Shown piece after piece: positions 1 through 64,000 of a stretch of 64,000 nt of DNA; within the stretch, counting starts at the first letter, position 1; every line of letters begins with the position of its first letter. Both the position numbers and the translations under genes were made by a program. The DNA lies in IMG/VR virus record IMGVR_UViG_3300043313_002018, positions 6,730 through 70,729 of that record. One strand, 5' to 3'. The notes below the pieces were generated by a model that made no database searches, was not told where the DNA came from, and was given only the letters and a program-made list of their open reading frames with translations. This DNA is from a virus.

Positions 1-538
1 AACCGGTGGCCGCGTTGAACAGGTTCGCCCCGGTATTCGCCTGCGTCCCGGCCAGCTGCCCCTGCTCCCCGCCGAGCTTCATCATGGAGTCCGCCGCGCC
101 CGCACGCGCCGCGCTCGGCAGCAGCGCCAGCTTGCTGGCCTTGTCGCGGTTCAGCTCCGCCGTCGCCAGGTCCCGCGTCCCGCCCCGCATGCCGCTCTGC
201 TCGAGCGCCTGCCCGGCGCCCCGATACGTCTCGGTAATTCCGGCACGCTCCGGTGCCAGCGTCTGGTCGATCGCCGCGCGATTCCCGCGCAGCAGCGGGC
301 TGAAGTAGTTGGCGCTCTGGTCGAGGGAGTTGTTCGCGGAGGTGAATTGCTTCTGGGCGCCGCCAAGGAAGCTCCCCGCCGCGTCCCCCATCTTGTCGCC
401 GAACTTCCCGAGCTCAGAGCTCGAGGTCTGGAGGCCCGCTGTCGCGCTGTCCTGCGCCGCCGCGATTTTCTTGTTCTTGCCCCGGTTCATGAAGTACTGG
501 GCGCCCATCGAGATCGCCGGAATCGCTGCTGCTGCCAT
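1..538 (-). CDS. Putative DNA ejection/internal virion (pilot) protein, 5' part; runs off the left edge
   Basis: Not in the ORF track. Read manually from ATG 538 (GGAGG RBS upstream): MAAAAIPAISMGAQYFMNRGKNKKIAAAQDSATAGLQ..., Ala/Gly/Gln-rich, open to position 1. Occupies the P22 gp7 position after the GNAT gene. Confidence 0.65.
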   Translation of the reverse strand, partial: MAAAAIPAISMGAQYFMNRGKNKKIAAAQDSATAGLQTSSSELGKFGDKMGDAAGSFLGGAQKQFTSANNSLDQSANYFSPLLRGNRAAIDQTLAPERAGITETYRGAGQALEQSGMRGGTRDLATAELNRDKASKLALLPSAARAGAADSMMKLGGEQGQLAGTQANTGANLFNAATG

Positions 539-938
539 CGCTTGCCTCCGCTCCAGCCTCGAGTTTTACAAAAAACAGGTCGCCCGGCACGCGCTCGAAC
601 CCCATCCGCGCCGCCATCGGCAGGTTGGTGGGCAGATCCTCATGCGCGATCGTCGCGTACGCCGTCGTGATGCGCTCCGCCTGGAGCTGGGCCCGCATGC
701 CCATCACCAGCGCCTTGATCACGGCTGGGTTCTTCCGGGCCTCCGGCTGCACCCACAGGGGTTCCAGGTGCACCGCCAGCCAGATCGGCCAGTACCCCAG
801 GAGCGTCCCCTGGGCGTCCTCCACCGCTACCACCTGCGCGTTGCCCAAGGCCGCGATCACGTCGCGGCGGCCCTGAAACGGGCCTGGGGCATCAGCGAGA
901 CGCCATAGGTCCTCCCCCTCGAGAATGCGCGTTCTCAT
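414..938 (-). CDS. GNAT-like acetyltransferase-fold virion assembly protein (P22 gp14 position)
   Basis: HLEPLWVQPEARKNP...AARMGFERV resembles GNAT motifs A/B. Likely start MRTRILEG at 938. Confidence 0.55.
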   Translation of the reverse strand: MRTRILEGEDLWRLADAPGPFQGRRDVIAALGNAQVVAVEDAQGTLLGYWPIWLAVHLEPLWVQPEARKNPAVIKALVMGMRAQLQAERITTAYATIAHEDLPTNLPMAARMGFERVPGDLFFVKLEAGAEASDGSSSDSGDLDGRPVLHEPGQEQENRGGAGQRDSGPPDLEL

Positions 939-946
939 GCGCCGGG

Positions 947-955
947 ATTCTACCA
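947..955 (-). promoter_or_regulatory. Extended -10 (TGGTAGAAT), 8 nt upstream of the GNAT ATG; possible leaderless transcript
   Basis: Minus strand reads gTGGTAGAATcccggcgcATG with no SD in between. Confidence 0.35.
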
Positions 956-961
956 CTTCCG

Positions 962-1648
962 TTAGAACCGGCCACGGCCTGTCCACACGCCCGGGGCAAA
1001 CACCGTGACGTCGTTGTAGGCCGGCTGGGGGTTGGTCCCGCAGTGGCCGGCGATCACGTCGACGATGTAGACGCTGGTACTGCCCTCGCCGCCGGCGACC
1101 GCGCCGTAGTCGTAGGCGAGTGCGTCCAGGCTCGGGTCGTTGATATTCCCGCGCTTGCCGTTGTAGCCCCAGCGGGTGTCGCCGCCGCGCAGGGCATCCA
1201 CAATGGCGTCCATCAGGTCCCAGGTGCCGCCGGGGACGTTCTGGCAGCTGGTGGCGACAAACCCCGGGTTGGCGGCAAACACCGCGGCCACCGTCCCCGC
1301 GCTCGCCGGCAGCGGCAGCGAGCCGTCCGGCACCGTATTCGGGTCACCCGGAATCCCAGGCACGCCCGGCGGATGCGTGTTCGCCGCGATCGCAAAGGTG
1401 GAAAGCTGCATCGTCACGTACTTCTTGAGCGTGCGCACATTCACGGCGTCGGTGAGCTCCAGCGGGTCGACCACGCCGGTCAGCCGGTTATTCACCTGTA
1501 CCGGCACCGTGGCACTGCGCTGCAGGCTATTCGCCTGGAGCGTCGTAATCAACGCCTGCTGCGCGGCGAGCTGCTGGTACAACTCGGTCAGCAGCATCCG
1601 CAGCGCGGGATCCCGCACCGCGTTGATCTGTCCCATGCCGAGCGCCAT
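962..1648 (-). CDS. Putative tail needle/plug protein (gp26 position) with a C-terminal globular domain
   Basis: N-terminal heptad helix (LLTELYQQLAAQQALITTLQ), Pro/Gly linker, C-terminal domain RWGYNGKRGN...DAL...IVDVIAGHCG. Lies between hub and GNAT. Confidence 0.5.
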   Translation of the reverse strand: MALGMGQINAVRDPALRMLLTELYQQLAAQQALITTLQANSLQRSATVPVQVNNRLTGVVDPLELTDAVNVRTLKKYVTMQLSTFAIAANTHPPGVPGIPGDPNTVPDGSLPLPASAGTVAAVFAANPGFVATSCQNVPGGTWDLMDAIVDALRGGDTRWGYNGKRGNINDPSLDALAYDYGAVAGGEGSTSVYIVDVIAGHCGTNPQPAYNDVTVFAPGVWTGRGRF

Positions 1649-1652
1649 AGCC

Positions 1653-4600
1653 CTAGCTCACCCCGTCCCCGCCGGACATGAACCCGGCGGTGACCGGCAG
1701 GGGCGGCGGCGGCGCCATGTTCGGCGTCGCGGCAATCCCGCTGGCGTTCCCCATCTGGCGCACCTTATCGAGATCGTCACTGCCAAACGGCTGGCGCGTG
1801 CTCGGCGTCGTCGCGCCCCACGGCAGCACCAGCACGCTGCTCTCTTCCCGGTACAACTGGAAGCGCGTCCCGTCGATCTCGGGGGTAAACAGGTACTTCC
1901 ACAGCACGCCCTTGAATGCCTGTAGCGGCACGTACAGCTTCTGTTTCACGCCGCCGGTATTCGGGATCAGGTACGTGGTCGAGGCCACCAGCCCGCCGCT
2001 GTTGTTGTAGGTCGTAATGGTCATGTTCACCGCGCAGGTGCTCTGAATCGTCGCCTGCACGGCAAAGAGCACGTGCTCGCCGGCCAGGCCGTGATCGAGC
2101 AGCTGCGTCTCCCAGCGGACCATCGACAAGGGCTCCTCGTCGTAGACCCACTGGATCGAGTACGGGCGACTGAGGAAGGCGTCGGTGGGGCGCAACCGGA
2201 GTACCCGTGCGCTCGTCGCCGGGAACGCATAGTGATTCACCAGCCGGCCGTTGTGATTCACCGCCAGCGTGGCAATCACCTGCCCGTCGCCCTCCACGCG
2301 TACCGCCTTGGTCTGCCCGTAGGTGTCGCACTCGATCAGCACGCCCTTGATGCTCTTGTTGGTGAGGGTCCCGGCCACCGTGTAGTTCTGGTTCCAGTTC
2401 GCCTGCTCGCTCGGCTCCTCGTCGACGTGCCACACACGGGAGTACAACAGGCCGACATTGAGGTCCTCACAGAAGAAGCGGTACACGTGGCCGCGCTCCG
2501 GCCCGAAGGTGAGGTGCACCACCCGGCGCCCGGTACTCTGTACCGGGAACGTCGGCAGCCCTGTCTCAGGGTTGGTCACCAGCGCGCCGTCCACCATCAC
2601 CTGCACGTCCTTGATGGCGCCGAAGGTATCGACTTCCAAGTCCAGCCCGGTGTAGTAGCTGTCCCCCAGGTTTTCAAAGCCGCTGTCCCAGCCGGCAATG
2701 CGCGGCGGCTCCGGTGTGGCGAGCCAGTCCACCTTAAAGAGCATCCAGAAGGTGCAGTCGCTGATCGCGCGGATCCGAATCTGGTCGGCTTTCACCGCCG
2801 GCCAGGAAAACTGCAGCAGCTTCCGCCCATTCGCCTGCAGCGTCAGGGTACTGGCGATCAACAACTGGTTGCCCTGCGTGTACTCGACCACGCATTCCAC
2901 CTCAGTGTCCGCGGTGTCGCACACCAGGCTCAGGCCCCAGAAGTAGCGCTCGGTCGAGAAGCTCTCCCACGTGGTGGCGCGCTTCAGGACCTGATCGGGC
3001 TGGGGCGTGATCGCTACGCCGGTCACATACAGCGCGCTGGCGGCCGTGCCGCTCCACGCCAAGTCCAGTTGCAGATTGCGCGCCCGCTGCGGCACCAACC
3101 CAAACGGATCCGCCTGGTAGCGGCGCCGGCCGGTCAGCCCGGTAAAGGTGACGGGCGCGTTCGCCACTACGCCGTTATTCAGGTACGTGGTCAGCGTCAG
3201 CGCGGTGTCGGTCGGGAGATCGGCATCCAGAATCACGTCCCCCAGCAACTTGTCCTCGCGCGGCCGACCGCCGTCCATGTACCCGGTCACAATTCGTGGG
3301 GCGATCGCCGTCCCGTTGTCGGTCGTGCCGGTGTGCAGGTGCGCGGTGCCGTTGCTGCAGCCGAGCCACAGCTGCGGCGCGAGGTTCATCCCCTCTTCCG
3401 CGTAGGTCACCTGCGGCGGAACCGCGAAGTCGTAGCTGCCCCAGTCCTTCGTCAGCAGCGAGTACACCAGGCAGCGCAGCGTGCCGCCGGTGTCCTTGTA
3501 GGTGAAGAAGATGCGGTTCTGGAACACGCTCAGGCGCAGGTACACCGACTGCATGAGATCCACCGGCAGGACGTAGCTGCCAGGCACGTACTCCACGCGC
3601 TGCCCGTGAAAGAGCGGGTCGATCTGCGTGCTGAGGAGCTCCGCCGTTTGTCCGGCGCTCAGGTAGATGCCGGCCGCATCCGCGTCCCCGCTGACGAAGT
3701 ACACCCCGGCCGCGGTCTGCGTCCACGCCCAGCGGGACGCGATACCCACCTGGCACGCGGTTTCCTGCACGCTGACCTCGCCGCTGCCGAGATTGGCGAT
3801 CGCCTGGTAGCCACGCTTCCGGCTCAGGATGAACCCGATGCCATTCACGAGCGTGCCCGCCAGCAGCTCCTCGCTCGGCGGGCAGACCTCGATCGCGTTC
3901 TGCGGCGGCCAGCTCCCGGCCTTCTCGACCTTGCTGTAGTACAGATGCCCCGGGCGGTACGGATCCCCGAGCCCGAGCAGGCGCCCGCCCAGTGGCCCGA
4001 ACACCACCGGCAGCGGCTGCGCATGCACCGTGGCGCCGGCGCCCGTCACCGTGGTCACCGGCTGGTCGTTATCCAAGGCCAGCGTGGCACTCGCCACCGC
4101 CGTCGTGTCGCTCTCGGCGTCGGTCAACGCCGCGCCGTCGCCGGCATTCACCCCCACGTAGTACCAGTCCGCGGGAATCGATCCTCCACGCCGGTAGAAG
4201 CGCTGCCGCACGCGCGGGTCGCCGTACCCCACCGGGCTGACGGTCGCGCGCTGGCGCAGCGCCTCGAGCCGGGTGTTCTCGCTCATCTCCGGGCTCGGAT
4301 TACTCTCATCGCCCGTATCTAAGTGGTAGTGCGTGTACCGCCAGTCGTACGGCGTCGCGGTCGGCTCGGTCGTGTCCAGCGGATAGCCGCCGGTCAGGAA
4401 CCAGTCGTCGCAGGCGACCTTGATCGCATCCGGGCCGGTGGTCTGCAGCACGAGCACAATCCCGGTGATGGTATCCCAGCCGAGTGTCGCCTGGTTGCCG
4501 AACCGCAGGAAGTCGCCGCGGCGCAGCGGCTTGTCGATGTTGCCGAACTCGCTCCAGGTGCTGCGACCGGGGGCGAGCTGCTGGCTGCTCTGGGTGGGCA

Positions 4601-5687
4601 GCGAGCTCACGCCGGCGGTTTGGCTGGGCGGGAGCAGGCCGCCGCCACCGAGGGGACTGACGGTATCGGGCGTGAGCCCGAGCACCCCGTCGTTCAGGTA
4701 CTGCGTGATGAGGTCGGCAGTGCGGGTCCGATTCCCGGTTTCCAGCGATCCCAGCGTATTCTCCAGGAAGGCCGTAATGTCGTTGCCCCGGATCGCCTTC
4801 ACAAACCCGTCGGTGTTGAGCGCCGCGTCGGTCCCGGGCAACACCGTCCCGTCAAAGGAGGAGCAAATGAAGTAGATGCGAATCTCTTCCAGCAAGGCGG
4901 GCAGGTCGACCCGCAGCCAGAGGTGAATCAGATCTTCTGCGCTCGCGGCGACCGTCCCGCCTTGCAACACGGTCAGGTCCATCGCCTTCGCACGGCCGAC
5001 GATGCTCGCGTACCCCAGCACCGCCCCACCCGGGTCGGTCGTAAACTCGACACAGTTCCCACTGAGCCCGGTGACGTCGGCCCCCGTCGGCGTGCCCGCC
5101 GTCAGCGGCTCGGTACTGCGGTCTACCCCCGCCGTATACGTCCACCCGGCCGCATCGGTGCTATCACTGCTGTCAAAGGCCGCAATCCCGGTGGTGAGGA
5201 TGTCTGCGACCACGGCGCTCGCCGCGGTGGTCGGCGCTGGCAGCCCCAGCGCGATCGCCGGACCCGTGGCACTGGCCTGGCGCATCTTCGCCGTGTCCGC
5301 CGCAATCATCCACGGCTCGCCGCTCAGCGCCGGCCGGTACGGCAGCATTACCAGCGGACTGCCGCTGAACCCGCCCTCCAGCACACTCGGCGCCGCGTTC
5401 CCCCGCAGCCAGCTCGTGCCGCCGCTCCAGAACCGCATCGCACTGGCGCTCGCCGGCAGGTCCAGCCGCTGGATCTGCAGCACGCTGCCGATGCCGCTGA
5501 TCTGTTGCGTCATCCCGGGCCGGCTCGCCATCTCGCCGTGAAAATTCTGTACCACGTTCGCCCGGTACAGCGCCTCCTCCGGGTCGAGCTGGTCTTTCGC
5601 CACGAACCAGTTCAACCCCTTGCGTCCGGGGATGAAGCAGGGGGTTTCATGCTCGCTGGGCGCGGCGCCGCGGAATGTGAGTCCCAT
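1653..5687 (-). CDS. Tail hub/nozzle-like protein (P22 gp10 / T7 gp12 position), 1344 aa
   Basis: N-terminal GLN...D...A...NV...G.M.SRPG pattern, beta-propeller-like middle (PYRPGHLYYSK...SWP), repeated C-terminal beta domains; directly after the adaptor genes. Confidence 0.65.
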   Translation of the reverse strand: MGLTFRGAAPSEHETPCFIPGRKGLNWFVAKDQLDPEEALYRANVVQNFHGEMASRPGMTQQISGIGSVLQIQRLDLPASASAMRFWSGGTSWLRGNAAPSVLEGGFSGSPLVMLPYRPALSGEPWMIAADTAKMRQASATGPAIALGLPAPTTAASAVVADILTTGIAAFDSSDSTDAAGWTYTAGVDRSTEPLTAGTPTGADVTGLSGNCVEFTTDPGGAVLGYASIVGRAKAMDLTVLQGGTVAASAEDLIHLWLRVDLPALLEEIRIYFICSSFDGTVLPGTDAALNTDGFVKAIRGNDITAFLENTLGSLETGNRTRTADLITQYLNDGVLGLTPDTVSPLGGGGLLPPSQTAGVSSLPTQSSQQLAPGRSTWSEFGNIDKPLRRGDFLRFGNQATLGWDTITGIVLVLQTTGPDAIKVACDDWFLTGGYPLDTTEPTATPYDWRYTHYHLDTGDESNPSPEMSENTRLEALRQRATVSPVGYGDPRVRQRFYRRGGSIPADWYYVGVNAGDGAALTDAESDTTAVASATLALDNDQPVTTVTGAGATVHAQPLPVVFGPLGGRLLGLGDPYRPGHLYYSKVEKAGSWPPQNAIEVCPPSEELLAGTLVNGIGFILSRKRGYQAIANLGSGEVSVQETACQVGIASRWAWTQTAAGVYFVSGDADAAGIYLSAGQTAELLSTQIDPLFHGQRVEYVPGSYVLPVDLMQSVYLRLSVFQNRIFFTYKDTGGTLRCLVYSLLTKDWGSYDFAVPPQVTYAEEGMNLAPQLWLGCSNGTAHLHTGTTDNGTAIAPRIVTGYMDGGRPREDKLLGDVILDADLPTDTALTLTTYLNNGVVANAPVTFTGLTGRRRYQADPFGLVPQRARNLQLDLAWSGTAASALYVTGVAITPQPDQVLKRATTWESFSTERYFWGLSLVCDTADTEVECVVEYTQGNQLLIASTLTLQANGRKLLQFSWPAVKADQIRIRAISDCTFWMLFKVDWLATPEPPRIAGWDSGFENLGDSYYTGLDLEVDTFGAIKDVQVMVDGALVTNPETGLPTFPVQSTGRRVVHLTFGPERGHVYRFFCEDLNVGLLYSRVWHVDEEPSEQANWNQNYTVAGTLTNKSIKGVLIECDTYGQTKAVRVEGDGQVIATLAVNHNGRLVNHYAFPATSARVLRLRPTDAFLSRPYSIQWVYDEEPLSMVRWETQLLDHGLAGEHVLFAVQATIQSTCAVNMTITTYNNSGGLVASTTYLIPNTGGVKQKLYVPLQAFKGVLWKYLFTPEIDGTRFQLYREESSVLVLPWGATTPSTRQPFGSDDLDKVRQMGNASGIAATPNMAPPPPLPVTAGFMSGGDGVS

Positions 5688-6325
5688 TAGCTAATCACCA
5701 CGGATTTCAGGAGCGCCTGCGCCAGCTGCACGCCTTCGTCGTAGCGCGTTTCACAGTAGGCCGCGCGCGGCTGGTCATACGCGCGTCCCTGCTTGCCGAA
5801 CATATCGGCCAGCACGCCGTACATCAGGTACGGCTCGCACTCGTCCGGCACCGTCAGCTCCAAGCCCGTGCCGTCGAGCACGTTCCCGACCAGCGCCGCA
5901 AACAGGTGCAGCACCCCGCCGGTGAGCGGCGACGGCACCAGCGAGAACTGCTTGGTGGCGATCTCCTCGGTCAGGTACCACTGGCTGCGCCCGTAGTCGC
6001 TTTCCCAGCGCGGCAGCATATTGTCGGCCTCGCGCCGCGTGACTGGCGACAGCGGGTAGGTGCGCCCGGCTTCCACGATGAACGCATTCCGCGTTGCCAG
6101 CCAGCCGTCCGGCAGGTCCTGTTGCGCCTGCTGCGCAATCACCGGCGTGGCGAGCCAGCTGGTAATCAGCAGGGTTTCCTTCAGGAAGCGGTCCTGCCGG
6201 GCGTTCAGGTACCCGAGGATCTCCGTCGGCGTCCACAGGCCGCTCGGCCACGTGGCGCCGAGGTCCGGCGCCTCAATGACCATGCGCTGCAGTTGCTCGA
6301 GCAGCTCCTGGTCCGTGACTGCCAT
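5687..6325 (-). CDS. Head-tail adaptor-like protein (paralogue 1)
   Basis: True start MAVTDQELL at 6325 (TAATG coupling). YLNARQDRF...LPDGWL...LVPSP...YLMYGVLADMF adaptor pattern. Confidence 0.65.
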   Translation of the reverse strand: MAVTDQELLEQLQRMVIEAPDLGATWPSGLWTPTEILGYLNARQDRFLKETLLITSWLATPVIAQQAQQDLPDGWLATRNAFIVEAGRTYPLSPVTRREADNMLPRWESDYGRSQWYLTEEIATKQFSLVPSPLTGGVLHLFAALVGNVLDGTGLELTVPDECEPYLMYGVLADMFGKQGRAYDQPRAAYCETRYDEGVQLAQALLKSVVIS

Positions 6326-7041
6326 TACAACCCACCCCCGCCCGGCGGCACATCCGCCGGCTGCCCGGTGGTCGGCGCATCCGGCACCAGGCTCCACGCA
6401 TACCCTTCCTTCTGGAAGGACGTGTACCAGCGGCTCATCTTGAGCAGCGCGTTGCGCTCGACGGCCGCCTTCACAAACTGCTCCAGGTACGGCTTGGTGC
6501 GATCGAGGAAACTCGCCCCCGCCTTCAGTGCGCACACGTGCAGCGCATACCCGGTGAGCGTGTCGATCTCCTCCGACCCGATGTTCACGAAGTCGCTGTC
6601 GTCGGTCAGCACCGGGGTACTCCGTACCCCGTCGACTTCGAGGCTGCCGACCACGGGGCTCGCCGGGTAGATCGCCAGCAGATTCAATCCTACCGGGGCC
6701 CAGAACAGGGGGCGCGACGGGTGCCCATCCGCCCCCGCGCGCGCCTGCCACCAGTCCGGCGTCAGCATCTGGATCTCCGCCACGCTGACCCCGGTCATGT
6801 TCTTCCCCTGCCACGTCACCGCGGTCTGCTGGGCGAGCGTCCCCGGCACCGGCACCAGCGGGTCGTTCGGCACGTTCCCCACGACGATGCGCCGGCGCCA
6901 GTAGCTCGTGAGCAGGTTCCACGTCCGGAGGGCCTGATTGAGCGCCAGGTTCGCGTCAATCTCGGTCCAGAACGGGCTCGACTCATAGCGCTGCTGCAGG
7001 AGCTGGCGCAGCTGCGCGCGCGTGGTAGTGGTGTAGGGCAT
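6325..7041 (-). CDS. Head-tail adaptor-like protein (paralogue 2)
   Basis: RAQLRQLL...W...ANLALNQALR...LAIYPAS...YALHVCALK adaptor pattern. Confidence 0.6.
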   Translation of the reverse strand: MPYTTTTRAQLRQLLQQRYESSPFWTEIDANLALNQALRTWNLLTSYWRRRIVVGNVPNDPLVPVPGTLAQQTAVTWQGKNMTGVSVAEIQMLTPDWWQARAGADGHPSRPLFWAPVGLNLLAIYPASPVVGSLEVDGVRSTPVLTDDSDFVNIGSEEIDTLTGYALHVCALKAGASFLDRTKPYLEQFVKAAVERNALLKMSRWYTSFQKEGYAWSLVPDAPTTGQPADVPPGGGGL

Positions 7042-7045
7042 CGAC

Positions 7046-7243
7046 CTACTTGCGGGCGATCAGCGCGTTGATCGCCTGCGCGAACTCCTTATTGATCTGC
7101 TGCTGCTGCTCGAGCAGCCGCTCGGTCTGGTAATGCTGCAGGTTGTGCCGCTGGTACATGTTGTAGCCCATGGCCCCAAAGATCCCGGTGAGCAGCGCGC
7201 CTACCATCAGCAGTAGGAGCTGCCCGCGTTGTACTGCCGTCAT
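7046..7243 (-). CDS. Small single-TM protein with a coiled-coil tail
   Basis: Hydrophobic LLLLMVGALLTGIFGAMGY segment; GGAGGCTGAG RBS. Confidence 0.6.
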   Translation of the reverse strand: MTAVQRGQLLLLMVGALLTGIFGAMGYNMYQRHNLQHYQTERLLEQQQQINKEFAQAINALIARK

Positions 7244-7270
7244 GGCTCAGCCTCCGCGGCTACTCTACCG

Positions 7271-8872
7271 CTAGTAGCCATGGCAGGCCAGTACCAGCAC
7301 GTCCGAGGCGGTCCAGGCTAACGCCGCACCCGTCGATACCGTCTGGTTCTCCACGGTCACGGTGGTCGTGGTCGAGCCGATCTGCATCGTGCGCTGGTTG
7401 GCGTAGTTCCCGAGCACGCCGGTCTGATTCTCGACGCTGCACACCCACCCGGTGGTGGCCGCCGGCATGGTGATGACGCCGGACGTGGCCGAGCCACCCG
7501 TGCCGACATTGATGGTGAAGGCGGCCGTGCCGTTATTCGTCGGCACCGTCGGCAGCGTCCCGAACCCCGAGGCAATCGTCGGCGCCGTCGAGCTCATCAC
7601 CAACCGGGTCAGCCCGACACTGCTCAGCCCGCTGAGCGTCGTCAGGCAGCTGTAGGCATTGGTCCCGGTCGCATACCCCAGCGGCGTCGTCGTGCAGTTC
7701 GGGAGCGCCTTGGCCTGCCACGCGGTGCCGTTGCTTACCAGATTCGTGTCATCGGCGGCCGTCGCAATCCCGGTGCCGCCGTTGGCAAACGGCAGGATGG
7801 TCGCCGCCACGTCGGTCGTTAGGTCGATCGCTGTCAGCCCGGCGGTAATCACCCCGCGCGTATTAACTGTCGCCTTGACGTAGGTGCCGGCACTGACCCC
7901 GGAGAGCGGCAGATCGGCGTTCACCAGGGACCGAAAGGTCGGCGCGCTCGGCCCCGCTGAGCTCGGGCCGGCAAACACGGTATTGAGGACCTGCGTGGCG
8001 AGTGTCCCGGTGAGCGTCCCGGAGGTGGTCACCGGGCTCCCGGTCACCGTCAGGATGGCCGGCAGGCTCAGCGCCACGCTCGTCACGGTGCCCGTGCCCA
8101 CCGTCGGTGTCTTCCACGTGCCGTCGCCGGCCCAGAAGGTCGTGCCGCTGGCACTGGTCCCGGAGTTCAGGTGCGTCACGGCCAGGTTGCCGCTCACATC
8201 CGTGGACAGGTCCACCGCCGCCCCGAACAGGCTCACATTCGCCGACAACCGCGCGTCATCGAGCGTCCCGGAGGTCAGGTCGGTGGCCGAGCGGGTCGCC
8301 AAGTCCGCCAGCGAGCTGCTGGTCTTGCTGATCTTGGTCCACGCGATTGCGGCCGCGGCGTCGATCTGGGCGTTCCCGATGGTGGTCGGCAGCCGCGCGA
8401 GCGCCACGGTCCCCGAGGCGATGCTGCTCCCGTTGAGCGCGGTGAGGGTGCTGCCGTCCGTGCTCCACGCCGGGTCGTTCGCCCCCATCTGCAGGAACGT
8501 CCCGATGCTGCCCTTGGCAAACCGCGCCCACACGGGCGTGCTGTTCGCCACGATCAGATCCCCGCGCGTCGGCGGACTCGCCGCCAGCGTGTCCGGGTGC
8601 GTCGCACTCAACAGGTTGTGGGGGGTCGTCGACCCACCCCCACCGCTGAGGGTGCTGCCGTTCCAGTACAGGTTCGTCCCGTCGGTGTAGAGCCGGTGGG
8701 TTGTCTCCGACGGCAGGAACACCGCCAGGCGCAGATCGTTAAAAATCTGCGTGCCGGTCCAGGTGTTATTGCGCTGCAGCAGCTGCAGGACCTGCGTCGG
8801 CAGGCTCTGCGCCAGCAGCACGCCAGTAAACACCGACAGCAAGAGCGCCGCGGTCGTGAGGGCTCGCCGCAT
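7271..8872 (-). CDS. Tail fibre-like protein with an N-terminal signal-peptide-like leader
   Basis: Start MRRALTTAALLLSVFTGVLLA|QS at 8872. Thr/Ser/Gly-rich with fibre repeats (GTVTSVALS, SGVSAGTY.K.TVN.RG.ITAG, LPFANGGTG). Confidence 0.7.
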   Translation of the reverse strand: MRRALTTAALLLSVFTGVLLAQSLPTQVLQLLQRNNTWTGTQIFNDLRLAVFLPSETTHRLYTDGTNLYWNGSTLSGGGGSTTPHNLLSATHPDTLAASPPTRGDLIVANSTPVWARFAKGSIGTFLQMGANDPAWSTDGSTLTALNGSSIASGTVALARLPTTIGNAQIDAAAAIAWTKISKTSSSLADLATRSATDLTSGTLDDARLSANVSLFGAAVDLSTDVSGNLAVTHLNSGTSASGTTFWAGDGTWKTPTVGTGTVTSVALSLPAILTVTGSPVTTSGTLTGTLATQVLNTVFAGPSSAGPSAPTFRSLVNADLPLSGVSAGTYVKATVNTRGVITAGLTAIDLTTDVAATILPFANGGTGIATAADDTNLVSNGTAWQAKALPNCTTTPLGYATGTNAYSCLTTLSGLSSVGLTRLVMSSTAPTIASGFGTLPTVPTNNGTAAFTINVGTGGSATSGVITMPAATTGWVCSVENQTGVLGNYANQRTMQIGSTTTTVTVENQTVSTGAALAWTASDVLVLACHGY

Positions 8873-8873
8873 G

Positions 8874-9155
8874 TTACACATCCTCCGGGTCGTACAGCAG
8901 CAGGTCGGGGTTCTGGTACTCGTCCCCGCCGCCGCTCTCAGGGGTGATCGTCTCGGTGTAGCGGCCATTCGCCGCGTACCAGCCGTAAATGCCGGTGTCG
9001 GCCGCCGCGGTAAACGGATTGGCCTTCGGGGTCACGCCGTTGTCGCTGTACAGCGTGCTGAGCGCATCCGTGCCAAAGTCCCGCACTTCTACGGTGGCAC
9101 TGCCCGCCGGTACGCCCGTTCGCACATTCCGTGCCCAGTCGCCTCGTCGTTCCAT
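8874..9155 (-). CDS. Stand-alone head-binding-like (tailspike attachment) domain
   Basis: LYSDNGVTPKANPFTA..DTGIYGWYAANGRY; homologous to the C-terminus of 12411..13268. Confidence 0.55.
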   Translation of the reverse strand: MERRGDWARNVRTGVPAGSATVEVRDFGTDALSTLYSDNGVTPKANPFTAAADTGIYGWYAANGRYTETITPESGGGDEYQNPDLLLYDPEDV

Positions 9156-9165
9156 CGTTATGCTC

Positions 9166-10494
9166 CTAACAGGTCGTGCAACCCGCGGTGGCGCCGGTCG
9201 GGTTCATGGGCAGTCCACCGCCCGTACTCTCCGTCGGCACGATCTCCTCCGGCAGTGGCGCCGCGTCCCGGACCAAGACCAGCGGGCACGATTCCGAGGC
9301 CCCAAATAGCGGCGGGCTGGCGGTTTCGGCTCCACTATACGCGCCATTCTCAAAGGCCGCATGCCGCACCTGCGTCAGCACCGTGCCGTCGAGCGCGTAA
9401 TTGGTGTACACACCCACGCCGGCCTCGTGCGACATGACCCAGAAGGTCGCGCGGTAGACCGAGAAGGCCAAGCGCGGCACCGGGAGCTGCGACGAGAAGG
9501 TAATGGTGGTCAGCAGGACGCCGGCCGGGTCGTAGCGCCGCACCTCCTCCACCCCGCTCCCCGCGCGCACGTAGAGCGCCACGATGCTGTCATCCGGCAG
9601 GCACAAGATGTCGACAATGCGCAGGCTCGCCACGCCTGCCACCAGGTCCGCCAGCGCCACGTTGTTGACCAGATCCCAGCGCTGAATCGGCTGCGCCAGC
9701 GGCGCCGTCGCATAGTAGAGAATCGTCTCGGCGTCATTCGCCGCGATGCCCTTAATGGACGTCGCGCCGGTCAGGGTCAGACTCACCGCCCCAAAACTGC
9801 CCGTGTCCAGCAGGTCCCGCACGGTGACGTCGCCGGCGCCGTCAAACGCCACGTAAAACTTCGTGCCATTGACGGTACGGATGTACGGCGTGCCGAGCGC
9901 CGAGGTGTCGATCGAACTTAGCACCGTGAAGTCGGGGGTGTAGACCACCAGCCGGTCGTTGTACTCGTCCGAGAATGCCATCACGCCGGTGTCGAGCGCG
10001 TCCCCCGCTTCCCCGGCCACCACGTCCGGGAACGAGGCCAGCACTGTGTCATCGGTCGTGGCGGACAGCGCAATCGCCGGAAAGTCCTCCGTGTCGTCGT
10101 TGACGAGCAGACTCCCGATCGGGACCGGCGCGGGCGTGAGAAACTCGAGCGTCAGCGTCAGGATCGCCGGCGTCGGGTCACCGCTGCTCGTCGTGAGCCG
10201 CAGGAAGTACTGCGTACCGATCGCTACTTGCAGCTGCAGGGGAATGTTGCGCCCGCCGGACGTGAGAAAGCTCGGACTGCTGTCCGGTCCCTGGTACGCC
10301 AGGATACTCGGCCGGTAGCCGCTGCCGCCCGTCCCCCCGAACGCAAACACGCTCAGCAGCCCGGTCACCGGCGCCACAAAACTGTAGTAGACCGTGTAGG
10401 TCACGCCGGCATCATGGACGTCCTGCGTGATCGACGCCGGGAAGCCGACAATCGGGGTGGCGACGTCAAAGTCGAGATTGGTCGGTGCCGCCAT
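9166..10494 (-). CDS. Beta-propeller-like virion/receptor-binding protein (paralogue B')
   Basis: Aligns over its full length with 10498..12399 (VVAGEAGDALD, YIRT.NGTKFY, RWDLVN). Confidence 0.55.
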   Translation of the reverse strand: MAAPTNLDFDVATPIVGFPASITQDVHDAGVTYTVYYSFVAPVTGLLSVFAFGGTGGSGYRPSILAYQGPDSSPSFLTSGGRNIPLQLQVAIGTQYFLRLTTSSGDPTPAILTLTLEFLTPAPVPIGSLLVNDDTEDFPAIALSATTDDTVLASFPDVVAGEAGDALDTGVMAFSDEYNDRLVVYTPDFTVLSSIDTSALGTPYIRTVNGTKFYVAFDGAGDVTVRDLLDTGSFGAVSLTLTGATSIKGIAANDAETILYYATAPLAQPIQRWDLVNNVALADLVAGVASLRIVDILCLPDDSIVALYVRAGSGVEEVRRYDPAGVLLTTITFSSQLPVPRLAFSVYRATFWVMSHEAGVGVYTNYALDGTVLTQVRHAAFENGAYSGAETASPPLFGASESCPLVLVRDAAPLPEEIVPTESTGGGLPMNPTGATAGCTTC

Positions 10495-10497
10495 CGC

Positions 10498-12399
10498 TTA
10501 GCTCGTGCACCCCGAGCCGCCGCCGGCGGCGTCCATCGCCAACCCACCTCCCACGCAGCCGTCCGGCACCGGTTCCGGCGGCACCGCCGTCCCGTGCATC
10601 ACGACCAGCGGGCAGGACAGAGACACGCCGAACAACGGGGGATCCGTCGTCTGGGCTCCGAGGTAGAGGCCCTCGTTATAGGGCGCATGGCGGACTTCGC
10701 TCAGCAGCGTGCCCGCGAGGTCGTAGTGCTGAAACACGCTGTCATCCGTCGACGGCATCATGATCCAGAATGTCTGGCGGTCGCCGGAGTACGCGAGGCG
10801 TGTACCCGTCCCACCCGGAGACAGGGTCACTGTGAACTGCATCAGGATGGTACCGCTCGAATCGTAACGCCGTAGCGTAATCGGGCTCGAGCCGGTGAAG
10901 GTGTAGAGCACCACGATCGTGCCGTCGGGCATGACCAGAATGTCCTTAGCACGATAGTTGGCCGCCAACCCCGCATTGAGCACGCTCAGCTCGACCCCGT
11001 TGACCAGATCCCACCGACGCACCGGTGCGTTCCCAATGTCCGTGGAGAAGTACAGGATCGTCTCGTCGTTATTGGCCGCGATGCCCCGCAGCGACGTCAC
11101 CCCGGGAAGCGTGAAGTCGACCGCGCCAAAGAACCCGGTGGCGAGCAGATCCCGTACCCGCACGTCCCCCGTCCCGTCGAACCCGACGTAGAACTTGGTA
11201 CCGTTCATGGTACGGATGTACGCCAGCCCCAGCCCGGTCGTGTCCTGCGCGTGGATCACGGTGAAGTTGGCATCGTAGGTCACAATCTGCGGCAAGGTGC
11301 GATCCTCGAACGCCATAATGCCGCTGTCCAGGGCGTCGCCCGCCTCGCCCGCTACGACGGTCGGCACCGACCGCTTCACCAGGTAATCGGTGCTCGGCGA
11401 CGCCACGATCAGGGGGAAGCCGCCGGTATCGTCGTTCACGAGGAGATCGCCGGGCAGCACCGCTTGTGCGGCGAGGTACTGCGCCGTCACCGTCAGGAGC
11501 GCCGGTGTCGGGTTCCCCGCCCGGTCGAAGCACAGGAAATATTCCTGCCCGGCGGTCACCTGGATCTGCACCGGTCGGTTGTCGTCACCGCTAATCAGGA
11601 GCGTCGGGCGACTATCCCCACCACCGACCGTGGTCAGCCGTCCCGTGGTGACTCCGGAGCTCTCCTCCACCCCAATCCCGAGGCCGAGCGGTTCGAGGAA
11701 GCGCGTGCTGACCACTGAGGTAATCAGCGCCCCGTTGAGCCACAGGGTCCACGTGGTACCCAAGCGGCGCAACCCGATTACGTCGCCCGGTGTGAGTGGC
11801 GCGCGCGTGATGTCAAAGAGCAGGGTGTCGAGCACGTCATCGACGTAGAGCTTGAAGGTGATCTGCCCGGTCGCAAACACCAGCAGCTCAAAGGTCGTCG
11901 TCGGTCCCGGCAGCGCCACCCCGTACACAAACAGGTCCAAGCCGCATTCCACGGTCGGGAGCGCAGCGACTGTCAGGTACGCTTCGAGGTCCGGCCCGTT
12001 GGAGATCCCCGTGTGGTACGCGCCGCTGTACGACGGGCTACTCCCGTCGCTGTTGGCCACCGCATTGGACAGCAGCCGCAGCGGCGTGCCCCACCAGTAA
12101 TCCATCGTCGCCCACGGCGCCGCCAGGGGGTTCTCGTTGGCGCGCGTGAAGGCGTCAATGACCGGGGTGCTGGGAAAGCCGCCGTCCGTCGTACTTTGAT
12201 AGACCAGCGTCTGGGGCTGGTAGCCGCTCCCGACGGTGCCGCCAAATCCGAACAGGTGCAGCAATCCGGTCTGCGGGGCGACAAACCGGTAGTACACCGT
12301 GTACGTCGTCGCCCCGTCCCGCACGTCCTGGGTAAAGGACGCCGGGAAGCTGGCGATGGTGCGCGCCGTGTCGAAGGAGGTGTTCTCAGGTGCCGGCAT
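10498..12399 (-). CDS. Beta-propeller-like virion/receptor-binding protein with a lectin/SPRY-like insertion (paralogue B)
   Basis: Paralogue of 9166..10494 plus an insert of about 190 aa (DAFTRANENPL...GDVIGLRRLG). Confidence 0.55.
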   Translation of the reverse strand: MPAPENTSFDTARTIASFPASFTQDVRDGATTYTVYYRFVAPQTGLLHLFGFGGTVGSGYQPQTLVYQSTTDGGFPSTPVIDAFTRANENPLAAPWATMDYWWGTPLRLLSNAVANSDGSSPSYSGAYHTGISNGPDLEAYLTVAALPTVECGLDLFVYGVALPGPTTTFELLVFATGQITFKLYVDDVLDTLLFDITRAPLTPGDVIGLRRLGTTWTLWLNGALITSVVSTRFLEPLGLGIGVEESSGVTTGRLTTVGGGDSRPTLLISGDDNRPVQIQVTAGQEYFLCFDRAGNPTPALLTVTAQYLAAQAVLPGDLLVNDDTGGFPLIVASPSTDYLVKRSVPTVVAGEAGDALDSGIMAFEDRTLPQIVTYDANFTVIHAQDTTGLGLAYIRTMNGTKFYVGFDGTGDVRVRDLLATGFFGAVDFTLPGVTSLRGIAANNDETILYFSTDIGNAPVRRWDLVNGVELSVLNAGLAANYRAKDILVMPDGTIVVLYTFTGSSPITLRRYDSSGTILMQFTVTLSPGGTGTRLAYSGDRQTFWIMMPSTDDSVFQHYDLAGTLLSEVRHAPYNEGLYLGAQTTDPPLFGVSLSCPLVVMHGTAVPPEPVPDGCVGGGLAMDAAGGGSGCTS

Positions 12400-12410
12400 G
12401 ACGCAGCCTG

Positions 12411-13268
12411 CTAGACCGGCGGATTGTAGAGCAGCAGGTCCGGGTTGGTGTACGCCTCGCCCTCACCCTCGATCGGCGTGACCGTTTCATCGTAGCGCCC
12501 ATTTTCGGCGCTCCAGCTGTAGATGCCGGTGTCGGGATCGGCGTAGAACGGATTCATCTTCAGCGTTTCGCCGTCCGCCTCGTAGAGGGCCACCAGCGTC
12601 TCGGTGGCGTGCTCCGTCACACGCACCAGCGCCCAGCCGGCCGGTGCATCGGTGAGGATGTTCCGCGCCCAGCTCGTCCGTTGCTGGAGACGCGACCCGG
12701 CGGGCGTGCCGCCACTGGCGACCACGGTACCGGCGACACCGCTCGCAGGGACGCCTACCAGCGGTACCTGCCGGGACTGGACCACCGACCCAGGAGAGAG
12801 CGTGGTGCTGACCCCGCTCAGCGCCAAGGAGATCCCCGGCCGCAGCGTCCCAGGACTCCCGGTGGCCTCGCAGCCGCTCAGGCTCGCCGTCTGGTCCCCG
12901 GCCAGGGACACGGTACCGACGGCGCCGGTGGCGGGAATACCCGAGAGCCCGATCGCCACGCCGGGCGTGAGACTGCCGGGACTACCGGTACCGGCAACGC
13001 CCGTCGGGCTGAGCGCCCGATCGGGAACAACCGTGCCGACACTGCCGGTGGCGGCCGAGCCGCTCAGCCCCGCAGAGAGGCCGACGCCAACCGACCCGAC
13101 GGCGGTTGTGCTCGAGACGCCGGTGGGTCCCAGCGCGAGGGCTACGCCAAGCGTGCCGACCGCGCACGTCGCCGCGACGCCCGTCAGGGCCAACGTAATG
13201 TCGGCCCCGACGACCCGGAACCGCCGGAACAGCGGCTTGAACGGTTGCGCGCGGCCGAGACGAGCCAT
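12411..13268 (-). CDS. Tail protein with about 8 LxGxxxxxxxGxV-type repeats and a C-terminal head-binding-like domain
   Basis: Repeats of about 19 aa (LTGVAATCAVGT, LSGSAATGSVGT, LSGIPATGAVGT); C-terminal LYEADG...NPF...DTGIYSW.AENGRY. Confidence 0.6.
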   Translation of the reverse strand: MARLGRAQPFKPLFRRFRVVGADITLALTGVAATCAVGTLGVALALGPTGVSSTTAVGSVGVGLSAGLSGSAATGSVGTVVPDRALSPTGVAGTGSPGSLTPGVAIGLSGIPATGAVGTVSLAGDQTASLSGCEATGSPGTLRPGISLALSGVSTTLSPGSVVQSRQVPLVGVPASGVAGTVVASGGTPAGSRLQQRTSWARNILTDAPAGWALVRVTEHATETLVALYEADGETLKMNPFYADPDTGIYSWSAENGRYDETVTPIEGEGEAYTNPDLLLYNPPV

Positions 13269-13271
13269 CGA

Positions 13272-13736
13272 CTAGGCCAGGCGAATCAGACCGGTCGCGT
13301 TGTCGTTCGTGGGCATCGTCAGGGTCAGCGTGCCGGCGGTAATCGTCTGCGACCCGAACGTATGCACGCTCACGGCCTTGTTGCTCTGCGTACTGTTGTA
13401 GATCAGCACCGCATCGAACGCGGTGGAGAGCGTCACCGTGGTGAAGACGATCGAGGCGGTGGGCGTGGAATACGCCGTCGTGCTCGTGCTCGTCGGCGCG
13501 ATCCAGTCCGGCGAACCGGTCAGGTCCACGCCGCCGGCCGAGTACCCGCTGCCGCTGACCTCGCCGGTGGCCGAGTACGCCGTCGTGCCCGCACCGAGCG
13601 AGGCCGACGCCAGATAGAGTGCCGCCTTGAACGAGTCGGGCGTCGTCGCCCCGCGGACCACGGTCGTCCCGAACGCGTGAATCGCGTTCAGCAGGTCGAC
13701 CTTGAAGCTGGTGCACATTGCCTGCGAATTAGCCAC
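13272..13736 (-). CDS. Conserved phage virion structural protein
   Basis: MCTSFKVDLL.AIH.F...FKAALY...TTAYSATGEVSG.GY.AGG, a family common in uncultured tailed phages. Confidence 0.7.
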   Translation of the reverse strand: MANSQAMCTSFKVDLLNAIHAFGTTVVRGATTPDSFKAALYLASASLGAGTTAYSATGEVSGSGYSAGGVDLTGSPDWIAPTSTSTTAYSTPTASIVFTTVTLSTAFDAVLIYNSTQSNKAVSVHTFGSQTITAGTLTLTMPTNDNATGLIRLA

Positions 13737-13938
13737 CGAATCCTCCTACGGCGGATTCCGCCGAGACATTGCGCTTGAGGGTGACGTGCGCGGAGCGGTG
13801 CACGAGCACGCCCTCGTACCAGTACTCCACCCAGGTTGTGTACTCGTTGTCGTTGTCGAGCTCGCCGGTGCGTTTCTCGAGGAGGGACTCGTCGGTTTCC
13901 CCGAGGACTCCGTTAATGAGCGTGGAGATCATCGGCAT
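13729..13938 (-). CDS. Small conserved phage protein
   Basis: DESLLEKRTG.LDNDNEYTTWVEYW..G.LVHRS.HVTLK, typically adjacent to the previous family; start MPMISTL at 13938. Confidence 0.65.
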   Translation of the reverse strand: MPMISTLINGVLGETDESLLEKRTGELDNDNEYTTWVEYWYEGVLVHRSAHVTLKRNVSAESAVGGFGG

Positions 13939-13940
13939 CG

Positions 13941-14438
13941 CTATTCCTCCCAGATCACGTAGCAGATCGCATTCACCGCGGCCGGCGCCGTCACGCGCAC
14001 GCGCAGGAACTTCGACACGGGTACCTGCGGCTCGCGCCCGAGCGCAAACTGCTTGAAGTACTGGTTCGTGGGAGCGATCAGCTGGCAGTCGAACATCCGC
14101 ACCGCGGTGATCGTGCCCTCGGTGATCGCGCCGTCGTTGAACATCGTGGCGCCGGTGCCGCCGACACACAGACTCGGCGGCGCGTTCGGGTCGCCCCAGA
14201 TGGTGGGCGTCAGCGACGTGCCGGCGGTGGCCGCGACGTCGGTCTGCAGCAGCTCGCACAGAACTGGCACGGCCGCGGCCGACCCGTCAAACGAGATGCC
14301 CCACTCAATGATCGTGATCGGGCAGGTGCTCGGCGTCGCCACCTGCAGGAGCGTATTGATCGACGTCGTGCAGGCCATCTTGACCTGTCCGGCCGTCGTA
14401 GGCGACGCCCCGTTGAACGCGATGTACTGCTTGGACAT
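13941..14438 (-). CDS. Beta-sandwich virion structural protein
   Basis: TLLQVATPS...IIEWGISFDG...LRVRVTAP; late operon context. Confidence 0.55.
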   Translation of the reverse strand: MSKQYIAFNGASPTTAGQVKMACTTSINTLLQVATPSTCPITIIEWGISFDGSAAAVPVLCELLQTDVAATAGTSLTPTIWGDPNAPPSLCVGGTGATMFNDGAITEGTITAVRMFDCQLIAPTNQYFKQFALGREPQVPVSKFLRVRVTAPAAVNAICYVIWEE

Positions 14439-14453
14439 GTGTCTCCCGTTTCC

Positions 14454-15209
14454 CTAGTAGTAACTCGCGCGTTTCACGGCCTGGCGTCCGGCGATCGCCC
14501 GCGCGGCCGCTGCCGCCGCCACGGCTGCGGGCACATCCACAAAGCGCTTCCGCGGCGACGGGAACGTCGTCCAGAGTGCCCGGGGATCAGCGAGCGAGCG
14601 CACTTCCGCCGGCGACAGCGCCCGGTTGTAGGTGCGCCACTCGCGGGTGTACGTGTCGTCGCCCTGCGCATTGCGGACCCACCCGAGCGTCCACGGACTC
14701 GCGCTGGCGGGTAGGTACGGCCCTGCCGCGACTGTCGGGGATCCGGATTCCAGGCCGTCCACGTACACCTGCACCTTCGAGGAGTTCGCCGTAAACACGA
14801 TCACGTGCTCGCGCCCGTCGACGCAATCTGTCGCGGACGTCGCGCTGTACTCGGCCGTATCGAAGGTGTCGCGGATGATGAAATTCACCCCGCCGCGCCA
14901 CAGCAGCTGCTTCACACCGTCGCCGTCTTCCGCCCACTTGCCACCGTAGTTGCCGCTCGACGCCAACAACTGTCCGCGCCACATAAATGTGAACCCAGGA
15001 GTCGCGGTGAGGCACGCGGGGCGATCTAGCGTGATGAAGCCGTACGAGATCCCGAGGCGGACCTGGTTGCCGACTATCAGCGGTGTCCCACCGGGCGCCG
15101 ACGGAAGCGACCCGCGCTGGATGTCGTACGCCAGCGCCCCGTTGTACCCCGCCACGTACCACTGCACGAGCCCCTGTCGCACGATCGGGTCGATTCGGCT
15201 CGTCAGCAT
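14454..15209 (-). CDS. LamG/concanavalin-A-like domain tail protein
   Basis: TFMWRG...HVIVFT...QVYVDG...WTLG...WRTYNRALSPAEVRSL is a LamG signature. Confidence 0.7.
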   Translation of the reverse strand: MLTSRIDPIVRQGLVQWYVAGYNGALAYDIQRGSLPSAPGGTPLIVGNQVRLGISYGFITLDRPACLTATPGFTFMWRGQLLASSGNYGGKWAEDGDGVKQLLWRGGVNFIIRDTFDTAEYSATSATDCVDGREHVIVFTANSSKVQVYVDGLESGSPTVAAGPYLPASASPWTLGWVRNAQGDDTYTREWRTYNRALSPAEVRSLADPRALWTTFPSPRKRFVDVPAAVAAAAAARAIAGRQAVKRASYY

Positions 15210-15212
15210 CGG

Positions 15213-15818
15213 CTAGCTCTGGGCCACGTTCGCGTAGCTGCCCACATACGTCACCTGCTGCCCGGAGGAGGCGAGCGCACCGACCATCGAATGCGTAATA
15301 AACACCACAAACTTCTTCGGCATGTTGCCGCCGAACACCGCCGCCACGCTCGGGCAATCCAGGTAGTACACGACGCTGTTGCTGGCGTTGGTCGCACTGA
15401 CCGCGCCGAGCTTGCAGATCGCGTCGCGGATCATGGTGTTGGTGACGGTTTCGGCGCTCGCCGTGCCGTCAAAGACGTCCGGCCAGGTGGAGTCGTCGAG
15501 CATCGCCACCAGGTACAGGCGCACCTCGCCCACGGTCAGGGTCGTACCGGAGGTGATCTTCGCCGTGACCCGCATGTCGAGGTACTTGGTCGAGGTGTTG
15601 TCGACCGCGGTCGACTCCCAGCCGGCGACCCATGTGGCCGAGGAGGCGAGCGAGTTCAGCGCGCTGAGCGACGCTTCGTTGGTGGAAGCGGCGTAGGTGA
15701 GGAGCACGTCCCCGGCGGCGCCGGCCTCCTCGCGCAGGAGCACGGCTGCGCGGCTGTTCGAGGTCCAGTACCAGAACAGCCACGCGGCGAGCGACCAGCG
15801 CGAGAGGAACGCGCGCAC
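15213..15818 (-). CDS. Virion structural protein with an N-terminal leader extension
   Basis: Core LNSLASS...ESTAVDNT...YLD..V is a common phage family; about 33 aa of leader ending LLREEAG. Confidence 0.6.
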   Translation of the reverse strand: MRAFLSRWSLAAWLFWYWTSNSRAAVLLREEAGAAGDVLLTYAASTNEASLSALNSLASSATWVAGWESTAVDNTSTKYLDMRVTAKITSGTTLTVGEVRLYLVAMLDDSTWPDVFDGTASAETVTNTMIRDAICKLGAVSATNASNSVVYYLDCPSVAAVFGGNMPKKFVVFITHSMVGALASSGQQVTYVGSYANVAQS

Positions 15819-16387
15819 TAACTGTTCCTCGCGGCTTCAATATCCGTGTAGCCGATCGGCCCTTCAAAGGTCATCGTCGCCGCGGTACTCGCGTTGCCGC
15901 CGGTCCCGCCGCCGCTGGTATCGGCCAGCAGTTTCTCGATGCGACGCGCCTTGCGGGCGAGCGCGTTGTCACGGACCGGCACCCAGCCGGCCGACTTCAG
16001 GGCGCCAGCCGTCCCCGAGGGCACATTGGTCAGCGCATCCTGCAGACCCGCCCGGACGTTCGCCTTCGCGCCGTTGATCGTGACTTGGCTGCCCTGCAAC
16101 AGGAGCTGCAGGTTGAACTGTTTCCCCTGGCACGCCAGCGAGCGGTTCGCCCAGACCTGCGTCGTGTCCGGGGCATCGCTCGGCGTCAGGTTCGCCCACA
16201 CGATCTGGTCGTTGATATCCGCCACCGGAATGTTGGTACGGTAGACGAAGAAGTCCGGTGCAACGATCTGGGCGTACGCCGCCGCAATCGCCGAGTTGCC
16301 GTCCGAGTTGTTCGGCAAGGCGTTCAGCGCGTTGTCGGCGAGAATGTCGGCTTTGACAGCGGCGAGCTGGGCGACGGTCAGCGGCAT
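15818..16387 (-). CDS. Conserved phage structural protein
   Basis: MPLT.AQLA.VKADILAD.AL...G..AIAA.Y...F.V.RT family. Confidence 0.6.
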   Translation of the reverse strand: MPLTVAQLAAVKADILADNALNALPNNSDGNSAIAAAYAQIVAPDFFVYRTNIPVADINDQIVWANLTPSDAPDTTQVWANRSLACQGKQFNLQLLLQGSQVTINGAKANVRAGLQDALTNVPSGTAGALKSAGWVPVRDNALARKARRIEKLLADTSGGGTGGNASTAATMTFEGPIGYTDIEAARNS

Positions 16388-16395
16388 CGGATCCT

Positions 16396-17859
16396 CTACT
16401 TCAAGAGCGCTTCCGCAAGCGTGCGGAGGGCGGCTTGCGCCGTGGTTTGTTTCTGCGCCTGCGCGATCAGCACCTTGATGGTAGTGATGCGCGCGAGGGC
16501 CGCATCCCGGTCCCGCTGCAGGGTGGTGATGGCATTCACCTGCGCCTCGAGCACGGCGATCCGCGCGGTCAGCTGCGCGATGATGAGGGCCTGCGAGTCG
16601 GTGGCCGGCGGCGTCACCGGCGGCGTGACCACGCCCCCATTCCCAATGTGAAACACCTGGATCAGCGGCCGGTACTCGTTCGGGTCCGCGAGCATCTGCG
16701 CGATATAGAGCCGCTGCGTCACCGGGTCGTACCCGACCCCGCCGATACTGACGTCCTTCTGGTCAATGGGGAAGGTCAGCGGCCACACGCCATACGGGAC
16801 GATTTCCCACGGCTGCTTCGTGCCCGCCTTGACCGCCGCGAAGTCGTTCAGGTCGTACGCCCATACCTGATACCGGTACGGGTAGGCGTGCGTCCCTTTG
16901 TAGTTGTTCACCGGGTCGTAGCAGAGGGGGTGCCCGACTTCATCCGGCGTGCCGACCAAGGCCAGATTGCCGGTGCCCTCGCCGTAGCACGGTGTCCCCA
17001 GCCCGTTCCGTCCGATAAACAGCGCCGTGCGCGTGCCCGCAATGACCGCGGCGCCGCCCATCCCCGTGGACTGATTGTAGGTCGTGTTGATGACCGTCCC
17101 GTCCCACAACCCCAGCGTTGGATGCGCCCCGGTGTAGTAGAGCAACGGGAACGCCGGCACGAGCGCCTGTCCGACCAGTGCCCCGTTGAACGCGAACGCA
17201 TCCGGCCCAAACGACGTCCGCGACACGATCGGGATGCAGCACTGCCCCGTCAGCGTCGGCCCACCCAGCAGCGTCTGCCACTCGGTCGGAATCGTCGCCA
17301 TGTACCCGGACACGTAGCCGGTCTTCGCGGCATCCCAGACGGCCGACCATCCCGACCAGCTCGCCTCGTTCAGGCGCAGGGACCGCGCGTAGTGCGAGAA
17401 GCGCTGCCCGTTGCCGGCGTCGTAGTAAACCCAGCCGGTGCCGAGAAGCTTCCCGCCCTGCACCAGCAGTCCGCCAAGCCCCTGGCCGTCGGTGCCGATC
17501 TCGTTTAGGTGACCCACGGTCGGATCGAAGAAGCCCTGCAGGTAGGTGGCGATCGGCAAGTCCCCGATGTTCGCGCTATTCACCGGCGTCGGGATGGAGA
17601 TTTCCGCCACGCGATGGGCGCGGCTGGTGACAAAGAGCGAGGGCCCGGCCGGATTGAACGCCAGCGGCCCGCCACCGAACGCCAGGTTGTCGCCGTTGGC
17701 CGCATCCAGCGGTCCACGAAAAGCGCCCAGGTACTGCAGATCCGTCTCCGCCACTCGGGGCTGCGTGGTCGGATCTTGCGCCACCAGGGGCGCCCGCGTG
17801 AGCAGGACCAGCACCAGTCCGGTAAGTAGTGTCAGCAGTGCGCGCGTGTACCGTGTCAT
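16396..17859 (-). CDS. Secreted-type beta-propeller protein with a C-terminal coiled coil
   Basis: Signal peptide MTRYTRALLTLLTGLVLVLLTRAPLVA|QD; propeller-like repeats; C-terminal heptads (LTARIAVLEAQVNAITTLQ). Confidence 0.6.
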   Translation of the reverse strand: MTRYTRALLTLLTGLVLVLLTRAPLVAQDPTTQPRVAETDLQYLGAFRGPLDAANGDNLAFGGGPLAFNPAGPSLFVTSRAHRVAEISIPTPVNSANIGDLPIATYLQGFFDPTVGHLNEIGTDGQGLGGLLVQGGKLLGTGWVYYDAGNGQRFSHYARSLRLNEASWSGWSAVWDAAKTGYVSGYMATIPTEWQTLLGGPTLTGQCCIPIVSRTSFGPDAFAFNGALVGQALVPAFPLLYYTGAHPTLGLWDGTVINTTYNQSTGMGGAAVIAGTRTALFIGRNGLGTPCYGEGTGNLALVGTPDEVGHPLCYDPVNNYKGTHAYPYRYQVWAYDLNDFAAVKAGTKQPWEIVPYGVWPLTFPIDQKDVSIGGVGYDPVTQRLYIAQMLADPNEYRPLIQVFHIGNGGVVTPPVTPPATDSQALIIAQLTARIAVLEAQVNAITTLQRDRDAALARITTIKVLIAQAQKQTTAQAALRTLAEALLK

Positions 17860-17872
17860 GCGTCTGTCCCCT

Positions 17873-18334
17873 CTACCAGCCCAGTGTCGGTTCGACGCTG
17901 AGCGACACCCGCACGGCGCCGGCCGCGCCGGCGGTTTTGCTGGCCGCCGCCCGGTTCACCAGCGCCATGTGGATCTTGCTCGTGCGGTCCTCGTCGTAGA
18001 GCTGCACCTGCAGCGCATCGGCGACAAACGTGTAGAGGCCCGTCGCCGCGATCTGCAGCGCCGTGGTCGGCAGCACCACCCGGCCGATGAGCGTATTGGT
18101 GTCAGGTGCGGCGGAGTTACCCGCCGTGCCCGTTTTGGTGAAGAACCAGAGCTCCCAGTCGAGGTCTTCCATCGACACGATCGTGACCGCCCGCAGGAGC
18201 GCATCCACGTTCTCGCCGAGACTGAGCGCCTTGACGTCGAGCGAAGCGAAGGCGGCCGCATTCTGTGCGATCGTCCCCGTGAACTCGCGGGTGGTCAGCG
18301 TGCGTGCGAGGACGCGCTTGCCAGGTTGGGCCAT
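17873..18334 (-). CDS. Hypothetical virion protein (beta-rich)
   Basis: ORF in late operon with RBS; jelly-roll-like alternation. Confidence 0.5.
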   Translation of the reverse strand: MAQPGKRVLARTLTTREFTGTIAQNAAAFASLDVKALSLGENVDALLRAVTIVSMEDLDWELWFFTKTGTAGNSAAPDTNTLIGRVVLPTTALQIAATGLYTFVADALQVQLYDEDRTSKIHMALVNRAAASKTAGAAGAVRVSLSVEPTLGW

Positions 18335-18355
18335 GTCAGCACCTCTCCGTCGCGC

Positions 18356-18643
18356 CTACTGACCCGTCTTGAACGTCTGGTCGGACTGGTGATCGTCGAC
18401 GAGGCCGATGCCGCTGCCGCCGCTCGATCCGCCCGTCACGTCCACGCGCGTGGGCGTGGTCCCGAGCTCGCTCGAGCTCGTTTCCTTGCCGCCGGGCGTC
18501 GGGCAGATGCCCTCGGTCCAGGGCGAGTTGAGAAGCCCCGGGCCGCCGGGACCGGTGTTCGCAATGTCCTCGCCGCCGCTCAGGCCGGCATGGTTGCCGC
18601 CCGCGCTCGGGGTGGGGCACAGGCCGTCAAATTCAGTCTTCAT
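18356..18643 (-). CDS. Gly/Thr-rich hypothetical protein
   Basis: GGGAG RBS; internal repeat G(L/I)CPTP(S/G). Confidence 0.5.
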   Translation of the reverse strand: MKTEFDGLCPTPSAGGNHAGLSGGEDIANTGPGGPGLLNSPWTEGICPTPGGKETSSSELGTTPTRVDVTGGSSGGSGIGLVDDHQSDQTFKTGQ

Positions 18644-18661
18644 TGGTTGTCTCCCTGACAG

Positions 18662-19636
18662 TTAGTAGCCGTATCCTACACCCGAGCCGCCGCCCCAGTA
18701 GTCACCAAGGCTGGCATCGGTCGAGCGCAGCAGGTGCGTGTCCATCGGCACGATGCCCTGCACCCAGCGCCAGTCCACCCGGTTGTACTCTTCCGCCGGC
18801 GACGTATCCTCGTCCCGCACGCTAATCTGCTGCAGGGACTCCTGAAACGCCTTCTCGAGCATCTGCGCCAGCTGCAAGTTGAAGTACGGATTCTTGCGCT
18901 CGGCGGTCCCGGGATACAACGCACATTTGGCGAGGGCCCCGGTTTCCAAGACTTCCGCCCGCGTCGCAAACTGGCCCTGCAGCCGGTCGTCATCCGTGGG
19001 TTCCAGCTTGGCGTAGTAGCTCATCTGGTAGACGGCCGTGGCGCTCGGGTAGGGCCACCACTCGTAGACCTGCCGCCCGTCCATCGTGCCGCCGCCGGTC
19101 CACACGCCGCGCGCGGCAATGATACGGGCGGTCGAGTCCGCCCAGAGGCGATTCGGATCCCAGCGATCGAGCTGCTCGCTCGTGTACCACCAGGGCATGG
19201 CTTGCTGCACGACCAGGTTGGAGAGTGTGCGGCAGCCGTCGAAGTTCTCCGGGAGAAACAGGAAGGCGCTGGAAATGGTCACGGTGAGCGACCCGCCGGT
19301 CCCGGCCCACGCCTGATCGAGCGTCGCCTCGGTGTACCCGGCGTCGATCGCGACGATGGTGTACGGCACGCCCTGATTGGTCGCACGGACCTGCCGATTC
19401 AGATCGCTGGCGACAAAGGCCCCGGTCAGGGTGGCCGACCCCTGCGTCGCCACAACCGCCAGCGTCCGGCTCGCCACCGTGGTCGGCTGGTACCACCGCC
19501 GCATCCAGCTAAAGCGCCGGCCGCCGGTGGCGTCCTGGTAGGCGTCCTGCACATAGCTCCGCACCAGCATCGGCGGCACCGCCGAGGCTTGCAAGGACAC
19601 CTTGCGCCAGAGATCGCCGAAGGTCGTCGCGGCCAT
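18662..19636 (-). CDS. Head-tail adaptor-like protein (paralogue 3) with an Ig-like insertion
   Basis: TFGDL..KV...VQDAYQD...FSW...LPENFD...YEWWPYPS...Y adaptor pattern. Confidence 0.6.
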   Translation of the reverse strand: MAATTFGDLWRKVSLQASAVPPMLVRSYVQDAYQDATGGRRFSWMRRWYQPTTVASRTLAVVATQGSATLTGAFVASDLNRQVRATNQGVPYTIVAIDAGYTEATLDQAWAGTGGSLTVTISSAFLFLPENFDGCRTLSNLVVQQAMPWWYTSEQLDRWDPNRLWADSTARIIAARGVWTGGGTMDGRQVYEWWPYPSATAVYQMSYYAKLEPTDDDRLQGQFATRAEVLETGALAKCALYPGTAERKNPYFNLQLAQMLEKAFQESLQQISVRDEDTSPAEEYNRVDWRWVQGIVPMDTHLLRSTDASLGDYWGGGSGVGYGY

Positions 19637-19671
19637 GGGAAGCGGACACCTAGGCAGAGCCTAGGGCATCC

Positions 19672-19995
19672 CTAGCGTCCCAGCGCTTCGGCGCGGAACG
19701 TGTACGCGCTGAGGTTCGTGCCGTTGGCGATTTCCGCGCCGGCCAGGTCGAACCACTGCATCTTCTGCGTGGTGAAGTTGTACCGCGCGATGCGAATGTC
19801 CGTGCCGTTGTACGCCGCTTCCGGGTTGATGAACATGATCCGGCCGAGGCCGAACGTGTTCAGGAGGTTGATCACCTCACCGCCGGTTGGGTAGCTCGTG
19901 GGGCCGTCCCAACGGAACACCCGGCGCATGTATTCGGCGGTCTTGTCTCGAAAGGGGGTTCCGACGAGGACGTCGTTCGTGAGATTGATAGGCAC
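19672..19995 (-). CDS. Putative head decoration/fibre protein
   Basis: WDGPTSYPTGGE...GL..I...EIANGTNLS...R.EA.G family; GTG start with GGAAGGA RBS. Confidence 0.5.
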   Translation of the reverse strand: MPINLTNDVLVGTPFRDKTAEYMRRVFRWDGPTSYPTGGEVINLLNTFGLGRIMFINPEAAYNGTDIRIARYNFTTQKMQWFDLAGAEIANGTNLSAYTFRAEALGR

Positions 19996-20016
19996 TGGCA
20001 AATCCTTCCGTGAGCG

Positions 20017-20151
20017 GGGACCTCGCGCGATCGGGGCTGAGTCCGACCGGCGCGGGTCCCGTTAAGCTGCAACGGCCTCGGGGCGAGCCGGGCGCGCACC
20101 ACAGCCGACCCAAAGACTCAGGCGGGAGTCGCGCCGTGCGCGTCCCCCGCC
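20017..20151 (-). ncRNA. Structured intergenic RNA element (two GC-rich hairpins, possible pseudoknot)
   Basis: Hairpin 20121-20151; 17-bp hairpin 20017-20060; 7-nt complementarity between CTGAGTC and the loop region GACTCAG. Confidence 0.4.
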
Positions 20152-20160
20152 ACCTTTCCC

Positions 20161-20715
20161 TTAGAACACCTGCGGAATCGCCAGGTCCACCGCGCACTGC
20201 GCGTTGGCGGCGTCGTAGGTGCCCGCGGTCACGCCCATCGGCGGATACGTGCTCGCGCTGCCCGCGGCCAGGCAGTCGGCCTTGCCGGCGGTCGCGCTCG
20301 GGATCACGATCTTGCCCGTGGCGTCCGGCGTGCTGGTCGGCGCGTCCACGAACTTCACCGACGGGTGACGCCCGCCGTTCTGGATGATCGCCAGCCGGCC
20401 CGGGGTCACCGCGCCGAGGTAGACGCCGGCCACCTGGCCGCGATTGGTCGTCGCGGTCGTGGTCTGGTACGTCAGGCGGTTCTTCCACCACGCCGTCGCG
20501 CCGTTGAACGGCGCCGTGGTCATGGTGCTGTCGGTGCGGACCAGCTGAATGTTCTTGCTGGCCTTGGGGTCCGCCGCGGTACCCGCGCCGAACACGAAGG
20601 TGCACGAGCCACCGATCATGCCCGGGTACCGCCAATCGGATTCGGCAATGTTGAATTGCGCCGGATCGTTGGAGTTCGGCAGGTAGAGCGGCTGAATACG
20701 GATGTTGTTTGGCAT
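20161..20715 (-). CDS. Capsid cement/decoration protein
   Basis: Immediately after the MCP; GVYLGAVTPG...IIQNGG and GK.D beta-tulip-like pattern. Confidence 0.55.
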   Translation of the reverse strand: MPNNIRIQPLYLPNSNDPAQFNIAESDWRYPGMIGGSCTFVFGAGTAADPKASKNIQLVRTDSTMTTAPFNGATAWWKNRLTYQTTTATTNRGQVAGVYLGAVTPGRLAIIQNGGRHPSVKFVDAPTSTPDATGKIVIPSATAGKADCLAAGSASTYPPMGVTAGTYDAANAQCAVDLAIPQVF

Positions 20716-20732
20716 GACGTCTAAAGCCGCTC

Positions 20733-21806
20733 CTAGTTCAGGAAGCCGAACAACCCGCGCTGGAGACGGGGCGTTCGGCAGGTGAAGTTGCCAGCGAAAA
20801 GAATCTGGCCTGCCAGCATGTTGTCGTCACGCGCGCCCTTGAACCCGGTGAAGCCGAACGCGAACTTCGGCGACGCCGCGATGTAGAGGCGCAGGTACGC
20901 ATCGTTGCCCTGGGGACCGAAATTCATCCACCAGAACGTCTCGCCGACGGTCGCGTCAGTGAGGTAGTTGCCCAGGTTCGGGTCGTTCTGCCCGTCGAGG
21001 CCGGGGCAGTACTGGGACTCGACGATCGTGGCCTGGTTGAACTTCAGGCCGGGCCACTCGATCTCGGGGTCCTTGACGTCGATGATCTGGTGCGGGAGGA
21101 AGTTCTCCGACAGGAACGCCATCGCGCGGTTGGTGGTGACGCCGAGCTGCGGGTGCTCCTTGCCGATCACCGACGCGCGGTAGGTGTGGGTCAGCATGCG
21201 GTAGCTGGCCTGCGAGACGGAGTTCGTGCTGATCACGCCGGTGGGCGTGTTCAGCGCGCGACCGACGCCCGAGCGCAGCTGCCCGCCGTAGGACGGGAAG
21301 GTGGCGCCGGTCCAGGTCGTGTTCACGCCGTCGGTGAACGCCTCCTCGAGGCCGTTGATCTCGAGGGAACGATCGCTGCCGCCGCTACCGGACAGATCCT
21401 GCCCGTTGCGGAAGATCGCAATCTCGAGGATGGCGCTCATGGCGAGCGCCGCCTCGGCGAGATCCTGCTTCACCGTGGAGAACATCGCCATCGGGCCCGC
21501 GAGCTCGACTTCAATGTCCTCGAGGTACTCGGTCACGTTGACCTGGTAGTACCGCGGGGTGAACAGCAAACCCGTCTTGGTCTGCTTGCGCGTGAGGGCG
21601 AAGTTGCCGCCCTTCGCATAGGCGCCGCCGGCGGGCGCGTCATACAGGAAGTTCTCCTGAATCTGCGGGCCGTTCCAACGCCGGTTGAACCGGGACTTGA
21701 GCTTTGCGGTGACCGGGCCCGCCAGGAAGTAGTTGTCGACTACGCCCGGGAGGATTTCCTTCTGCGTCACCGTGTTCAGCTCGTTGAGCTGTGGAGCAAA
21801 TAGCAT
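20733..21806 (-). CDS. Major capsid protein (HK97 fold)
   Basis: 357 aa after the scaffold; EL...TQKEILPG.VDNYF...G.QIQ...LY...Y...V....DI...G...M...VK..L.EA...LE..IF.NG. Confidence 0.8.
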   Translation of the reverse strand: MLFAPQLNELNTVTQKEILPGVVDNYFLAGPVTAKLKSRFNRRWNGPQIQENFLYDAPAGGAYAKGGNFALTRKQTKTGLLFTPRYYQVNVTEYLEDIEVELAGPMAMFSTVKQDLAEAALAMSAILEIAIFRNGQDLSGSGGSDRSLEINGLEEAFTDGVNTTWTGATFPSYGGQLRSGVGRALNTPTGVISTNSVSQASYRMLTHTYRASVIGKEHPQLGVTTNRAMAFLSENFLPHQIIDVKDPEIEWPGLKFNQATIVESQYCPGLDGQNDPNLGNYLTDATVGETFWWMNFGPQGNDAYLRLYIAASPKFAFGFTGFKGARDDNMLAGQILFAGNFTCRTPRLQRGLFGFLN

Positions 21807-21840
21807 CTGGGGTTCTCCGAAAATCTATCCGTGCTGGCGC

Positions 21841-22641
21841 TTAGGCCCGGCCGCTCACGAGCTGGTCGTACATCCGGGCCGCGGCCGCGGGATCGCCCTT
21901 GGGCCGTGCCGCCGGATCGAGACTCAGCGCATCGAGGGGACTGCCTTCGCCGCCCATCGGATAGGGCATGTCAACGGGCCCGGTGCTGGCAATCTTGCGG
22001 CGCTCGTCCGCGCGAATTTCTTCCTCGCGCGCGGTCACCGCATCGGCACGCATCTTCTCGAGCTTGTCCTTGTGGACCAGCTCGTAGACGCCGCGTACCC
22101 CCAGCTCCCCGATTTGGGGATGCCGGACCAGATCGTTCACGTTGAGCGTTTCCTTGAAATTCTGACGGTGAAAGTCCGCAAACTGCACGGCATCGCTGAC
22201 GTACTGCACGTACGCACCCTCGCGCGGCGCGAGTGTCTCGGCCACAATCTTGGCAACGTCTTCCTTGGTCATGGGTCCGGCTCCTGGCTGGCGTTCGGCT
22301 GGTAATTCGTCCGTGGTGGTGGTGCGGGTCCCCGCGGCTGCCTCGCGTTCCTGCAGCTTGCGCTCACGCTCGGTGAGCTCGGTTTCCTTCTCCGCCTTCC
22401 ACGAATCCAGACGGCCTCGCCAGTCGGTGAGGCGTGCTTGCGTGGTCGTTGTCTGCGTCCGAAGCCGCTCGAGCTCCGCGCGTTCTTCGTCAAGTGGCGA
22501 CACCCGAGAGCCCACGGTTTCGAGGGCGGTCAGTGCCTCCGGCGAAGAGAGGATCGTGTCGATGTTGCCCCGCAAGTTGTCCGGCAACTTGCTCTTGAGT
22601 TCGTCGAGGAATGTCTTCCCGAGATCTGCTTTCCCAGCCAT
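21841..22641 (-). CDS. Capsid scaffolding protein
   Basis: Charged coiled-coil protein directly upstream of the MCP. Confidence 0.7.
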   Translation of the reverse strand: MAGKADLGKTFLDELKSKLPDNLRGNIDTILSSPEALTALETVGSRVSPLDEERAELERLRTQTTTTQARLTDWRGRLDSWKAEKETELTERERKLQEREAAAGTRTTTTDELPAERQPGAGPMTKEDVAKIVAETLAPREGAYVQYVSDAVQFADFHRQNFKETLNVNDLVRHPQIGELGVRGVYELVHKDKLEKMRADAVTAREEEIRADERRKIASTGPVDMPYPMGGEGSPLDALSLDPAARPKGDPAAAARMYDQLVSGRA

Positions 22642-22667
22642 TGTGCGCGTCTACCTTCTCTGGTCGG

Positions 22668-23051
22668 CTAGGCAGGATTGCCGTTTTGCGGCGGGAACGG
22701 CGCGGCCCCGGGAAACTCCCGGCCCACGCTGCTCATCGTCGACGGCGCTCCGCCTGCGAGGACCAGCTTGCTGAGCCCGCGCTGCAGCAGGTCCTTGGCG
22801 GCAGCGATTTCGGGCGCAATGTCGGGGACCATCTGGGCCATGTCATCGAACATGCCCGAGATGGACTCGCCGGACTTGAGGATCCCCATGAGGACCTCGG
22901 GCGGGAGCTGGCGGGCAGGAGCGCCCAGGCCAGAGCTACCCACGTTGCCGGGGTTCTGGAGATCGGAGAAGCTGGGGTTCATCGGGTTGGGCGGCGGAGC
23001 GTCGAGACTGCTCGAGCCCATCCCGCTGCCGGCCGTGCGTCCCGGGAACAT
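22668..23051 (-). CDS. Hypothetical head-region protein
   Basis: Pro/Gly/Met-rich with a helical C-terminus; TAAATG coupling. Confidence 0.55.
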   Translation of the reverse strand: MFPGRTAGSGMGSSSLDAPPPNPMNPSFSDLQNPGNVGSSGLGAPARQLPPEVLMGILKSGESISGMFDDMAQMVPDIAPEIAAAKDLLQRGLSKLVLAGGAPSTMSSVGREFPGAAPFPPQNGNPA

Positions 23052-23237
23052 TTACTTGCCTGAGACTTTCTTGGCGAAGGGGTTCTTGCCGGCCTTCTTC
23101 TTGCCGGCGGACTTTTTCGCGGGCGGCTTGCCGGCCTTCTTGGCGAAGGGGTTGCCGCTCGGCGCGGGCGCGGCACCGGCAGCCACACCGGCGCCCATCG
23201 GGGGTTGACCTGCACCCATGTTCGGAGGAAAGCCCAT
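23052..23237 (-). CDS. Small Lys/Ala/Pro-rich basic protein (61 aa)
   Basis: ATG 23237 with AAGGA RBS; NPFAKK occurs twice. Confidence 0.55.
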   Translation of the reverse strand: MGFPPNMGAGQPPMGAGVAAGAAPAPSGNPFAKKAGKPPAKKSAGKKKAGKNPFAKKVSGK

Positions 23238-23286
23238 ATATTGTGTCCTTGAGGCCCCCCGCGACCGGCTGAACGCCTGTACACGC

Positions 23287-23328
23287 AAAAAGGGCGGGAT
23301 CGGCAGTGTGAGCTACCAATTCCGCCCT
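23287..23328 (-). terminator. Intrinsic terminator/attenuator-like hairpin upstream of the head genes
   Basis: Minus strand AGGGCGG-A-ATTGGTAG-ctcaca-CTGCCGAT-C-CCGCCCT followed by TTTT. Confidence 0.6.
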
Positions 23329-23364
23329 CGATACCCAACAGAGCGCCGAAGCGTCCGCGAGAGG

Positions 23365-23598
23365 CTACGGCGAAGAGGATGGGGCCGAGCTACCCGGTCT
23401 GTCAACAGATTTGTTCGCCGGGTGCTCGGGGAAGCGCAGAACGTGCGGCCGTCCCAGCTCAACCATTTGCGGCTGGCCGTTCAGGAAGTGCAGGGTGACC
23501 GGTCCCGTGAAGCGCAGGGCGTGCATCGTCCCCAGCATCTCGGCGAAGCCGGCTGCCTGCTGCCGCAGGACCTCCTCGACTTCCACAGCGGTCGGCAT
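23365..23598 (-). CDS. Small hypothetical protein (DUF2292-like pattern)
   Basis: FTGPVTLHFLNGQPQMVE; coupled to the portal stop. Confidence 0.45.
   Translation of the reverse strand: MPTAVEVEEVLRQQAAGFAEMLGTMHALRFTGPVTLHFLNGQPQMVELGRPHVLRFPEHPANKSVDRPGSSAPSSSP
23376..23405 (-). promoter_or_regulatory. Sigma70-like promoter TTGACA-N18-CATCCT
   Basis: Read directly; the -35 lies inside the palindrome CTGTCAACAG. Confidence 0.5.
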
Positions 23599-25767
23599 CT
23601 ACTTCTTGCTCTCCGTGGTGGTGGTGCGGGTGCCACCGTTGCCGTCCGACTTCTCCTCCTGCTTGGGCGTGTCGCCGCCGGACGCTTTCCGCCCCGCCGG
23701 ATTCTCGGTCATGCCAATGCCCATCATCATCTGCGCCTGCAGGCGCTCGACCACGGTGATCGGCACCCGCATCTCCAAGATCTGCCCGCTGGCCGGGTCC
23801 ATGATGTACTTCCCGGGGTTTTGCGCAAGCAGCAGCATCAGCGCTTCCGGCGTCGCCGTCTGTTCCGGCTTCAGCGGCGGCATCGGCGGCAACGGCATCG
23901 GCGGCGGCGACCCGAAGTTCGGAATCTCCATCGCCTCGGCCAGCGACCACGCATCGTAGTAGCCCATGCGCGCCAGCTGAAATTTCATCATCTTCTCCTG
24001 CTGCGCGTTGAACGCCAGCACGGAGTTCGGTGCCACCACAAACACCATCAGCTTCGCCATGGTCTGCGCGCGCACGCTCCGCGGCAGGTTCTTGTCGAAC
24101 GCCGGGTCGTAGTCCGGGTTCGGCACGTGCATCAGCATCGGGGCGCCCAGCGGGTCGACGCCGACCTGCTGCGGCATCGTGTTCGACATCGCCGGAATGA
24201 GCGAGTCCGGCTCGTAGTCGAAGTCCTCGAGCAGCGCGCCGGCGTCACCGAGGATGGCGATGCGCTTGGCCGAATCCATGAACTGGAACGTGTTGAAGGA
24301 GAGCTGCGCGCTGGCCCGGCGCAGGAACGCTTCCATCATGCGCCCTTCCATGCGGAGCTCGGGGGTCAGCATCTCCTGGTATTTCTCGAGCGTGTCGCCC
24401 GCGGGGAGCTGCGAACGCATCTGAAGGAGCGCCTCGAGGTTGCCGGTACCCGCTAAGCTCTGGAAGTCCGACTTCAGCGAGGTAAACCACTGGAAGTTCT
24501 GCGCCAGCACCTGCGGATTGGGCCCATCGAGCTTCGTGACCACCTTGGAAGGATCGACCACGTTCGTCTTCAGCTTGAACGTGAATCCCGGTTTGCGGGA
24601 GTCGTAGCTCTTGGCCGTGGCCTCGGAGACGGCATTGCGATCGAGCACCACCTGCCGGTCCATCCACTGCTCAATGCCCATCTTCATGTGCTTGCCCGCG
24701 AGGTTGATCGCGTTCTGCACACCGGTGAGCGAGGCGAGCTGCGACTGCCCGAGGAAGTGCCAGGGGAGTTTCCACAGGTGGAGACGGGCGAAGGGGAACT
24801 TGCCGTGCCAGTACGGGTTCGGGCCGTCGTACAGGATCAGGTCCTGCGTGCTGACGACGAGCCGCTTGGTCGGGTACATGTAGCCCCCGGGCTCGACCGT
24901 GTACTGGAAGGACTTTTCTCCCATGACGATGGGGCGGGAGCCGAGATTTCGCGTACGATCATCGAGGTACGCCCGGTACAGAATGCAGTCGCCTGAGCGA
25001 GGCGGTCCAGCCATCCGAGCGCCTCCACCCAAGTTGCTGAGTGGGTCAGCTGGTGTCTGAAACTGTTGAGGACGTCGGAAGAAGATCCCCTTGATGGAGC
25101 CAAGCAGGCTGTCGTCAGTGGTAGTGATAGCTGCCGCGGCATAGGGGTACTTCTCTCGCAGGCTGTTGACCGACCAGATCTCCCGGAAGATCGCGCCCTG
25201 CCACGTTTGTTCGTCGCCATAGCGTCCCGGCCTCCAGGGCAGCGTGTCCCGCGGGTCCTTCGGAATCACCTGGTGGTCGCCGCCGCCGGGCAGTCCCGGG
25301 TTCCACTCGATCATCATGTCGCCGGTGCCGGCGGCCCAGGCCATCTTGACCACATCCCCGAAGCTGAGGTCGGCCTGGTTGTTCAGCCACCAGGCGATCG
25401 ACAGCAGGTTCAGCTGCTGCGCGTGCATCTGGTACTTGGGGTTGAGCGAGCGCCAGCCAAAGGTGGGCTTCAAGTCGGTGAGCGCAGAGGCATGCGCCTT
25501 CAGCGCCTTCTCGCAGAAGTTAAAGATCATCGGCTCCATGAACTGCGGGAGCCCAGGGGAGTCCGGCGACGGCTGCTGGTCGCCGCTCACGTACCGCATG
25601 CTCTGCGCGATCTTGTCGTAGTTGGGATCCTGCGTGTTGACGGCATCCCCCTCGATGATCGCGTCCGACAACCAGCCGAGGACCCGACTGGCGTACTGCC
25701 CGTCCTTACGCTGCAGCGCGGCGTCGGTGAGGGTGGGGAACTGGTAGATCCCGCTGGAGCTGTACAT
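23599..25767 (-). CDS. Portal protein
   Basis: 722 aa between terminase and scaffold/MCP; P22-like portal layout (MEPMIFNFCEKALK...YPTKRL...GKFPF.RL..W..P...G). Confidence 0.8.
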   Translation of the reverse strand: MYSSSGIYQFPTLTDAALQRKDGQYASRVLGWLSDAIIEGDAVNTQDPNYDKIAQSMRYVSGDQQPSPDSPGLPQFMEPMIFNFCEKALKAHASALTDLKPTFGWRSLNPKYQMHAQQLNLLSIAWWLNNQADLSFGDVVKMAWAAGTGDMMIEWNPGLPGGGDHQVIPKDPRDTLPWRPGRYGDEQTWQGAIFREIWSVNSLREKYPYAAAAITTTDDSLLGSIKGIFFRRPQQFQTPADPLSNLGGGARMAGPPRSGDCILYRAYLDDRTRNLGSRPIVMGEKSFQYTVEPGGYMYPTKRLVVSTQDLILYDGPNPYWHGKFPFARLHLWKLPWHFLGQSQLASLTGVQNAINLAGKHMKMGIEQWMDRQVVLDRNAVSEATAKSYDSRKPGFTFKLKTNVVDPSKVVTKLDGPNPQVLAQNFQWFTSLKSDFQSLAGTGNLEALLQMRSQLPAGDTLEKYQEMLTPELRMEGRMMEAFLRRASAQLSFNTFQFMDSAKRIAILGDAGALLEDFDYEPDSLIPAMSNTMPQQVGVDPLGAPMLMHVPNPDYDPAFDKNLPRSVRAQTMAKLMVFVVAPNSVLAFNAQQEKMMKFQLARMGYYDAWSLAEAMEIPNFGSPPPMPLPPMPPLKPEQTATPEALMLLLAQNPGKYIMDPASGQILEMRVPITVVERLQAQMMMGIGMTENPAGRKASGGDTPKQEEKSDGNGGTRTTTTESKK

Positions 25768-26292
25768 TTAGGTGTCCGCCATGCCGGGACCGAGCGCACT
25801 GGCGAGGGATTCGTCAGCACCCGGACCCATCTCCGCCTCAACCGGCTCGCCGTCTACCGCGTCGAAGGTGATTTTCTGCCGGCCCTGGCTGTCCGTTAGC
25901 ACCGGCGCGCGCTGCGGCGGCTCGCCGAAGCTGTTCACGAGCATGCCGCCGTTCTTGGTGTCGTTGTTGAAGGCGCGGAAGCGCATCTCCTGCCCGATGC
26001 CGTCGGCGGCCATCTTCGCACTCTCGGATTCCAATCTTCGAACATCGCGCAGCGACTCCATTCGAAGTTGGTCGCCGCTCCCGTCCTGCACGGGGATTTC
26101 CCACGGCGAGGTGTGCCGGAAGCCAATGGCCGCCGAGCGCTCGCCCGTGAGCTTTCCGTGCAGCTCGGGGTGGTAATCCCGCGTCTGCCGCCACTTCATC
26201 GGCACGCCGCAGTGCTCGGGCACCGGCGCCCCGTCGTGCACCGTCACCCGCGCCGAGCACGCCTCACACGCATAACTACGCACCAGCGGCAT
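25768..26292 (-). CDS. Zn-ribbon (FmdB-like) hypothetical protein
   Basis: MPL..Y.CEAC...HCG..M. Confidence 0.55.
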   Translation of the reverse strand: MPLVRSYACEACSARVTVHDGAPVPEHCGVPMKWRQTRDYHPELHGKLTGERSAAIGFRHTSPWEIPVQDGSGDQLRMESLRDVRRLESESAKMAADGIGQEMRFRAFNNDTKNGGMLVNSFGEPPQRAPVLTDSQGRQKITFDAVDGEPVEAEMGPGADESLASALGPGMADT

Positions 26293-26740
26293 CGGCCGGC
26301 TCCTCATCCTCGAGAGAATCATCCGGGTCGAACCCCGGTGTGTAGAACACGCCCTGGGCCCCCGGCGGGATCATAAAGATCTGCTCGATCACTTTCGCGG
26401 CGACCATGCCGATGAAGCGCTCCGTGGTTTCCCCGGCTTTCTGGGCGCGCTCCTCGATCAGCACGAACTGGCTGGGGGTGAACACCAGGCGGGCGTCGCC
26501 CATGTGGATCTGCGCGGTGGCGGACAGGGCACGATCTAAATCCAGCTTGTTGCGCATCGGCAGGCCGGTGCCCAGGCGATCCGCAATCTCCTGCAGCTCG
26601 TGCAGGCTGAGCACCACGCGGCCGTCGGGCGCATGCAGGGTTTCCGTGAGGCGCAGCGCGACCTCCGCCTCGAGCGAGCGGCGCCCCTTCAACTGGGTTT
26701 GCAGCGTCTCCGCCACATCATCGGGGATTGATACCTTCAT
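26276..26740 (-). CDS. Hypothetical protein, possible ribbon-helix-helix DNA binder
   Basis: MKVSIPDDVAETL start with AAAGGA RBS; second motif LVFTPSQF.LIEERA. Confidence 0.5.
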   Translation of the reverse strand: MKVSIPDDVAETLQTQLKGRRSLEAEVALRLTETLHAPDGRVVLSLHELQEIADRLGTGLPMRNKLDLDRALSATAQIHMGDARLVFTPSQFVLIEERAQKAGETTERFIGMVAAKVIEQIFMIPPGAQGVFYTPGFDPDDSLEDEEPADAAGA

Positions 26741-26753
26741 GCGCGCGGTCCTT

Positions 26754-27065
26754 TCAGCGAAGGGAGTCGGTTGGAACGGTAATGTAGCACGGCCGCCGGC
26801 GATCGGCGGCTTGCACGCCCAAGTCGCGCAGGATGGGGTCGTTGCCGTCCTGCCAGGGATCGGGGAATACCCAGCCGCTGGCGCGGTCGTTGTCCGTGTC
26901 GACACTCACCACCGCGAACGGACGCAGGCCAGCTTCCAGGCGCAGCATCCGAAAGGTCTGCCCGATCAGGACGCCGCCGGGACGGTTCGGGGACTTGCCC
27001 TTAGTGCCAGCTGTATTCGTCGTCGTAGATGATGCCCCGGACGTCGTGGAGTTCTTCAACGTCAT
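26754..27065 (-). CDS. Possible hypothetical protein downstream of terminase
   Basis: C-terminal part looks protein-like (RPFAVVSVDTDNDRASGWVFPDP) but the start is uncertain. Confidence 0.3.
   Translation of the reverse strand: MTLKNSTTSGASSTTTNTAGTKGKSPNRPGGVLIGQTFRMLRLEAGLRPFAVVSVDTDNDRASGWVFPDPWQDGNDPILRDLGVQAADRRRPCYITVPTDSLR
26781..26793 (-). promoter_or_regulatory. Internal extended -10 (GCCGTGCTACATT)
   Basis: Same core as GCCGTGCTATAGT at 31045-31057; both sit just upstream of minus-strand starts. Confidence 0.4.
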
Positions 27066-27990
27066 CCTCCTTGTCGTTGCCGCGGTCGGCAAACTGTTGA
27101 ATTTCTGGTTCGGTGTAGGCCATGTTGCGGTAGTCCTTCTTGGCCGCCTGGTCGCCGGCGATCTGGGTTTGTCGCTGGCGCATCTGGGACAGGCGGCGCC
27201 GGCGCTCGTCCAAGGGCTCCCGCTCCCCGCCCATGAGTCGCCAGCAGACAATGTGGCCGATCGCCAAGGACATGATGCAGTCGTCGTGGGCGCCGCGCGC
27301 CGCTTCCGCCTCCCACAGCGCGCCCTCGGTCTGAAAATCCCCCAGCTCCGCGAGCGTCCACGGGGAGTTGATGCGCAGGTCGGGGAGTCCCGTCTGCGGG
27401 TCGAAGTTGGTAACGGCTTCGTGGAAGTGATCGAGCAGCATCGGCCGCGTGCGCTGGGTCGTGTACCACCCGAGCTTGGTGGTGAAGCGCGAGCTCGGAT
27501 CGATCGCGTCGAGCATCTCCCAGCGGTAGAAGTGCGAGTACCCCAGATGCAGTTGCAGCGTGTCCTGCGTGCTCAACCCGTGGTTGTTCGTTTCGATCGC
27601 GGCCAGCGCCTCCAGCCCGTCGTCGTCGCAGTAGTAGCGGCCGAGCGCGTCACAGACGAAGGCGAGCTCTCTGGGTTTCACCTTGTCGCTGATGAACTGG
27701 GCGACCTGCTCCTCGACGCGATCGAGGGTGCCCATACGGGTGACGTCGACTACCGAGCGGTCCTTGCCAATCCCGTCGGAGACGTCTGCGCTCAGCACGT
27801 ACTTGTAGCCCCGCAGCGGCGGCTCCCAGATCTGGCAGACCTCGAGGAGCTCGCCGATCTGCGCGCGTGCGTAGAGCTCCCCCGGCCCGAGCACGCGGAA
27901 GCCGTAGCCCACCGGGATGTAAGCCGGGTTGTCGGTGACCTTCTGGAGCTTCTTGGGGAGCGGCGGGAGGTGCTTGCGCGTGGTGCTCAA
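27001..27990 (-). CDS. terL: Terminase large subunit, C-terminal RNase H-like nuclease domain (separate ORF)
   Basis: YVLSADVSDGIGKDRS, AIETNNHG, LGWYTT..TRP, GAHDDCIMSLAI. TTG start with GGAGG RBS overlapping the upstream TGA. Confidence 0.85.
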   Translation of the reverse strand: MSTTRKHLPPLPKKLQKVTDNPAYIPVGYGFRVLGPGELYARAQIGELLEVCQIWEPPLRGYKYVLSADVSDGIGKDRSVVDVTRMGTLDRVEEQVAQFISDKVKPRELAFVCDALGRYYCDDDGLEALAAIETNNHGLSTQDTLQLHLGYSHFYRWEMLDAIDPSSRFTTKLGWYTTQRTRPMLLDHFHEAVTNFDPQTGLPDLRINSPWTLAELGDFQTEGALWEAEAARGAHDDCIMSLAIGHIVCWRLMGGEREPLDERRRRLSQMRQRQTQIAGDQAAKKDYRNMAYTEPEIQQFADRGNDKEDDVEELHDVRGIIYDDEYSWH

Positions 27991-29399
27991 CTCAGCACCT
28001 CCGCCGGCGGCACGGGGAGTTCCGGTTCGACGACGTGCGGCTGCACGCTCGGGTCATTCTTCAGCCGCTGCACGACCACCGGCCCGCGCTGGGCGCCGGC
28101 AATCTCCCGCGCGACCTCCGCTTCCTGGAACGCGGTGTCGCGGATCTCGGTGATGAGGGAGGCAGGCTGAATGGTGTACAGGGTGCGCAGCGGCCGCGCG
28201 ACGTTGCGGAGCTTGTCGATCTGCTCTGGGCTGAAGATGCTGCGCCCCGAGTACTGAAACGCCTCCCCAGGTTCCGCCGGATACTCCTCGAAGAACTTGT
28301 ACAGCACGCCCTTCTGCTGCGCCGCTTCGTAGCTGCGGAAGTACCAGTAGAGCTGCTCTTTGCTCAGCTCGAACGACCGCCGCATCCACCGCGGCGCGTG
28401 CCGGTTGACCCGCGCGGCGTAATCCAGGCAGTACCCGGGAGGTTCCCAGCCGTCCGGCACCGGCATCCAGTACTTGCTGCGCTCGGCGTACCACGGAATG
28501 AAGATGTTGAAGCTGCGGCCATATCCCCGTTCCGTCGCCAGCCACTCGTTGTGCCACCAGTTGTGGCGACCCTTGGCCGTGCTCTCCTTCATCCAGAGCG
28601 TGCGCGGCGTGCGCGCGATCGCCGGATCGAGGGAGTCGTCAATGGTTTCGGCGTACTCCCAGGTGCTGAGCTCGCTCAGGTGCACGCAGGAGTAGGTCTT
28701 CGATCGACCCAGTTGCCCCTTCTGCCCACCCTCGTCCGAGAGGCCGCCCTTCATGCTCTTGCCGGCTTCCACGACCACGCTCGAGTGATTCGTGAACACA
28801 ATGTGCCGGTCCTTCGTGTGAAACTTCTCCCCGGGCTTCAGCCACCAGGGCAGCTCCTCGACCACCAGCTCCAGCATCCCGAACAAGCCCGTGCTCCCCG
28901 AATTCTCGGGCACGTCGCTTGCAATCATGCTCTTTGTGTACGATTGCGTCGTCGTCCGATGAGCCACCAAACTCTGGCAGAGCGTGCTGGCGCCCAGCTG
29001 ACGGCCCTTCAGAATATTCCCCACGAGGCCGTCCGGATGGCCGCTCGAGAAACGCTTCTCTTCCTCGTCGGCGAGCGCCGCCAGGATCAGCTCCTGGGAT
29101 TCCCACAACGGGTACATCGGCGACACGCCGGTATCCGGGCGAATGATCTTGCAGTAGCGCTCGGCCCAGTGGCGCCAGCTGAGTTTCGTCAGCACCCGCT
29201 CGTTGCGGATGAACCACTGCTCGTCCGCGGAGAGCGCGCGGATGACGCCTTTCTTGGGATCGTGCGCGGTGGCGAGCTGCCGGGTAAGCAGCTGGCACTG
29301 GGGGACTGGCAGGCTCTCCACCGCGCCGCCGACGGCTGCGCCAAGGGGTGAGCCGAGCAGCAGCTTGAGCCGCGCGTCGACGACAGCCTGGGAGTACAT
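27987..29399 (-). CDS. terL: Terminase large subunit, N-terminal ATPase domain (separate ORF)
   Basis: Walker A ILKGRQLGAST, Walker B VHLSELSTW, ESTAKG...W..EW, FFEEYP....EAF; start MYSQAVV at 29399. Confidence 0.85.
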   Translation of the reverse strand: MYSQAVVDARLKLLLGSPLGAAVGGAVESLPVPQCQLLTRQLATAHDPKKGVIRALSADEQWFIRNERVLTKLSWRHWAERYCKIIRPDTGVSPMYPLWESQELILAALADEEEKRFSSGHPDGLVGNILKGRQLGASTLCQSLVAHRTTTQSYTKSMIASDVPENSGSTGLFGMLELVVEELPWWLKPGEKFHTKDRHIVFTNHSSVVVEAGKSMKGGLSDEGGQKGQLGRSKTYSCVHLSELSTWEYAETIDDSLDPAIARTPRTLWMKESTAKGRHNWWHNEWLATERGYGRSFNIFIPWYAERSKYWMPVPDGWEPPGYCLDYAARVNRHAPRWMRRSFELSKEQLYWYFRSYEAAQQKGVLYKFFEEYPAEPGEAFQYSGRSIFSPEQIDKLRNVARPLRTLYTIQPASLITEIRDTAFQEAEVAREIAGAQRGPVVVQRLKNDPSVQPHVVEPELPVPPAEVLS

Positions 29400-29415
29400 G
29401 GCGGGAGGGGCGCGG

Positions 29416-29703
29416 CTAGGGGCCGCCCCAGGTGGCGCGCAGGGAGACGCCGCCAACCCAGCTCCGATCGAGCGGCGCATTCCACCCGCTCTTACCGATC
29501 CACAGTGCCGCGGTCATTTTCCCGTCCGCACTGCGACTGGCAATCACCAGATTCACCCCGGTGCGCGTCTGCACGTTGAGCGCCGCGGTAGTCGCACCCG
29601 CCGGCACCTTCTCGAGCTCGAGCGCCACCTGCCGCTGCAGGTCGTCGCTGAGGGTGGCCGCCGGAAACGGCACCACTGCGACGCCCGGTAGTGTCTCAGA
29701 CAT
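29416..29703 (-). CDS. Hypothetical protein (amphipathic beta-strands)
   Basis: Coupled ORF in the lysis region. Confidence 0.45.
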   Translation of the reverse strand: MSETLPGVAVVPFPAATLSDDLQRQVALELEKVPAGATTAALNVQTRTGVNLVIASRSADGKMTAALWIGKSGWNAPLDRSWVGGVSLRATWGGP

Positions 29704-30085
29704 TGCCGGTCAGCAGCGGGAACTTGCCTTCGAGCTTGCCGAAGATCGTCACTAGATCCTTGAGCAACGCCACCGTCGGCCCGGCAATCGCCAGCAGCGA
29801 CGCCTTCTTTAGGACGTCCGCAAAGTCCCCGCTCGGAATCATGTCGTGCCCGTAGGAGGTCAGCATCGCGGTGATGATGCCCACGAGCGCCGTGAAGTAG
29901 GCATTGCCAAACCGGATGAGCAGCGCCAGCGCCACCGGCACGACCTTCACCACGATATTCGGCGTGGTCGTGCCCGGCGTCACCATCACCTGGTCGTGCA
30001 TGTGCGGCGGGAGGCCGTCGCCGTCGGTCCCGGCGACCACGGCGACCTTAACCGGTACCGGGCCGATGAACTGCTCGTCTGCCAT
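29696..30085 (-). CDS. Holin-like membrane protein (2 TM)
   Basis: VVPVALALLIRFGNAYFTALVGIITAML and ASLLAIAGPTVALL hydrophobic helices. Confidence 0.5.
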   Translation of the reverse strand: MADEQFIGPVPVKVAVVAGTDGDGLPPHMHDQVMVTPGTTTPNIVVKVVPVALALLIRFGNAYFTALVGIITAMLTSYGHDMIPSGDFADVLKKASLLAIAGPTVALLKDLVTIFGKLEGKFPLLTGNV

Positions 30086-30098
30086 GGGGGACCCCTTC

Positions 30099-30806
30099 CT
30101 ACCAGACGATCGGCGGCTTGCCCTGGGATGTGCGCTCAGCGTTCAGCGCCGCGCGCCATTCCGGCTGGTGCTTGGCGATCGACGCCTCGATCGTCTTGCA
30201 GTTGCCGACCAAGAAGTCGTAGTTCGTGCGGTGCGGCCACGTGCCGCATTCGCCGTCGAGGCCGGGCTTCTCCGCCCGCTTGTAGTCCTCCTCGAGCAGA
30301 CGGGTGATTTTCTTCCCGCCTTCATCGCCGCCGAGGGACTCGTAACTCGGGTACACGGGCGTCGCCGGCACCGGCGGAATCGGGGGCACCACCACCCCGC
30401 CACCCGTGAGGTAGCTCAGTTCATCCGCGGTCAGCGGCTTGGGCGCCACCCACAGGTTGTTCGTGCGCCGTTCCTTGAGGTCGGCCGGCGTCAACCGGGT
30501 CACGAGCGTCGCGCCCGGCGCGCCACTCCCGCCCACCAAGTCGATGACGTTGAGCAGATCGGCCTGATCGCCGTTGCCGGCAATCGCGTCTTCGGCCCAG
30601 CCATCGACGTTGGTTTCGCCCGAGGTTTTGCTGAGCCACCCGCACAGCGTGCGATCGCCACTGGGGTTGACGTCGTACGCCACGAGACGCGCGAACAAGC
30701 TGGCCGCGCGCTGGTCGCCGGCTTTCACACGAACGAAGTAGCCCTGCGCTTCGCGGGCCTGGGCCATCTGCAGGATACGATCGAGGTGCGGCTGTGAGAC
30801 GGGCAT
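30099..30806 (-). CDS. Hypothetical lysis-region protein sharing a motif with the needle tip domain
   Basis: GWLSKTSG...EDAIA...IDLVGG; Pro linker; helical C-terminal domain; AGGAG RBS. Confidence 0.6.
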   Translation of the reverse strand: MPVSQPHLDRILQMAQAREAQGYFVRVKAGDQRAASLFARLVAYDVNPSGDRTLCGWLSKTSGETNVDGWAEDAIAGNGDQADLLNVIDLVGGSGAPGATLVTRLTPADLKERRTNNLWVAPKPLTADELSYLTGGGVVVPPIPPVPATPVYPSYESLGGDEGGKKITRLLEEDYKRAEKPGLDGECGTWPHRTNYDFLVGNCKTIEASIAKHQPEWRAALNAERTSQGKPPIVW

Positions 30807-30837
30807 GCGCGTGCTCCTGGAATGGACGGTTGCGAAT

Positions 30838-31026
30838 TTAATGCGGCCGAGCGATATCAAACGGTGGCGCACATCCCGCTTCCTGCATGAGGCACAGCAG
30901 CAGGATGATCGCGGCCGTCCCTACCAGCACCGCCATCAGCCACTTGGGCATCGGGGTCCCGGTCAGCACGCAGTACAACACCACCAGCAGGACAATCAGG
31001 CCAATGACGCTCAGAATCAGGCTCAT
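30838..31026 (-). CDS. Small two-TM membrane protein
   Basis: MSLILSVIGLIVLLVVLYCVL..TPMPKWL..VLV...IILLL. Confidence 0.6.
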   Translation of the reverse strand: MSLILSVIGLIVLLVVLYCVLTGTPMPKWLMAVLVGTAAIILLLCLMQEAGCAPPFDIARPH

Positions 31027-31044
31027 GGGGCTTCTCCGGCGGGG

Positions 31045-31057
31045 ACTATAGCACGGC
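31045..31057 (-). promoter_or_regulatory. Internal extended -10 (GCCGTGCTATAGT)
   Basis: Upstream of the 31026 ATG; matches the 26781 motif. Confidence 0.4.
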
Positions 31058-31076
31058 TCTTGCAGCAGCGTGTCCC

Positions 31077-31256
31077 ATGGACCTGATCCTCCTCGCGCTC
31101 GTGGTGGCGGTGGTCGCGGCGATTGTGTGGTGGATTACGACCAATTTGGTCAAGGAACCCACCCTGGTGAAGATTATCTGGTTCCTCACCGTGCTCGTGC
31201 TGGGGTTTTACGTGTTACGCCAGCTGGGTATTGCGATTCCTAATGTGATTCACTAA
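31077..31256 (+). CDS. Small two-TM membrane protein (59 aa), antisense to the late operon
   Basis: Manual translation MDLILLALVVAVVAAIVWWITTNLVKEPTLVKIIWFLTVLVLGFYVLRQLGIAIPNVIH; below the ORF-track cutoff. Confidence 0.65.
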   Translation: MDLILLALVVAVVAAIVWWITTNLVKEPTLVKIIWFLTVLVLGFYVLRQLGIAIPNVIH

Positions 31257-31345
31257 TTTTTTCCCACTGCTCCCCCGCGGCTTCCGGTATTCTGCGCCTG
31301 ATGCCGCGAGGGTTGCGTTTGCACGGTTTCTGCAGGTAGGTCGGT

Positions 31346-31495
31346 ATGACTGCCAATACCGTTGTGCTGCTGACGATCGTGCTCGGGACGGTCGTCCACA
31401 CGCTCTGCGACCTCTTTGCCTACGCCCGCGCCAAGAAAAACGACAGCGCCCGGCTCTCCAGCCCCTCTTCATCGAGCTTTCGCACCGACCCCTGA
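31346..31495 (+). CDS. Possible 49-aa single-TM peptide overlapping the endolysin 3' end
   Basis: MTANTVVLLTIVLGTVVHTLCDLFAYARAKK...; weak AGGT RBS. Confidence 0.3.
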   Translation: MTANTVVLLTIVLGTVVHTLCDLFAYARAKKNDSARLSSPSSSSFRTDP

Positions 31496-31998
31496 TCGAC
31501 CGCCTGGTCGATCATGTACGAGCGGGCGGCAACGAGGGCATCATTCACCAGGCGCGCGGTGACATTCGGAAAATACGGCTCCGCACTCCAGTCGCCCAGC
31601 AGCTGCCGCAGCTTCTGCAACGTCTTGTCGTTCAGCGTGCCGGTCGGCTCGACGTAAATGACCCGCTGCAGCCAGCGAATGGCGCGCGCCGGGCCGGAAT
31701 TCACGCCAAAATCAATGAGCTGCACCCGCAAGGGCTCAAACGGGATGTTGGCGTGGGTAAATCCCGGCTCCTCGATGTAAAACAGGCGGTAAATCGCCCG
31801 CGCGGTGTCGAGCGGCAGCGCCCGAAAGCCCTCGCGCGTCGCCGACAGCCCTGTTACGCGTCGGATATACCGCTGGTAGGTGTCCCAGGTGATGCCGTAG
31901 AGCGTTTCCGGGTCCACCGAGCCGTTTGGGCGCTCGACTTCGGGGCGATGCCCGCCTTCCCGCGCGAGAATGCCATCGAGAATGTCGATTTCCGTCAT
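31420..31998 (-). CDS. Endolysin, glycoside hydrolase family 108 with a PG-binding tail
   Basis: ILAREGG...D....TLYGIT...A..IY...Y...LIDFGVNSGP.RAIRWLQR. Confidence 0.85.
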   Translation of the reverse strand: MTEIDILDGILAREGGHRPEVERPNGSVDPETLYGITWDTYQRYIRRVTGLSATREGFRALPLDTARAIYRLFYIEEPGFTHANIPFEPLRVQLIDFGVNSGPARAIRWLQRVIYVEPTGTLNDKTLQKLRQLLGDWSAEPYFPNVTARLVNDALVAARSYMIDQAVDQGSVRKLDEEGLESRALSFFLARA

Positions 31999-32270
31999 TT
32001 CCGGCTCAATTTCTCCACCGCGGCGGCCGTGCGCGAGATATCCTCAGCAATTTGATCGAGGCGGGTCTTCAGCACCGCGTTGTCGATCTGCAGCTGGGAG
32101 AGCGTGGCGCGCTGGCCGCGCAGGTCTTGCGCATCCGCGTCCACCTTCTTGACCAGATCGTCGCGAATGGCGGTGTTGGTCGCCACCCAGACCCCAATGC
32201 CGAAGATCCCAATGAGCAGCCCGCGGTCCAGCGTGAGCAGCTTGTCGGTCGAGCGCGTCGACGGCTGCAC
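31995..32270 (-). CDS. Holin-like/membrane-anchored coiled-coil protein
   Basis: GTG start with GGAG RBS; TM GLLIGIFGIGVWVAT then a coiled coil; directly upstream of the endolysin. Confidence 0.55.
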   Translation of the reverse strand: MQPSTRSTDKLLTLDRGLLIGIFGIGVWVATNTAIRDDLVKKVDADAQDLRGQRATLSQLQIDNAVLKTRLDQIAEDISRTAAAVEKLSRK

Positions 32271-32271
32271 G

Positions 32272-32979
32272 TTACTCCGCGCCGGCGCCATCCGGGTCGA
32301 CCTCGGTCGGCTCGGCATCGACGATTTCTGGCACCCCGCTGCCGGCGCCGAACAACACGCGATCCATGGCTTCCTGCATGCGCTCGTAGCCCTCGTAGCT
32401 ACCGCCGCCAAAGGTAGCGACTTGTACCGAGGTATTGACCTGCACCCCGCCGCCTTTGCCGGTGAGGCCGCCCATCTCGAGGGCCAAGTCCCGGCAGGTC
32501 GTATCCGCCGGGAAGGTCAGCTTGCCGCCACCCCGGCATACCCCGCAGTCCTGCGGGGACGGATTGGGCTCGCTCTTAGTCGGGTCCGCGGTGATCTTCC
32601 CGGTGCCCAGGCATTCCGTGCAGGTGTCCTCGTAGTCAGCCGCCTTGTGCATGACCTCGTGGACCACGGTGGGGAGTCGCTCCGCGATATGGCGCTTGGC
32701 GAGGAGTTGAGAGCGCAGCTCGCTGCCGGAGGCCAACGCCGCGATGAGCTCCCCCGGAAGGATTCTGCCCATCTGGCAGATCTCGGCCAGGTTCCGCGCG
32801 TTGTGGTCCGGGTCGGCAATCAGCCCTAGCAGGTACCGGACGTCCTTGGTCTGCTTGGCGAAGGTGAGCGCCTGTACCAGCGCCTGCCGCCCGCCGAATT
32901 CCAGCTCGAGCCGATCGAGCTCCACCCGCGCGTTGAGCGCCAGGGGGACGGGGCCGCTGCGCTTGGCGAGGCCGGCCAC
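32272..32979 (-). CDS. Candidate terminase small subunit with a DnaJ-type Zn finger
   Basis: Likely GTG start 32979 (TAGTG coupling); CTECLGTG and CGVCRGGG; C-terminal VQVNTSVQV strand typical of TerS. Confidence 0.5.
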   Translation of the reverse strand: MAGLAKRSGPVPLALNARVELDRLELEFGGRQALVQALTFAKQTKDVRYLLGLIADPDHNARNLAEICQMGRILPGELIAALASGSELRSQLLAKRHIAERLPTVVHEVMHKAADYEDTCTECLGTGKITADPTKSEPNPSPQDCGVCRGGGKLTFPADTTCRDLALEMGGLTGKGGGVQVNTSVQVATFGGGSYEGYERMQEAMDRVLFGAGSGVPEIVDAEPTEVDPDGAGAE

Positions 32980-33359
32980 TACTGGAGAGTCCCCGCGCCG
33001 GGTACGTCGGCGCTCAGCCGCTGCTCCGCCTCTGTGTACAGGCGTTCGTACTCCTGCACCAGCCGCTCTTCGTCGAGGAGCTCGCCGTGCTGCACGTACC
33101 AGAGGGACCGGAGTTCCTCCATGCGTGCCGCCTTGAGGTCGCGCTCGCTGCCGTGCTCGGCGTACACGTCGACCGGCTGCTGGTCGGGTGGCGGGACGCC
33201 TAGTACGAGGTCCCGGTAGCTCGGATCGCTGTGGCAGAGGTACGTACGCACCGTCTCCGCGAGGTCCTCGCTCGCTGCCGCCTGGCGCTCCGCCGCCAGC
33301 ACCCGCCGTTCCAGCAGCGGTACGAGCGCGGCCAGCAGTACTTTTGCCCATTCCAGCAC
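32979..33359 (-). CDS. Hypothetical protein, first gene of the late operon
   Basis: Helical acidic ORF; likely GTG start 33359. Confidence 0.5.
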   Translation of the reverse strand: MLEWAKVLLAALVPLLERRVLAAERQAAASEDLAETVRTYLCHSDPSYRDLVLGVPPPDQQPVDVYAEHGSERDLKAARMEELRSLWYVQHGELLDEERLVQEYERLYTEAEQRLSADVPGAGTLQ

Positions 33360-34134
33360 GAGCGGGATAGTCGCATAGGCGCGGCGCGTACGCAAGGGCA
33401 GACACCGGGGAGGGACGCCAGCGGGTGCAGTTCCTGTGCACAGACCGGCTGCCAGCCGTACAGAGGTACGTACAGAGCTCGAGGCCTCGGGCGTGGCCAC
33501 GTGCTAGGCGCACTTTTCTGCCGTTAGTACAAAACTTCAGGGTATCAGTGCTGTCAAGAGCGAAAGCCCCGGGCAGGCCCAGGCGAAAGGTATCCCGCAA
33601 GTCCAGCTGCGCCAACAGCTTGCAGCTAAATTCTGTGCACAGACCGACCACGTTCCCCCATCGAAAATAAATTTGTCCCAAGCCGGTCCCGCTCGTCCGG
33701 CCTGGCCGGGGGCCTGGCGCGGACAATGGCGGCGCGTGCGGCATCGCTCGAGCCGGAGCCATGCGGGCAGTAGATAGCTGACAGCACTGGGCCCTACTCC
33801 AGCCCGCCCTAGGTTGTCAACCAGTACGCGTACCGCCGCCCCTGTAGACAGATACCCCGTGATAGCTGTAGGATGCTGGTGTATGGGTAAGCAGTCAGTC
33901 AGTCAGCAGCGCCGTAGCGCCCGCCCTGTGTACAGCAGCAGCGTATGCCCCAGTGGTGCAGGCGTGGTGACGGCATCGCGCCGTATCCCCGACCTACTCT
34001 CGACCCTGCCCCTGTCCACACGGCAGCTCGCCCGCGCGCTGCAGGCAGAACGCAAAGCAGAGAGCCGGACAGCCCGGCAACAGCAGCCACGACCGCAGCG
34101 GCAATCCCGCCGCACTTCCCGCTAGGAGCCCACC
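33360..34134. promoter_or_regulatory. Divergent late/early control region; candidate pac site or genome-end region
   Basis: Strand switch; AT-richer patches (tcgaaaataaatttgt); reverse TTGACA at 33552 and 33815; four CTGT-N2-ACAG palindromes; 14-bp direct repeat CTGTGCACAGACCG (33434, 33633). Confidence 0.6.
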
Positions 34135-34797
34135 ATGCCGACCCGCAAGGAACTTATCGAACGAGACGCCACGATCGCCGACCGCTGTACACACACCCGC
34201 AAGCGTGCCGAGCCTGCCACCGTGGATGCGCTCGATCCGCTCGTGACCTTCAGCGTGTGGATCTGCATTGAGAAGCACGACCAGAACGCGGACGCCGAGC
34301 AGGAGTACGACGAGCTGGACGCGCCCGGCGCCGCTGTCGCCACCTTCGACACCTACGACGAGGCGTACGCCTACGCCGAGCAGCTGACCACACAGGCCGA
34401 GCAGATCGAGCCGCCCGCCGCCAGCCTGCCCGCAGGCATTGCGAACACGCCCCACAACCGACAGGCGATTTACGCCGAGCTGCTGAACCTCTGCGCGAAC
34501 CCCAGCATCGAATACCCCGACTTCCTCCGTCTGCAGACGCTCAACGGGCGAGTCGGCCACCTCGGCACGGCCAACGGCAGCTGGCAGATGGATATCATGC
34601 GCCGGGGACGCGCGGGGGACGTCGACGCGCCGGTCGACACCCTCACCATTCCCGCGACCCACTCCGGCAGCGCCGAAGGCATCGCGCGCTTCTGTGTCGG
34701 CACCCTTGCGGGCCTGCTGGCCTACACGGCCTACCCGACCGAGCAGGCCGCCAAGGCCGCCGACCGCGCAGAGAGGCAAGCCCGCAATGACCGCTAG
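34135..34797 (+). CDS. Early hypothetical protein
   Basis: AGGAG RBS; first plus-strand gene. Confidence 0.6.
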   Translation: MPTRKELIERDATIADRCTHTRKRAEPATVDALDPLVTFSVWICIEKHDQNADAEQEYDELDAPGAAVATFDTYDEAYAYAEQLTTQAEQIEPPAASLPAGIANTPHNRQAIYAELLNLCANPSIEYPDFLRLQTLNGRVGHLGTANGSWQMDIMRRGRAGDVDAPVDTLTIPATHSGSAEGIARFCVGTLAGLLAYTAYPTEQAAKAADRAERQARNDR

Positions 34798-34828
34798 CCA
34801 CCACCCGCAGATCCAAGGAGCCGACACC

Positions 34829-35335
34829 ATGAGCGATTCAGTCACCGTCAAGATCCTGCCGAATGACAAGGGCATCCCCTCCGGCAAGCTGGCCGACGCC
34901 GAGCTGCACTTTCACGCGGGCCCACTGGCTGGCCTGCGCTTACTCGGCTTTGCCATCTGGCAGAGCCGCGTGAAGGGTAGCGCCTGCAATGTGACCTTTC
35001 CCGCCCGCACCTACAGCGTAAACGGTGAGCGCCGAAGCTTTGCCCTCTTGCGTCCTAGCGACAGCGGGATTGACGGACAAGAGCGCATCCGCGCGTTGAT
35101 CCTGCAGGCATACGCCGAGCAGGTGGAGCAGGCCGCAGCGCCCGCCGCGCCGAGCGTGCCCGCCTTCGACCCCAAGACGGCATTTGCCGTGCCTGCAGCC
35201 GCGCCCGCGCCCGCACGTGAAGAAGGCCCGCAAGTCCCCGAGGAACGCTATCAGGCCGAACAGCAGAACGGCCGTACCGCCACCGACACCCGCAAGTTCA
35301 GCGCCCAGCAGGGCAGCGTATTGGATCTCTTCTAA
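34829..35335 (+). CDS. SpoVG-like nucleic-acid-binding protein
   Basis: VKILPNDKG.P.GKLADAELHF..GPL.GL.L.GFAIW...NVTFPAR.YSVNGERRSFALLRP; AAGGAG RBS before ATG 34829. Confidence 0.65.
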   Translation: MSDSVTVKILPNDKGIPSGKLADAELHFHAGPLAGLRLLGFAIWQSRVKGSACNVTFPARTYSVNGERRSFALLRPSDSGIDGQERIRALILQAYAEQVEQAAAPAAPSVPAFDPKTAFAVPAAAPAPAREEGPQVPEERYQAEQQNGRTATDTRKFSAQQGSVLDLF

Positions 35336-35448
35336 CGGTCGAAACGGCGGAGGACTGGAGGCCCTCCGCCGTACGCGCCGATTGGCCCCGGCGCGCTGAT
35401 GAGACAGGCCGCAACCGATAACCGACCGATAGAAGGAAGGCTGAGACT

Positions 35449-36480
35449 ATGGCACACATGATCGATGAATCCACCGGACTGGCCGCGATCGCCTACGCAG
35501 GCGGCACCCCGTGGCACAAGCTGGGCCGACGCATGACCGAGGAGCAACGCAGAAGCTTAGAGCTGGCGATGCAGGCCGCCGGGCTCAACTGGACGGTGGA
35601 CGCCACCCCGCTGCAGTACCTCCGCCCGTGCGGGCCCGGCAGTAACAACGGCTTTGCCACCGTGCCCGACGCCGCCGGGATCATCCGCCAGGACACCGGC
35701 GCCTACCTTGCCACCGTTGGAAAGGGGTACACCCCGATTCAGAACCGCGAAGCCTTTGACGTGCTCGCCCCACTGGTCGAGAACCACGGTTGCACGATCG
35801 AAGTTATGGCGTCGCTCGACAGCGGACGTCGTACCTTCGCCCTATTGAAGATGCCCGACGCCACCATCACGCCGGCAACAGGGGATGATGTTCGCGGGTA
35901 CGTGCTCGTTACCAATGCCCACGACGGCAGCAGCGCTGTCCGCGCCCAGCTCACCCCGATCCGCGTGGTCTGCCAGAACACGCTGACCTTGAGTCAGGCC
36001 ACCAAGCACAGCACGGCGGCAGTCGTGCGCCACACCAAGAGCGCGCCCGATCGCTTGAAGCAGGCCGCCGAAATCGTGGAGCGCATGCAACAGGCCCTAG
36101 CCAAGACCGGCGAGACGTACGCGGAACTCGCCGCGCGCGCGATGAACGCCAAGGAGCTCGCCGCCTACATCGAGACGGTGATCCCGGCGCCCGCCGCCGA
36201 CGTCGCCGCCAACACCATCAGCGAGGTAATCAAGGCGCGCCGGGAAGCCATCGCCGATCTGATCTTCCACGGGCATCACGTGCCCGACCACATCACCAAC
36301 AGCACCTACGGGATTAGCTCCGCATGGCGCGCGTACAACGCCGTCACGGAGTACTTCGACCACATCCGCGCGACCGAGGCCAAGAGCAGCAGCGCCCGCG
36401 CGACCGCGTATGACAGTGCCTTGTTTGGCGGGAATGCCGCGATCAAGGCGCGCGCGCTTAATGTGCTGGTGGCAGCGTAG
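35449..36480 (+). CDS. DUF932/DUF945 family protein (phage/plasmid-like)
   Basis: MAH....AY.G.TPWHKLG, AGLNWTV, PIQN.EAFD, N.HDGS, P.RVVC.NTL. Confidence 0.85.
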   Translation: MAHMIDESTGLAAIAYAGGTPWHKLGRRMTEEQRRSLELAMQAAGLNWTVDATPLQYLRPCGPGSNNGFATVPDAAGIIRQDTGAYLATVGKGYTPIQNREAFDVLAPLVENHGCTIEVMASLDSGRRTFALLKMPDATITPATGDDVRGYVLVTNAHDGSSAVRAQLTPIRVVCQNTLTLSQATKHSTAAVVRHTKSAPDRLKQAAEIVERMQQALAKTGETYAELAARAMNAKELAAYIETVIPAPAADVAANTISEVIKARREAIADLIFHGHHVPDHITNSTYGISSAWRAYNAVTEYFDHIRATEAKSSSARATAYDSALFGGNAAIKARALNVLVAA

Positions 36481-36490
36481 GCTTCAAGGG

Positions 36491-36549
36491 TAGACCGTAG
36501 GCCGGGACACAATCCCGGCCCTCGGCGTACCCTTTTGGAGGCTGAGACA
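36491..36549 (+). repeat. Intergenic cassette, copy 1
   Basis: TAGACCGTAGGCC-stem-GGCCCTCGGCGTACCCTTTTGGAGGCTGAGACA. Confidence 0.85.
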
Positions 36550-36551
36550 CC

Positions 36552-36749
36552 ATGACCGTGACCCAACTACATAAGACGCTCACCGCGCTGATTCAGCAGG
36601 GGAAAGGCCGTCATCAAATCCAGGCGCTGATCGACACGCCGGATTCCTTCAGCGACGGGGAGTTAGTGGACGTGGCGATCCATCACAGCAAGCCTCGGAT
36701 CGTGCTGCATATCGAACAGCTCCCGGCACCGGAGGACAGAAGAGGTTAG
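36552..36749 (+). CDS. Early hypothetical protein
   Basis: Flanked by cassette copies 1 and 2. Confidence 0.65.
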   Translation: MTVTQLHKTLTALIQQGKGRHQIQALIDTPDSFSDGELVDVAIHHSKPRIVLHIEQLPAPEDRRG

Positions 36750-36804
36750 ACGGTAGGCCTGCAGCAATGCAGGCCCTCCGCGTACCCTTTTGGAGGCTGA
36801 GACA
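36747..36804 (+). repeat. Intergenic cassette, copy 2
   Basis: TAGACGGTAGGCC-stem-GGCCCTCCGCGTACCCTTTTGGAGGCTGAGACA. Confidence 0.85.
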
Positions 36805-37020
36805 ATGAGCAGACCCAGTACCGACGTTGACCGCGCACTAGCCGCAGAATGGACTGCGCGCCGCTGGCCGCAGCTCACCAAGAACGAGCAGAGCCTAATC
36901 CGCTTCGGGATGTTTCCCGCCGCCGTCATGGCCGAGGGAGAGCGCGAGGGATTGAACGGCCACGCACTCGCGTGCGCCTTTATGGACTGCGCCAAGGCGG
37001 ACGGAGGGATGCGCGCATGA
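36805..37020 (+). CDS. Early hypothetical protein
   Basis: ATG 36805 after GGAGGCTGAG. Confidence 0.65.
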   Translation: MSRPSTDVDRALAAEWTARRWPQLTKNEQSLIRFGMFPAAVMAEGEREGLNGHALACAFMDCAKADGGMRA

Positions 37021-37136
37021 TCGCCCTACTGACCGAATTGTGGCAGCACCCGCAGACCCGCGCGGTACTCGTGCTGTTTGCCGTCAGTGTGGCAGTCAGC
37101 ACCGCGAACCTCTTTCTGTGGAGCCCGCGCCGATGA
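37017..37136 (+). CDS. 39-aa single-TM peptide
   Basis: ATGA coupling at both ends; MIALLTELWQHPQTRAVLVLFAVSVAVSTANLFLWSPRR. Confidence 0.5.
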   Translation: MIALLTELWQHPQTRAVLVLFAVSVAVSTANLFLWSPRR

Positions 37137-37477
37137 TCGGCCCGCTCGTACTCGCCCTCGTACAAGACGCGCGCGGCGCCTACAAATTGACCACGCCGCA
37201 GTTGGAGCAGGTACTCGCCGCCACGATCGGCACCACGCACGGACGTCCCAGCGGCGATCCGCTGGTGTGTGCGGTGGAGCAGCTCCGCAGCCAGGTATCC
37301 GCCGTGCTGCAGGCCCGCAGGAAGGTAGACGCCGACGACGCCCGCGCGGCCGCCGCAGCCGAACGCGCCCAGCCGGCGCCGGCCGCCGGAGGACAGCGCG
37401 TCCCGCTGCCGCCGGCACCCCCCAGCCCGCGCCCGACCGCCGGCGCGCTGCAACAGCCGCAGATGGATCTGTTATGA
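37133..37477 (+). CDS. Early hypothetical protein
   Basis: ATGA coupled; Pro/Ala-rich tail. Confidence 0.5.
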   Translation: MIGPLVLALVQDARGAYKLTTPQLEQVLAATIGTTHGRPSGDPLVCAVEQLRSQVSAVLQARRKVDADDARAAAAAERAQPAPAAGGQRVPLPPAPPSPRPTAGALQQPQMDLL

Positions 37478-37653
37478 GGTACGTGGTACTGAGTGCCGAA
37501 GGACTGGAAGGAGTCTTCGATCGAGTCGAGGATGCGTACGGCTACGCCGCCGCGCTTCGGTCGATTGGTGTTTTGACGGTCGTACGTACCTCTGTACGTA
37601 CGCCCGCGTCAGATGGAAAAACACCAGGAGGGCTGAGACATGGCACCGAATAG
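37474..37653 (+). CDS. Small hypothetical protein
   Basis: ATGA coupled; MRYVVLSAEGLEGVFDRVEDAYGYA. Confidence 0.45.
   Translation: MRYVVLSAEGLEGVFDRVEDAYGYAAALRSIGVLTVVRTSVRTPASDGKTPGGLRHGTE
37581..37602. promoter_or_regulatory. Palindromic operator CGTACGTAC-CTCT-GTACGTACG downstream of a TTGACG
   Basis: Perfect 9-bp arms; TTGACG at 37573. Confidence 0.55.
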
Positions 37654-37686
37654 GAAGCACGCTGTACGTACGCCGGGGGTGCCGCA

Positions 37687-38316
37687 ATGAGCGCCGACAC
37701 CCTCGACACCCGCACGCTCGAGTACCGCGGCCTGCGCTTCAAGGTCTGCCACGTGGCCGACCCTGACCACCGCGCCCCGTGGGAGGAGTACGACGGGCAC
37801 GGCGTGGTCACGGACTGGCTGTCCATCGAGCAGCAGGCCGAGCGCGATCGTACGAAGTTCTACCCGCTGGGTACCATGCAGCGTGATGGCTCCCAGCGCT
37901 TCTATGACATGGACGCTAGTATCCGCAAGGCTATTGCGGAACAGTGGGGTGTGAACGACGAGGAACGCGCCAAGCTGAAAGCGGGACGGCTGGACGGTGC
38001 CGAGGCCAGCGAGGCCCAAGTACTCCACCGCGCCGTCGTACTTGATCGGGACTACCTCAATGCGTGGTGTAACGACGAATGGCAGTACATCGGCGTGGTG
38101 GTACAGCTGCAGGACGCGGGCGAACTGGTACCCACACAGAGCCTCTGGGGGATCGAGAGCAACGACACGGCGTACCTCGCAGCGGTCGCGCGGGAGCTGG
38201 CCGATCAAGTCATTGACGAGGCCAATAGCGCCTTAGAGCAGGCCATGTACAAGCTCCGCGAGCTGCAGGAGCAGATCCAGGCGGCGGTACTCGATCGGAA
38301 GGATGGCACCGCATGA
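37687..38316 (+). CDS. Conserved phage hypothetical protein
   Basis: PWEE.DGHG.V..W...FYD...WG...WC.D.W.YIGV.V...SLWGIES family. Confidence 0.7.
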   Translation: MSADTLDTRTLEYRGLRFKVCHVADPDHRAPWEEYDGHGVVTDWLSIEQQAERDRTKFYPLGTMQRDGSQRFYDMDASIRKAIAEQWGVNDEERAKLKAGRLDGAEASEAQVLHRAVVLDRDYLNAWCNDEWQYIGVVVQLQDAGELVPTQSLWGIESNDTAYLAAVARELADQVIDEANSALEQAMYKLRELQEQIQAAVLDRKDGTA

Positions 38317-38480
38317 ACGGCCCGCGCTACTGGATACGTGTGCAGATCCCCACATGGGGACTCACCCGGCACACCGGCCCGCGTAAGACGTGGTGGTACT
38401 TCAATAAACGCCGCTGGGTGCAGGTACGTAATCAGCTTCGGCGGCAGGGGTGTTGGTACGCCGCTGGGAGGTTGCCATGA
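38313..38480 (+). CDS. Trp/Arg-rich 55-aa peptide
   Basis: Manual translation MNGPRYWIRVQIPTWG...; ATGA coupling at both ends. Confidence 0.45.
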   Translation: MNGPRYWIRVQIPTWGLTRHTGPRKTWWYFNKRRWVQVRNQLRRQGCWYAAGRLP

Positions 38481-38674
38481 TCCCACGCGTGCTCAGGATC
38501 GAAGATGAGGAAGCAATGGCGATCGACGAAGAACTGAGGGCTGGGCAACGTACCGCACGCGTGCAGGTCAACGTTACTTATCGTGATCAGTTTGGGACAC
38601 GGTACCACGGCACGCGAGAGGTAAAGATTGCGCTGCGCCGGGAAACCGATGCGGATATTCAAGGAGGGCGGTAA
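38477..38674 (+). CDS. Small hypothetical protein
   Basis: GGAGG RBS; ATGA coupling. Confidence 0.55.
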   Translation: MIPRVLRIEDEEAMAIDEELRAGQRTARVQVNVTYRDQFGTRYHGTREVKIALRRETDADIQGGR

Positions 38675-38676
38675 AA

Positions 38677-39126
38677 ATGGGACGCCCGCTAGTCCACCCC
38701 CACCCGCGCGAACTCGGCGCCACCCGCTTCTTCGCGCGCCTGATCGCCTTCGACCTTGAGTGCCCCAGGTGTGGGAAGGTCTTTTCGATCCGGCGCATGA
38801 ACCGCTCGAAACTGTCGGCCGTGGCGCTGGACGATGCCGCGCACACGTGGAACCCGACCACGGCCCGCTTTACCTGCGTGGGGAAGGACGGCTGCCAGAA
38901 GCAGTACGTCTTAGGGCTGCTGGCGTGGGAACCGCCACGTGGTGCCCGTGCCGGCGCGCTGCCGATGGACCAGGTGCCGACACACCGCCAGTTGGCCGAA
39001 CTGCGCGAACTGGGCAGCGGCCAGTGGATGCCGCACCAGCCGACCGGCCGCATGGATACCAGTAACCTCGCAATCACTGACGAACGTCCGGAGGATCACG
39101 ACGATGACCGCCACGAAATCGAATAA
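38677..39126 (+). CDS. Zn-finger hypothetical protein
   Basis: ECPRCG...FTC....GC; GGAGG RBS. Confidence 0.6.
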   Translation: MGRPLVHPHPRELGATRFFARLIAFDLECPRCGKVFSIRRMNRSKLSAVALDDAAHTWNPTTARFTCVGKDGCQKQYVLGLLAWEPPRGARAGALPMDQVPTHRQLAELRELGSGQWMPHQPTGRMDTSNLAITDERPEDHDDDRHEIE

Positions 39127-39586
39127 GCAGAAGGCTGAGCACACCACCCACACGTACACCCCAGACGCGCGTTTAGTCGGGATGAACTTCGACCGCAAGG
39201 ATGCAATCCAGTTCCCCGCCGGGCAGAGCCGAGGGCGCAACGGCGGATTCACTGCCACCAGCTTCGCCGTCGCCGGAACGCCCGGCTTTGGCGACGACGA
39301 CGCCACGATCGCCGTAGAGGTACACAGCAGGCGACAGGCGACCTACGCGCCGATCCGCTTGGCGCTGAGCGTGCCCGATGCGATCGTGCTCGCCCAGGCC
39401 CTACTGCAGGCCGCTGAGGCCGTGACCGGAACGCCGCAGGAGTCTGCACCGATCCACGCCCGCTGCCTGCACTGCGACGCCGCTATCACGCTCGACCACG
39501 GCGCATGGATCGACCGTACGAAAGGGGACGGATGCGGGGACGCCGTACACGAACCGGCGTGGGACACGATCGAGGCTCGCCCATGA
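39104..39586 (+). CDS. Hypothetical protein with a C-terminal Cys/His cluster
   Basis: GGAGG RBS; CLHC...GCG...H. Confidence 0.5.
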   Translation: MTATKSNKQKAEHTTHTYTPDARLVGMNFDRKDAIQFPAGQSRGRNGGFTATSFAVAGTPGFGDDDATIAVEVHSRRQATYAPIRLALSVPDAIVLAQALLQAAEAVTGTPQESAPIHARCLHCDAAITLDHGAWIDRTKGDGCGDAVHEPAWDTIEARP

Positions 39587-39747
39587 CCAGCAGCCCCAGC
39601 AGCCGCGCCCGCCTCCTTGCCCTGATCGTGCTGATGCTTGTGCTGTTCGCCGTGCAGGCGTGCGTCTCGACCGTGCTGCATCTCCAGGCGCGCTTACTGG
39701 GCCCCGGCCTGCGCGCGCCCGTATCTACCGCATCCCCAACCCCCTAA
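39583..39747 (+). CDS. Small single-TM protein
   Basis: LLALIVLMLVLFAVQACV; ATGA coupling. Confidence 0.5.
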   Translation: MTSSPSSRARLLALIVLMLVLFAVQACVSTVLHLQARLLGPGLRAPVSTASPTP

Positions 39748-39760
39748 GAGGGTAGAAAGT

Positions 39761-39947
39761 GTGACCATTTGGTAGGTAACTAGTAGACAGCTAGGCACTT
39801 ATCAAATGGTCACCGTCCTACAGCCGAGCTGACCCTTTGACCATTCAAATGGTCAAAGGGTCAATGTGGTCAAGGTCTTATATCTTGTACAAACGCACGG
39901 ATTACGCCTGTACAGGCGAAATGGTCAAAAGGTCAGGATATTCCTGA
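39761..39947. other. Candidate replication origin (iterons plus nested palindromes)
   Basis: 11-bp IR 39761/39803; 16-bp perfect IR 39830-39863; 14-bp palindrome 39905-39918; IR 39933-39947; repeated (A/G)AATGGTCA. Confidence 0.65.
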
Positions 39948-39984
39948 GCCCTCTCGGTTTCGCTTTTTGTTTGATAGGGAGTCG

Positions 39985-40941
39985 TTACTGCGTGAGTGCC
40001 AGGGCGTAGCGCCCGTGGCCGATCTTCCGCACGCGGCCCGCGTCGATCTCTCGATCGAGCTGGCGCTGCATGGTGCTCTTGCTGAGGTCCCGCTCAACCG
40101 CGTGCTTGAACAGGTCGACGAACACTAACCCATCCGGCCCGGCATTAGCAAGCACGCCCACAATCCAGCAGGCCGCGACGTCCGCCGACACTTCCTCGGA
40201 AAGGAATCGGCCGGCGTCATCCCGGGACACACTGAAGGTTTTGCTCTTGCTGTGGTGGGGCGCCCAGAGGAACGTGTAGTGCTTGGTCTTCAGCTCCTCG
40301 GGGCTGGCGAGGAACATCTGCGTGTCGGAGTACGTGTAAAGGGAGGTGCTGCCGAGAATATGGTCCTGGAGTCGCGCATACCCTTGCTTCTTGTCGGCTT
40401 TGGGTTTGCTCGCGTCCATCGTGCCGATCAGCGCCACGTGGTTCAGGCGCTGGCAGAGCTCGCGGACTTCCAAGAGTGCCACCGCGGTCGCGTCCGCGTC
40501 CAAGAGGTTGCCACCTAAAAACAGCGCCAGCGAATCCACATACACCAGCGAGCCGGCGGGAAACCCGGCGGCCGGCGCCACCTTCGCCAGACACTCTTCC
40601 AGGATCGCCAGCCGATCGGCTTTGGTGCGCATCCGGCGTTTCTTGAAGGTCGTATCGTCGACGAGGGAGTAGTGCTTGAGATGTTGCAGCCCCTCGAGCG
40701 CAAACCATTTCGAGCTCGAATGAATCCAGCTGCGATTCGCCCCGATATACGCCTGGTAGGGGGGTGCGGGCAGGGTCGGCGCGACACCGAACACCGGCGC
40801 CTGATGGCTGAGCAACTTGGCGAGGAGCGCCAGAAAGGCGGTTTTCCCCACGCCGCTGGTGCCGGCGAGCAGGTTCACCGACCCAGCTAAGAGTACCGGT
40901 TCGAGCGGACCTGGGGCAATCGAGTGTGCGCTGTCTGCCAT
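39985..40941 (-). CDS. RepA-like (AAA_25) helicase with a C-terminal winged helix
   Basis: Walker A LLAGTSGVGKT, Walker B LVYVDSL, GSTSL; C-terminal helix-turn-helix and GRYAL wing. Confidence 0.75.
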   Translation of the reverse strand: MADSAHSIAPGPLEPVLLAGSVNLLAGTSGVGKTAFLALLAKLLSHQAPVFGVAPTLPAPPYQAYIGANRSWIHSSSKWFALEGLQHLKHYSLVDDTTFKKRRMRTKADRLAILEECLAKVAPAAGFPAGSLVYVDSLALFLGGNLLDADATAVALLEVRELCQRLNHVALIGTMDASKPKADKKQGYARLQDHILGSTSLYTYSDTQMFLASPEELKTKHYTFLWAPHHSKSKTFSVSRDDAGRFLSEEVSADVAACWIVGVLANAGPDGLVFVDLFKHAVERDLSKSTMQRQLDREIDAGRVRKIGHGRYALALTQ

Positions 40942-41127
40942 GTCTCAGAAGTCTCCTGAATCTCAACACAGGGATGGGCGTGGAGAGGACACATGGGCAG
41001 ACGGCGCGGGTGGTAGGTTCGGGAACGTCAGTGGGTGTTGAGTGGGGCGAACTGTAGCGCACTCCGGGTACACGTGGAAGCCACTAAATGTAGGACTGCT
41101 GAGATTCTGTGCACTGTATTTAGTGGC

Positions 41128-41157
41128 TTGACGAGGGCCGCAGAGTTTCTGTAAAGT
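41128..41157 (+). promoter_or_regulatory. Sigma70-like promoter TTGACG-N18-TAAAGT (extended TG) for the replication operon
   Basis: Read directly; the -35 overlaps the arm of the 12-bp IR AAGCCACTAAAT/ATTTAGTGGCTT (41078, 41118). Confidence 0.65.
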
Positions 41158-41219
41158 TCACACTCTTTGGTGGCCGAACCCTGTAGACAGGAAAGCCGCC
41201 GATCCAGTAGGCTGAGCAC

Positions 41220-41546
41220 ATGACAACCACGCAGGGTACGCCCACCGACAATCCGCAGTTGCTCGACGACGAGAGCGCCGACGCCCAGTTTCTGGAGGCC
41301 GTGGAGGCCATGCGCGCCGCCAGCCGCCCCAAGGTGCGGGTGCGCGTGCTGCTGCAGCTCTATCGGTTCGGGGTCGGGCAGCGCTACAAGAACTGGCGCG
41401 GGCAGATCTTCCGCCTGGAGCTCGATCCCACGATCATGGCGGCCAGTAACTTCCGCACGGCGCTCAGCATGTTCTTTGAAGCGTTGACGACGATTGGGCC
41501 GGCCAAGGTGGTGGACGCCTTGCAAGCCGCGATGAAGGGAAACTGA
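41220..41546 (+). CDS. Hypothetical protein
   Basis: AGGCTGAG start motif; TGATG coupling. Confidence 0.65.
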   Translation: MTTTQGTPTDNPQLLDDESADAQFLEAVEAMRAASRPKVRVRVLLQLYRFGVGQRYKNWRGQIFRLELDPTIMAASNFRTALSMFFEALTTIGPAKVVDALQAAMKGN

Positions 41547-41752
41547 TGGCCGACGTCATCCTTACCGTCACCGTGGCCGAGGGGTCGACGCTGCCGCAGG
41601 CGATTCGCGCCATGCTGCGGATTGCGCGGGCGTTGAGCTGTTTGGTGGGTTCCACGTGGAACGGCGAGACATTTACCGTGAACGGCGACGAGAGCTACTC
41701 CGCCGCGCAGGACCGTATCCTGAAACAGCTGAAGGTGAACGGGCGTGAGTAA
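41546..41752 (+). CDS. Small hypothetical protein
   Basis: Coupled at both ends. Confidence 0.55.
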   Translation: MADVILTVTVAEGSTLPQAIRAMLRIARALSCLVGSTWNGETFTVNGDESYSAAQDRILKQLKVNGRE

Positions 41753-43124
41753 CGGACCCCTGACACTTTCCAAGCCGATTCTCCTCTGGCTGACGGATCG
41801 CAGCCGCTACGAAACCGGCAACGCCTGCGCGCGGGAACGGCTCCTGCGCTACCACTGGGGCCCGCATGGCTACGGGATTCAGAAGGCGGCGCAGAAGATT
41901 CCCCTCGCCACCGGGGACGTGGTGCACACCGGGCTCGCACTCGTGCTCGACTACTGCCGGGACAACGATGTACTGCCGCCGGCGGAGATTGTGAATGTGG
42001 CGGTCGAGACGGCGCTCAAAAAGTACGCCCAGATCATCGACTCCCGCGGCCTCCTGCACTGGGAAGACACCGCCGAGCAGCAAGCGCGCCTCATCAGCGA
42101 GCAGCAGATGCTGATCGAAGGGTTGATCCGCGGCTGGGTGATGTGGCGCCTGCCGGAAGTCCTGAAGGTCTACCGCATCGTGTACGTCGAGCGGGAAGCC
42201 GTCAGTGTGTCCCGCTGTACCTGTGGCATCGGCGACCGCCTCGGCACGCTCGAGGATCACGTCTCCAAGGACTGCGAAGGCATCTGCATCCAGACCCGCG
42301 GCGACTTCGTGGCCCAGCATCGCACGACCGGCAACTACGCCTACAACGAGTTCAAGACCACGACCGAGAACAACATCCGGTTCCGCACGACCTACGAAAC
42401 CACGATGCAGCCCTACCTGGGCACGCTCGGGATCGAAGACGAGCTCGGCATCGACGTCACCGAGATCTACATCCACGGGCTCATCAAGGGGAAGTACACG
42501 CACGAGTACAACCCCGACACCCGCGACTACGATGGGCCCGAGTACCAGAACAGCAAGCTCTGTTACGCCTACCGGGATGAAGCGAATCCGATGGCGGCGA
42601 GCTGGACGGTCAAGAGTCAGTGGAAGGACGGGGCCGGCATGACCAAGCGGTTGCCCAAGTCCTTCAAGCGCACGCCGGTGGCGGAGTTCGGCAACTACCA
42701 GGAATACCTGGAGGCGTTTGCCGAGGACCTCGCGCCGCAAGTGCTGGTCACCCTGGGCCCGCTGCCCAAGAAGCAGCACATTCGAGATGGCGCGCTGGAA
42801 TCGTGGGTACATGAAGAGGAGCGTATCCGCTGGGCGCTCTTTGAATTCGCCGACCTGGTGGATGCGCATGGCGGCAACTGGGCGGCCGAGCCCGTGCAGC
42901 GCTTCCTCGATCGCCAGTTCCGGCGCACGTTCGACTGCCAGCGCTTCGGCGGGCGGTATGCCTGCCACATGATCCCGATCTGCCACGAGCATCCCGGTTG
43001 GGAAGATCCGATGGGGTTGCTGGGGTTTGTCCCGCGCCGACCGCATCATCTCCCGGAGGAGCAGCAGGCGATCGAACGCGGCTACCTGGCGCCCGACGTC
43101 GCGGTCGAGACGCCCGAGGATTAA
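41745..43124 (+). CDS. PD-(D/E)XK (RecB/Cas4-like) exonuclease
   Basis: DRSRY...C.RE..L.Y, TGDVVH.GL, RGDFV, NEFKTT, QPY; terminal C...C...C. Confidence 0.75.
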   Translation: MSNGPLTLSKPILLWLTDRSRYETGNACARERLLRYHWGPHGYGIQKAAQKIPLATGDVVHTGLALVLDYCRDNDVLPPAEIVNVAVETALKKYAQIIDSRGLLHWEDTAEQQARLISEQQMLIEGLIRGWVMWRLPEVLKVYRIVYVEREAVSVSRCTCGIGDRLGTLEDHVSKDCEGICIQTRGDFVAQHRTTGNYAYNEFKTTTENNIRFRTTYETTMQPYLGTLGIEDELGIDVTEIYIHGLIKGKYTHEYNPDTRDYDGPEYQNSKLCYAYRDEANPMAASWTVKSQWKDGAGMTKRLPKSFKRTPVAEFGNYQEYLEAFAEDLAPQVLVTLGPLPKKQHIRDGALESWVHEEERIRWALFEFADLVDAHGGNWAAEPVQRFLDRQFRRTFDCQRFGGRYACHMIPICHEHPGWEDPMGLLGFVPRRPHHLPEEQQAIERGYLAPDVAVETPED

Positions 43125-43133
43125 GAAGGAGGA

Positions 43134-43556
43134 GTGATGGTTGACAAGAAAGCACTGACGTTAGAGGAATTCCGCACCACCACGCGCGAGCTCGATGGCA
43201 GCGTGCCGCTGCTGTTCAACGGACAGCGGGTGCATGGCATCCTGCTCGATCGCAACACCGCCGGCGACCTGCAGGCGCACCTGCAGGGGGACAGTCTCGC
43301 CAGCGAAGACGCACCGCTGGTGCCCGTACCGGAGGCCGTAATGGCGCCCGCCGGCCACGAGCCCCGGGATATGGCCCCGGAGGTGGATGATGCCGATGCC
43401 GACACCGATCGGCTCGAATCCCTCACCGAGCGGCGCACCAACGATCCGGCGTCGCTGACCGATGAGGAACGCGAGGAGCTCGCGCGGCTCGAGAAGTTGG
43501 CCGGCGTGGAAGACCGGCGCGCACCGGACACCGGCAACGAAGGCGACCCGCTCTAG
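43134..43556 (+). CDS. Acidic hypothetical protein
   Basis: AGGAGGAG RBS. Confidence 0.6.
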   Translation: MMVDKKALTLEEFRTTTRELDGSVPLLFNGQRVHGILLDRNTAGDLQAHLQGDSLASEDAPLVPVPEAVMAPAGHEPRDMAPEVDDADADTDRLESLTERRTNDPASLTDEEREELARLEKLAGVEDRRAPDTGNEGDPL

Positions 43557-43559
43557 GCC

Positions 43560-44339
43560 ATGGCCGAAATCCCTCCGAAGATCGCGGCCGGCATCGCCGA
43601 GGGCGGCGGCCGTCACTACCGCGGGCGCGGCCTTGGCCAGATGGGCCCGTGGAAGTGCGTCGCCTGCGGCATCGAGAACGTGGGGGACTTCGGGAAGGGG
43701 TGCCAGAAGTGTGGAGCGGGTGCCCCTGGCGTGCAGACACGGAAGAAGGGTGAGGCTAGCCTGGTTACCGAGACTGCTGTCAGGGCGCCCGCTGCACGAC
43801 CCGCCCGCGCGAGCGCGACTCGTGCCGAGGGGAACACGATCGCGCAGCAGTTGCGCGGGCGGGTCGGCAGTATCGACTACGACGAGATTGAACGGCGCAT
43901 GGCACGCGCGCTGGAAGCCCGGCTCGGCGGCGGGTACACCACCCCCGAACGCCGGGTGCTCTACGAAGCGCTGGAGAGTTTCCTGATCTTGATCGACAAC
44001 GGGGAACTGGAGTTACCGGCCGGGTACATGTCGATCGAACAGATGCGCATTCTTGCGCAGAAGGTGGCCCCGGACGAGGGCCTGGAAATGGTTGAGGAGA
44101 GAGATGCCGCAAGCACCACCACCGCGCCCGAGACAGACCCCGAAGCCGGGGACCGCGCTGAAGCCAGCCCCGGCGGGGAGTACGTCCCCGACGACGACCA
44201 CGACACCGACTACGCCGATCTCGACCTCCGCACCGGGAGTCGGGTCAGTCCCGCGCCGCTCGACCCCGCGCCCGAATTCGTCGACCCTGATCCTGGGCCC
44301 GACGAAAGCCGGGAAGACGACCCTGATCGCCACGGCTAG
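43560..44339 (+). CDS. Hypothetical protein with a RanBP2-like Zn finger
   Basis: GPWKCVACGIEN......CQKCG. Confidence 0.6.
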   Translation: MAEIPPKIAAGIAEGGGRHYRGRGLGQMGPWKCVACGIENVGDFGKGCQKCGAGAPGVQTRKKGEASLVTETAVRAPAARPARASATRAEGNTIAQQLRGRVGSIDYDEIERRMARALEARLGGGYTTPERRVLYEALESFLILIDNGELELPAGYMSIEQMRILAQKVAPDEGLEMVEERDAASTTTAPETDPEAGDRAEASPGGEYVPDDDHDTDYADLDLRTGSRVSPAPLDPAPEFVDPDPGPDESREDDPDRHG

Positions 44340-45867
44340 CGAGTACATCTACGAAACCTGGGGCAAGGTCCTCGTCCTTTACACGGCGGAGCTCGGTGGG
44401 TTCAGTGCCCGCGTCGAGCAGCGCATCCGCCAGGGGTTGATTCGTCCGGTGCGCATGCGCACGCGCGATGACGAGGAGAACTCGCTCTCGTTTGAAACCC
44501 TGCAGCTCTGCTCCAAGGGCTACATGCCGGTGCGCTTCCTCAACCCGCTGGAAGGCGAGGTCGAGCAGGGCGTGCCGATGATCGGCCCGACCACCACCAT
44601 TCACGAGCAGTTCTGCGGCAGCTGTGCCGGCTCAGTACAACGCACCCGCTTCAAGAGCAAGCTGCGCAACACCACCTGCCCGCATTGCAAGAAGCCGGTA
44701 ACGATCAGCACCGGAACGGTCGTGAGCACCGTGCAGCAGACCAAGGGGTTTGAGAATATCGGGGGACTTGGCTACGACGGGCTCACCTCCTTCAGCGACT
44801 GGTACCTGCAGGATATGTCCCACCGCAAGAACCTCGAGGGCGAGAAGGCGGCGCTTGGCGGCGAGATTGAGTCGGGCAACATCACCTTCCGGGGTAACAA
44901 CCGCAGCCAGGTCGGCATGGCGCAGACGCGGGTACACGAGCTCGTGGCGAACAGCCTGAGCATCCCGAACTTGGAGCTGATGCCGTTCTGGACGGCGATC
45001 TCGCATGAGAGCTCCGACGATACCGGCCGCCTGACCATCGTCGGACCCAAGCTGGCCGGCGACGCCAAGACCTACATCGCTTGCAGCTGGTTCGGCAACG
45101 TCGTGGAAGCCGACGTGCGCCAGAACGAGCACCACGAGTACATCCGCCGCCTCTGGGTCAGCCAGTTCTACGACGAGAACAACCGCCGGCACCTGTGCGG
45201 CCACCGTGGCGATCCGCGCTTCATGGACGTCTACTACGAGGACGCGCCCTACAGCGACGAGAAGCCGCCGACGGAAATCTGCACGGGGTTCTCGCTCAGC
45301 TACTTCCTGAAGCAGGTGGAGCTGAGCATCCAGAAGGGTATGGACGTCGACAAGATCGGCGACGGCAAGATGCCCGGGACGGATAGCATCCCCACGATCT
45401 ACGGGGATGCGGATGACGAGCTGGCGCCGGCACCGGTGGCAGCAGTGGCCGCGGGACCCAAGGCGGTCAGCCGCAAGCCGGGCGTGGTGAAGCCGAAGCC
45501 GCCAGGCGCGAAGCCGGCACCGGTAGCGACGTCCGCACCCGAGCCTGAGCCCGAGCCCGAGGTCGATCCCACGCCTGACAACAGCACGGTGGCGGAAGAA
45601 GCCGCTGAGGAAACGGAAGCTCCGGCAACCGAGGAGGTTGTCCCCGAGGTGCAGGAGTCGGAAGCGCCGGCGGAGGACCAGTCCTCTCCCGCCGAGCCCG
45701 CACCGACGCCTGTGCAAACCGCGACCGCGGCTCCCGCACCGCCTGCTCCTGGTGCGTGGGCCCGGCCCGCGGGCAGCAAACCGCCGGCGCCTCGTGCGCC
45801 GCAACCTGGCCCCAAGGCCCCGGCGCGCACTGCGCCCCGGCCCGTGCAGGCCATGAAACCGAGCTAA
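44104..45867 (+). CDS. AAA_24/Sak4-like ATPase (recombinase) with a Zn-ribbon insert and Pro/Glu-rich tails
   Basis: Walker A LILGPTKAGKTT, YDGLTS, GPKLAG; CGSC...CPHC insert; GAGGAG RBS before ATG 44104. Confidence 0.7.
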   Translation: MPQAPPPRPRQTPKPGTALKPAPAGSTSPTTTTTPTTPISTSAPGVGSVPRRSTPRPNSSTLILGPTKAGKTTLIATASEYIYETWGKVLVLYTAELGGFSARVEQRIRQGLIRPVRMRTRDDEENSLSFETLQLCSKGYMPVRFLNPLEGEVEQGVPMIGPTTTIHEQFCGSCAGSVQRTRFKSKLRNTTCPHCKKPVTISTGTVVSTVQQTKGFENIGGLGYDGLTSFSDWYLQDMSHRKNLEGEKAALGGEIESGNITFRGNNRSQVGMAQTRVHELVANSLSIPNLELMPFWTAISHESSDDTGRLTIVGPKLAGDAKTYIACSWFGNVVEADVRQNEHHEYIRRLWVSQFYDENNRRHLCGHRGDPRFMDVYYEDAPYSDEKPPTEICTGFSLSYFLKQVELSIQKGMDVDKIGDGKMPGTDSIPTIYGDADDELAPAPVAAVAAGPKAVSRKPGVVKPKPPGAKPAPVATSAPEPEPEPEVDPTPDNSTVAEEAAEETEAPATEEVVPEVQESEAPAEDQSSPAEPAPTPVQTATAAPAPPAPGAWARPAGSKPPAPRAPQPGPKAPARTAPRPVQAMKPS

Positions 45868-45938
45868 CTAGGTAAGCGTTCCCCCGTTCGTCTACCCCGA
45901 GCTGCGAGAGGCGCTGCTCGATATTCCAGGAGTGTTCG

Positions 45939-46661
45939 ATGGCAGGTATCAAGGATCTGAAGTTAGGCAAGGACGTGTTCGAGGCCAGGACCGCGGAGGC
46001 GCTGCCCGAGCAGATCGGCAGCCGCAAGCGCGCCCTCTACCCGGGCCCGTACCGCTTCAAGGCGCCCGTGGCCGCGAAGATCAACGAGTGCTTCGACACC
46101 TTCGAGGTGGAGATCGGCGGCAAGAAGGTCACCCGTGTGGTCGCGGTCCACCGCGACGGCGCCGAGCTGACCGTCATTCAGGCGCCGGCGAAGTACACCG
46201 AGCGCGTGGGGGACGCCTTCTCCACCCGCATCAGCAACGCCGAGCGCAAGCGCGGCAAAGGCGACGATGCCCCGATGGCGAGCGACATGGACTACATGCT
46301 CGCGGTATTACAGCCGAAGGGCACGCCGCTCCCGACCAGCAACCGCGGCTACCTCGAGGCGTACGCCAAAGTCGTGCCCGAGGCCGAGTTCGGCGCGGAT
46401 ATCGAGTGGAACTGGCGCTGCGACCCGAAGAAGGCCGCGCGCGTGCCGGACCCCGACAACGACGGCAAGACGATGGAGCTCAACGGCGAAGAGGGCCGGG
46501 AGAACCGCGCCGGCTGCAACACCAAGTACTACCAGAAGGACGTCCAGAAGGTGGACGCCGAGGGCAATGCCGACACGGCGGGCGAGTTCCCCCGCACGAT
46601 CGAGTGCCAGTGCGGCGCGATTCTGTTCGCCAACGAGAACCTGCAGAACTTCCGCAAGTAG
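45939..46661 (+). CDS. Putative single-stranded DNA-binding protein
   Basis: Position after nuclease and Sak4-like genes; PGPY.F start; terminal Cys cluster. Confidence 0.5.
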   Translation: MAGIKDLKLGKDVFEARTAEALPEQIGSRKRALYPGPYRFKAPVAAKINECFDTFEVEIGGKKVTRVVAVHRDGAELTVIQAPAKYTERVGDAFSTRISNAERKRGKGDDAPMASDMDYMLAVLQPKGTPLPTSNRGYLEAYAKVVPEAEFGADIEWNWRCDPKKAARVPDPDNDGKTMELNGEEGRENRAGCNTKYYQKDVQKVDAEGNADTAGEFPRTIECQCGAILFANENLQNFRK

Positions 46662-46719
46662 CGGAAGGCAGGCCCCGCACCCGGCAGCACTCCTAAGTGC
46701 CGGGGACTCTCGGCGTGAA

Positions 46720-46760
46720 TGGCGCCCCGCGCTGGCGGGATAGTGGGCGCCACGCTTTTC
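46720..46760 (+). terminator. Terminator-like hairpin after the SSB-like gene
   Basis: TGGCGCCC...GGGCGCCA followed by cgcttttcc. Confidence 0.4.
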
Positions 46761-46778
46761 CTACAAGGCTGAGGATCC

Positions 46779-47975
46779 ATGGACCAGGACTGTCTCATCG
46801 TCGTGATCGGCGACTCGCCCCGGCTGCACACCGGACTGTCGCGCATCGCCCGCGATATCACCCAGCGCCTCTGGGCAGCGCGCGAGCGCCTGGGCATCCA
46901 GGTGGCACAGGTCGCCTGGGAACCGCGCGGCGTGGTCGCCCCGATGCCGCCATGGCCGCTGGTGACGTTTGCCGAGCTCGAGCAGGACTGGGGCGCGGAG
47001 CAGGTACTTGGGTATGTGAACGCGCTGACCGGGCAGCTCGGCGTCGATCCCAGCAAGGTCGTGCTGTTCACCATCTGGGACCCGGCCCGCTGCTTCGAGT
47101 ACCGGCACACCTGCGAGAACCTCTGGGGGTATTTCGCTGTCGACGGGCATAACCGCCATGGACGCTTCGGCGGGCCGGCGGCAGAAACGGTGGTGCGCTA
47201 CAAGCGGGTGCTGGCGTACACCGAGTACGGCGCGCAGGTGTTGCACGACACGATTGCGCATACGAACGGGCCCGGCCCTGTCATGCCCGTATCGTACCTC
47301 CCCCACGGCCACGACTGGGGCGCGGCCCAACGCGCGGACGCCATCGCCAACTGTCTGCCACCGACTGACGGCTGGCAGCTTGGGTGTGTCGCCACCAACC
47401 AACCCCGCAAGGACCTGGGGTTGTTCTTCGCCGTGCTCAGCATCCTGCGTGAGCAGGGCGAACCGGTACACGGCTGGCTGCACACCGACGCCCTGGTCAC
47501 CAGCGCCTGGTCGATCCCCGAGCTGCTCGAGGTCTACACCATCTCCCAAGACTGGTGCTACATCAGCGCCGGCCTGGCCGACGAGCGCTACCTGCAGGCC
47601 ATGTACGCGGGTTGTGCGGTGACGCTGGCACCGGGCCGCGGCGAGGGGTTCGGGTACCCGATCGTGGAGAGCTACGCCATGGGGCGGCCGGTGGTACATA
47701 CGAACTACGGCGGCGGCAAGGAGTTGACTCTTCCCGAGGGGCGTGTGGACTGTATCGCCTACGATACGGCGAATCCCTACGTCCTGCAGCGGCCGATTCT
47801 CCACCCGCAGGACGTCGCTATCCGCTGCCAACAGCTGGCCCATCAGATGCTCGCCGATCCGACCCGCGCCGCCTACTACGCCGGCACGGTCGCCAACCTC
47901 CACTGGGACCAGTTGTGGCCGCGGTGGGAAACATGGATTCGACAGGGGTTACGCGAGTTGAGGAGCACGCCATGA
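46779..47975 (+). CDS. Glycosyltransferase, GT-B (GT4-like)
   Basis: VATNQPRKD, GEGFGYPIVESYAMGRPVVHTNYGG (EX7E-type motif). Confidence 0.85.
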   Translation: MDQDCLIVVIGDSPRLHTGLSRIARDITQRLWAARERLGIQVAQVAWEPRGVVAPMPPWPLVTFAELEQDWGAEQVLGYVNALTGQLGVDPSKVVLFTIWDPARCFEYRHTCENLWGYFAVDGHNRHGRFGGPAAETVVRYKRVLAYTEYGAQVLHDTIAHTNGPGPVMPVSYLPHGHDWGAAQRADAIANCLPPTDGWQLGCVATNQPRKDLGLFFAVLSILREQGEPVHGWLHTDALVTSAWSIPELLEVYTISQDWCYISAGLADERYLQAMYAGCAVTLAPGRGEGFGYPIVESYAMGRPVVHTNYGGGKELTLPEGRVDCIAYDTANPYVLQRPILHPQDVAIRCQQLAHQMLADPTRAAYYAGTVANLHWDQLWPRWETWIRQGLRELRSTP

Positions 47976-48367
47976 GCGAGAGCAAGGTACGGGAGTTCAA
48001 AGCGGTGGAAGCGCGGGCACAGCTCCGCGATGCGACGCAGCGGCAGGTGCACGACGGCCCGCGCATCCTCGATGCCTTCGGGCGCGTGGTGCAGGTGGAC
48101 GACGGCATTCTGCTCGCGGAAACCTCGCCCATGTCGGTCGTATGGCGGGTGACGGCCCTGACGCCCGCCACCGAGCGCCAGCACCAAGGCGGCGTCTGGA
48201 TGGACCTGCAGGCGGGCATGCGCGTGCTGGTGGGGCCGAATGTGGCGAACCCGAGCGTGGTGCTGGGCATCCTGCGGAAAGAGAGCGCCGCGCCGGATGC
48301 GCCGGGGGCGGGGCAAACGGCTGGTGGGATCATTTTGTCGGACCCAGACGGGCTGAGTGAGCGATGA
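47972..48367 (+). CDS. Hypothetical protein
   Basis: GAGGAG RBS; ATGA coupling. Confidence 0.6.
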   Translation: MSESKVREFKAVEARAQLRDATQRQVHDGPRILDAFGRVVQVDDGILLAETSPMSVVWRVTALTPATERQHQGGVWMDLQAGMRVLVGPNVANPSVVLGILRKESAAPDAPGAGQTAGGIILSDPDGLSER

Positions 48368-49239
48368 AGGAACCTCGATTGGTCGTGGTGACGGCCACCG
48401 CCGACGCTAAGCGCTTCGGCGAATTCGCCCACGAGCTCGACTTCCACGCGGACGGCTCGGTGCCGATCGTGGCCGTGGCACAGAAGTTCGCCCGGTGGTT
48501 GCCACTCCGCAACGGCGTCATAGAGGGGCACAACGACTACCTGGGCGTGGTCCCGGCGTTCGCGCGGGGTTGCGAGATCGCCCTGCGTACGTACCCGCGT
48601 GCCGAGGTGATCGCCTGTCTGCACGATGATCTGCTAGTCAGCGAGCCCGACTGGGACCAGAAGCTCCTCGCCCACTTTGACACCCATCCCGACTGCGGCC
48701 TGGCCGGCTTCGGGGGCGCCTGGGGACTCGGGGACGAGCAGGCCGGGCAAGGCATCTATCGTCCGACCTGGCTGGTGCGTCGCGGGTTTATGTCGAACAT
48801 GCAGGACGCCGAGGCGCACGGCACACGCGTCACCGAACCGCGGAAGATCGCCTGCCTCGACGGGTTCTCGCAGGTGTTCCGGCGCACGTTCCTCCAAGGT
48901 CGTCACCACAACGGCGTCGGCCCGAACATTGCGTTCGACGGCACCCTCTTTAGCATCTTGCAGGACTGGGGCGTGATGCACCACGCCTACGACGCCGCCA
49001 CCGGCGCCTTCGCACGGTACCTGAGCTGGGACACCTGGCTCCTCCCCTTCGCCGTGCACCACAAGGGCGGGCAGACGGCCGTCGGGGACGCGCAGTACAA
49101 CGAGTGGGCGCGCACCCACGCGCAGAAGCTCCCCGACTCGACCTCCGTCGGCGATCAGGTGTTTTGGGAGCAGGCCCACAAGATCATCTGGCAGCGTCTC
49201 GGGCATTTGTTGCCCTTCGAGGTCGACCGCCTTGGGTAA
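48364..49239 (+). CDS. Glycosyltransferase, GT-A (GT2-like)
   Basis: IACLHDD....PDW......F...P..GLAG..G, ACLDG, HHAYD. Confidence 0.75.
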   Translation: MKEPRLVVVTATADAKRFGEFAHELDFHADGSVPIVAVAQKFARWLPLRNGVIEGHNDYLGVVPAFARGCEIALRTYPRAEVIACLHDDLLVSEPDWDQKLLAHFDTHPDCGLAGFGGAWGLGDEQAGQGIYRPTWLVRRGFMSNMQDAEAHGTRVTEPRKIACLDGFSQVFRRTFLQGRHHNGVGPNIAFDGTLFSILQDWGVMHHAYDAATGAFARYLSWDTWLLPFAVHHKGGQTAVGDAQYNEWARTHAQKLPDSTSVGDQVFWEQAHKIIWQRLGHLLPFEVDRLG

Positions 49240-49430
49240 ATCCATCGCGGAGCTCGACGCACTCCTCGGGGCGTCCCTCGACTCGACCGGGCCCGGTGCC
49301 AAGGACCGGCCCGAAGCCCGTACCTCAGTCGTCGCGGAGAAACTCCGTACCAGGCTTGCGAAGCGCGGTGCCCTGCCTCCCGACCCGGGCGCCACCGCCA
49401 ACACCGTGCAGGTCGGCGGAGTGACACGCT

Positions 49431-49883
49431 ATGGAGACGCGGGTGGTCCGGTGGTCGTGGTTAGGCGCGCTCGCTCGGAAGTACGGGAAGCCGCCGGCGC
49501 GGCCGGAAGTACCAGCGACCCCTTCGGGTGGAAGGTCCAACCCGGCAACGCCCTCGAGCCACCTCCCGGGCGACAACCCGCTGGGCTGGAGCGGGTACAC
49601 GGCCCGGGAACTGTTCCGCGTCGGCCGGCGCTTCCGCATTCTGCTCCCGCGGGAGGGGGAGTCACGCCGGCGGGCCCAGCTGACCGACACGTACACGATG
49701 GTCCAGCACGACCGGACGCAGGGGTACTTCCGGGGGGACCTGGACCCGGCGGGGGAGGACCTGCGGCGGTTTCCGTGGGCGACGTTCGAGCAGACGCTGG
49801 CGGAGGAGCGGGTACGGTGGCAGAACAGCCTACCCCGGGGGAGCACACCCTCCCACTTACGTTCCAGCACCTCGACGAGGTAG
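49431..49883 (+). CDS. Hypothetical protein nested in an alternative frame upstream of the helicase core
   Basis: GGAG RBS; globular-looking central part. Confidence 0.45.
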   Translation: METRVVRWSWLGALARKYGKPPARPEVPATPSGGRSNPATPSSHLPGDNPLGWSGYTARELFRVGRRFRILLPREGESRRRAQLTDTYTMVQHDRTQGYFRGDLDPAGEDLRRFPWATFEQTLAEERVRWQNSLPRGSTPSHLRSSTSTR

Positions 49884-51157
49884 AGGACAGCACGCCGGCG
49901 CCGCTCGCCGAGGGGGAGGCGCCCAACTGGCCCGGCCCGTTTCAGTTCGTCACCGGGCCCGCCGGCTGCGGGAAGACGTACCTCGCCCGCCAGTGGGGCC
50001 TGCACGACAAAGGCTTCCTGCTCTGCGCGACCACTGGCATCGCCGCGGTGAACCTGGGCGACGCGGTAACGGTACACAGCACGCTCAAGTTCTTCGACAC
50101 CGCCTCCCTCGAGGAGAACTTCGTCTCGGGCCACTTGCAGGCCCGCATGCGCAAGCTGCGCGCTAGCGGTATCACCCGCTACGGCATCGACGAGGTAAGC
50201 ATGATGCCGGCCCGGGTGCTCACCACCCTCACCCACGCGATCGAGGAGCTGAACTCCGACGCCGCCGTGGACATGGGGCACGAGCCGCAGATCGGCATCA
50301 CCCTGATCGGCGACTTCCTGCAGCTCCCGCCGGTCAAGGAGGAGTACGCCTTTCAATCCCCCGAGTGGCCGAAGTACGAAGCGCACATGCTCAAGCTCAG
50401 TACCACCTACCGCCAGACGGACCCCGATTTCATCCGGGCCCTGCGCGCGGTACGCCTGGGGCAGCCGGAGGAAGCGATGGACGTCCTCGGCCCGCACATT
50501 CAGCCGTCGCTGGACATGCGCTTCGACGGCACCACCATCCTCAGCAAGAACCTGCAGGTGGATCGCTTCAACAAGCTGCGCCACCAGGAGCTCGCCGGCG
50601 ACGTGCTCACCTACAAGAACACCATTACCGGCAAGCCGCTCCCCGAGTGGGAGAAGAATATCCCGATGTTCGTGGGACTGAAGCGCGGCGCCAAGGTGAT
50701 GATCCTGGCGAATAAGTACCTGGATATGGGCGGCGGCGAGCGGCTGCTGCTCTACGCGAACGGCGACACCGGCACCTTTGTGGACGGGGACCCGCGTACC
50801 AAGGTGGCCCACGTGCAGCTGAATCGCAGCGGGGAAGTCGTCCCGGTTACCTACAACATCCGGCAGAACCTGCTGCCGACCGGCGCCAAGGGGAAGAAGA
50901 AGGACCGGTATCAGGTGCTAGGTGAGGTCGAGTACATGCCGCTGCGGCTGGCGTACGCCTCGAGCGTACACAAATCCCAGGGCCTGACCCTCGATCAGGT
51001 GCAGGTCGATATTAGCGATCCGTTCTTTGCGGCGCCGGCGATGGTGTACGTGGCACTAAGCCGGGGGCGCTCGTTAGAGGGGCTGAGACTGGTGGGGAAC
51101 CCGGCGCTGCTGCTGAAGCGGTGCACGGTGGACCCATTGGTGGAGAGGTGGCGATGA
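49817..51157 (+). CDS. Pif1/RecD-like SF1B helicase
   Basis: FVTGPAGCGKT, DEVSMM, GDFLQLPPV, PLRLAYASSVHKSQGLTLD, YVALSR; likely GTG start 49817 after GGAGGAG (frame open back to 49232). Confidence 0.9.
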   Translation: MAEQPTPGEHTLPLTFQHLDEVEDSTPAPLAEGEAPNWPGPFQFVTGPAGCGKTYLARQWGLHDKGFLLCATTGIAAVNLGDAVTVHSTLKFFDTASLEENFVSGHLQARMRKLRASGITRYGIDEVSMMPARVLTTLTHAIEELNSDAAVDMGHEPQIGITLIGDFLQLPPVKEEYAFQSPEWPKYEAHMLKLSTTYRQTDPDFIRALRAVRLGQPEEAMDVLGPHIQPSLDMRFDGTTILSKNLQVDRFNKLRHQELAGDVLTYKNTITGKPLPEWEKNIPMFVGLKRGAKVMILANKYLDMGGGERLLLYANGDTGTFVDGDPRTKVAHVQLNRSGEVVPVTYNIRQNLLPTGAKGKKKDRYQVLGEVEYMPLRLAYASSVHKSQGLTLDQVQVDISDPFFAAPAMVYVALSRGRSLEGLRLVGNPALLLKRCTVDPLVERWR

Positions 51158-51999
51158 GTTTGCGATTGTGTCATCCGGGAAAGTTCGGGGATCTGCTCTG
51201 GGCCCTGCCCACCGCGCGCGCGCTGGCCGAACAGGCCGGCAAGGATGAGGAGTACGGCGGGGTAGAACTGCACCTGCCCAGCGCACTGCGCTCGATCAAA
51301 CCCCTGCTCGAGAAGCAGGGCGATTACCTTGCCAGCGTCGTACTGCATGACGACTGGCAGGTACAGGACACCGCGCCAGCCACACCGTTGCAGCCGCCCG
51401 GGTACACGATGCCCTCGCTCGGCTACAAGCAGTGGCCCGTACGCGAACTCCCCTACGAGGTCGCCTGGGAGCACGGCATGTACGAGAGTGGCCTGAGCGA
51501 CGCCCACTTCTTCCGCCCCTGGATTCACGTTCTCCCCTTGGACTATAACCTGGCCAGCGACCGGCAGCGCCTGGTCGTGCACTGGACCGATCGGTGGTTT
51601 GAGCTCAAACTGGGCATTCTGCGCGAGCTCCAGCGCGTCCTCGCCCGGGATGTGTACTGCCAGTGGATCGCGGCACCGGGATCGCGCATGGCCGAGGCCG
51701 GCGCGGTGCAGGTGGACTGGGTGGCCCTGGCGCGTACCCTGGCCGGCGCCGATGCCGTGCTGACCGACTGCAGCAGCGCGCACGTGCTGGCGGCCGCGGT
51801 GGGGGTGAAGACCATCCTGGTGGTCGAACCGGAAACGGATCGCCACCACTTCATCTTCTGGCCGGGGAGCACGGACACCTGGCAGCCGCGAGACACCGTG
51901 CTGGGGCGGGCGATCCGGCCGGTGCTGGGGAACGACGGGAAGCCCACCTTTGACTCGCGCCATACCATTGAGGAGGTCACCCGTGCCCTACGCCGCTGA
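51154..51999 (+). CDS. Glycosyltransferase, GT9 (heptosyltransferase)-like
   Basis: GKFGDLLWALPTARAL and ADAVLTDCSSAHVLAAAVG..T. Confidence 0.7.
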   Translation: MSLRLCHPGKFGDLLWALPTARALAEQAGKDEEYGGVELHLPSALRSIKPLLEKQGDYLASVVLHDDWQVQDTAPATPLQPPGYTMPSLGYKQWPVRELPYEVAWEHGMYESGLSDAHFFRPWIHVLPLDYNLASDRQRLVVHWTDRWFELKLGILRELQRVLARDVYCQWIAAPGSRMAEAGAVQVDWVALARTLAGADAVLTDCSSAHVLAAAVGVKTILVVEPETDRHHFIFWPGSTDTWQPRDTVLGRAIRPVLGNDGKPTFDSRHTIEEVTRALRR

Positions 52000-52429
52000 C
52001 ACCGAGGTCCCCGTCGATCGCTCCAAGCAGCAGATCGAGGCCATGCTCAAGCAGCGCGGCTGCGAGGGGTTTGCCTCTGCCTGGAGCTCGCAGGGCGACA
52101 CCATCGAGTTCATGTGGAAGGGCATGCGCATTCGCTTTGTGGTGCCACCGCTCGACCAGGAGAAGTACAAGCACGACGCCCAGGGCCGGGAACGCCGGGC
52201 GGAGGTGCTCGCCAAGCAGCTCGCCCAAGCGAACCGCGCACGCTGGCGCGGACTCTACCTAGTGGTGAAGGCCAAGCTCGAGGCGGTGGAGTCGGGCATC
52301 TCGATCTTCGAGGAGGAATTTCTGGCGTTCATCGTCGACCCTACCTCGAACAGCACGGTGGGGCAGGTACTGGTGCCGCGGCTGTTGAATGGTGGGAAGC
52401 TGCTGCTGACCGCTGGGAAGGAGACGTAG
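51983..52429 (+). CDS. Conserved phage hypothetical protein
   Basis: YA..T.V.V.RSK..IE..L...RARWR.L.LVVKAKLEAVESGI..FEEEFLA family. Confidence 0.75.
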   Translation: MPYAADTEVPVDRSKQQIEAMLKQRGCEGFASAWSSQGDTIEFMWKGMRIRFVVPPLDQEKYKHDAQGRERRAEVLAKQLAQANRARWRGLYLVVKAKLEAVESGISIFEEEFLAFIVDPTSNSTVGQVLVPRLLNGGKLLLTAGKET

Positions 52430-52431
52430 CG

Positions 52432-52908
52432 ATGGCTGATGACAAGTCTGCTCTCGAGGGCACGCGATCCCTCACAGACATACAAGAGGACTTGCGATGG
52501 ATTCGCTCGTTCATTGAGTATGCTCGCTACGAATTACAGCCGGGAGCACAGATGACTGGCGATCAGTTGCAATGCGAGGCTGACAAGGCCATCGCCAAGA
52601 TCGACGCCATCCTTGCGCTCTCCCGGCTCCCCGCAGACCAAGAGGAGGAGCGCGGTTGGCTGATCGAGAAATACCGTGATCGTAATGGTGACCCAATTCA
52701 ACCTGAATGGTGGGACGGTTCCAGTTTCAGAACAAATGCCGATCACGCGATGCGATTCAGCCGAGAAATAGACGGCAAACTCATGCTGTCGTTACTGCTC
52801 GGTAATACATTCGCGTTCGACTGCCGCGTCACGGAGCATCTATGGGAGCCAGCCCCGTCCCTCTCGTCACGGCTCCCCGTAGAGGAGCAGAAGGAATCCC
52901 GTGGGTAG
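52432..52908 (+). CDS. Hypothetical protein in a lower-GC patch
   Basis: GWLIE......WW.G..F.T.A..A.RF.R..D motif; AT-ending codons. Confidence 0.6.
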   Translation: MADDKSALEGTRSLTDIQEDLRWIRSFIEYARYELQPGAQMTGDQLQCEADKAIAKIDAILALSRLPADQEEERGWLIEKYRDRNGDPIQPEWWDGSSFRTNADHAMRFSREIDGKLMLSLLLGNTFAFDCRVTEHLWEPAPSLSSRLPVEEQKESRG

Positions 52909-53278
52909 ACTGTTAAATCCCGGCCTCGGCGAGCTCGCCGACCGCTACACCATCCTGCAGCTGAAGATCCTGCACGGCGACCCGACGAACGTCCAGCACT
53001 TCCACGCCGAGCAGGCGCAGGTGCTGATGACGATGGAGCGGCACGCCAGTCTGAACAGCGACCAGGTACGCAGCCTAATCGTCTACCTGCGCACGGTCAA
53101 CGGCGAACTGTGGACGCTCGAGGACCAGATGGCGGTGTACGCCAAGGCCCTGCTGGTCGACCCGCCGGTGGTCGCCGCGCTGGGCATGACGATCTGGAAG
53201 TTAAACCAGGAGCGCAACCAGCTCATTCAGCGGATCAACGTCGCCGCCGGCACGGATGCCGGCCCCGAGAAATTCTAG
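52901..53278 (+). CDS. DUF6165-like protein
   Basis: GELADR.TIL.LK...L..VN..LW.LED...LN..R..L...IN...G...EK. Confidence 0.65.
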   Translation: MGRLLNPGLGELADRYTILQLKILHGDPTNVQHFHAEQAQVLMTMERHASLNSDQVRSLIVYLRTVNGELWTLEDQMAVYAKALLVDPPVVAALGMTIWKLNQERNQLIQRINVAAGTDAGPEKF

Positions 53279-53308
53279 TTGACACGTGGTACGCACGTAC
53301 CATACATT
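53279..53308 (+). promoter_or_regulatory. Promoter TTGACA-N18-TACATT with the palindrome TGGTACG-CA-CGTACCA in the spacer
   Basis: Read directly; palindrome at 53287-53302. Confidence 0.7.
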
Positions 53309-53335
53309 CACCCCTTCCGAAAGGCTGAGGACCCC

Positions 53336-53605
53336 ATGAGCAAGGCACTTCCGACCCGCAAGGATGTATTCAGCAAGGACGGCCGGCGCTACGCCGGGTA
53401 CGCGCCCGCGACCGCCGGCGACGCGAACCTCCCGACGGGGGTACGCGGCACCTACAAGGGCCCGATCTACCGGCTGGAACGGCAGGTGCGCACCCGGCGC
53501 GGCTTCGGTACCCTGGTGCATGTGATCGTCTCGTTCACGCGCACCAAGGCCAAGGCCCACCAGATGGCGGCCGGCTGGGTGAAGATCGCCACGAAGGACC
53601 GGTAG
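53336..53605 (+). CDS. Small basic hypothetical protein
   Basis: ATG 53336 after AAGGCTGAG. Confidence 0.6.
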   Translation: MSKALPTRKDVFSKDGRRYAGYAPATAGDANLPTGVRGTYKGPIYRLERQVRTRRGFGTLVHVIVSFTRTKAKAHQMAAGWVKIATKDR

Positions 53606-53878
53606 GCCATGCTGGTGGCCCTGGTATCCAGCGTGCTCGAGTGCGGCGTCGCCGAGCACAGCGACATGCTCAAAACGGCGGTACGCACGGCCGACTCGTC
53701 GATCGAGTTTGTGACCGACGGCGCTTGGCTCGATCCGCAGCAGTTCTCGGGTACCTTCCCCGATGGCCGGGGATTTGACGCGGTACGGGGCGGACTTACC
53801 CATACACGCTTCGACGCCGCACTCGAGCACGCTGGATACCAGGGCCACCAGCATGGCCTACCGGTCCTTCGTGGCGAT
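53585..53878. repeat. Perfect 67-bp inverted repeat (53585-53651 / 53812-53878) with a 160-bp loop
   Basis: Base-by-base reverse complement; produces identical N-termini MLVALVSSVLECGV on both strands. Confidence 0.95.
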
Positions 53879-54706
53879 TTGGTGCACCTCAACTACCACC
53901 GCGGGCTGCATTCCCGCTGGACGCCGGAGGTGATCGCCAGCTACGGGCCCACCCCCTTCGTCATCACCTTCCACGACACGTTCGAGACGCAGCCGGACGA
54001 TCTAGCCTTCCGTCTCCTCGACACCTTCAACGTGCGCGGCATGGTGGTACACGAGCCCTGCGACCTCGTGAGCCATCCCAAGGTCCACTACTGGCGCCAG
54101 CCTTGCCCGCCGCCCCTCGGCCGCGGCTGGCCGGCGGATATCCCCAAAGTGTTCACTGCCCATGGCTGGCGCCCGACCCTCGGCACGCTCGGCTGGGACT
54201 TCCCGTGGAAGAACTACGACCTGCTGGCGGACGTCACCGCCGAGCGGGGCTGGAACCTGCGGATTGTCGGCAAGGTCGACGGGGACCGGCGGAAAGCGCT
54301 GGCCGCTCGCAACCCGAACATCTGGTTTGACGGCTACGTGGAGACGCCGGATGCGATCGCCAAGCTCAGTGCGTGCGACGCGACGGCGTTCCTGTACACC
54401 TGCGCCAATTCCGGCACGAGCGGGGCGATTCGCCAGGGCATTACGGCGGGCAAGCCACTGATCGCGGCAACCGGCTGCCGACAGTTCCGGGACTTGGAGG
54501 GTACCGCAGAGGGGTGGCCGATTCGGTGGATTGCGCCGAATGCCGATGCGCTCGCCATGACGCTGGACACCGGCGAGTACGGGTACAGCTTTGCCCTGAT
54601 CGGCCTCGCCCAGGACCTCAGCTGGGAGAAGGTTGGGCCGCAGTACGCCAAGCTGTATCGAGACGCGGTAGCGGATGCCGCGAGAAACGCCCGGCGCCTG
54701 CCATGA
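53609..54706 (+). CDS. Glycosyltransferase, GT-B-like, carrying the inverted-repeat insertion
   Basis: CGVAEH..ML, VHLNYH, VITFHD, GTLGWDFPWKNYD, SGAIRQGI.AGKPLI. Confidence 0.75.
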   Translation: MLVALVSSVLECGVAEHSDMLKTAVRTADSSIEFVTDGAWLDPQQFSGTFPDGRGFDAVRGGLTHTRFDAALEHAGYQGHQHGLPVLRGDLVHLNYHRGLHSRWTPEVIASYGPTPFVITFHDTFETQPDDLAFRLLDTFNVRGMVVHEPCDLVSHPKVHYWRQPCPPPLGRGWPADIPKVFTAHGWRPTLGTLGWDFPWKNYDLLADVTAERGWNLRIVGKVDGDRRKALAARNPNIWFDGYVETPDAIAKLSACDATAFLYTCANSGTSGAIRQGITAGKPLIAATGCRQFRDLEGTAEGWPIRWIAPNADALAMTLDTGEYGYSFALIGLAQDLSWEKVGPQYAKLYRDAVADAARNARRLP

Positions 54707-55611
54707 AGGTCCTCCTGATCGGCAACCTCTCCGACCGCCGCTGCGGCTTCCAGAACTTCACCGCGCAGATGCAGCACGCGCTGCACGCCCGTGGGGACGT
54801 GGAGCTGACCATGTACGACGGCACCTACTCAGCGGTGTACGCACGCCAGCAGCTCCCCGGCCGGCATTACGACGGCTTCTTCCCAGCGAACCTGGACGAG
54901 TTCAACGTCGTGCACCTCGTCTGGAACGCCATGACGATGAACCATTATGCCGGCGCTCCGTGGTCCCTGCTCGAGGGGATCGTGCTCCGCAGCTGGTGGG
55001 ACGGCGGCCCGAGCGACGCCTCCTGCCCCTTCGAGCCCCACATGGACGTCAAGTGGAGCGACTACCCGCGGGAGGGCTACGAGTACATGGCCTACCCAGT
55101 CCCCGACTGGGTGGACGACCTGCCGGCCACCGCTCCCACCTTTACCGTGGGTTGCAGCTCTGTGCGCGGCGATGGCGTTGCCAGCGTGCGGGAGGTGTGC
55201 CAGAAGCACGGCTGGGCCCTCAACCTGCCCGAGCCCGGCCAGTGGCTGTCGATCGAGGACGAAATCCGCCGCCTCGCGCGCAGCTCGGTCAATGTCTGCT
55301 GGTACAACACCCCGCCGCTCTGGCACAACCGGGCCAGCGCGCCCAGCATGCTGATCGCGGCCCTGCGCCCGCTGCTCATCAACGACGACCCGCTGGTGGC
55401 GCACCTGCAGGGGTACACCGGCGAGCAGGGTATCTACAAGGGCAGTAAGCACGGTTGGGACTACGGCCCGAATCTTGAGGAGTGCCTGATCGCGCTGGAC
55501 ATGCTGCACCGCACCGGCGGACTCTCGACGCCGCAGCGACCGCTTTCCGACCTGAGCTGGACCCGTGCCGCCCGGCAGTTCGTGCAGACGTGGGAGGCCG
55601 CCCGTGCGTAG
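54703..55611 (+). CDS. Glycosyltransferase, GT-B-like (divergent)
   Basis: MKVLLIG...CGF.NF...NVVHL.W...SAP...IAA.RPL......SW...A..F; paralogous layout to the upstream GT. Confidence 0.6.
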   Translation: MKVLLIGNLSDRRCGFQNFTAQMQHALHARGDVELTMYDGTYSAVYARQQLPGRHYDGFFPANLDEFNVVHLVWNAMTMNHYAGAPWSLLEGIVLRSWWDGGPSDASCPFEPHMDVKWSDYPREGYEYMAYPVPDWVDDLPATAPTFTVGCSSVRGDGVASVREVCQKHGWALNLPEPGQWLSIEDEIRRLARSSVNVCWYNTPPLWHNRASAPSMLIAALRPLLINDDPLVAHLQGYTGEQGIYKGSKHGWDYGPNLEECLIALDMLHRTGGLSTPQRPLSDLSWTRAARQFVQTWEAARA

Positions 55612-56524
55612 GGTCGCCGTTACCGGGACCACCGGGTTCCTCGGGAACGCGGTGGTGCGCGCGCTCGAAGAGGGCGGGTACACGGTCCTCGTGCTGGGCG
55701 GGGTCAACCTGCTGAACGAGCACGCGACCGAGGCGGCGATTGAACGCCTGCCGGCGCACACCCCCGTCATCCACCTCGCCTACCCCGGTGGCGACGGTAT
55801 CGGCGACGCGCTCAAGCACCCGGCCACGATCGCGCTCAACCTGATGCGCATGGACCTGAACGTCATTCAGGCGTGCGCGCGGCAGCACATCTCGAAGCTG
55901 GTCTGCATCGGCTCGGTCTGCGCGTACCCGGAACGCACCAACGTCCCGACCTGCGAGGAGATGCTCTGGAGCGGCTACCCCGAGCCGGTGAACGCCAGCT
56001 ACGGCATCGTCAAGCGCACCCAGCTCGCGCTACTGCAAGCATGCCGGGACGAGTTCAACCTGAACGGCATCCACCTGATCCTGCCGAACCTCTACGGCCC
56101 CGGCGACCGCACCAAGCACGTCATCCCTGCGCTGATCGGGCGCATGCGCAAGGCCGCCCGCGACGGCGACGGCGTGGTGACCATCTGGGGCCACGGGGAC
56201 GTCAGCCGCAGCTTCCTCTACATCGACGACGCCGCGGCCGGCATTGTCCGCGCGCTCGAGCACTACAATCGTCCGGCGCCACTTAACCTGGTGAACGCCG
56301 GCGAAACCACCATGTACGAGCTCGCCCGCATCCTGCAGGTCTACACCGACTACTACGGCGGCCTGGAGTGGGACACCACCCAACCCGTCGGCCACCGGCA
56401 GCGCAACTTTTCTCAGGTCAACATGGTGCACGCGCTCGACTGGCGTCCGCGGGTCGGGCTGGCCGACGGCCTGCAGCAAACGGTCCACTGGCACCAAACC
56501 GAATACCCCACGGAGTCCCTCTAA
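55604..56524 (+). CDS. fcl: GDP-L-fucose synthase-like NAD(P)-dependent epimerase/reductase
   Basis: VTG.TGFLG, GSVCAYP, EE.LW.GYPEP.N..YG..KR, NLYGPGD, HVIPALI, IWG.G..SR.FLY.DD. Confidence 0.8.
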   Translation: MRRVAVTGTTGFLGNAVVRALEEGGYTVLVLGGVNLLNEHATEAAIERLPAHTPVIHLAYPGGDGIGDALKHPATIALNLMRMDLNVIQACARQHISKLVCIGSVCAYPERTNVPTCEEMLWSGYPEPVNASYGIVKRTQLALLQACRDEFNLNGIHLILPNLYGPGDRTKHVIPALIGRMRKAARDGDGVVTIWGHGDVSRSFLYIDDAAAGIVRALEHYNRPAPLNLVNAGETTMYELARILQVYTDYYGGLEWDTTQPVGHRQRNFSQVNMVHALDWRPRVGLADGLQQTVHWHQTEYPTESL

Positions 56525-57735
56525 TGCCGTTGCTGAGTACCGAACTGTCCGCCTGCCGCGTCTGCGGCGACACCAGCGCCATCGAGCCAGTCCTCGAACT
56601 GGGTCCGCAGAAACTCAGCGGGTTCCCGGCCAACGCCGAGGAAGCCGCCGCGGTACACACCGTGCCGCTCGATCTGCTCCACTGCAGCAACTGCGGCACG
56701 GTGCAGCTCTCCCACACCGTCAACCCGGCGCTGTTGTTCCGCGACCAGTACTGGTACGCCTCCGGCATCAACGGCATGATGCGCGAGGAGCTGCGCAACG
56801 TGGTGCGCGAGGCCCGCGGCTGGGTCAAGGTCCGCGACGGCGACTGGGTGCTGGACATTGGCGCCAACGACGGCACCCTGTTGAATGCCTGGCGCGAGCA
56901 CGCCTGGGAGGGCCGGCCGATGCGGGTAGCGGTGGAACCCTCGCCGACGTTCCGCACGGCCCTCCACGACGTCAGCGACCTCTACATCCCGGACGTCTTC
57001 CCGACGCCACTGGACATGCAGTTCAAGGTCATCACCTCGATCGCCATGTTCTACGCCGTGCCGACGCCAGTGGAGTTCGCGCAGGCCATCCGCGAGCGCC
57101 TGACTCCCGACGGCGTGTGGATCGTCCAGATGCAGGACCTGCACAACATGGTGCAGGCGACGGCGTTCGACAACATCTGCCACGAGCACCTCGCCTACTA
57201 CAGCGTGAGCAGCTTCCACGAGGTGTGCACGCGGGCCGGGCTGAAGATTGTGAGCGTCCAACCCCGCGAGATCAACGGCGGCAGCCTCCGCTTTATCGTG
57301 CAGCGGCTCGAGGAGGGGGAATCGGCCGCGCGCCCGCCGATCCGCGAGTCCCGGATTGACTGGCCGCTCTTTGAGGAGACGCTGGTGCAGCGCTGCGCGT
57401 CCCTCGCCACCATGGTCGACGCCGCGCAGTCTCACGGCCACCAGGTCGACCTGCTCGGCGCCAGCACCAAGGGCAACACGCTCCTGCAGATCGCCGGCCT
57501 CGGCCCGCACAACATCCGCCAGGCCTGGGAGCGCCACCCGGATAAGATCGGCCGGCACACGATCACCGGCATCCCGATCGTCGGCGAGGAGCAGGGTCGC
57601 CTCTCCCCGCCCGACCTGCTGGTCTGCCCGATCTGGCAGTTCCGACGCGGGATCATCGAGCGCGAGCACGACTACCTGACGGCCGGCGGGCGGATTTACT
57701 TCCCGCTGCCGGACGGGGAGATGTTTTGCGGTTAA
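56524..57735 (+). CDS. NDP-hexose C-methyltransferase (Zn-binding, SAM and C-terminal domains)
   Basis: CRVCG, LDIGANDGTLL, FDNICHEHLAYYS, INGGSLR, GASTKGNTLLQ, K.G....TGIPI. Confidence 0.85.
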   Translation: MPLLSTELSACRVCGDTSAIEPVLELGPQKLSGFPANAEEAAAVHTVPLDLLHCSNCGTVQLSHTVNPALLFRDQYWYASGINGMMREELRNVVREARGWVKVRDGDWVLDIGANDGTLLNAWREHAWEGRPMRVAVEPSPTFRTALHDVSDLYIPDVFPTPLDMQFKVITSIAMFYAVPTPVEFAQAIRERLTPDGVWIVQMQDLHNMVQATAFDNICHEHLAYYSVSSFHEVCTRAGLKIVSVQPREINGGSLRFIVQRLEEGESAARPPIRESRIDWPLFEETLVQRCASLATMVDAAQSHGHQVDLLGASTKGNTLLQIAGLGPHNIRQAWERHPDKIGRHTITGIPIVGEEQGRLSPPDLLVCPIWQFRRGIIEREHDYLTAGGRIYFPLPDGEMFCG

Positions 57736-57755
57736 TGGCAGGAGGCTGAGGTCCC

Positions 57756-58232
57756 ATGCAGAAGTTCAAGAGTCATAAAATCGTCGAGGCCGCTCGCATC
57801 GATAGCATGCAGGTCACCGGCCGCACCCGCACCCTCAAGCTGGTGAACGCGCCGCCGGTCGAAGTCGACCAGACCTGGTGCGCCAAACACCAGCCGGAAG
57901 TCGGCGGCTACTACGTCGTGTACCCTGACCACTACACCAGCTACTCCCCGGCGAAGGCGTTCGAGGACGGCTACACGGTACTCGTGGATACCGCGCCGGC
58001 CGACCTCACGGCCAAGGCCGGCAGCGACCCGATCCTCGAGTTCTTCGCCTACGAGCACCTGCCGTATCACCTGCAGGAGATTTCCCGGCCGTTCGGGGAG
58101 CTGGTGATTCGGATGGTGGGGTTGCTACCGCGGAACGCCGAGCGCTCGGCCATGTTCCGGAAGATCCTCGAGGGCAAGGACTGCGCGGTGCGCGCGAAAC
58201 TGGCGAGTCCGCCGCCGACGGTGGTGCCATGA
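57756..58232 (+). CDS. Two-domain phage protein; C-terminal helical hairpin reminiscent of Acb2/Tad1-like proteins
   Basis: N-terminal K.VEA...GGYYVVY.D.Y.S.SP.KAFE.GY; C-terminal F.Y.HLP..LQ.IS.PF...LP...ERS...RK.LE.KD.AVRA. Confidence 0.55.
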   Translation: MQKFKSHKIVEAARIDSMQVTGRTRTLKLVNAPPVEVDQTWCAKHQPEVGGYYVVYPDHYTSYSPAKAFEDGYTVLVDTAPADLTAKAGSDPILEFFAYEHLPYHLQEISRPFGELVIRMVGLLPRNAERSAMFRKILEGKDCAVRAKLASPPPTVVP

Positions 58233-59038
58233 CTGGGCTCGGCCTCGTCATCATCCCGTTTATCGACTGCCCCAACGAGACGGCGGACGCCCTGCACGAT
58301 GCCAGCTACCAGCTGGGCGGGCAGGTCCAGATCCTCCTGATCGACCAAGGCAGCGCGGACCCGACTCTGGGCACCGCCGGACTGGCGGCAGCAGATCGTC
58401 GCATCCGCGTGTGGCGTCACGCCCCGCCGCTCCCCTCCCTCGCCGCCACCTGGAACGCCGCCCTCGACTACGCTTGGGAGCTCGGGCACGAGGACGCGAT
58501 GGTCTGGAACAACGACATTCGGGTACGCGCGGGCATGTACGCCGACCTGCGCCTGCTGGCCGCCGCCCGCGATCTGTGGTTCGTCTCCCCGGTCAACTGC
58601 CGTGACGGCGACCGCGCGAGCTGGCAGACGAACCCGGAGGATATTGGGGTCAGCCTCGGTGGCCCGGACTTCAGCTGCTTCCTCATCACGCGCGCCTGCC
58701 ATGAGAAGTACCGCTTCGACGAGCGCTTCCAACCCGCGTACCACGAGGACGGCGACTACCACCGCCGTATGTGGCTCGGCGGGGACGGGGCGAAGATCGC
58801 CGGCGCGAATCTCCCCTACCTGCACTACGGCTCGCGCACGATCAACCGGAGCAACGAGGCCGCGCATGCGTTCAGTCGGCAGTTTGAAGCCTGCCGGGAA
58901 CGCTACATCCAGAAGTGGGGCGGGGTGCCGCACCATGAGCGCAAAGTGCTGCCGGATTCCGCCGAGGACTTCAGTGGGGTGGGCACGCCTGGCGGGTACC
59001 TCACGATGCCGCCGGCTATCGGCATTCCGGGGCTCTGA
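58229..59038 (+). CDS. Glycosyltransferase, GT-A (GT2-like)
   Basis: IIP, LLIDQGS, A.TWN.AL, VWNND, FDERF.PAY.EDGDY.RRM. Confidence 0.8.
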   Translation: MTGLGLVIIPFIDCPNETADALHDASYQLGGQVQILLIDQGSADPTLGTAGLAAADRRIRVWRHAPPLPSLAATWNAALDYAWELGHEDAMVWNNDIRVRAGMYADLRLLAAARDLWFVSPVNCRDGDRASWQTNPEDIGVSLGGPDFSCFLITRACHEKYRFDERFQPAYHEDGDYHRRMWLGGDGAKIAGANLPYLHYGSRTINRSNEAAHAFSRQFEACRERYIQKWGGVPHHERKVLPDSAEDFSGVGTPGGYLTMPPAIGIPGL

Positions 59039-59316
59039 TGGCGAACATCTCCCAGCTCAAGAACCTCGATACCCCCGCCGGCCGCCCGGCGCACCACCAG
59101 CAAAACCGCAGCGAGGCACAGCTGCGGCTGAAGTCCCGGGAAACGACCGACTTCCTCTACGAGTTGAGCAGCATGCTGGACAACCGTCGGTATCGGTTTG
59201 CCGGGGACACGATCGAGGGCATCTACACCACGGTGGACCACGCGGGGTACGTCACCGCGGGCCAGCGCAAGGCGATCAACAACATTCGGCGTGGGGTAGG
59301 CGAGGCGGAGCTCTGA
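59038..59316 (+). CDS. Small conserved phage protein
   Basis: FA.DTIEGI......G.VT..Q.KAI.NI. Confidence 0.6.
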   Translation: MANISQLKNLDTPAGRPAHHQQNRSEAQLRLKSRETTDFLYELSSMLDNRRYRFAGDTIEGIYTTVDHAGYVTAGQRKAINNIRRGVGEAEL

Positions 59317-59675
59317 TGGGTCCCGGCTGGCAGCTCCAAACCGTCATCGCCGACAACAGCGACGTCGGCCGCATTGCGCGCAAGCATGCCGCCGATTTCG
59401 CCTACAAGACGCAGTACTACCCCTACTACCAGGTGAACGTCAGTGTCTGCGATGGCGCGGTGCTGTTCGGCAACCCGGACGGCGCTCGGTACCTGAGTCT
59501 GCAGCGGGAGCTCCGCCGGCTGCAGAAGCCGACGATTGAGAACCCGACGGTGGCGGAGCTGCAGGATTTCATCCTGAAGTCCGGGGTGACCAAACTGTTC
59601 GTGTACGGCCCCAACACCAAGCCGGTGCGCGAGCAGGTCGACACCGTGCTACAGTCCGGCCTGCTCCCCTTCTAG
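59316..59675 (+). CDS. Degenerate circularly permuted YpsA/MoCo-carrier-like SLOG protein
   Basis: NV..CDG.VLF...KP...NPT..EL..F.......L.V.GP; the usual GGQTG motif is replaced. Confidence 0.5.
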   Translation: MGPGWQLQTVIADNSDVGRIARKHAADFAYKTQYYPYYQVNVSVCDGAVLFGNPDGARYLSLQRELRRLQKPTIENPTVAELQDFILKSGVTKLFVYGPNTKPVREQVDTVLQSGLLPF

Positions 59676-59687
59676 GGACCCCGTTCC

Positions 59688-60047
59688 ATGCCCGTGCCCG
59701 GCGCTTCCGCCACCCTGCGCGATCGCATCCTCGGCAAGATCGTCATGCCGGGACCCGCCACCCCCTGCGCCACCTGGGTCGGCGCCTACAACGTCGACGG
59801 ACGCCGCAGCGGCCGGCGCAACCGCGGCCGGCGCCCGGTGATTAGCGCCGGGGTGTTCCGCGGCCGCACGCTCTACGTGGCGCCGACCTTGCTGCAGCTG
59901 GCCGGCATTGCCCCGTCCCATCCGGCCGCCGAGGCCGGCCACCGGTGCCCCTGTGGCGTCCGCCACGACGGGCTCTACTCCTGCGTCGACCTCGACCACC
60001 TGTGCTGGGTCGATCGCACGGAGAACGAAGCGGACAAGCGGCGATGA
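59688..60047 (+). CDS. HNH (His-Cys box-like) endonuclease
   Basis: C.TW.GA...G...AGHRC...CV.LDHL.W..R.EN. Confidence 0.7.
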   Translation: MPVPGASATLRDRILGKIVMPGPATPCATWVGAYNVDGRRSGRRNRGRRPVISAGVFRGRTLYVAPTLLQLAGIAPSHPAAEAGHRCPCGVRHDGLYSCVDLDHLCWVDRTENEADKRR

Positions 60048-63000
60048 GCGTCGGCAAGCACAAACGGCCGCCGGGCTGCTTCGCCTGCCCGCTGGAACGC
60101 GCCGGTGCGGGCTACGTCCCCGGTGAGGGCCCGGTCGGGGCGCCCATCACGCTCCTCGGCGAGTTCGCCGGCTACGACGAGATCGCCATTGGCCGCCCGC
60201 TGATCGGCGCCGCCGGCGGCTTGCTCTCGCGCCTGCTCCATCGCACTTTCCGCACGCGCGAGCAATTCCGCATCGAGAACGCGGTACGCTGCTGCCCGCC
60301 CGGGCACACGCTCAAAGGCGAGTGGGCCCAGGCTGCCGCGGACCATTGCAGCCAGTACTCGAACCCCGCGCTGGAACAGAGTTCTGTTATCGTCGCCATG
60401 GGCGAGCTCGCCATCCGCCAGGCGCTCAACCTCTGGGACCCCGACGTCAAGAAGCTGGTGGAGAACTTCCACGGCACCGTCACCGATCTCCCCGACGGCC
60501 GCCGCGTGGTCTGCACGTACCACCCGAACTTCCTCCGGGGCAATATGTCCCTGTTCGGCACCGTGGCGTACGACCTCAGCGTCGCGGAAGACGTCGCCAA
60601 CGGCACCTGGCAACGCGAACCGATCACGCCGATCATCGACCCCCATCCCGCATGGGTACGTACGTACATCGACCAGTACCGCGCGGCCATCCGCTCGGGC
60701 GAACCCATCGCCCTCGTCACCGACATTGAGACGCCCGACAAGGCGAAGGGCAAGGCCGAGGACGAGCTCGACGAATCGGACCAGAGCTTCCAGGTCGATC
60801 GGGTGAACTTCAGCTACCACGACGACGAAGGCATCACCGTGCCCTACGTCGGTCCCTACATTCCGCTGGTGCACGAGCTCATCGCGCTGGGCAACCTCCA
60901 CTACCTCTGGAACGGCGACTACGACCTGCGCCGGTTGCAGCGGCTCGGGGCGCAGTTCAGCGGCGAGATCTGGGACGGCATGTGGCTCTGGCACCACTAC
61001 ATGAGCGACGTCCCCAAGGGGCTGGGGTACGTGGCGCCGTTCTGCAGCACGCACGGCGCGTGGAAGCACAAATTTAGCAGCGAGCCGGGGCTGTACGCGG
61101 CGCTCGACGGCCCGCAGACGCGGCGCAGCGTCAACCGCACCGTGGAAGCGCTCGACCTGCGCGGCCAGTGGACCATGGCGCACCGGCACACGGTACGCCT
61201 GATGCAGAACGTCCTGAAGCCGGCGCAGGTGGTCGGGATCCAGGTGGACCGGCCGGCGCTCGATGCCTTTGAGGCCGACCTCGCGGCGAAGACCAAGATT
61301 CTCCTCGGGCAACTGCAGGAATGCGTCCCCGTGGCCGAGCGTCCCCTCACCGGCGGCACCGACCACCAGGGCTTCAAGAAGCGCCCGGAAGGCCCGCACC
61401 CGAACGCCACCACGCTCAAGAAGGACGGCGTGGCGAAGAAGGGCGCGGAAGACTGGGACCCGCTGAAGGTAGAGCTGTACCAGCGGCACGCGCGGCTGGT
61501 GGAGCTCCAGGTGAGCCGGGACCTGCGGGTGTGCGTGAGCTGCGGCCAGGAAGATGTGGTTGCCAAGCACCGCTGCGCCGACAAGAAACTGACGCCCTCG
61601 GTGCAGGTGCAAGCGCGCTCCGTCGTCCGCTACTTCTGGCAGGAGCCGTTCAACCCCGACTCCCCGAAGCAGAGTCTCTCCTACATCCTCGCCCGCAAGC
61701 ACAAGCCCGGCAAGAGCAAGCAGACCAAGCAACCCTCGGCCGACCGGGAATGCCTCACGCGCCTGCGGGCCACCACGAAGGATCCCTTCTATGCCACCTT
61801 GCTTGATTATCGCGGCGTCGCCAAGGTACGCGGTACATATGCGATTGGCGTACGTAAGCGACTCGACCACGGGAACCGGTTTCACCCCGTACCGACGCTC
61901 AAGCCCAGCACCCTACGTACCAGTTACGTCTCCCCCAACATCCAGAACGTCGTCGCCGATAAGGACTCGACGAAGACGCTGGCGGCGGGCTTCCGACGCT
62001 GTATCGTCGCCGCCCCGGACTGCTGGCTGGTGGAGCTGGATTACTCCGGGATCGAGGCCATGCAGCTGGCGTGGTTCGCCCGCGACCCGGTGCTACACCG
62101 GCTGGCACGCCTGGGCATCCATGCGTACCTAGCCAGCCACCTGCTGAAGCGGCCGGCGGACCTCAACTGGAGCGATGCCGACCTGCTCGAGTACTTCCAG
62201 GAGCTCAAGAAGGGTGAGCCCTTCATGTACAACCAGGCGAAACGTACCGTGCACGGCAACGGCTACGGCATGACCCCCCAGGGCATGTTTATGATGTTCC
62301 CCGACCTGTACAAAACCGTGAAGGACGCGCAGTACGTGCAGGACCTCTACTTCGCGGTGGCGCCGGCCGTGCCGCGGCTGCAGAACGAGATTCGCCTGCG
62401 CGCGCATGACCAGACCTACATCGGCGGGCCGAAGGATGCCAAGTTCCGCAGCATTCTCGACGACCCGAACGCGCACCCCTACGGCTACCGGCACGACTTC
62501 TACGACGTGGTGACGCTGACTCCCATTGGTCCCGAGAGCAAGCGCCGCATGGAGCAGGAACGCATCCCGATCATCGAGATGAACGGCCGGCTGTACGCGG
62601 CCAAGTGGGGCCCGGACAGCAAGCGCTGCCTCGCGTTCTACCCGCAGAGCACCGCCGCCGGCAACTTGAAAGAGGCCGCGTTGTACCTCTTTGATGAGCC
62701 CGACCACCCGAGCTACATCGGCGACGCCTACTTCGGCAAGACGCCGCTCCGGGCGCCGATTCACGACAGCTTGCTGTTAGAGGTGCCCGACAAGCAGCTC
62801 GATCGGGTGCTCGAAGCCGCCTTCCGCGAGATGGTCCGCCCGATCGAGGAGCAGCCGCTCCCGGCCGCGTGGAACCTCGGGCCGTATCTGACCATTGGCG
62901 TCGAGGGCAAGCGCGGCCGCAACTGGGAGGACATGGAAAAGGTAAAGAGTCCCACCCCGTCCCAGCTCGGGCTGGACGTGCTCAACTACGTGCCGGACAA

Positions 63001-63088
63001 TTCGCTCGCGTTCGACCGCAGTTACTTCCCGGCGGTCGAAGAGGAGGAGGAAGACGTGGAAGATCTCAGGGTGGTGGTCCGTGGCTAA
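60044..63088 (+). CDS. polA: Family A DNA polymerase with an N-terminal family-4 UDG-like domain and 3'-5' exonuclease
   Basis: UDG: CFAC, GE.AG.DE...GRP.IGAAG, RCCPP, YHP. Exonuclease: DIET, WNGDYD, YAALD. Polymerase: DYSGIE, AKRTVHGNGYG, PQS, IHDSLLLE. Confidence 0.9.
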   Translation: MSVGKHKRPPGCFACPLERAGAGYVPGEGPVGAPITLLGEFAGYDEIAIGRPLIGAAGGLLSRLLHRTFRTREQFRIENAVRCCPPGHTLKGEWAQAAADHCSQYSNPALEQSSVIVAMGELAIRQALNLWDPDVKKLVENFHGTVTDLPDGRRVVCTYHPNFLRGNMSLFGTVAYDLSVAEDVANGTWQREPITPIIDPHPAWVRTYIDQYRAAIRSGEPIALVTDIETPDKAKGKAEDELDESDQSFQVDRVNFSYHDDEGITVPYVGPYIPLVHELIALGNLHYLWNGDYDLRRLQRLGAQFSGEIWDGMWLWHHYMSDVPKGLGYVAPFCSTHGAWKHKFSSEPGLYAALDGPQTRRSVNRTVEALDLRGQWTMAHRHTVRLMQNVLKPAQVVGIQVDRPALDAFEADLAAKTKILLGQLQECVPVAERPLTGGTDHQGFKKRPEGPHPNATTLKKDGVAKKGAEDWDPLKVELYQRHARLVELQVSRDLRVCVSCGQEDVVAKHRCADKKLTPSVQVQARSVVRYFWQEPFNPDSPKQSLSYILARKHKPGKSKQTKQPSADRECLTRLRATTKDPFYATLLDYRGVAKVRGTYAIGVRKRLDHGNRFHPVPTLKPSTLRTSYVSPNIQNVVADKDSTKTLAAGFRRCIVAAPDCWLVELDYSGIEAMQLAWFARDPVLHRLARLGIHAYLASHLLKRPADLNWSDADLLEYFQELKKGEPFMYNQAKRTVHGNGYGMTPQGMFMMFPDLYKTVKDAQYVQDLYFAVAPAVPRLQNEIRLRAHDQTYIGGPKDAKFRSILDDPNAHPYGYRHDFYDVVTLTPIGPESKRRMEQERIPIIEMNGRLYAAKWGPDSKRCLAFYPQSTAAGNLKEAALYLFDEPDHPSYIGDAYFGKTPLRAPIHDSLLLEVPDKQLDRVLEAAFREMVRPIEEQPLPAAWNLGPYLTIGVEGKRGRNWEDMEKVKSPTPSQLGLDVLNYVPDNSLAFDRSYFPAVEEEEEDVEDLRVVVRG

Positions 63089-63389
63089 GCGCACACGCAA
63101 ACCCAAGCTCAGCGCCCAGCGTCAGGGCATTCTCGATCAGCTGAACGATGACGAGGAGGTTATCTTCCGCGAACCGGCGTCCCTGGACGTCGCCATCGTC
63201 GGTCTGCTCGAGCGCTTCGGCCTGCCGCAGCGCATCGTCTGCTACGACCGCGCCAAGGTCATTCAGGCGCTCATCGACGACGGCATGGACGGCGAGGGCG
63301 ACGCCGAGGAGTGGTTCGAGTTCAACACGATTGGCGCCTGGCTGGGCGATGCGACGCCGGCCTTTGTCACGACGGTGGCCGATGCCTAG
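63081..63389 (+). CDS. Conserved small phage protein
   Basis: AIVG..ER.G....CYD..KVI..L...GM....A.EWFEFN..GAW.G..TP.F. Confidence 0.75.
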   Translation: MAKRTRKPKLSAQRQGILDQLNDDEEVIFREPASLDVAIVGLLERFGLPQRIVCYDRAKVIQALIDDGMDGEGDAEEWFEFNTIGAWLGDATPAFVTTVADA

Positions 63390-64000
63390 TCCCCGAAGGC
63401 CGGCCCGAGTACCCGGTCGAGTGCGCCTGGCGGTCGTACTTCCCGGTCATCCCCATCCTCGAACGCCGGCGCCTGGTAGCGCGCCTGCCCGCTTGGTGGC
63501 GGCCCTGCGGGAGCTGGCGGCGTCGATTCGCTCGGCTCGTTCCCGTCGGGCTCGGATCCGGGGTCGGGCTCCGCGGCGGGCTCGGGCTCGTCGCTGAAGT
63601 CCACGCCCTCCTGCTTCGCCAGCCCCTGCAGCCGCTCCACGCGCAGCCGCCGGCGCCGCTGCTCGGGCCCCTCGCGCGCTTCTTGCATCCGTGCCCAGCC
63701 GACGTCCAGCATGGTGTTGCCGAGCGCAATCTTCTTGAGCGTCGGGAACGCGACCGACTGCAGGTAGTCGCGGCGCGCGGCCGGGGAGTCCAGCCCCAGG
63801 TAGTACTCGTTGGCGAAGATCAGCGAGTCCGCGTACTGGGACACGGCGGAGGAGTAGTTGTACCCAATCAGCCGATCGAGGAACACGTCGTGCGTGCTAC
63901 GGATGTACACCGCGCTGCCGGGTACCCCCGTGGCGTTGATCTCCCCGCTCACCCGATCGAACTGGCGCAAGGTGATGCCCAAGCCCGCACGCAGGTCCGG
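63386..64000 (-). CDS. C-terminal part of a large minus-strand (probably internal virion) protein; runs off the right edge
   Basis: Frame open to the window edge; converges on the replication operon; acidic Pro-rich tail. Confidence 0.55.
   Translation of the reverse strand, partial: PDLRAGLGITLRQFDRVSGEINATGVPGSAVYIRSTHDVFLDRLIGYNYSSAVSQYADSLIFANEYYLGLDSPAARRDYLQSVAFPTLKKIALGNTMLDVGWARMQEAREGPEQRRRRLRVERLQGLAKQEGVDFSDEPEPAAEPDPGSEPDGNEPSESTPPAPAGPPPSGQARYQAPAFEDGDDREVRPPGALDRVLGPAFGD

What the first reader, a model, noticed from the sequence alone, without database searches (positions are those of the whole stretch)
27001..29399. Terminase large subunit split cleanly into ATPase and nuclease genes
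Seen: the ATPase ORF ends in a Pro-rich tail (PELPVPPAEVLS*), and the nuclease ORF starts at a TTG overlapping that TGA, with its own GGAGG RBS and an N-terminal extension. There is no intron, intein or HNH between them, and both catalytic motif sets are intact. Established: TerL is normally one polypeptide; herpesvirus UL15 is split by splicing and some phage terL genes by introns. Inference: a natural two-subunit packaging motor.
Basis: partly seen in the sequence, partly recalled or inferred. Interest (0 to 1): 0.65.

Follow-up and report, generated by a model that had tools for sequence, protein, structure and literature searches.

The report
Two-gene large terminase in soil phage
This complete 72-kb uncultured soil phage, like well over a hundred related phages, encodes its DNA-packaging enzyme as two back-to-back genes (a motor ATPase and a DNA-cutting nuclease) rather than the usual single protein. 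That offers a natural test of whether the motor needs its two halves covalently joined.

Summary
On the minus strand an ATPase gene (29399..27987) ends in ...PELPVPPAEVLS-TGA. A nuclease gene (27990..27001) starts at a TTG that overlaps that stop (TTGA, -1 frame), 7 nt after a GGAGG.

It is not an assembly indel or a programmed frameshift:
- About 107 of the 120 best ATPase homologues (down to 48% identity) are ATPase-only.
- About 25 related loci break at the same homologous point, yet the frame relation and junction type differ even at 74-86% identity.
- Seven relatives carry a small gene in the junction, one of them Tad2-like.
- There is no slippery site, intron, intein or HNH.

Both halves model confidently as T4 gp17-type domains (Z 23.8 and 22.4), and their catalytic residues are invariant.

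- The break is not at the hinge. It lies about 85 residues past the ATPase domain, inside a connector of about 130 residues. The ATPase chain keeps a segment that a complex model docks on the nuclease (ipSAE 0.75; best control 0.00).
- Fused relatives exist at 55-61% identity, and a tree needs at least 14 fused/split changes.

I found no paper describing an intron-less split TerL. This scan has noted other, unrelated split terminases on other DNA.

The parts
27987..29399 (-). terL-A: large-terminase ATPase subunit gene (470 aa from the MYSQ start; TGA stop at 27989-27987)
   Evidence: ORF. Homologues all start at this Met. PHROG TerL hits. AF2 model pLDDT 86. T4 gp17 ATPase domain matched at Z 23.8, rmsd 2.6, 267 aligned; Foldseek 8e-15.
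28986..29009 (-). Deviant Walker A, K131-GRQLGA-S138
   Evidence: Aligned to T4 gp17 SRQLGKT. K131, R133, Q134, G136 and S138 are invariant in 64 sequences. The canonical Lys position is Ala.
28671..28673 (-). E243 in VHLSE, the presumed Walker B catalytic glutamate
   Evidence: Invariant in alignment A2. The assignment to Walker B is inferred from its position in the fold; there is no residue-level structural alignment.
28245..29291 (-). Canonical TerL ATPase domain (residues 37-385)
   Evidence: Model range 37..385 aligns to T4 gp17 residues 73..360.
28161..28250 (-). Predicted docking arm of the ATPase chain (residues 384-413, SGRSIFSPEQIDKLRNVARPLRTLYTIQPA)
   Evidence: These are the only chain-1 residues at the confident interface in the complex model. 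The 402-406 stretch pairs antiparallel with nuclease residues 54-56. pLDDT is lower (63-70) when the ATPase is folded alone.
27990..28160 (-). ATPase C-terminal helix (413-437) and disordered Pro/acid-rich tail (438-470)
   Evidence: helix 413-437; pLDDT below 55 after residue 440. The tail is conserved among 74-86% relatives. It is absent from fused relatives.
27998..28002 (-). GGAGG Shine-Dalgarno sequence for the nuclease gene, inside the ATPase codons for A-E-V
   Evidence: Read directly from the sequence. It lies 7 nt upstream of the TTG.
27987..27990 (-). TTGA stop/start overlap (TTG start of the nuclease, TGA stop of the ATPase)
   Evidence: No -1 slippery heptamer and no homopolymer of 5 or more bases in the 78-nt region upstream.
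27001..27990 (-). terL-N: large-terminase nuclease subunit gene (329 aa; stop at 27003-27001)
   Evidence: ORF. Profile match to the RB49 gp17 nuclease 8.4e-20 and to T4 gp17 about 1e-14. AF2 model pLDDT 86.3. T4 gp17 379-561 matched at Z 22.4, rmsd 2.0, 180 aligned. It is the only copy in the 71.8-kb genome.
27850..27990 (-). Nuclease N-terminal connector segment (residues 1-47, includes LPPLPKKLQKVTDNPAYIPVGYGF)
   Evidence: Conserved and collinear with the interdomain region of fused relatives. Residues 28-34 are at the predicted interface.
27229..27849 (-). RNase H/RuvC-like nuclease core (residues 48-254), with D69 (27784-27786), E133 (27592-27594) and D236-D237 (27280-27285)
   Evidence: aligned with the RB49/T4 gp17 acidic residues. 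These residues are invariant in 49 sequences.
27004..27228 (-). Nuclease C-terminal helical extension and acidic tail (residues 255-329, ...EELHDVRGIIYDDEYSWH)
   Evidence: Helices 260-282 and 294-304. The tail is conserved in fused relatives. A portal-binding role is an inference by analogy with other TerL C-termini; it was not tested.

Best explanation
The phage's large terminase is encoded as two translationally coupled cistrons that yield two polypeptides.

- TerL-A (470 aa) carries the complete T4 gp17-type ATPase domain. It also carries the hinge, a docking arm of about 30 residues, a helix and a disordered tail.
- TerL-N (329 aa) carries the rest of the interdomain connector, the RNase H-like nuclease core and a C-terminal acidic tail.

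Ribosomes finishing TerL-A at the TGA would start TerL-N at the overlapping TTG, using the GGAGG embedded in the last TerL-A codons.

The two chains then assemble non-covalently. The TerL-A arm (residues 384-413) packs on TerL-N and adds a beta-strand next to TerL-N residues 50-57. The complex would therefore behave like an ordinary single-chain TerL in packaging and DNA cutting.

What is shown: the gene structure, its conservation, the folds and the catalytic residues. What is inferred: reinitiation at the TTG, the non-covalent assembly, and function as a motor.

The arrangement is an evolved, stable state. It is shared by a large clade of uncultured soil phages. Related lineages have switched between fused and split forms repeatedly, and several use the junction as a slot for small accessory genes.
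For: Gene structure.

Conservation of the split:
- Of the 120 best ATPase homologues, about 107 are 413-495 aa ATPase-only proteins at 48-86% identity. Four are fused and nine are ATPase-only with inteins.
- Eighteen IMG/VR loci break at the same homologous point. So do five further contigs and two MAG loci.
- Junctions differ between loci: TTGA/ATGA 4-nt overlaps, TGATG/TAGTG/TAATG 1-nt overlaps, an 11-nt overlap, an in-frame TAG-ATG, and gaps.
- All three frame relations occur. The three closest relatives (74, 80 and 86% identity) each differ from the window.
- In L007, L009, L016, L020, L021, L024 and L079 a small ORF sits between the halves, with stop/start overlaps on both sides. One is Tad2-like, PF11195, 2.8e-23.

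No alternative joining mechanism: Rfam finds no family in six gapped relatives. There is no slippery heptamer or homopolymer in the window overlap. Pfam finds no intein or HNH.

Folds and motifs.

Association: the complex model gives ipSAE 0.75 (median of 3 runs) against a best control of 0.00.
- That mark was reached by 58 of 80 solved complexes and 2 of 110 mismatched pairs. These counts hold only roughly, because my own alignments were used.
- The runs agree in at least 70% of contacts, and the partner's pLDDT is at least 65.
- One-chain TerL structures are solved, so this pass may reflect likeness to them and not evidence that these two chains bind.

Genome context: the record is a complete 71.8-kb phage genome with terminal repeats and holds a single nuclease copy.
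Against: - There is no direct evidence (reads, RNA or protein) from this phage.
- TTG is a weak start, so the amount of TerL-N made is unknown.
- The Walker A lacks the canonical lysine, and Ser replaces the usual Walker B Asp. ATPase activity therefore rests on analogy with deviant terminase P-loops (my recollection of lambda gpA, KSARVGYS).
- The complex prediction could be recalled from fused TerL structures.
- The nearest lineage in the 50%-identity library is fused, so the two states are interconvertible. A low level of fusion product by an unconventional recoding event cannot be formally excluded.
Confidence: 0.85

Rival explanations
1. Sequencing or assembly indel: the gene is really one fused terL, and a 1-nt error near 27990 created the apparent split.
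For: Fused relatives exist at 55-61% identity (P0029, P0030, P0044, P0050, P0121). Read support could not be checked.
Against: Relatives at 74-86% identity from other samples have the ATPase stop and a separate nuclease start at the same place, with different junction sequences. About 107 of the 120 best hits are ATPase-only. The window's ATPase carries a conserved tail of about 30 residues ending in AEVLS-stop. That tail is absent from fused forms, so removing a single base would not recreate the fused sequence.
Confidence: 0.02
2. Programmed -1 ribosomal frameshift or transcriptional slippage: the two ORFs are decoded as one TerL, possibly alongside a short ATPase-only product.
For: The nuclease ORF is in the -1 frame with a short overlap, the geometry used by known frameshift genes. 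Fused relatives show that a single chain works.
Against: There is no X XXY YYZ heptamer and no homopolymer run of 5 or more bases in the 78-nt overlap region. Relatives have +1, -1 and 0 frame relations, in-frame stops, gaps of 30-450 nt and inserted genes, so no shared recoding mechanism is possible. A good GGAGG-N7-TTG initiation site is present.
Confidence: 0.04
3. The two chains are rejoined after translation by a split intein (protein trans-splicing), or the RNA is spliced.
For: Relatives of this ATPase carry inteins at two sites. The extra segments flanking the break (85 and 47 residues) are roughly the size of split-intein halves.
Against: Pfam finds no intein domain in either protein. 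There is no HN-C/S/T boundary. Both flanking segments are conserved in sequence inside fused relatives, so they are retained protein and not excised. A 4-nt overlap leaves no room for an intron, and Rfam finds no RNA family in six gapped relatives.
Confidence: 0.02
4. The two proteins do not form a stable complex. The ATPase alone is the packaging motor (phi29-like), and the nuclease acts as a free, separately recruited headful or terminal cutter.
For: phi29-type ATPases package without an active nuclease domain; phi29 and phi28 ATPases appear among the structural matches at Z 11.7. Separate cistrons and a weak TTG start allow unequal amounts. Genes can be inserted between the halves.
Against: The complex model places a specific ATPase arm on the nuclease with a score of 0.75 against a best control of 0.00 (with its caveats). 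That arm and the nuclease N-terminal segment are conserved in both split and fused forms. The genes stay adjacent and stop/start-coupled in nearly all relatives.
Confidence: 0.1

Closest known systems
T4 gp17-type large terminase (T4 and RB49 gp17; PDB 2o0h, 3cpe, 3c6a)
   Same: Same two folds and same order. The ATPase model (37-385) matches gp17 73-360 at Z 23.8. The nuclease model (48-254) matches gp17 379-561 at Z 22.4 with 25% identity. The RQLG P-loop core and the Asp/Glu/Asp nuclease residues align.
   Different: Two polypeptides instead of one. About 130 residues (ATPase 386-470 plus nuclease 1-47) stand where gp17 has about 18 (361-378). The Walker A Lys is replaced by Ala, with an invariant Lys upstream.
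terL genes interrupted by group I introns or inteins (Jug phages, PMC12880540; Staphylococcus phage Twort, PMC13729910; cyanophage Mic1 inteins, PMC7156551)
   Same: terL appears as more than one ORF or carries extra sequence. Relatives of this ATPase do carry inteins in or just upstream of the P-loop.
   Different: In those cases RNA or protein splicing restores a single chain. Here there is a 4-nt overlap, no intron, no intein and no homing endonuclease at the break. The junction varies freely among relatives.
Herpesvirus pUL15 (spliced terminase gene)
   Same: It has the same ATPase plus RNase H-like nuclease architecture. The nuclease model matches the HSV and HCMV nuclease domains at Z 13-14.
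   Different: Here two proteins are predicted.
phi29-type packaging ATPase (gp16; phi28 gp11)
   Same: It is a stand-alone ASCE packaging ATPase chain; structural matches at Z 11.7.
   Different: phi29 has only a vestigial nuclease-like C-terminal domain (PMC7672431) and no cutting partner. Here a fully equipped nuclease is encoded immediately downstream and is predicted to dock on the ATPase chain.
Other split terminases noted earlier in this scan on unrelated DNA (e1-3286506, e1-4443250, e1-3297453, e1-3540540, e1-5285024, e1-1434960)
   Same: ATPase and nuclease parts are encoded as separate conserved genes without an intron or intein. Some also carry variable genes in the gap (AI notes, not checked here).
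   Different: Those are different TerL lineages, mostly with kilobases or other genes between the halves, or in permuted order. Here the halves overlap by 4 nt, and the family switches repeatedly between fused and split.

Membership tests
Large terminase TerL, T4 gp17 type | N-terminal ASCE P-loop ATPase domain of the terminase type | tested here: met
   Z 23.8, rmsd 2.6, 267 aligned to 2o0h. Foldseek 8.4e-15 to 2o0j.
Large terminase TerL, T4 gp17 type | Walker A with catalytic lysine (T4 SRQLGKT) | tested here: inconclusive
   The motif aligns as KGRQLGAS. The canonical Lys is Ala, and an invariant Lys lies six residues upstream. Deviant terminase P-loops of this layout are known from memory (lambda gpA). 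Activity was not tested.
Large terminase TerL, T4 gp17 type | Walker B hhhhDE with catalytic glutamate | tested here: inconclusive
   VHLSE has an invariant E243. Ser occupies the usual Asp position. No residue-level structural alignment was made.
Large terminase TerL, T4 gp17 type | C-terminal RNase H/RuvC-like nuclease with conserved acidic metal ligands | tested here: met
   Profile E 8.4e-20 to the RB49 gp17 nuclease. D69, E133 and D236/D237 align with its acidic residues and are invariant. Z 22.4 to 3cpe.
Large terminase TerL, T4 gp17 type | Both domains on one polypeptide joined by a linker | tested here: not met
   A stop and a new start separate them. The split is conserved in about 25 loci.
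Intron- or intein-interrupted terL | Self-splicing intron, intein or homing endonuclease at the break | tested here: not met
   A 4-nt overlap. No Pfam intein or HNH domain. No Rfam family in six gapped relatives at E up to 0.1.
Programmed -1 frameshift gene | In-frame slippery heptamer and a frame relation conserved among relatives | tested here: not met
   No heptamer or homopolymer. Frame relations 0, +1 and -1 all occur among relatives.
Two-subunit (non-covalent) TerL | The two chains bind each other | tested here: inconclusive
   The model supports binding: ipSAE 0.75 against a best control of 0.00. The mark was reached by 58 of 80 solved complexes and 2 of 110 mismatched pairs. Contact agreement is at least 70% and partner pLDDT at least 65. 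The pass may reflect likeness to solved one-chain TerLs. There is no experiment.

The most novel reading that the evidence does not exclude
The split is adaptive, not neutral. Separating the halves lets the phage make less nuclease than ATPase (weak TTG reinitiation). It creates a protected, late-expressed slot at the junction for small counter-defence genes, such as the Tad2-like gene in one relative. It may also alter the single-chain TerL surface that bacterial Avs-type sensors recognise. Under such pressure this TerL family would flip repeatedly between one-chain and two-chain forms.
Probability: 0.15. Interest if true: 0.8.

Novelty: new variant of a known kind. Interest (0 to 1): 0.6.

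Why it matters
Current accounts describe TerL as two domains on one chain. In those accounts the covalent linker transmits nucleotide-dependent movements from the ATPase to the nuclease and helps regulate cutting (2026 review PMC13595956).

A large natural clade in which the chain is broken, next to fused sister lineages at 55-61% identity, gives matched natural pairs for testing what the covalent link contributes to force generation, headful cutting and portal attachment. It also matters for annotation: terL is a standard phage marker, and neither half here hits any Pfam terminase family. Finally, the junction acts as an insertion site for accessory genes, including a Tad2-like anti-Thoeris homologue, and so points to a recurring place to look for counter-defence genes.

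Tried and rejected

2. Linker duplication as the origin of the split. The ATPase tail (PVVVQRLKNDPSVQP) looks like the nuclease N-terminus and the fused linker (PRKLQRLTDDPFVIP), with 8 of 15 residues identical. An HMM of that segment scored the ATPase tails no better than reversed decoys (best real score -1.5; best decoy 0.2). The idea is not supported.

3. Programmed frameshift: rejected.

4. Split intein or intron: rejected.

5. The search for related loci with the nuclease alignment A3 failed because no stretch was conserved enough. The ATPase alignment A2 found only 3 MAG loci.

6. Pfam on both halves and on neighbouring genes gave nothing. PHROGs gave only weak TerL and portal hits. No small terminase was identified.

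7. Literature: four searches and five papers examined turned up intron- or intein-split terL only. P2 'terminase ATPase/endonuclease subunit' names refer to the large and small subunits, not to a domain split (my own knowledge).

8. Direction of change (fission versus fusion) could not be determined, because the tree is unrooted.
Full report
**1. Observation**

On the minus strand an ORF runs from 29480 (first ATG) to the TGA at 27989-27987. All homologues begin at the Met of MYSQAVV (29399), so the gene is 29399..27987 and encodes 470 aa. It ends ...PHVVEPELPVPPAEVLS*.

A second ORF starts at TTG 27990-27988 and ends at 27001 (329 aa).
- The two share the tetranucleotide TTGA, and the second ORF is in the -1 frame.
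- Its frame is open for only 21 codons upstream of the TTG and contains no other start codon.
- The next in-frame start downstream (GTG, residue 27) would delete a conserved N-terminus.
- GGAGG lies at 28002-27998, 7 nt before the TTG.

**2. What the two proteins are**

Pfam finds nothing in either. PHROGs gives weak large-terminase hits to both.

With alignments of 64 ATPase and 49 nuclease sequences (A2 and A3), AlphaFold2 models are confident, with pLDDT 86.0 and 86.3.

| Half | Model range | T4 gp17 range | Z | rmsd | Aligned |
|---|---|---|---|---|---|
| ATPase | 37-385 | 73-360 | 23.8 | 2.6 | 267 |
| Nuclease | 48-254 | 379-561 | 22.4 | 2.0 | 180 |

- Foldseek gives 8e-15 for the ATPase and 4e-11 for the nuclease against T4 gp17.
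- The nuclease alignment also matches the RB49 gp17 nuclease by sequence profile at 8.4e-20.
- In the HMM alignments, KGRQLGAS aligns with T4 SRQLGKT. D69, E133 and D236/D237 align with the acidic residues of the gp17 nuclease. All are invariant.
- The Walker A is deviant. The canonical Lys is Ala, and an invariant Lys sits six residues upstream. From memory this is the layout of lambda gpA.
- The Walker B reads VHLSE, with an invariant Glu.

**3. Is the split real?**

Of the 120 best ATPase homologues among 5.8 billion clusters:
- about 107 are 413-495 aa ATPase-only proteins at 48-86% identity;
- four are fused proteins of 762-769 aa;
- nine are ATPase-only proteins carrying inteins.

I examined the DNA junction in 18 IMG/VR loci, five further contigs and two MAG loci. 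All break at the same homologous place, just before the ...IPPGYGF segment.

The junctions differ:
- 4-nt ATGA/TTGA overlaps: window, L010, L011-13, L014, L077 and the P0126 contig.
- 1-nt TGATG/TAGTG/TAATG overlaps: L003-5, L008, L080, L081.
- An 11-nt overlap: L001.
- An in-frame TAG-ATG: L017.
- Gaps.

The nuclease is in the +1, -1 or 0 frame in different relatives. The three closest relatives (86, 80 and 74% identity) have TAGTG, TGATG followed by a 29-codon micro-ORF, and TAATG respectively.

In L007, L009, L016, L020, L021, L024 and L079 a small ORF is wedged between the halves, with stop/start overlaps at both ends. The one in L009 is a Tad2-like protein (PF11195, 2.8e-23).

Rfam finds no family in six of the gapped loci. 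The window's overlap region has no -1 slippery heptamer and no homopolymer.

These facts exclude an assembly indel, a shared programmed frameshift, and an intron. A split intein is excluded because the segments flanking the break are retained, in sequence, inside fused relatives, and because no intein domain is detected.

**4. Where the break lies**

The canonical ATPase domain ends at residue 385, equivalent to T4 gp17 residue 360. The nuclease core begins at residue 48 of the second protein, equivalent to gp17 residue 379.

The 18 residues of gp17 between these points correspond here to about 130 residues: ATPase 386-470 plus nuclease 1-47. Fused relatives have about 100 residues there. So the family has a long connector, and the break is inside it, not at the hinge.

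A complex model with three controls scores ipSAE 0.75 (median of 3 runs) against a best control of 0.00.
- This mark was reached by 58 of 80 solved complexes and 2 of 110 mismatched pairs. The counts hold only roughly, because my own alignments were used.
- The runs agree in at least 70% of contacts, and the partner's pLDDT is at least 65.
- The confident interface is ATPase 384-413 against nuclease 28-34, 50-57 and 190-231.
- Residues 402-406 pair antiparallel with nuclease 54-56, that is, strand addition.
- The same ATPase segment has only moderate confidence when folded alone (pLDDT 63-70).

One-chain TerL structures are solved, so the pass may come from likeness to them. It supports binding but does not show it.

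My reading is that the ATPase chain keeps the hinge and a docking arm, and the chain is cut in a loop-like excursion after it. The two-chain enzyme could then adopt the geometry of a normal TerL.

**5. Evolution**

A search of 1.84 billion representatives with the nuclease finds 2056 relatives. Both stand-alone nucleases (about 260-330 aa) and fused proteins (about 700-790 aa, or more than 1000 aa with inteins) are among the best hits.

I built a quick maximum-likelihood tree of 112 nuclease domains: the window plus 111 of 153 candidate proteins. The 42 left out had under 185 aligned residues, a match beginning after query residue 60, or an ambiguous state.
- The tree holds 72 fused and 40 split rows.
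- It needs 22 changes of state, of which at least 14 are forced by well-supported branches.
- The window's nearest lineage is a fused clade: P0121, P0029, P0030, P0044, P0050.
- Three split representatives in the surrounding clade were confirmed at the gene level to have an upstream gene abutting or overlapping them: a complete 438-aa gene before P0126, and genes cut by the contig end before P0122 and P0134.

Some 'split' tips elsewhere in the tree may still be fragments. The tree is unrooted, so I cannot say which changes were fissions and which were fusions.

A tempting origin by duplication of the linker was tested and is not supported.

**6. Context**

The window is part of a 71,802-bp IMG/VR virus record with terminal repeats, rated complete. 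It holds a single nuclease copy.

The best cultured relatives are the Tunturiibacter (Acidobacteria) phages Tunturi_1 and Tunturi_2, at 27-33% identity. Their TerL is one gene. MAG loci come from Gemmatimonadales and Acidobacteria bins.

**7. Comparison with what is known**

Published split terL genes that I could find are interrupted by group I introns or inteins and are restored by splicing (PMC12880540, PMC13729910, PMC7156551). A 2026 review describes TerL only as two domains joined by a linker that transmits conformational signals (PMC13595956). I found no paper on an intron-less ATPase/nuclease two-gene TerL.

Earlier AI notes of this scan report split terminases in several unrelated lineages, so the phenomenon is not unique to this phage. 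This case differs in three ways: the 4-nt overlap, the position of the break within a long connector, and the frequent fused/split switching.

**8. Verdict**

This is a real, conserved, two-cistron large terminase. It very probably produces two chains that reassemble (confidence 0.85 for the two-gene reading; the assembly step is inferred). It is a new variant of a known kind, of moderate to high interest.

Noticed in passing
L009:2693-2977 (IMG/VR relative): A 94-aa Tad2-like gene (PF11195, E 2.8e-23), a homologue of the anti-Thoeris sponge, sits exactly between the ATPase and nuclease genes. It has an ATGA overlap upstream and a TGATG overlap downstream.
   Followed up: partly
L016:2765-2998, L020:2741-2965, L021:1343-1780, L024:2674-2976, L007:710-862, L079:2907-2996: Other relatives carry unrelated small ORFs of 29-145 aa in the same junction, all stop/start-coupled on both sides. 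They include a Cys-rich 74-77 aa protein, a 145-aa protein and a 100-aa protein with a twin-arginine-like N-terminus. None has a Pfam hit. The junction behaves as an insertion slot for accessory genes.
   Followed up: partly
Proteins P0011, P0014, P0023, P0028, P0085, P0102, P0064, P0096 (relatives of window 27987-29399): ATPase-only relatives carry inteins at two different sites. One is inside the P-loop (GRQLGA|C...HN|S). The other is upstream, at AERY|C. P0064 has LAGLIDADG and intein-splicing Pfam domains. The window itself has no intein.
   Followed up: partly
window 28986-29009: The whole family has a deviant Walker A (KGRQLGAS). The canonical P-loop lysine is replaced by alanine, with an invariant lysine six residues upstream. 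The Walker B reads VHLSE, with Ser where Asp is usual.
   Followed up: partly
window 25768-26905 and 29416-30872: There is no recognisable small terminase. The ORFs flanking the terminase genes (95, 129 and 257 aa upstream; 209 and 184 aa between the nuclease and the 722-aa portal) have no Pfam hits and no PHROG hit better than E 0.0098. The portal itself is only weakly recognised (phrog_156, E 0.002).
   Followed up: partly
L072:5767-5976 and 6894-7187 (fused relative, NCBI GCA_040384045.1): Downstream of the fused terL, this relative has genes with Acb2/Tad1-hairpin (PF24729) and Lockin (PF26760) Pfam hits. Counter-defence genes therefore cluster near terL in this phage group.
   Followed up: no

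Follow-up and report, generated by a model that had tools for sequence, protein, structure and literature searches.

Giant viruses glycosylate their particles, and they are known for an autonomous glycosylation machinery, with clade-specific sugar clusters in chloroviruses and Megavirinae. Seroconverting phages use their own transferases to change a surface glycan (GtrABC, O-acetyltransferases, TarP of a prophage); these phages are temperate and depend on the membrane proteins GtrA/GtrB/GT-C or on a single transferase. Glycan clusters acting on phage DNA include the T-even alpha/beta-GT and the MT+5mYOX- or ThyS-linked GT clusters (Pyle et al., 10.1101/2023.12.21.572611), and arabinosyl-5-hydroxycytosine has been described in RB69/DLP3 (PMC13326640). 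Virion glycosylation has been described for the mycobacteriophages Che8, Corndog and Myrna (Freeman et al. 2023, Cell Host Microbe), where two to four soluble transferases are reported to be encoded outside the structural module, with particle proteins as the proposed acceptor.

Here, we analysed a window of 64,000 nucleotides from an uncultured soil phage (G000; complete genome, 71.8 kb), in which a glycan cassette is embedded in the DNA-replication operon, as one operon on the + strand. The original prediction listed nine glycan genes, and all nine are present as open, GC3-rich ORFs on the + strand, each with family or fold evidence. They code for a GT4, a Glyco_tranf_2_5-type GT-A, a GT9-like GT-B fold, two orphan GT-B folds, a GT2, an Fcl-like reductase, a three-domain NDP-hexose C-methyltransferase and a DUF4254/DUF6165 helical protein. 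Sequence families and Atlas models agree with the anticipated presence of both transferase folds (four GT-B-fold and two GT-A-type proteins), and the interleaving with replication genes was also borne out, with a helicase within the set and a polymerase flanking it. The enzymes are soluble, with no hydrophobic segment found in any cassette protein, and each of the six transferases has an acidic pI (5.6-6.1). This content supports a glycan pathway of several enzymes over a transferase for one sugar, in line with the earlier expectation of an oligosaccharide.

The first transferase (46779-47975, +) is of the GT4 type; it scores 34.4 bits with Pfam Glyco_trans_1_4, above the cut-off of 27, matches PHROG 2170 glycosyltransferase (5.6e-18), and carries the canonical EX7E motif, GEGFGYPIVESYAMG. 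It is semi-core in the lineage, with orthologues in G001, G002, G004 and G005. The Glyco_tranf_2_5-type GT-A protein (48364-49239, +) scores 21.9 bits when searched alone and its AlphaFold model is poor (pLDDT 46), but it has 455 homologue clusters, many with PF13712. The GT2-type GT-A protein (58229-59038, +) gives a weak GT2 match of 17.6 bits, a match to PHROG 29879 galactosyl transferase (8e-10) and a profile match to GalT1 5hea (E 0.007); PF00535 was detected in three of its six orthologues (best 1.2e-6).

The remaining three transferases belong to orphan families. The Atlas model of the protein coded by 51154-51999 (+) resembles a GT9 cluster (TM 0.71), and the protein shows conserved GT9-like motifs towards both termini (PGKFGDLLWALPT and DCSAxHVLAxAxGxP). 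Neither this protein in a Pfam search nor its six orthologues at E<=1 had any match, Glyco_transf_9 included; its predicted fold is GT9-like, while membership in GT9 is unproven. GT-B1 (53609-54706, +) and GT-B2 (54703-55611, +) have no Pfam match and no PDB sequence match, but their Atlas models suggest a GT4-like fold, with a TM of 0.77 for GT-B1 and 0.78-0.79 for GT-B2 to GT4-type GT-B clusters. GT-B2 is the best-conserved cassette protein (58% to G001); its homologues form 97 clusters, with identities of 31-81%, and all of them lack a Pfam domain. A tblastn search of GT-B1 and the GT4 against GenBank phages returned nothing close. Recognisable catalytic motifs are absent in three of the four GT-B proteins, for which predicted folds are the support.

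Between GT-B2 and the GT2 lie the sugar-tailoring genes. The SDR epimerase/reductase (55604-56524, +; Epimerase 4.9e-40) resembles GDP-L-fucose synthase, although its match to the NCBIfam GDP-fucose synthase (2e-52, 178 bits) falls under the 500-bit equivalog cut-off; it is an accessory gene, missing in G001 and L038. Its stop codon is overlapped by the ATG of the C-methyltransferase (56524-57735, +), which has the TylC3/TcaB9 architecture (Methyltransf_13, 23 and 14), four N-terminal cysteines invariant across seven orthologues, and a place in every type-I cassette. The DUF4254/DUF6165 four-helix protein (52901-53278, +; DUF4254 26.9 bits) has a model with a pLDDT of 88.6 and a TM of 0.86 to a viral DUF6165 cluster. 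Among cassette-bearing genomes its gene always lies directly upstream of GT-B1. The protein has 595 homologue clusters, and its domain also occurs in fusions with GT9, with FkbM methyltransferase, and with GT and GNAT proteins of giant viruses.

The replication genes around these enzymes are a core PIF1-like SF1 helicase (49232-51157, +; PF05970 8.8e-13, AAA_30), with orthologues in relatives and an uncertain start, since its domains begin at residue 235, and a core UDG-domain/family A DNA polymerase fusion that closes the module (59945-63088, +; PF03167 5.4e-11, PF00476 6.1e-27). Two small proteins are also coded here, one (51950-52429, +; PHROG 17260 1.8e-33) shared with G003, a relative without the cassette, and the other (57756-58232, +; PHROG 1761 3.5e-23) with cassette-less relatives. 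In a perfect 67-bp inverted repeat (53585-53878, no strand; arms 53585-53651 and 53812-53878), the right arm repeats the start of GT-B1 in inverted orientation and in frame. Logan contigs of the best sequencing run break in the repeat region, at 53614 and 53849, and the repeat may be real or an assembly artefact.

The original prediction looked to co-occurrence in related phages as a check, and the cassette does recur syntenically. Hundreds of related phages retain it, many of them contigs of about 70 kb, with gene order kept across this large set at 31-81% identity. Gene order is identical at 31-58% identity in G001, L038, L039, L040/41, L042 and L043; with synteny shared by at least seven divergent genomes, a chance arrangement is ruled out. 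On the idea of an undescribed system, literature searches found no description of the cassette, but the module is lineage-wide and not peculiar to G000. That the cassette is decaying or non-functional cargo is highly improbable: G000 GT-B1 has an odd 33-residue insert, missing in six orthologues, and the unrecognisable catalytic motifs would fit decay as well, but the genes are all intact and GC3-rich, order and invariant residues are maintained over a deep tree even at the lower identities, and no frameshifts or stops were seen in orthologues. The best explanation of the region is a soluble module for glycan assembly, old and shared across the lineage, whose genes are expressed together with those for replication.

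In other relatives the helicase-to-polymerase interval holds a DegT aminotransferase (with an acetyltransferase, in an alternative cassette at the same site), a hexapeptide acyltransferase, a CAP59-like GT, FkbM methyltransferases, or none of these. In L042 the corresponding region codes for an Acb2/Tad1-like sponge. This sponge, the early operon and a cassette turnover like that of counter-defence loci could indicate that a host protein, small molecule or immune signal is glycosylated for takeover or counter-defence, or that a free glycoconjugate is made. We consider this improbable, as six transferases with dedicated sugar tailoring far exceed known takeover glycosylation needs, and we know of no precedent.

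The cassette resembles DNA glycan hypermodification clusters in that several GT-A and GT-B transferases adjoin the helicase and polymerase, an epimerase accompanies secondary GTs, and the folds were taken over from enzymes of LPS and teichoic acid. Unlike those clusters, however, the cassette has a C-methyl-sugar branch and lacks any enzyme making a hydroxylated pyrimidine and dNTP-pool genes. In none of five genomes, G000 and four relatives, was a homologue of thymidylate synthase (ThyS), an oxygenase of the TET/JBP type (Tet_JBP) or a C5-methyltransferase (DNA_methylase) found; three of the five are 100% complete by CheckV and G002 is 93% complete. This confirms on a complete genome the predicted lack of a thymidylate-synthase-like gene. 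No nucleotide-metabolism family or dNTP-pool enzyme occurs among the other 42 proteins. Avoidance of 6-bp palindromes is equally strong with and without the cassette (TCGCGA in G000, 2 observed vs 22 expected; AGGCCT in G001, 0 vs 23). Together, the missing base-modifying enzymes and the undiminished restriction-site avoidance make DNA glycosylation unlikely, as originally predicted, and the target is probably other than DNA. A glycan on DNA or other nucleic acid would need a route without a thymidylate-synthase homologue or TET/JBP oxygenase, to which we assign a low probability. To our knowledge at most three sugars occur on DNA, and no known DNA glycan would need six transferases; the acidity of all six and the lack of Pfam AGT or BGT and PDB sequence matches also speak against this route. 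In its favour are the co-transcription with helicase and polymerase, the Dam and N6_N4 methyltransferases interspersed in relatives' cassettes, and language-model features that put GT-B1 and GT-B2 near T4 DNA alpha-glucosyltransferase clusters. A cupin-type hydroxylase adjoins the polymerase in G001 and L039 but is missing in G000, L038 and L040. Published phage clusters attach up to trisaccharides to 5hmC, and in the same work a neighbouring base-modifying enzyme was missing from 65% of the related GT contigs (10.1101/2023.12.21.572611).

The original prediction favoured virion or host LPS over DNA, and between these two the evidence is divided. Soluble transferases at the cytoplasmic membrane face could remodel lipid-linked intermediates of the host (lipid A-core or Und-PP-linked repeat units, for example), so that the new surface glycan is altered, superinfection is blocked or progeny are kept from sticking to debris. 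GT9 is the fold family of LPS heptosyltransferases, and C-methyl, amino and O-methyl deoxysugars, typical of O-antigens, fit this chemistry. Some relatives' cassettes code for an Asp_Arg_Hydrox (LpxO-family) hydroxylase, FkbM/RfbT-like methyltransferases and a CAP59-like transferase, and cassette type tracks fibre type in G000 and G001. We regard envelope remodelling as a serious rival to virion glycosylation, but as less likely. None of the six GT9-like orthologues matches Pfam Glyco_transf_9, and these soluble enzymes come without a phosphoglycosyl transferase for initiation, a flippase, a polymerase or a membrane protein of the Gtr type. Moreover, no integrase or other sign of lysogeny occurs in G000, G001, G002 and G004, unlike in the known seroconverting phages.

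We tentatively favour a cytoplasmic pathway that builds an oligosaccharide with a C-methyl-deoxyhexose among its sugars on an acceptor other than DNA, virion proteins being the most likely candidates. The C-methyltransferase would take a host-made NDP-4-keto-6-deoxyhexose and methylate its C-3, and C-4 would be reduced by the cassette reductase, or by a host or other phage SDR, to give an activated 3-C-methyl-6-deoxyhexose, a branched methyl sugar of a rare kind. The six transferases would then build a short hetero-oligosaccharide in the cytoplasm, adding one sugar each, with the semi-core pair of GT4 and GT2_5 proteins probably laying the base that the variable cassette elaborates. The acceptor would most likely be one or more proteins of the particle, which would receive the glycan ahead of assembly in the manner of mycobacteriophages and giant viruses.

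This virion reading draws on the family and fold evidence, the synteny, the size of the families (97, 455 and 595 homologue clusters) and the different sugar cassettes, or none, in the relatives' interval. TPR-fused proteins are frequent among the structural neighbours of the GT9-like protein, and such fusions typify protein glycosyltransferases. Besides the cassette, G000 and G001 have in common fibre-like genes lacking in G002-G005, though G001 is sister to the cassette-less G003 in the tree. Like giant viruses, the phage codes for its own tailoring of sugar nucleotides (4-keto-6-deoxy intermediates, aminotransferase, acetyltransferase, methyltransferase) along with several transferases, and it shares with them chemistry swapped clade by clade and the DUF4254/DUF6165 domain, there fused to GT and GNAT proteins; it differs as a bacterial virus of 72 kb, with a dehydratase step presumably from the host and no recognised fibril or capsid acceptor. 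Compared with the reported mycobacteriophage systems, the cassette has more transferases as well as sugar-nucleotide tailoring, the host is probably a Gram-negative soil bacterium of another phylum, and no sequence relationship was found. Against virion proteins as acceptor, the major capsid protein has no Ser/Thr-rich, acceptor-like C-terminal extension and does not differ between relatives that carry the cassette and those that lack it, and tail proteins predicted to be very Ser/Thr-rich proved only moderately so (27% and 31% in two). The genes also lie in an early/replication operon apart from the structural genes, three GT-B proteins have no recognisable catalytic motifs, and the GT9-like fold with the relatives' LpxO-family hydroxylase and RfbT-like methyltransferase points to LPS-type chemistry. 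If particle proteins are the acceptor, swaps of cassette chemistry between relatives would diversify the sugar coat of the particle.

The sugar-gene cassette of the studied soil phage (46779-59038, plus strand) is neither a chance assembly nor private to this genome. All of the ORFs that the original prediction had listed as a glycan assembly line are present, GC3-rich and on the plus strand, and a 76 kb IMG/VR genome (G001), the only further cassette-bearing genome recovered by a profile scan of IMG/VR, repeats both gene content and gene order at 33-58% identity. Five more contigs, read with gene calls, share a common order: GT4, GT2_5, helicase, GT9-like, DUF4254, GT-B1, (RmlD-like SDR), GT-B2, (Fcl-like SDR), (small methyltransferase), C-methyltransferase, (Dam), GT2 and UDG-PolA. 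The cassette is split by a PIF1-type helicase gene (49232-51157, plus) and closed by the polymerase gene (59945-63088, plus), in which a UDG-superfamily domain is fused to a family A Pol. Homologues are numerous, with 97 clusters for GT-B2 (31-81% identity), 455 homologues for the GT2_5-type transferase and 595 for the DUF4254 protein, and many of them lie on contigs of 67-76 kb.

The virus record is a single contig of 71,802 bp (GC 66%), and its identical 69-bp ends indicate a complete, circularly closed assembly, of which the window covers 64 kb. Structural genes occupy the minus strand at 1-33 kb, and early and replication genes the plus strand at 34-63 kb. Several metagenome runs from soil contain near-identical DNA, the runs that match it most fully dating from 2019, and no near or usable relative was found among GenBank phages by megablast and tblastn. 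The lineage is very distant from described phages, as Pfam (E<=0.001) misses its terminase, portal and capsid proteins too; at the same threshold, only three domains (GH108, Laminin_G_3 and JAB) were recognised among the remaining 42 structural and other proteins (1-33000, minus). The ORF at 63386-64000, together with the genome ends (L126:2-5059 and L127:316-1995, minus), spans the circular closure point and apparently encodes a single very large virion-type protein (~2,200 residues) that includes a Prok-JAB domain, and an SLT lytic transglycosylase domain occurs in neighbouring minus-strand proteins of virion type in two relatives (L039 and L042). Among species genomes, the nearest C-methyltransferase (44% identity) comes from a 48.6 kb phage-like contig (L045, CAVSEC010000014.1) that was binned with a Gemmatimonadales MAG, which weakly hints at a host in the Gemmatimonadota.

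The six transferases differ in how closely they can be classified. Judged by its sequence, the product of 46779-47975 (plus) is a bona fide GT4-type enzyme, with both the C-terminal domain (Pfam 34.4 bits, cut-off 27) and the EX7E motif (GEGFGYPIVESYAMG) by which CAZy GT4 is defined, and with a match to PHROG 2170 (5.6e-18). The GT2 at 58229-59038 (plus) is supported by PF00535 in three of six orthologues, by PHROG 29879 (8e-10) and by a family profile that matches GalT1. The protein encoded at 48364-49239 (plus) belongs to the GT-A enzymes of Glyco_tranf_2_5 type; its own match is weak, but its homologues often carry PF13712. An AlphaFold model built from four sequences was too poor (pLDDT 46) to be used for structure search. 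The predicted structure of the 51154-51999 product (plus) superposes on a GT9 cluster (TM 0.71) and its end motifs look like the GD..P and DSG.HLA motifs of GT9, but none of its six orthologues matches Glyco_transf_9 (E<=1), and it is therefore termed GT9-like in fold only. Its best profile match in the PDB, a pyruvyl transferase at E 0.029, was treated as noise. For GT-B1 (53609-54706, plus) and GT-B2 (54703-55611, plus), the ESM-Atlas models align with GT4-type GT-B clusters (TM 0.77-0.79), while Pfam and PDB sequence and profile searches assigned neither to a sequence-level family, and the EX7E motif is replaced in both (NSGTSGAIR and RASAPSM). On these models, the resemblance to GT4 would be one of fold only. 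Paralogy between the two was not detectable by hhalign, and for the three orphan GT-B proteins together single-sequence PDB searches were empty and profile searches gave noise only.

A 67-bp perfect inverted repeat lies at 53585-53878, with its left arm over the start of GT-B1; its right arm encodes 33 extra residues, inserted in frame, that six orthologues of GT-B1 lack. Contigs are interrupted at both arms in the four soil runs examined, and in the run that matches most fully they end at 53614 and resume at 53849. De Bruijn graphs break at such repeats whether an inversion-duplication is real or chimeric; the repeat arose either by a very recent inversion-duplication or as a chimera of the assembly.

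The sugar-tailoring part of the cassette includes the C-methyltransferase (56524-57735, plus), which has the full three-domain TylC3/TcaB9 architecture, with a Zn-binding N-domain (PF08421, 3e-12), a SAM domain (PF13489, 3.7e-14) and a C-terminal Methyltransf_14 (PF08484, 5e-21), and four N-terminal Cys invariant across seven orthologues. These are the features of an NDP-hexose C-3 methyltransferase, its substrate and position being predicted. Enzymes of this architecture use NDP-4-keto-6-deoxyhexoses, a class of intermediate that the DegT enzymes of the sister cassettes use as well. No 4,6-dehydratase is encoded in the genome, so the host must supply the NDP-4-keto-6-deoxyhexose, which the phage would divert to a 3-C-methyl-6-deoxyhexose; the cassettes of relatives may divert the same intermediate to an amino sugar. 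The putative reductase at 55604-56524, an extended SDR, is closest to GDP-L-fucose synthase and scores well short of the NCBIfam equivalog cut-off (178.6 bits vs 500); its gene is accessory, being missing from G001 and from one contig (L038). The presence of six transferases implies that the final product is an oligosaccharide. The small protein at 52901-53278 (plus) belongs to DUF4254/DUF6165: it scores 26.9 bits for DUF4254 (cut-off 27), PF14063 is listed for it and for most homologues in precomputed Pfam, and its confident four-helix model matches a viral DUF6165 cluster (TM 0.86). A role for this protein as a MazG-like dNTP pyrophosphatase, which would favour DNA as the acceptor, was rejected, the model being a simple bundle of four helices that matches no such enzyme. 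Its predicted complex with the GT9-like protein scored 0.00, which bears neither way.

The interval between helicase and polymerase is a variable sugar cassette, and relatives identified through the polymerase carry other genes there. In two genomes and one contig (G002, G005 and L010) it holds a DegT-type sugar aminotransferase, a hexapeptide acyltransferase and a CAP59-like transferase; in G004, a GT2-containing protein; and in one other contig, FkbM methyltransferases, an Asp_Arg_Hydrox hydroxylase and a faint sulfotransferase. G001 additionally has an FkbM/RfbT-like methyltransferase and a hydroxylase. The interval of G003, a cassette-less relative, has zero transferases, and its tyrosine integrase (L007:7500-8792) marks the site where the others have sugar genes. 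In the core-gene tree, G001 is sister to G003, G002, G004 and G005 group together, and the studied phage falls outside, a topology that indicates that the cassette type with the C-methyltransferase spans the root of the sample and was lost or replaced in sublineages. The cassette region of one relative also contains a gene of the Acb2/Tad1-hairpin (anti-CBASS/Thoeris sponge) family (L042:1245-1466). In several relatives (L005, L006, L007 and L008) the tblastn match to the polymerase is interrupted by 0.8-2.3 kb of additional DNA, suggestive of inteins or homing-endonuclease insertions.

The position of the cassette genes, the DNA methyltransferases that adjoin them in relatives and the nearness of GT-B1 and GT-B2 to T4 AGT clusters, seen by language-model features only, speak for DNA as the acceptor, but we take all of these as leads rather than tests. 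We consider DNA unlikely, and the original prediction likewise favoured other acceptors. Two ways of glycosylating phage DNA have been published, one needing a thymidylate-synthase homologue and the other a C5-methyltransferase with a 5mYOX oxygenase (10.1101/2023.12.21.572611; PMC13326640), and neither set of enzymes was found: PF00303, PF12851 and PF00145 had no match at E<=1 in five genomes (G000, the studied phage, and G001, G002, G004 and G005), with controls above cut-off for PF00303 and PF00145 and, for PF12851 (Tet_JBP), below its own cut-off in every control genome. The earlier statement that no thymidylate-synthase-like gene is visible thus holds across these five genomes. Known DNA sugar-hypermodification clusters make a hydroxylated base, and no enzyme for this step was detected in the studied genome; the cupin hydroxylase of some relatives is missing from it, and its remaining 42 proteins show only the GH108, Laminin_G_3 and JAB domains. 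The upstream core proteins (41745-43124, 44053-45867 and 45939-46661), which have no Pfam or PHROG match, were considered as base-modifying enzymes and rejected: they also occur in cassette-less relatives, and by eye the first has a conserved Cys cluster and motifs of nuclease type, the second is a Walker-A (GSGKT) ATPase whose tail is rich in Pro and Ala, and the third is a 4-Cys protein. The known DNA glycosyltransferase families are T4 AGT (PF11440), BGT and JGT-like GT-A; the orphan GT-B proteins at 53609 and 54703 have no Pfam match to AGT or BGT, and PDB sequence and profile searches gave no hit for them either. In addition, all six transferases are acidic.

Restriction-site avoidance bears on the same question. 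The mean log2 O/E of 6-bp palindromes is -0.48 in the studied phage, -0.88 in G001 and -0.80 in the cassette-less G003 (non-palindromes ~-0.03), and avoidance is equally strong with the cassette, which would not be expected of broadly shielded DNA, although the test is soft and motif-limited modification would escape it. All six genomes (G000-G005) very strongly avoid particular 6-bp palindromes, the set differing per genome (for example in G004: GCCGGC, 3 observed vs 85 expected; GTCGAC, 0 vs 58), which suggests different host restriction repertoires. It is quite improbable to us that the cassette attaches a branched-sugar oligosaccharide to the phage's DNA, or to some other nucleic acid, by a chemistry using neither a thymidylate-synthase homologue nor a TET/JBP oxygenase; if true, this would be a new, third entry route into DNA glycosylation, varied from cassette to cassette in a large lineage of soil phages.

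The host envelope is a more serious rival. Classical seroconversion is a poor fit, because such systems combine membrane GtrA/GtrB/GT-C proteins or an acyltransferase with a temperate lifestyle, whereas the studied phage shows neither: an initiating transferase, a flippase and a polymerase are all absent, the cassette proteins, whose 19-residue hydropathy peaks at 1.74, contain no membrane segment, and Phage_integrase was not found in the genome. However, soluble GT4, GT2 and GT9-type enzymes can use host-made lipid-linked intermediates, and LpxO-family and RfbT-like genes in relatives sustain the envelope as a candidate acceptor.

We tentatively rank virion proteins first as the acceptor, a reading we hold as possible rather than probable. 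The phage looks virulent and its pathway soluble and self-contained, the DUF4254/DUF6165 domain recurs in fusions with GT and GNAT proteins in giant viruses and with GT9 and FkbM proteins in bacteria, many TPR-fused proteins are among the structural neighbours of the GT9-like fold, and in the studied phage and G001 certain fibre-like genes accompany the cassette, against the core phylogeny. Fibre-like genes of the studied phage whose products are candidate acceptors lie at 7271-8968, 9166-12399, 13272-13736 and 15213-15818. This reading is weakened by the structural proteins themselves. Acceptors of the mycobacteriophage type carry a Ser/Thr-rich C-terminal extension on capsid or tail-tube proteins, whereas the capsid protein, the only one of these compared, has no such extension and aligns end to end with those of relatives with and without the cassette, and the tail proteins, earlier described as very Ser/Thr-rich, are only moderately so.

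Phage glycosylation is known in few cases, namely T-even DNA, 5hmC glycan clusters, mycobacteriophage particles and seroconversion. Our literature search found no published description of this cassette, which resembles known virus glycosylation machineries in its working yet fits the defining tests of none of these named systems. The difference from the known cases is one of scale and chemistry: a large uncultured lineage of ~70 kb soil phages keeps a six-transferase pathway and a C-branched deoxysugar in its replication operon, and the chemistry is swapped at one site among relatives, with amino/acetamido sugars, O-methylation and possibly sulfation. No known system accounts for this swap pattern, which suggests a diversifying "sugar identity" of a component of the phage or of the infected cell. 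The C-methyltransferase and reductase together would provide a compact route to a rare activated sugar. Identifying the acceptor would assign a function to three GT-B families and a DUF4254/DUF6165 partner that have no characterised member, and would also tell whether virion glycan coats are common beyond the actinophages.

Follow-up and report, generated by a model that had tools for sequence, protein, structure and literature searches.

The DNA analyzed here, referred to as the window, is a stretch of 64,000 nucleotides that corresponds to positions 6730–70729 of a 71.8-kb IMG/VR virus record (IMGVR_UViG_3300043313_002018) which has direct terminal repeats and is rated complete. It derives from a soil metagenome and has a GC content of 66%. 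The region 49232–57735 encodes a PIF1-like helicase, further ORFs, a DUF4254 protein, a small ORF and a glycosyltransferase (GT) of the GT-B type, followed on the 3' side by a 302-aa ORF, a NAD-dependent epimerase/reductase and a C-methyltransferase (Methyltransf_13/14). This block is a sugar-modification module located amid replication genes, and the same gene order occurs in other soil phage contigs (L005, L006, and L007), of which one has a length of 72 kb. Searches of the phage collection by blastn or tblastn returned no relatives, scans of viral contigs with the GT protein and two DNA words gave no match, and neither did a scan of metagenomes with a word from the region between the repeat arms described below. 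The sole locus retrieved in a metagenome scan with a word from a repeat arm (L008) was discarded, its alignment being a chance 20-mer match to unrelated DNA.

The GT (365 aa) has 431 homologues in metagenomes, some of which carry PF13692. The protein itself has no match in Pfam or PHROGs, its neighbors have none in PHROGs either, and a sequence profile search of the PDB with the GT family was also negative. An AlphaFold2 model built on 114 sequences reached a pLDDT of 91.3 and a pTM of 0.88, and its top Foldseek matches are MshA, PimA, HepE, and glycogen synthase (E of 6e-13 to 1e-10). Model and structural matches agree on a GT-B fold of two Rossmann-like domains. The small ORF located upstream (89 aa) may be translationally coupled to the GT.

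The inverted repeat and its contents

The GT gene hosts two arms of 67 nt each (53585–53651 and 53812–53878) that are complementary at 67 of 67 positions and separated by a loop of 160 nt. A perfect 67-mer match is far beyond chance, and this is the only inverted repeat in the whole 64-kb window with arms of at least 22 nt, a distance of up to 3 kb and a complementarity above 83%. The repeat is genuine, as the initial annotation had described it. The features of the locus are as follows.

53201–53854, minus strand: antisense ORF of 217 aa; it starts with the duplicated Shine-Dalgarno sequence, ATG and 14 codons and lies antisense to conserved genes
53336–53605, plus strand: upstream ORF of 89 aa (gene calls, conserved synteny); its 3' end lies inside the left arm
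53585–53651, plus strand: left arm, the native donor; conserved in the syntenic contigs L005, L006, and L007, with N-terminal residues that fit the family consensus
53609–54706, plus strand: GT-B (GT4-like) glycosyltransferase ORF, 365 aa, with both arms inside it (homologues, AlphaFold2, Foldseek)
53652–53811, plus strand: loop of 160 nt encoding GT residues 15–67; the empty-site contig of run X13 has the identical sequence over 53717–53815
53812–53815, plus strand: microhomology CGAC (4 nt), native; retained in the X13 contig and reverse complement of GTCG at 53648–53651
53816–53878, plus strand: insertion proper, 63 nt in frame; reverse complement of 53585–53647 and skipped in X13

The left arm comprises the last seven codons and the TAG stop (53603–53605) of the upstream ORF, an AAGGA Shine-Dalgarno (SD) sequence (53594–53598), the GT start codon (ATG at 53609) and codons 1–14 of the GT, while the right arm lies in frame within the same 365-aa ORF; both points had been read correctly in the initial annotation. 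The loop between the arms codes for the conserved AEHS and WLDP motifs and for a lineage-specific extension of a surface loop. It is open on both strands, a property that had been noted previously and that holds, yet carries no evidential weight, as open antisense frames are common at 66% GC: between 19 and 50% of random 54-codon antisense windows of this region are open. The right arm places a second ribosome-binding site (RBS), ATG and 14 codons on the minus strand, where they open the 217-aa antisense ORF across the upstream gene. This ORF is a by-product of the duplication and shows no sign of being an expressed gene.

Origin of the right arm

Comparison with relatives indicates which of the two arms is older. 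The DNA of the left arm is conserved in the three syntenic contigs and its codons fit the N-terminal consensus of the family. The right arm is represented in none of the homologues aligned (0 of 19 in one set and 0 of 113 in another), and the spacing between the WLDP-like and HLNYH motifs, which amounts to 53 residues in this protein, ranges from 14 to 32 residues in the 64 homologues that have both motifs. The left arm is native and the right arm is an insertion. No inverted repeat occurs at the homologous place in L005, L006, or L007 and the repeat is absent from every relative examined, so that it is neither a conserved programmed switch nor an inherited regulatory device.

An allele lacking the insertion was found by placing contigs of other public runs on the region. 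Run X13, a soil sample of 2025 from another study, contains one contig of 151 nt (depth 2.7) that spans the site. It matches positions 53717–53815 with no differences over 99 nt and continues with positions 53879–53930 with three differences over 52 nt, thus skipping exactly 53816–53878 (junction 53815|53879). The insert is therefore 63 nt long and amounts to 21 codons in frame, which add the residues AALEHAGYQGHQHGLPVLRGD to the GT. There is a single possible 63-nt excision that yields the X13 junction, and the junction reads RFD|LVHLNYH, consistent with the family consensus. The insertion is polymorphic among strains and the empty-site allele exists. In six further runs (X2–X7) the phage flanks are present and no contig covers 53605–53985, so these runs are uninformative on the allele. 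The divergence of the X13 contig is uneven on the two sides of the junction (3/52 on the right, 0/99 on the left) and could reflect recombination between strains near this place.

The exact event differs from the 99-nt excision (53786–53884) that had been suggested from the sequence. That excision does preserve the reading frame, but the natural empty site is a different one: positions 53786–53811 (26 nt) are native and stand beside the empty site in X13, so that the 99-nt boundaries were rejected. These 26 nt have no other copy in the window, as is explained by their being a native, lineage-specific part of the loop. As to the check proposed on homologous GTs, the insert is lacking in all those aligned. 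At the outward switch point the arm runs 4 nt beyond the insert, owing to a 4-nt microhomology (CGAC/GTCG), whereas the return point shows only an imperfect one (three of four bases, CGAT vs. CGAC). All three frames of the insert are open, and the frame would have been retained by chance in one case out of three.

The arrangement is probably the result of a recent in-frame template-switch insertion of 63 nt in the GT-B gene of one soil phage strain. In such an event the growing strand would have stopped after position 53815 (ending in TTCGAC) during replication of the GT gene, and its last four bases would have paired with GTCG at 53648–53651, about 165 nt behind on the same-sense strand. A stretch of 63 nt would then have been copied backwards, comprising codons 13 to 1, the start codon, the RBS and the upstream stop, before the strand returned to the original template at the very next base. 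The outcome would be a 63-nt in-frame insertion in reverse complement which, together with its donor, makes up a perfect inverted repeat of 67 bp. An exact reverse-complement copy, microhomology and return to the adjacent base constitute the signature of template switching, and the absence of mismatches between the arms points to a recent event. The locus presents a nearby reverse-complement copy, an ancestral state that differs by one event and microhomology at the outward switch. That template switching can generate perfect hairpins in one step has been documented (PMC8794818). On the other side stand the imperfect microhomology of the return switch and the fact that the empty site is represented by one X13 contig with a depth of 2.7. 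Moreover, a copied tract of 63 nt whose donor lies about 165 nt away exceeds what is usual for short-range template switches. The insert allele is in frame and dominant in at least one sample, which would also be expected under selection for the insert. None of the three origins put forward in the initial annotation (a phase-variable switch, an mRNA hairpin, and an amplification or assembly chimera) coincides with this single 63-nt insertion.

An origin of the repeat in vitro, either as a fold-back chimera of amplification or library preparation or as an assembler error, is highly improbable. Amplification chimeras typically appear as inverted duplications with microhomology, coverage is low (the junction evidence rests on contigs with depths of 3–8), the contig that holds the loop has a reduced depth, and the samples bearing the insert all appear to be siblings from one soil series. 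An artefact, however, would need two precise switches with return to the adjacent base, and would have produced the sole repeat of this kind in 64 kb, in frame and in a loop of variable length. It would also have to recur in separate assemblies. An ENA contig (ERZ27257268, k141) encodes the same 365-aa product and shows 2 differences to the window over 7098 positions; its name indicates MEGAHIT words longer than the 67-nt arm, with which the repeat would be resolved. The two differences are SNPs, at 50638 (G/A) and 52261 (A/G), that separate the IMG/VR record from the MEGAHIT contig of ENA; they show either that neither assembly was copied from the other or that the phage population is polymorphic. 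A contig with both arms is also present in a second sample (ERZ27257224). These two non-identical full-length assemblies and the sibling contig make the chimera suggested previously unlikely. Altogether, three sibling assemblies hold the same strain, and the flanks in ERZ27257224 and ERZ27257274 have no mismatch. Apart from the source assembly, exact look-ups of neighboring proteins retrieved only the source run's Logan contig and short contigs of sibling samples, and no contig among these extends through the right arm into the downstream flank.

The probable source run (X1) is consistent with these assemblies. Its independent k=31 contigs comprise 53000–53614, the 67-nt arm alone, 53622–53841, and 53849 onward; these breaks are the ones that a real inverted repeat predicts and both new junctions are covered, while the empty-site junction was found in none of the k=31 contigs of this run. 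Contigs at k=31 are blind to the orientation of the loop. The insert is carried by several assemblies and samples, as seen in contigs, and its origin in vivo is favored. With respect to depth, the X1 loop contig (53622–53841) reaches 3.2, compared with 6.3 and 8.4 for the flanks, and the arm contig reaches 9.2, which is not about twice the depth of the flanks. As a guess, the lower depth of the loop would be due to the under-representation of hairpin-forming fragments in sequencing.

Predicted effects on protein and mRNA, and orientation of the loop

At the protein level, the AlphaFold2 model places the insert and the adjacent native loop (residues ~47–90) in an excursion of low confidence (pLDDT 48–58) between confident elements. 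This excursion directly precedes a conserved strand (residues 91–96, LVHLNY), and the insert supplies a replacement Asp before it. According to the model, the GT fold probably tolerates the 21 extra residues.

At the RNA level, the predicted minimum free energy of a 391-nt region is -257 kcal/mol, compared with -165 for shuffled sequences (z = -14.6), and the stem alone accounts for -160 kcal/mol. The mean unpaired probability of the segment that contains the SD sequence and the AUG (53592–53614) is 0.00 with the insert vs. 0.32 in the empty-site allele. A 67-bp duplex that hides the RBS and the AUG, and that is a predicted substrate of double-strand-specific RNases, would probably lower GT output. 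Transcription reaches the left arm about 230 nt before the right arm, and the stop of the upstream ORF lies within the left arm, so that coupled ribosomes could still initiate. In the absence of conservation or covariation of the hairpin, the predicted burial of the start site is likely a side effect of the insertion rather than an evolved function.

Two further readings give the repeat a role. In one of them, corresponding to the mRNA hairpin of the initial annotation, the insert would have been kept as a self-silencing element whose duplex lowers GT synthesis through blocked initiation and/or RNase III cleavage, and the strain would benefit, for instance from an altered glycan. The predicted burial of RBS and start codon is complete, as that annotation had anticipated, with an extreme stability of the stem and full pairing of SD and AUG in the ensemble; furthermore, the allele predominates in the source sample and is present in sibling samples. 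RBS-occluding long-range mRNA structures and RNase III sites are familiar from phage transcripts (e.g., T7 and lambda), but these are conserved, usually imperfect and much shorter. The hairpin described here stems from a single strain-specific event, relatives lack the right arm, and neither conservation nor covariation accompanies it. A clonal bloom can account for its predominance in a few related soil samples, the order of transcription leaves room for coupled initiation, and a simple loss-of-function mutation would be an easier route to silencing. No RNA run contains the sequence. Selection for silencing is accordingly very unlikely.

In the other reading, the repeat would work as an ON/OFF toggle driven by recombination, with the loop flipping in vivo at appreciable frequency by means of the host RecA, an unrecognized phage recombinase or template switching, and with two glycosylation states as the outcome (intact enzyme vs. 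residues 15–67 scrambled). It draws mainly on one contig of ENA assembly ERZ27257224 (k141_648261, locus L010; 566 nt, equivalent to 53313–53878), which follows the window over 53313–53651 without mismatch and continues with an exact reverse complement of the loop together with the other arm. It fits the model with an inverted loop with 0 mismatches, and its end coincides with the outer boundary of the arm. In a de Bruijn unitig, the connection between the left flank and an inverted loop should require words of more than 67 nt that contain the junction, which favors the existence of real reads bearing it. The frame is open in both orientations, and 67 bp of perfect homology suffices for RecA-type recombination. 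Intragenic recoding inversions are among the cases described for bacteria (bioRxiv 10.1101/2023.03.11.532203).

Nevertheless, a working toggle is unlikely. The loop is inverted in this single contig of 566 nt, whose end coincides with the arm boundary, and forward in both full-length contigs, which show no break at the repeat. ERZ27257224 is a low-coverage assembly with contigs of ~600 nt, and an end at the arm boundary is what a hairpin walk in the assembly graph would give; the contig may represent a true inversion isomer or an assembly quirk. The inverted form loses conserved motifs, and an open antisense frame is expected by chance. A search with the 90-aa product of L010 gave no other protein with the inverted N-terminus among 5.8 billion sequences. 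Searches of the complete 71.8-kb genome for serine and tyrosine recombinases (PF00239 and PF00589) were negative while the controls were positive, in agreement with the earlier remark that no site-specific recombinase was seen, and RecA was not found in the complete phage genome either. An enzyme of the host may nevertheless act on the repeat. The Sak4-like ATPase that had been proposed as a possible agent did not hold up: the only AAA_24 signal is sub-threshold (12.5 bits, 49946–50104) and lies inside the PIF1 helicase ORF. The phase-switch proposal of the initial annotation thus retains one sibling contig with an inverted loop in its favor, against the lack of a recombinase and the absence of the repeat from all relatives, two facts which argue that this is not a programmed inverton of a known kind.

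With the repeat regarded as the product of a template switch, L010 still makes inversion by general recombination possible, and counts against that reading as a hint that the repeat may already undergo inversion. The repeat would render the loop invertible by general homologous recombination or by further template switching, either of which would scramble residues 15–67. As these residues are conserved, the inverted form would be a null allele and not an alternative enzyme. That one template switch has just created an invertase-independent intragenic toggle, with the loop present in both orientations in soil phages, is a tentative idea that is more doubtful than probable.

Relation to known systems and significance

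The event shares most of its traits with quasipalindrome and template-switch mutations (Ripley-type, four-point model; Monttinen and Löytynoja, 2022, PMC8794818), namely the copying of nearby sequence in reverse complement in one event, microhomology at the switch point, return to the original template, and an instantly perfect stem. It differs from the usual cases in that the copy has landed within a coding loop with the reading frame kept, the stem takes in the translation start of the gene itself, and the derived and empty-site alleles have both been caught in environmental phage populations. Most described template-switch events are also shorter, and closer to their donor, than 63 nt from ~165 nt.

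Invertons (Hin/Gin/Fim-type and intragenic recoding ones) have in common with this locus a segment flanked by inverted repeats inside a gene, with a frame that is open both ways; one contig shows the flipped orientation here and the host gene concerns glycosylation, surface-modification genes being a frequent class near invertons (PMC11892184). Unlike invertons, however, this genome lacks an invertase and the repeat is not conserved in relatives. The arms are perfect over 67 nt, compared with one 11-nt repeat given in the account of recoding inversions (bioRxiv 10.1101/2023.03.11.532203), and the flip scrambles the core of a conserved catalytic domain instead of providing an alternative functional variant, in contrast to recoding invertons.

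The resemblance to RBS-occluding structures and RNase III sites lies in a stable stem over SD and AUG in a polycistronic phage transcript, whereas in this case the duplex is perfect over 67 bp, belongs to one strain and takes one of its arms from the coding sequence of the same gene. Fold-back chimeras show the same geometry, an inverted duplication with a few bases of microhomology. They produce one random junction per molecule, which coexists with a dominant true junction, as opposed to the two exact junctions found here across several assemblies and a source run where the empty-site junction was not found.

This type of mutation is already known and the locus is a further natural example of modest interest; evidence of an evolved function for fold tolerance, RBS occlusion or invertibility was not seen in this analysis. 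It is a clean natural case of a long perfect hairpin that arises in one mutational step inside a coding gene, with the ancestral empty-site allele caught in another metagenome, and illustrates a proposed origin of stems and possibly of invertible segments. Two cautions follow from it. A striking perfect inverted repeat that covers the start of a gene may be a mutation that is days old rather than a regulatory device, and the loop of such a repeat can appear in either orientation in short metagenomic contigs. Should the toggle be true, the locus would offer a snapshot of an invertible switch or regulatory hairpin born in one step while the pre-insertion allele still circulates. If the inverted isomer is real, the locus would lend itself well to studying how recombination-driven phase variation emerges in a phage glycosylation pathway.
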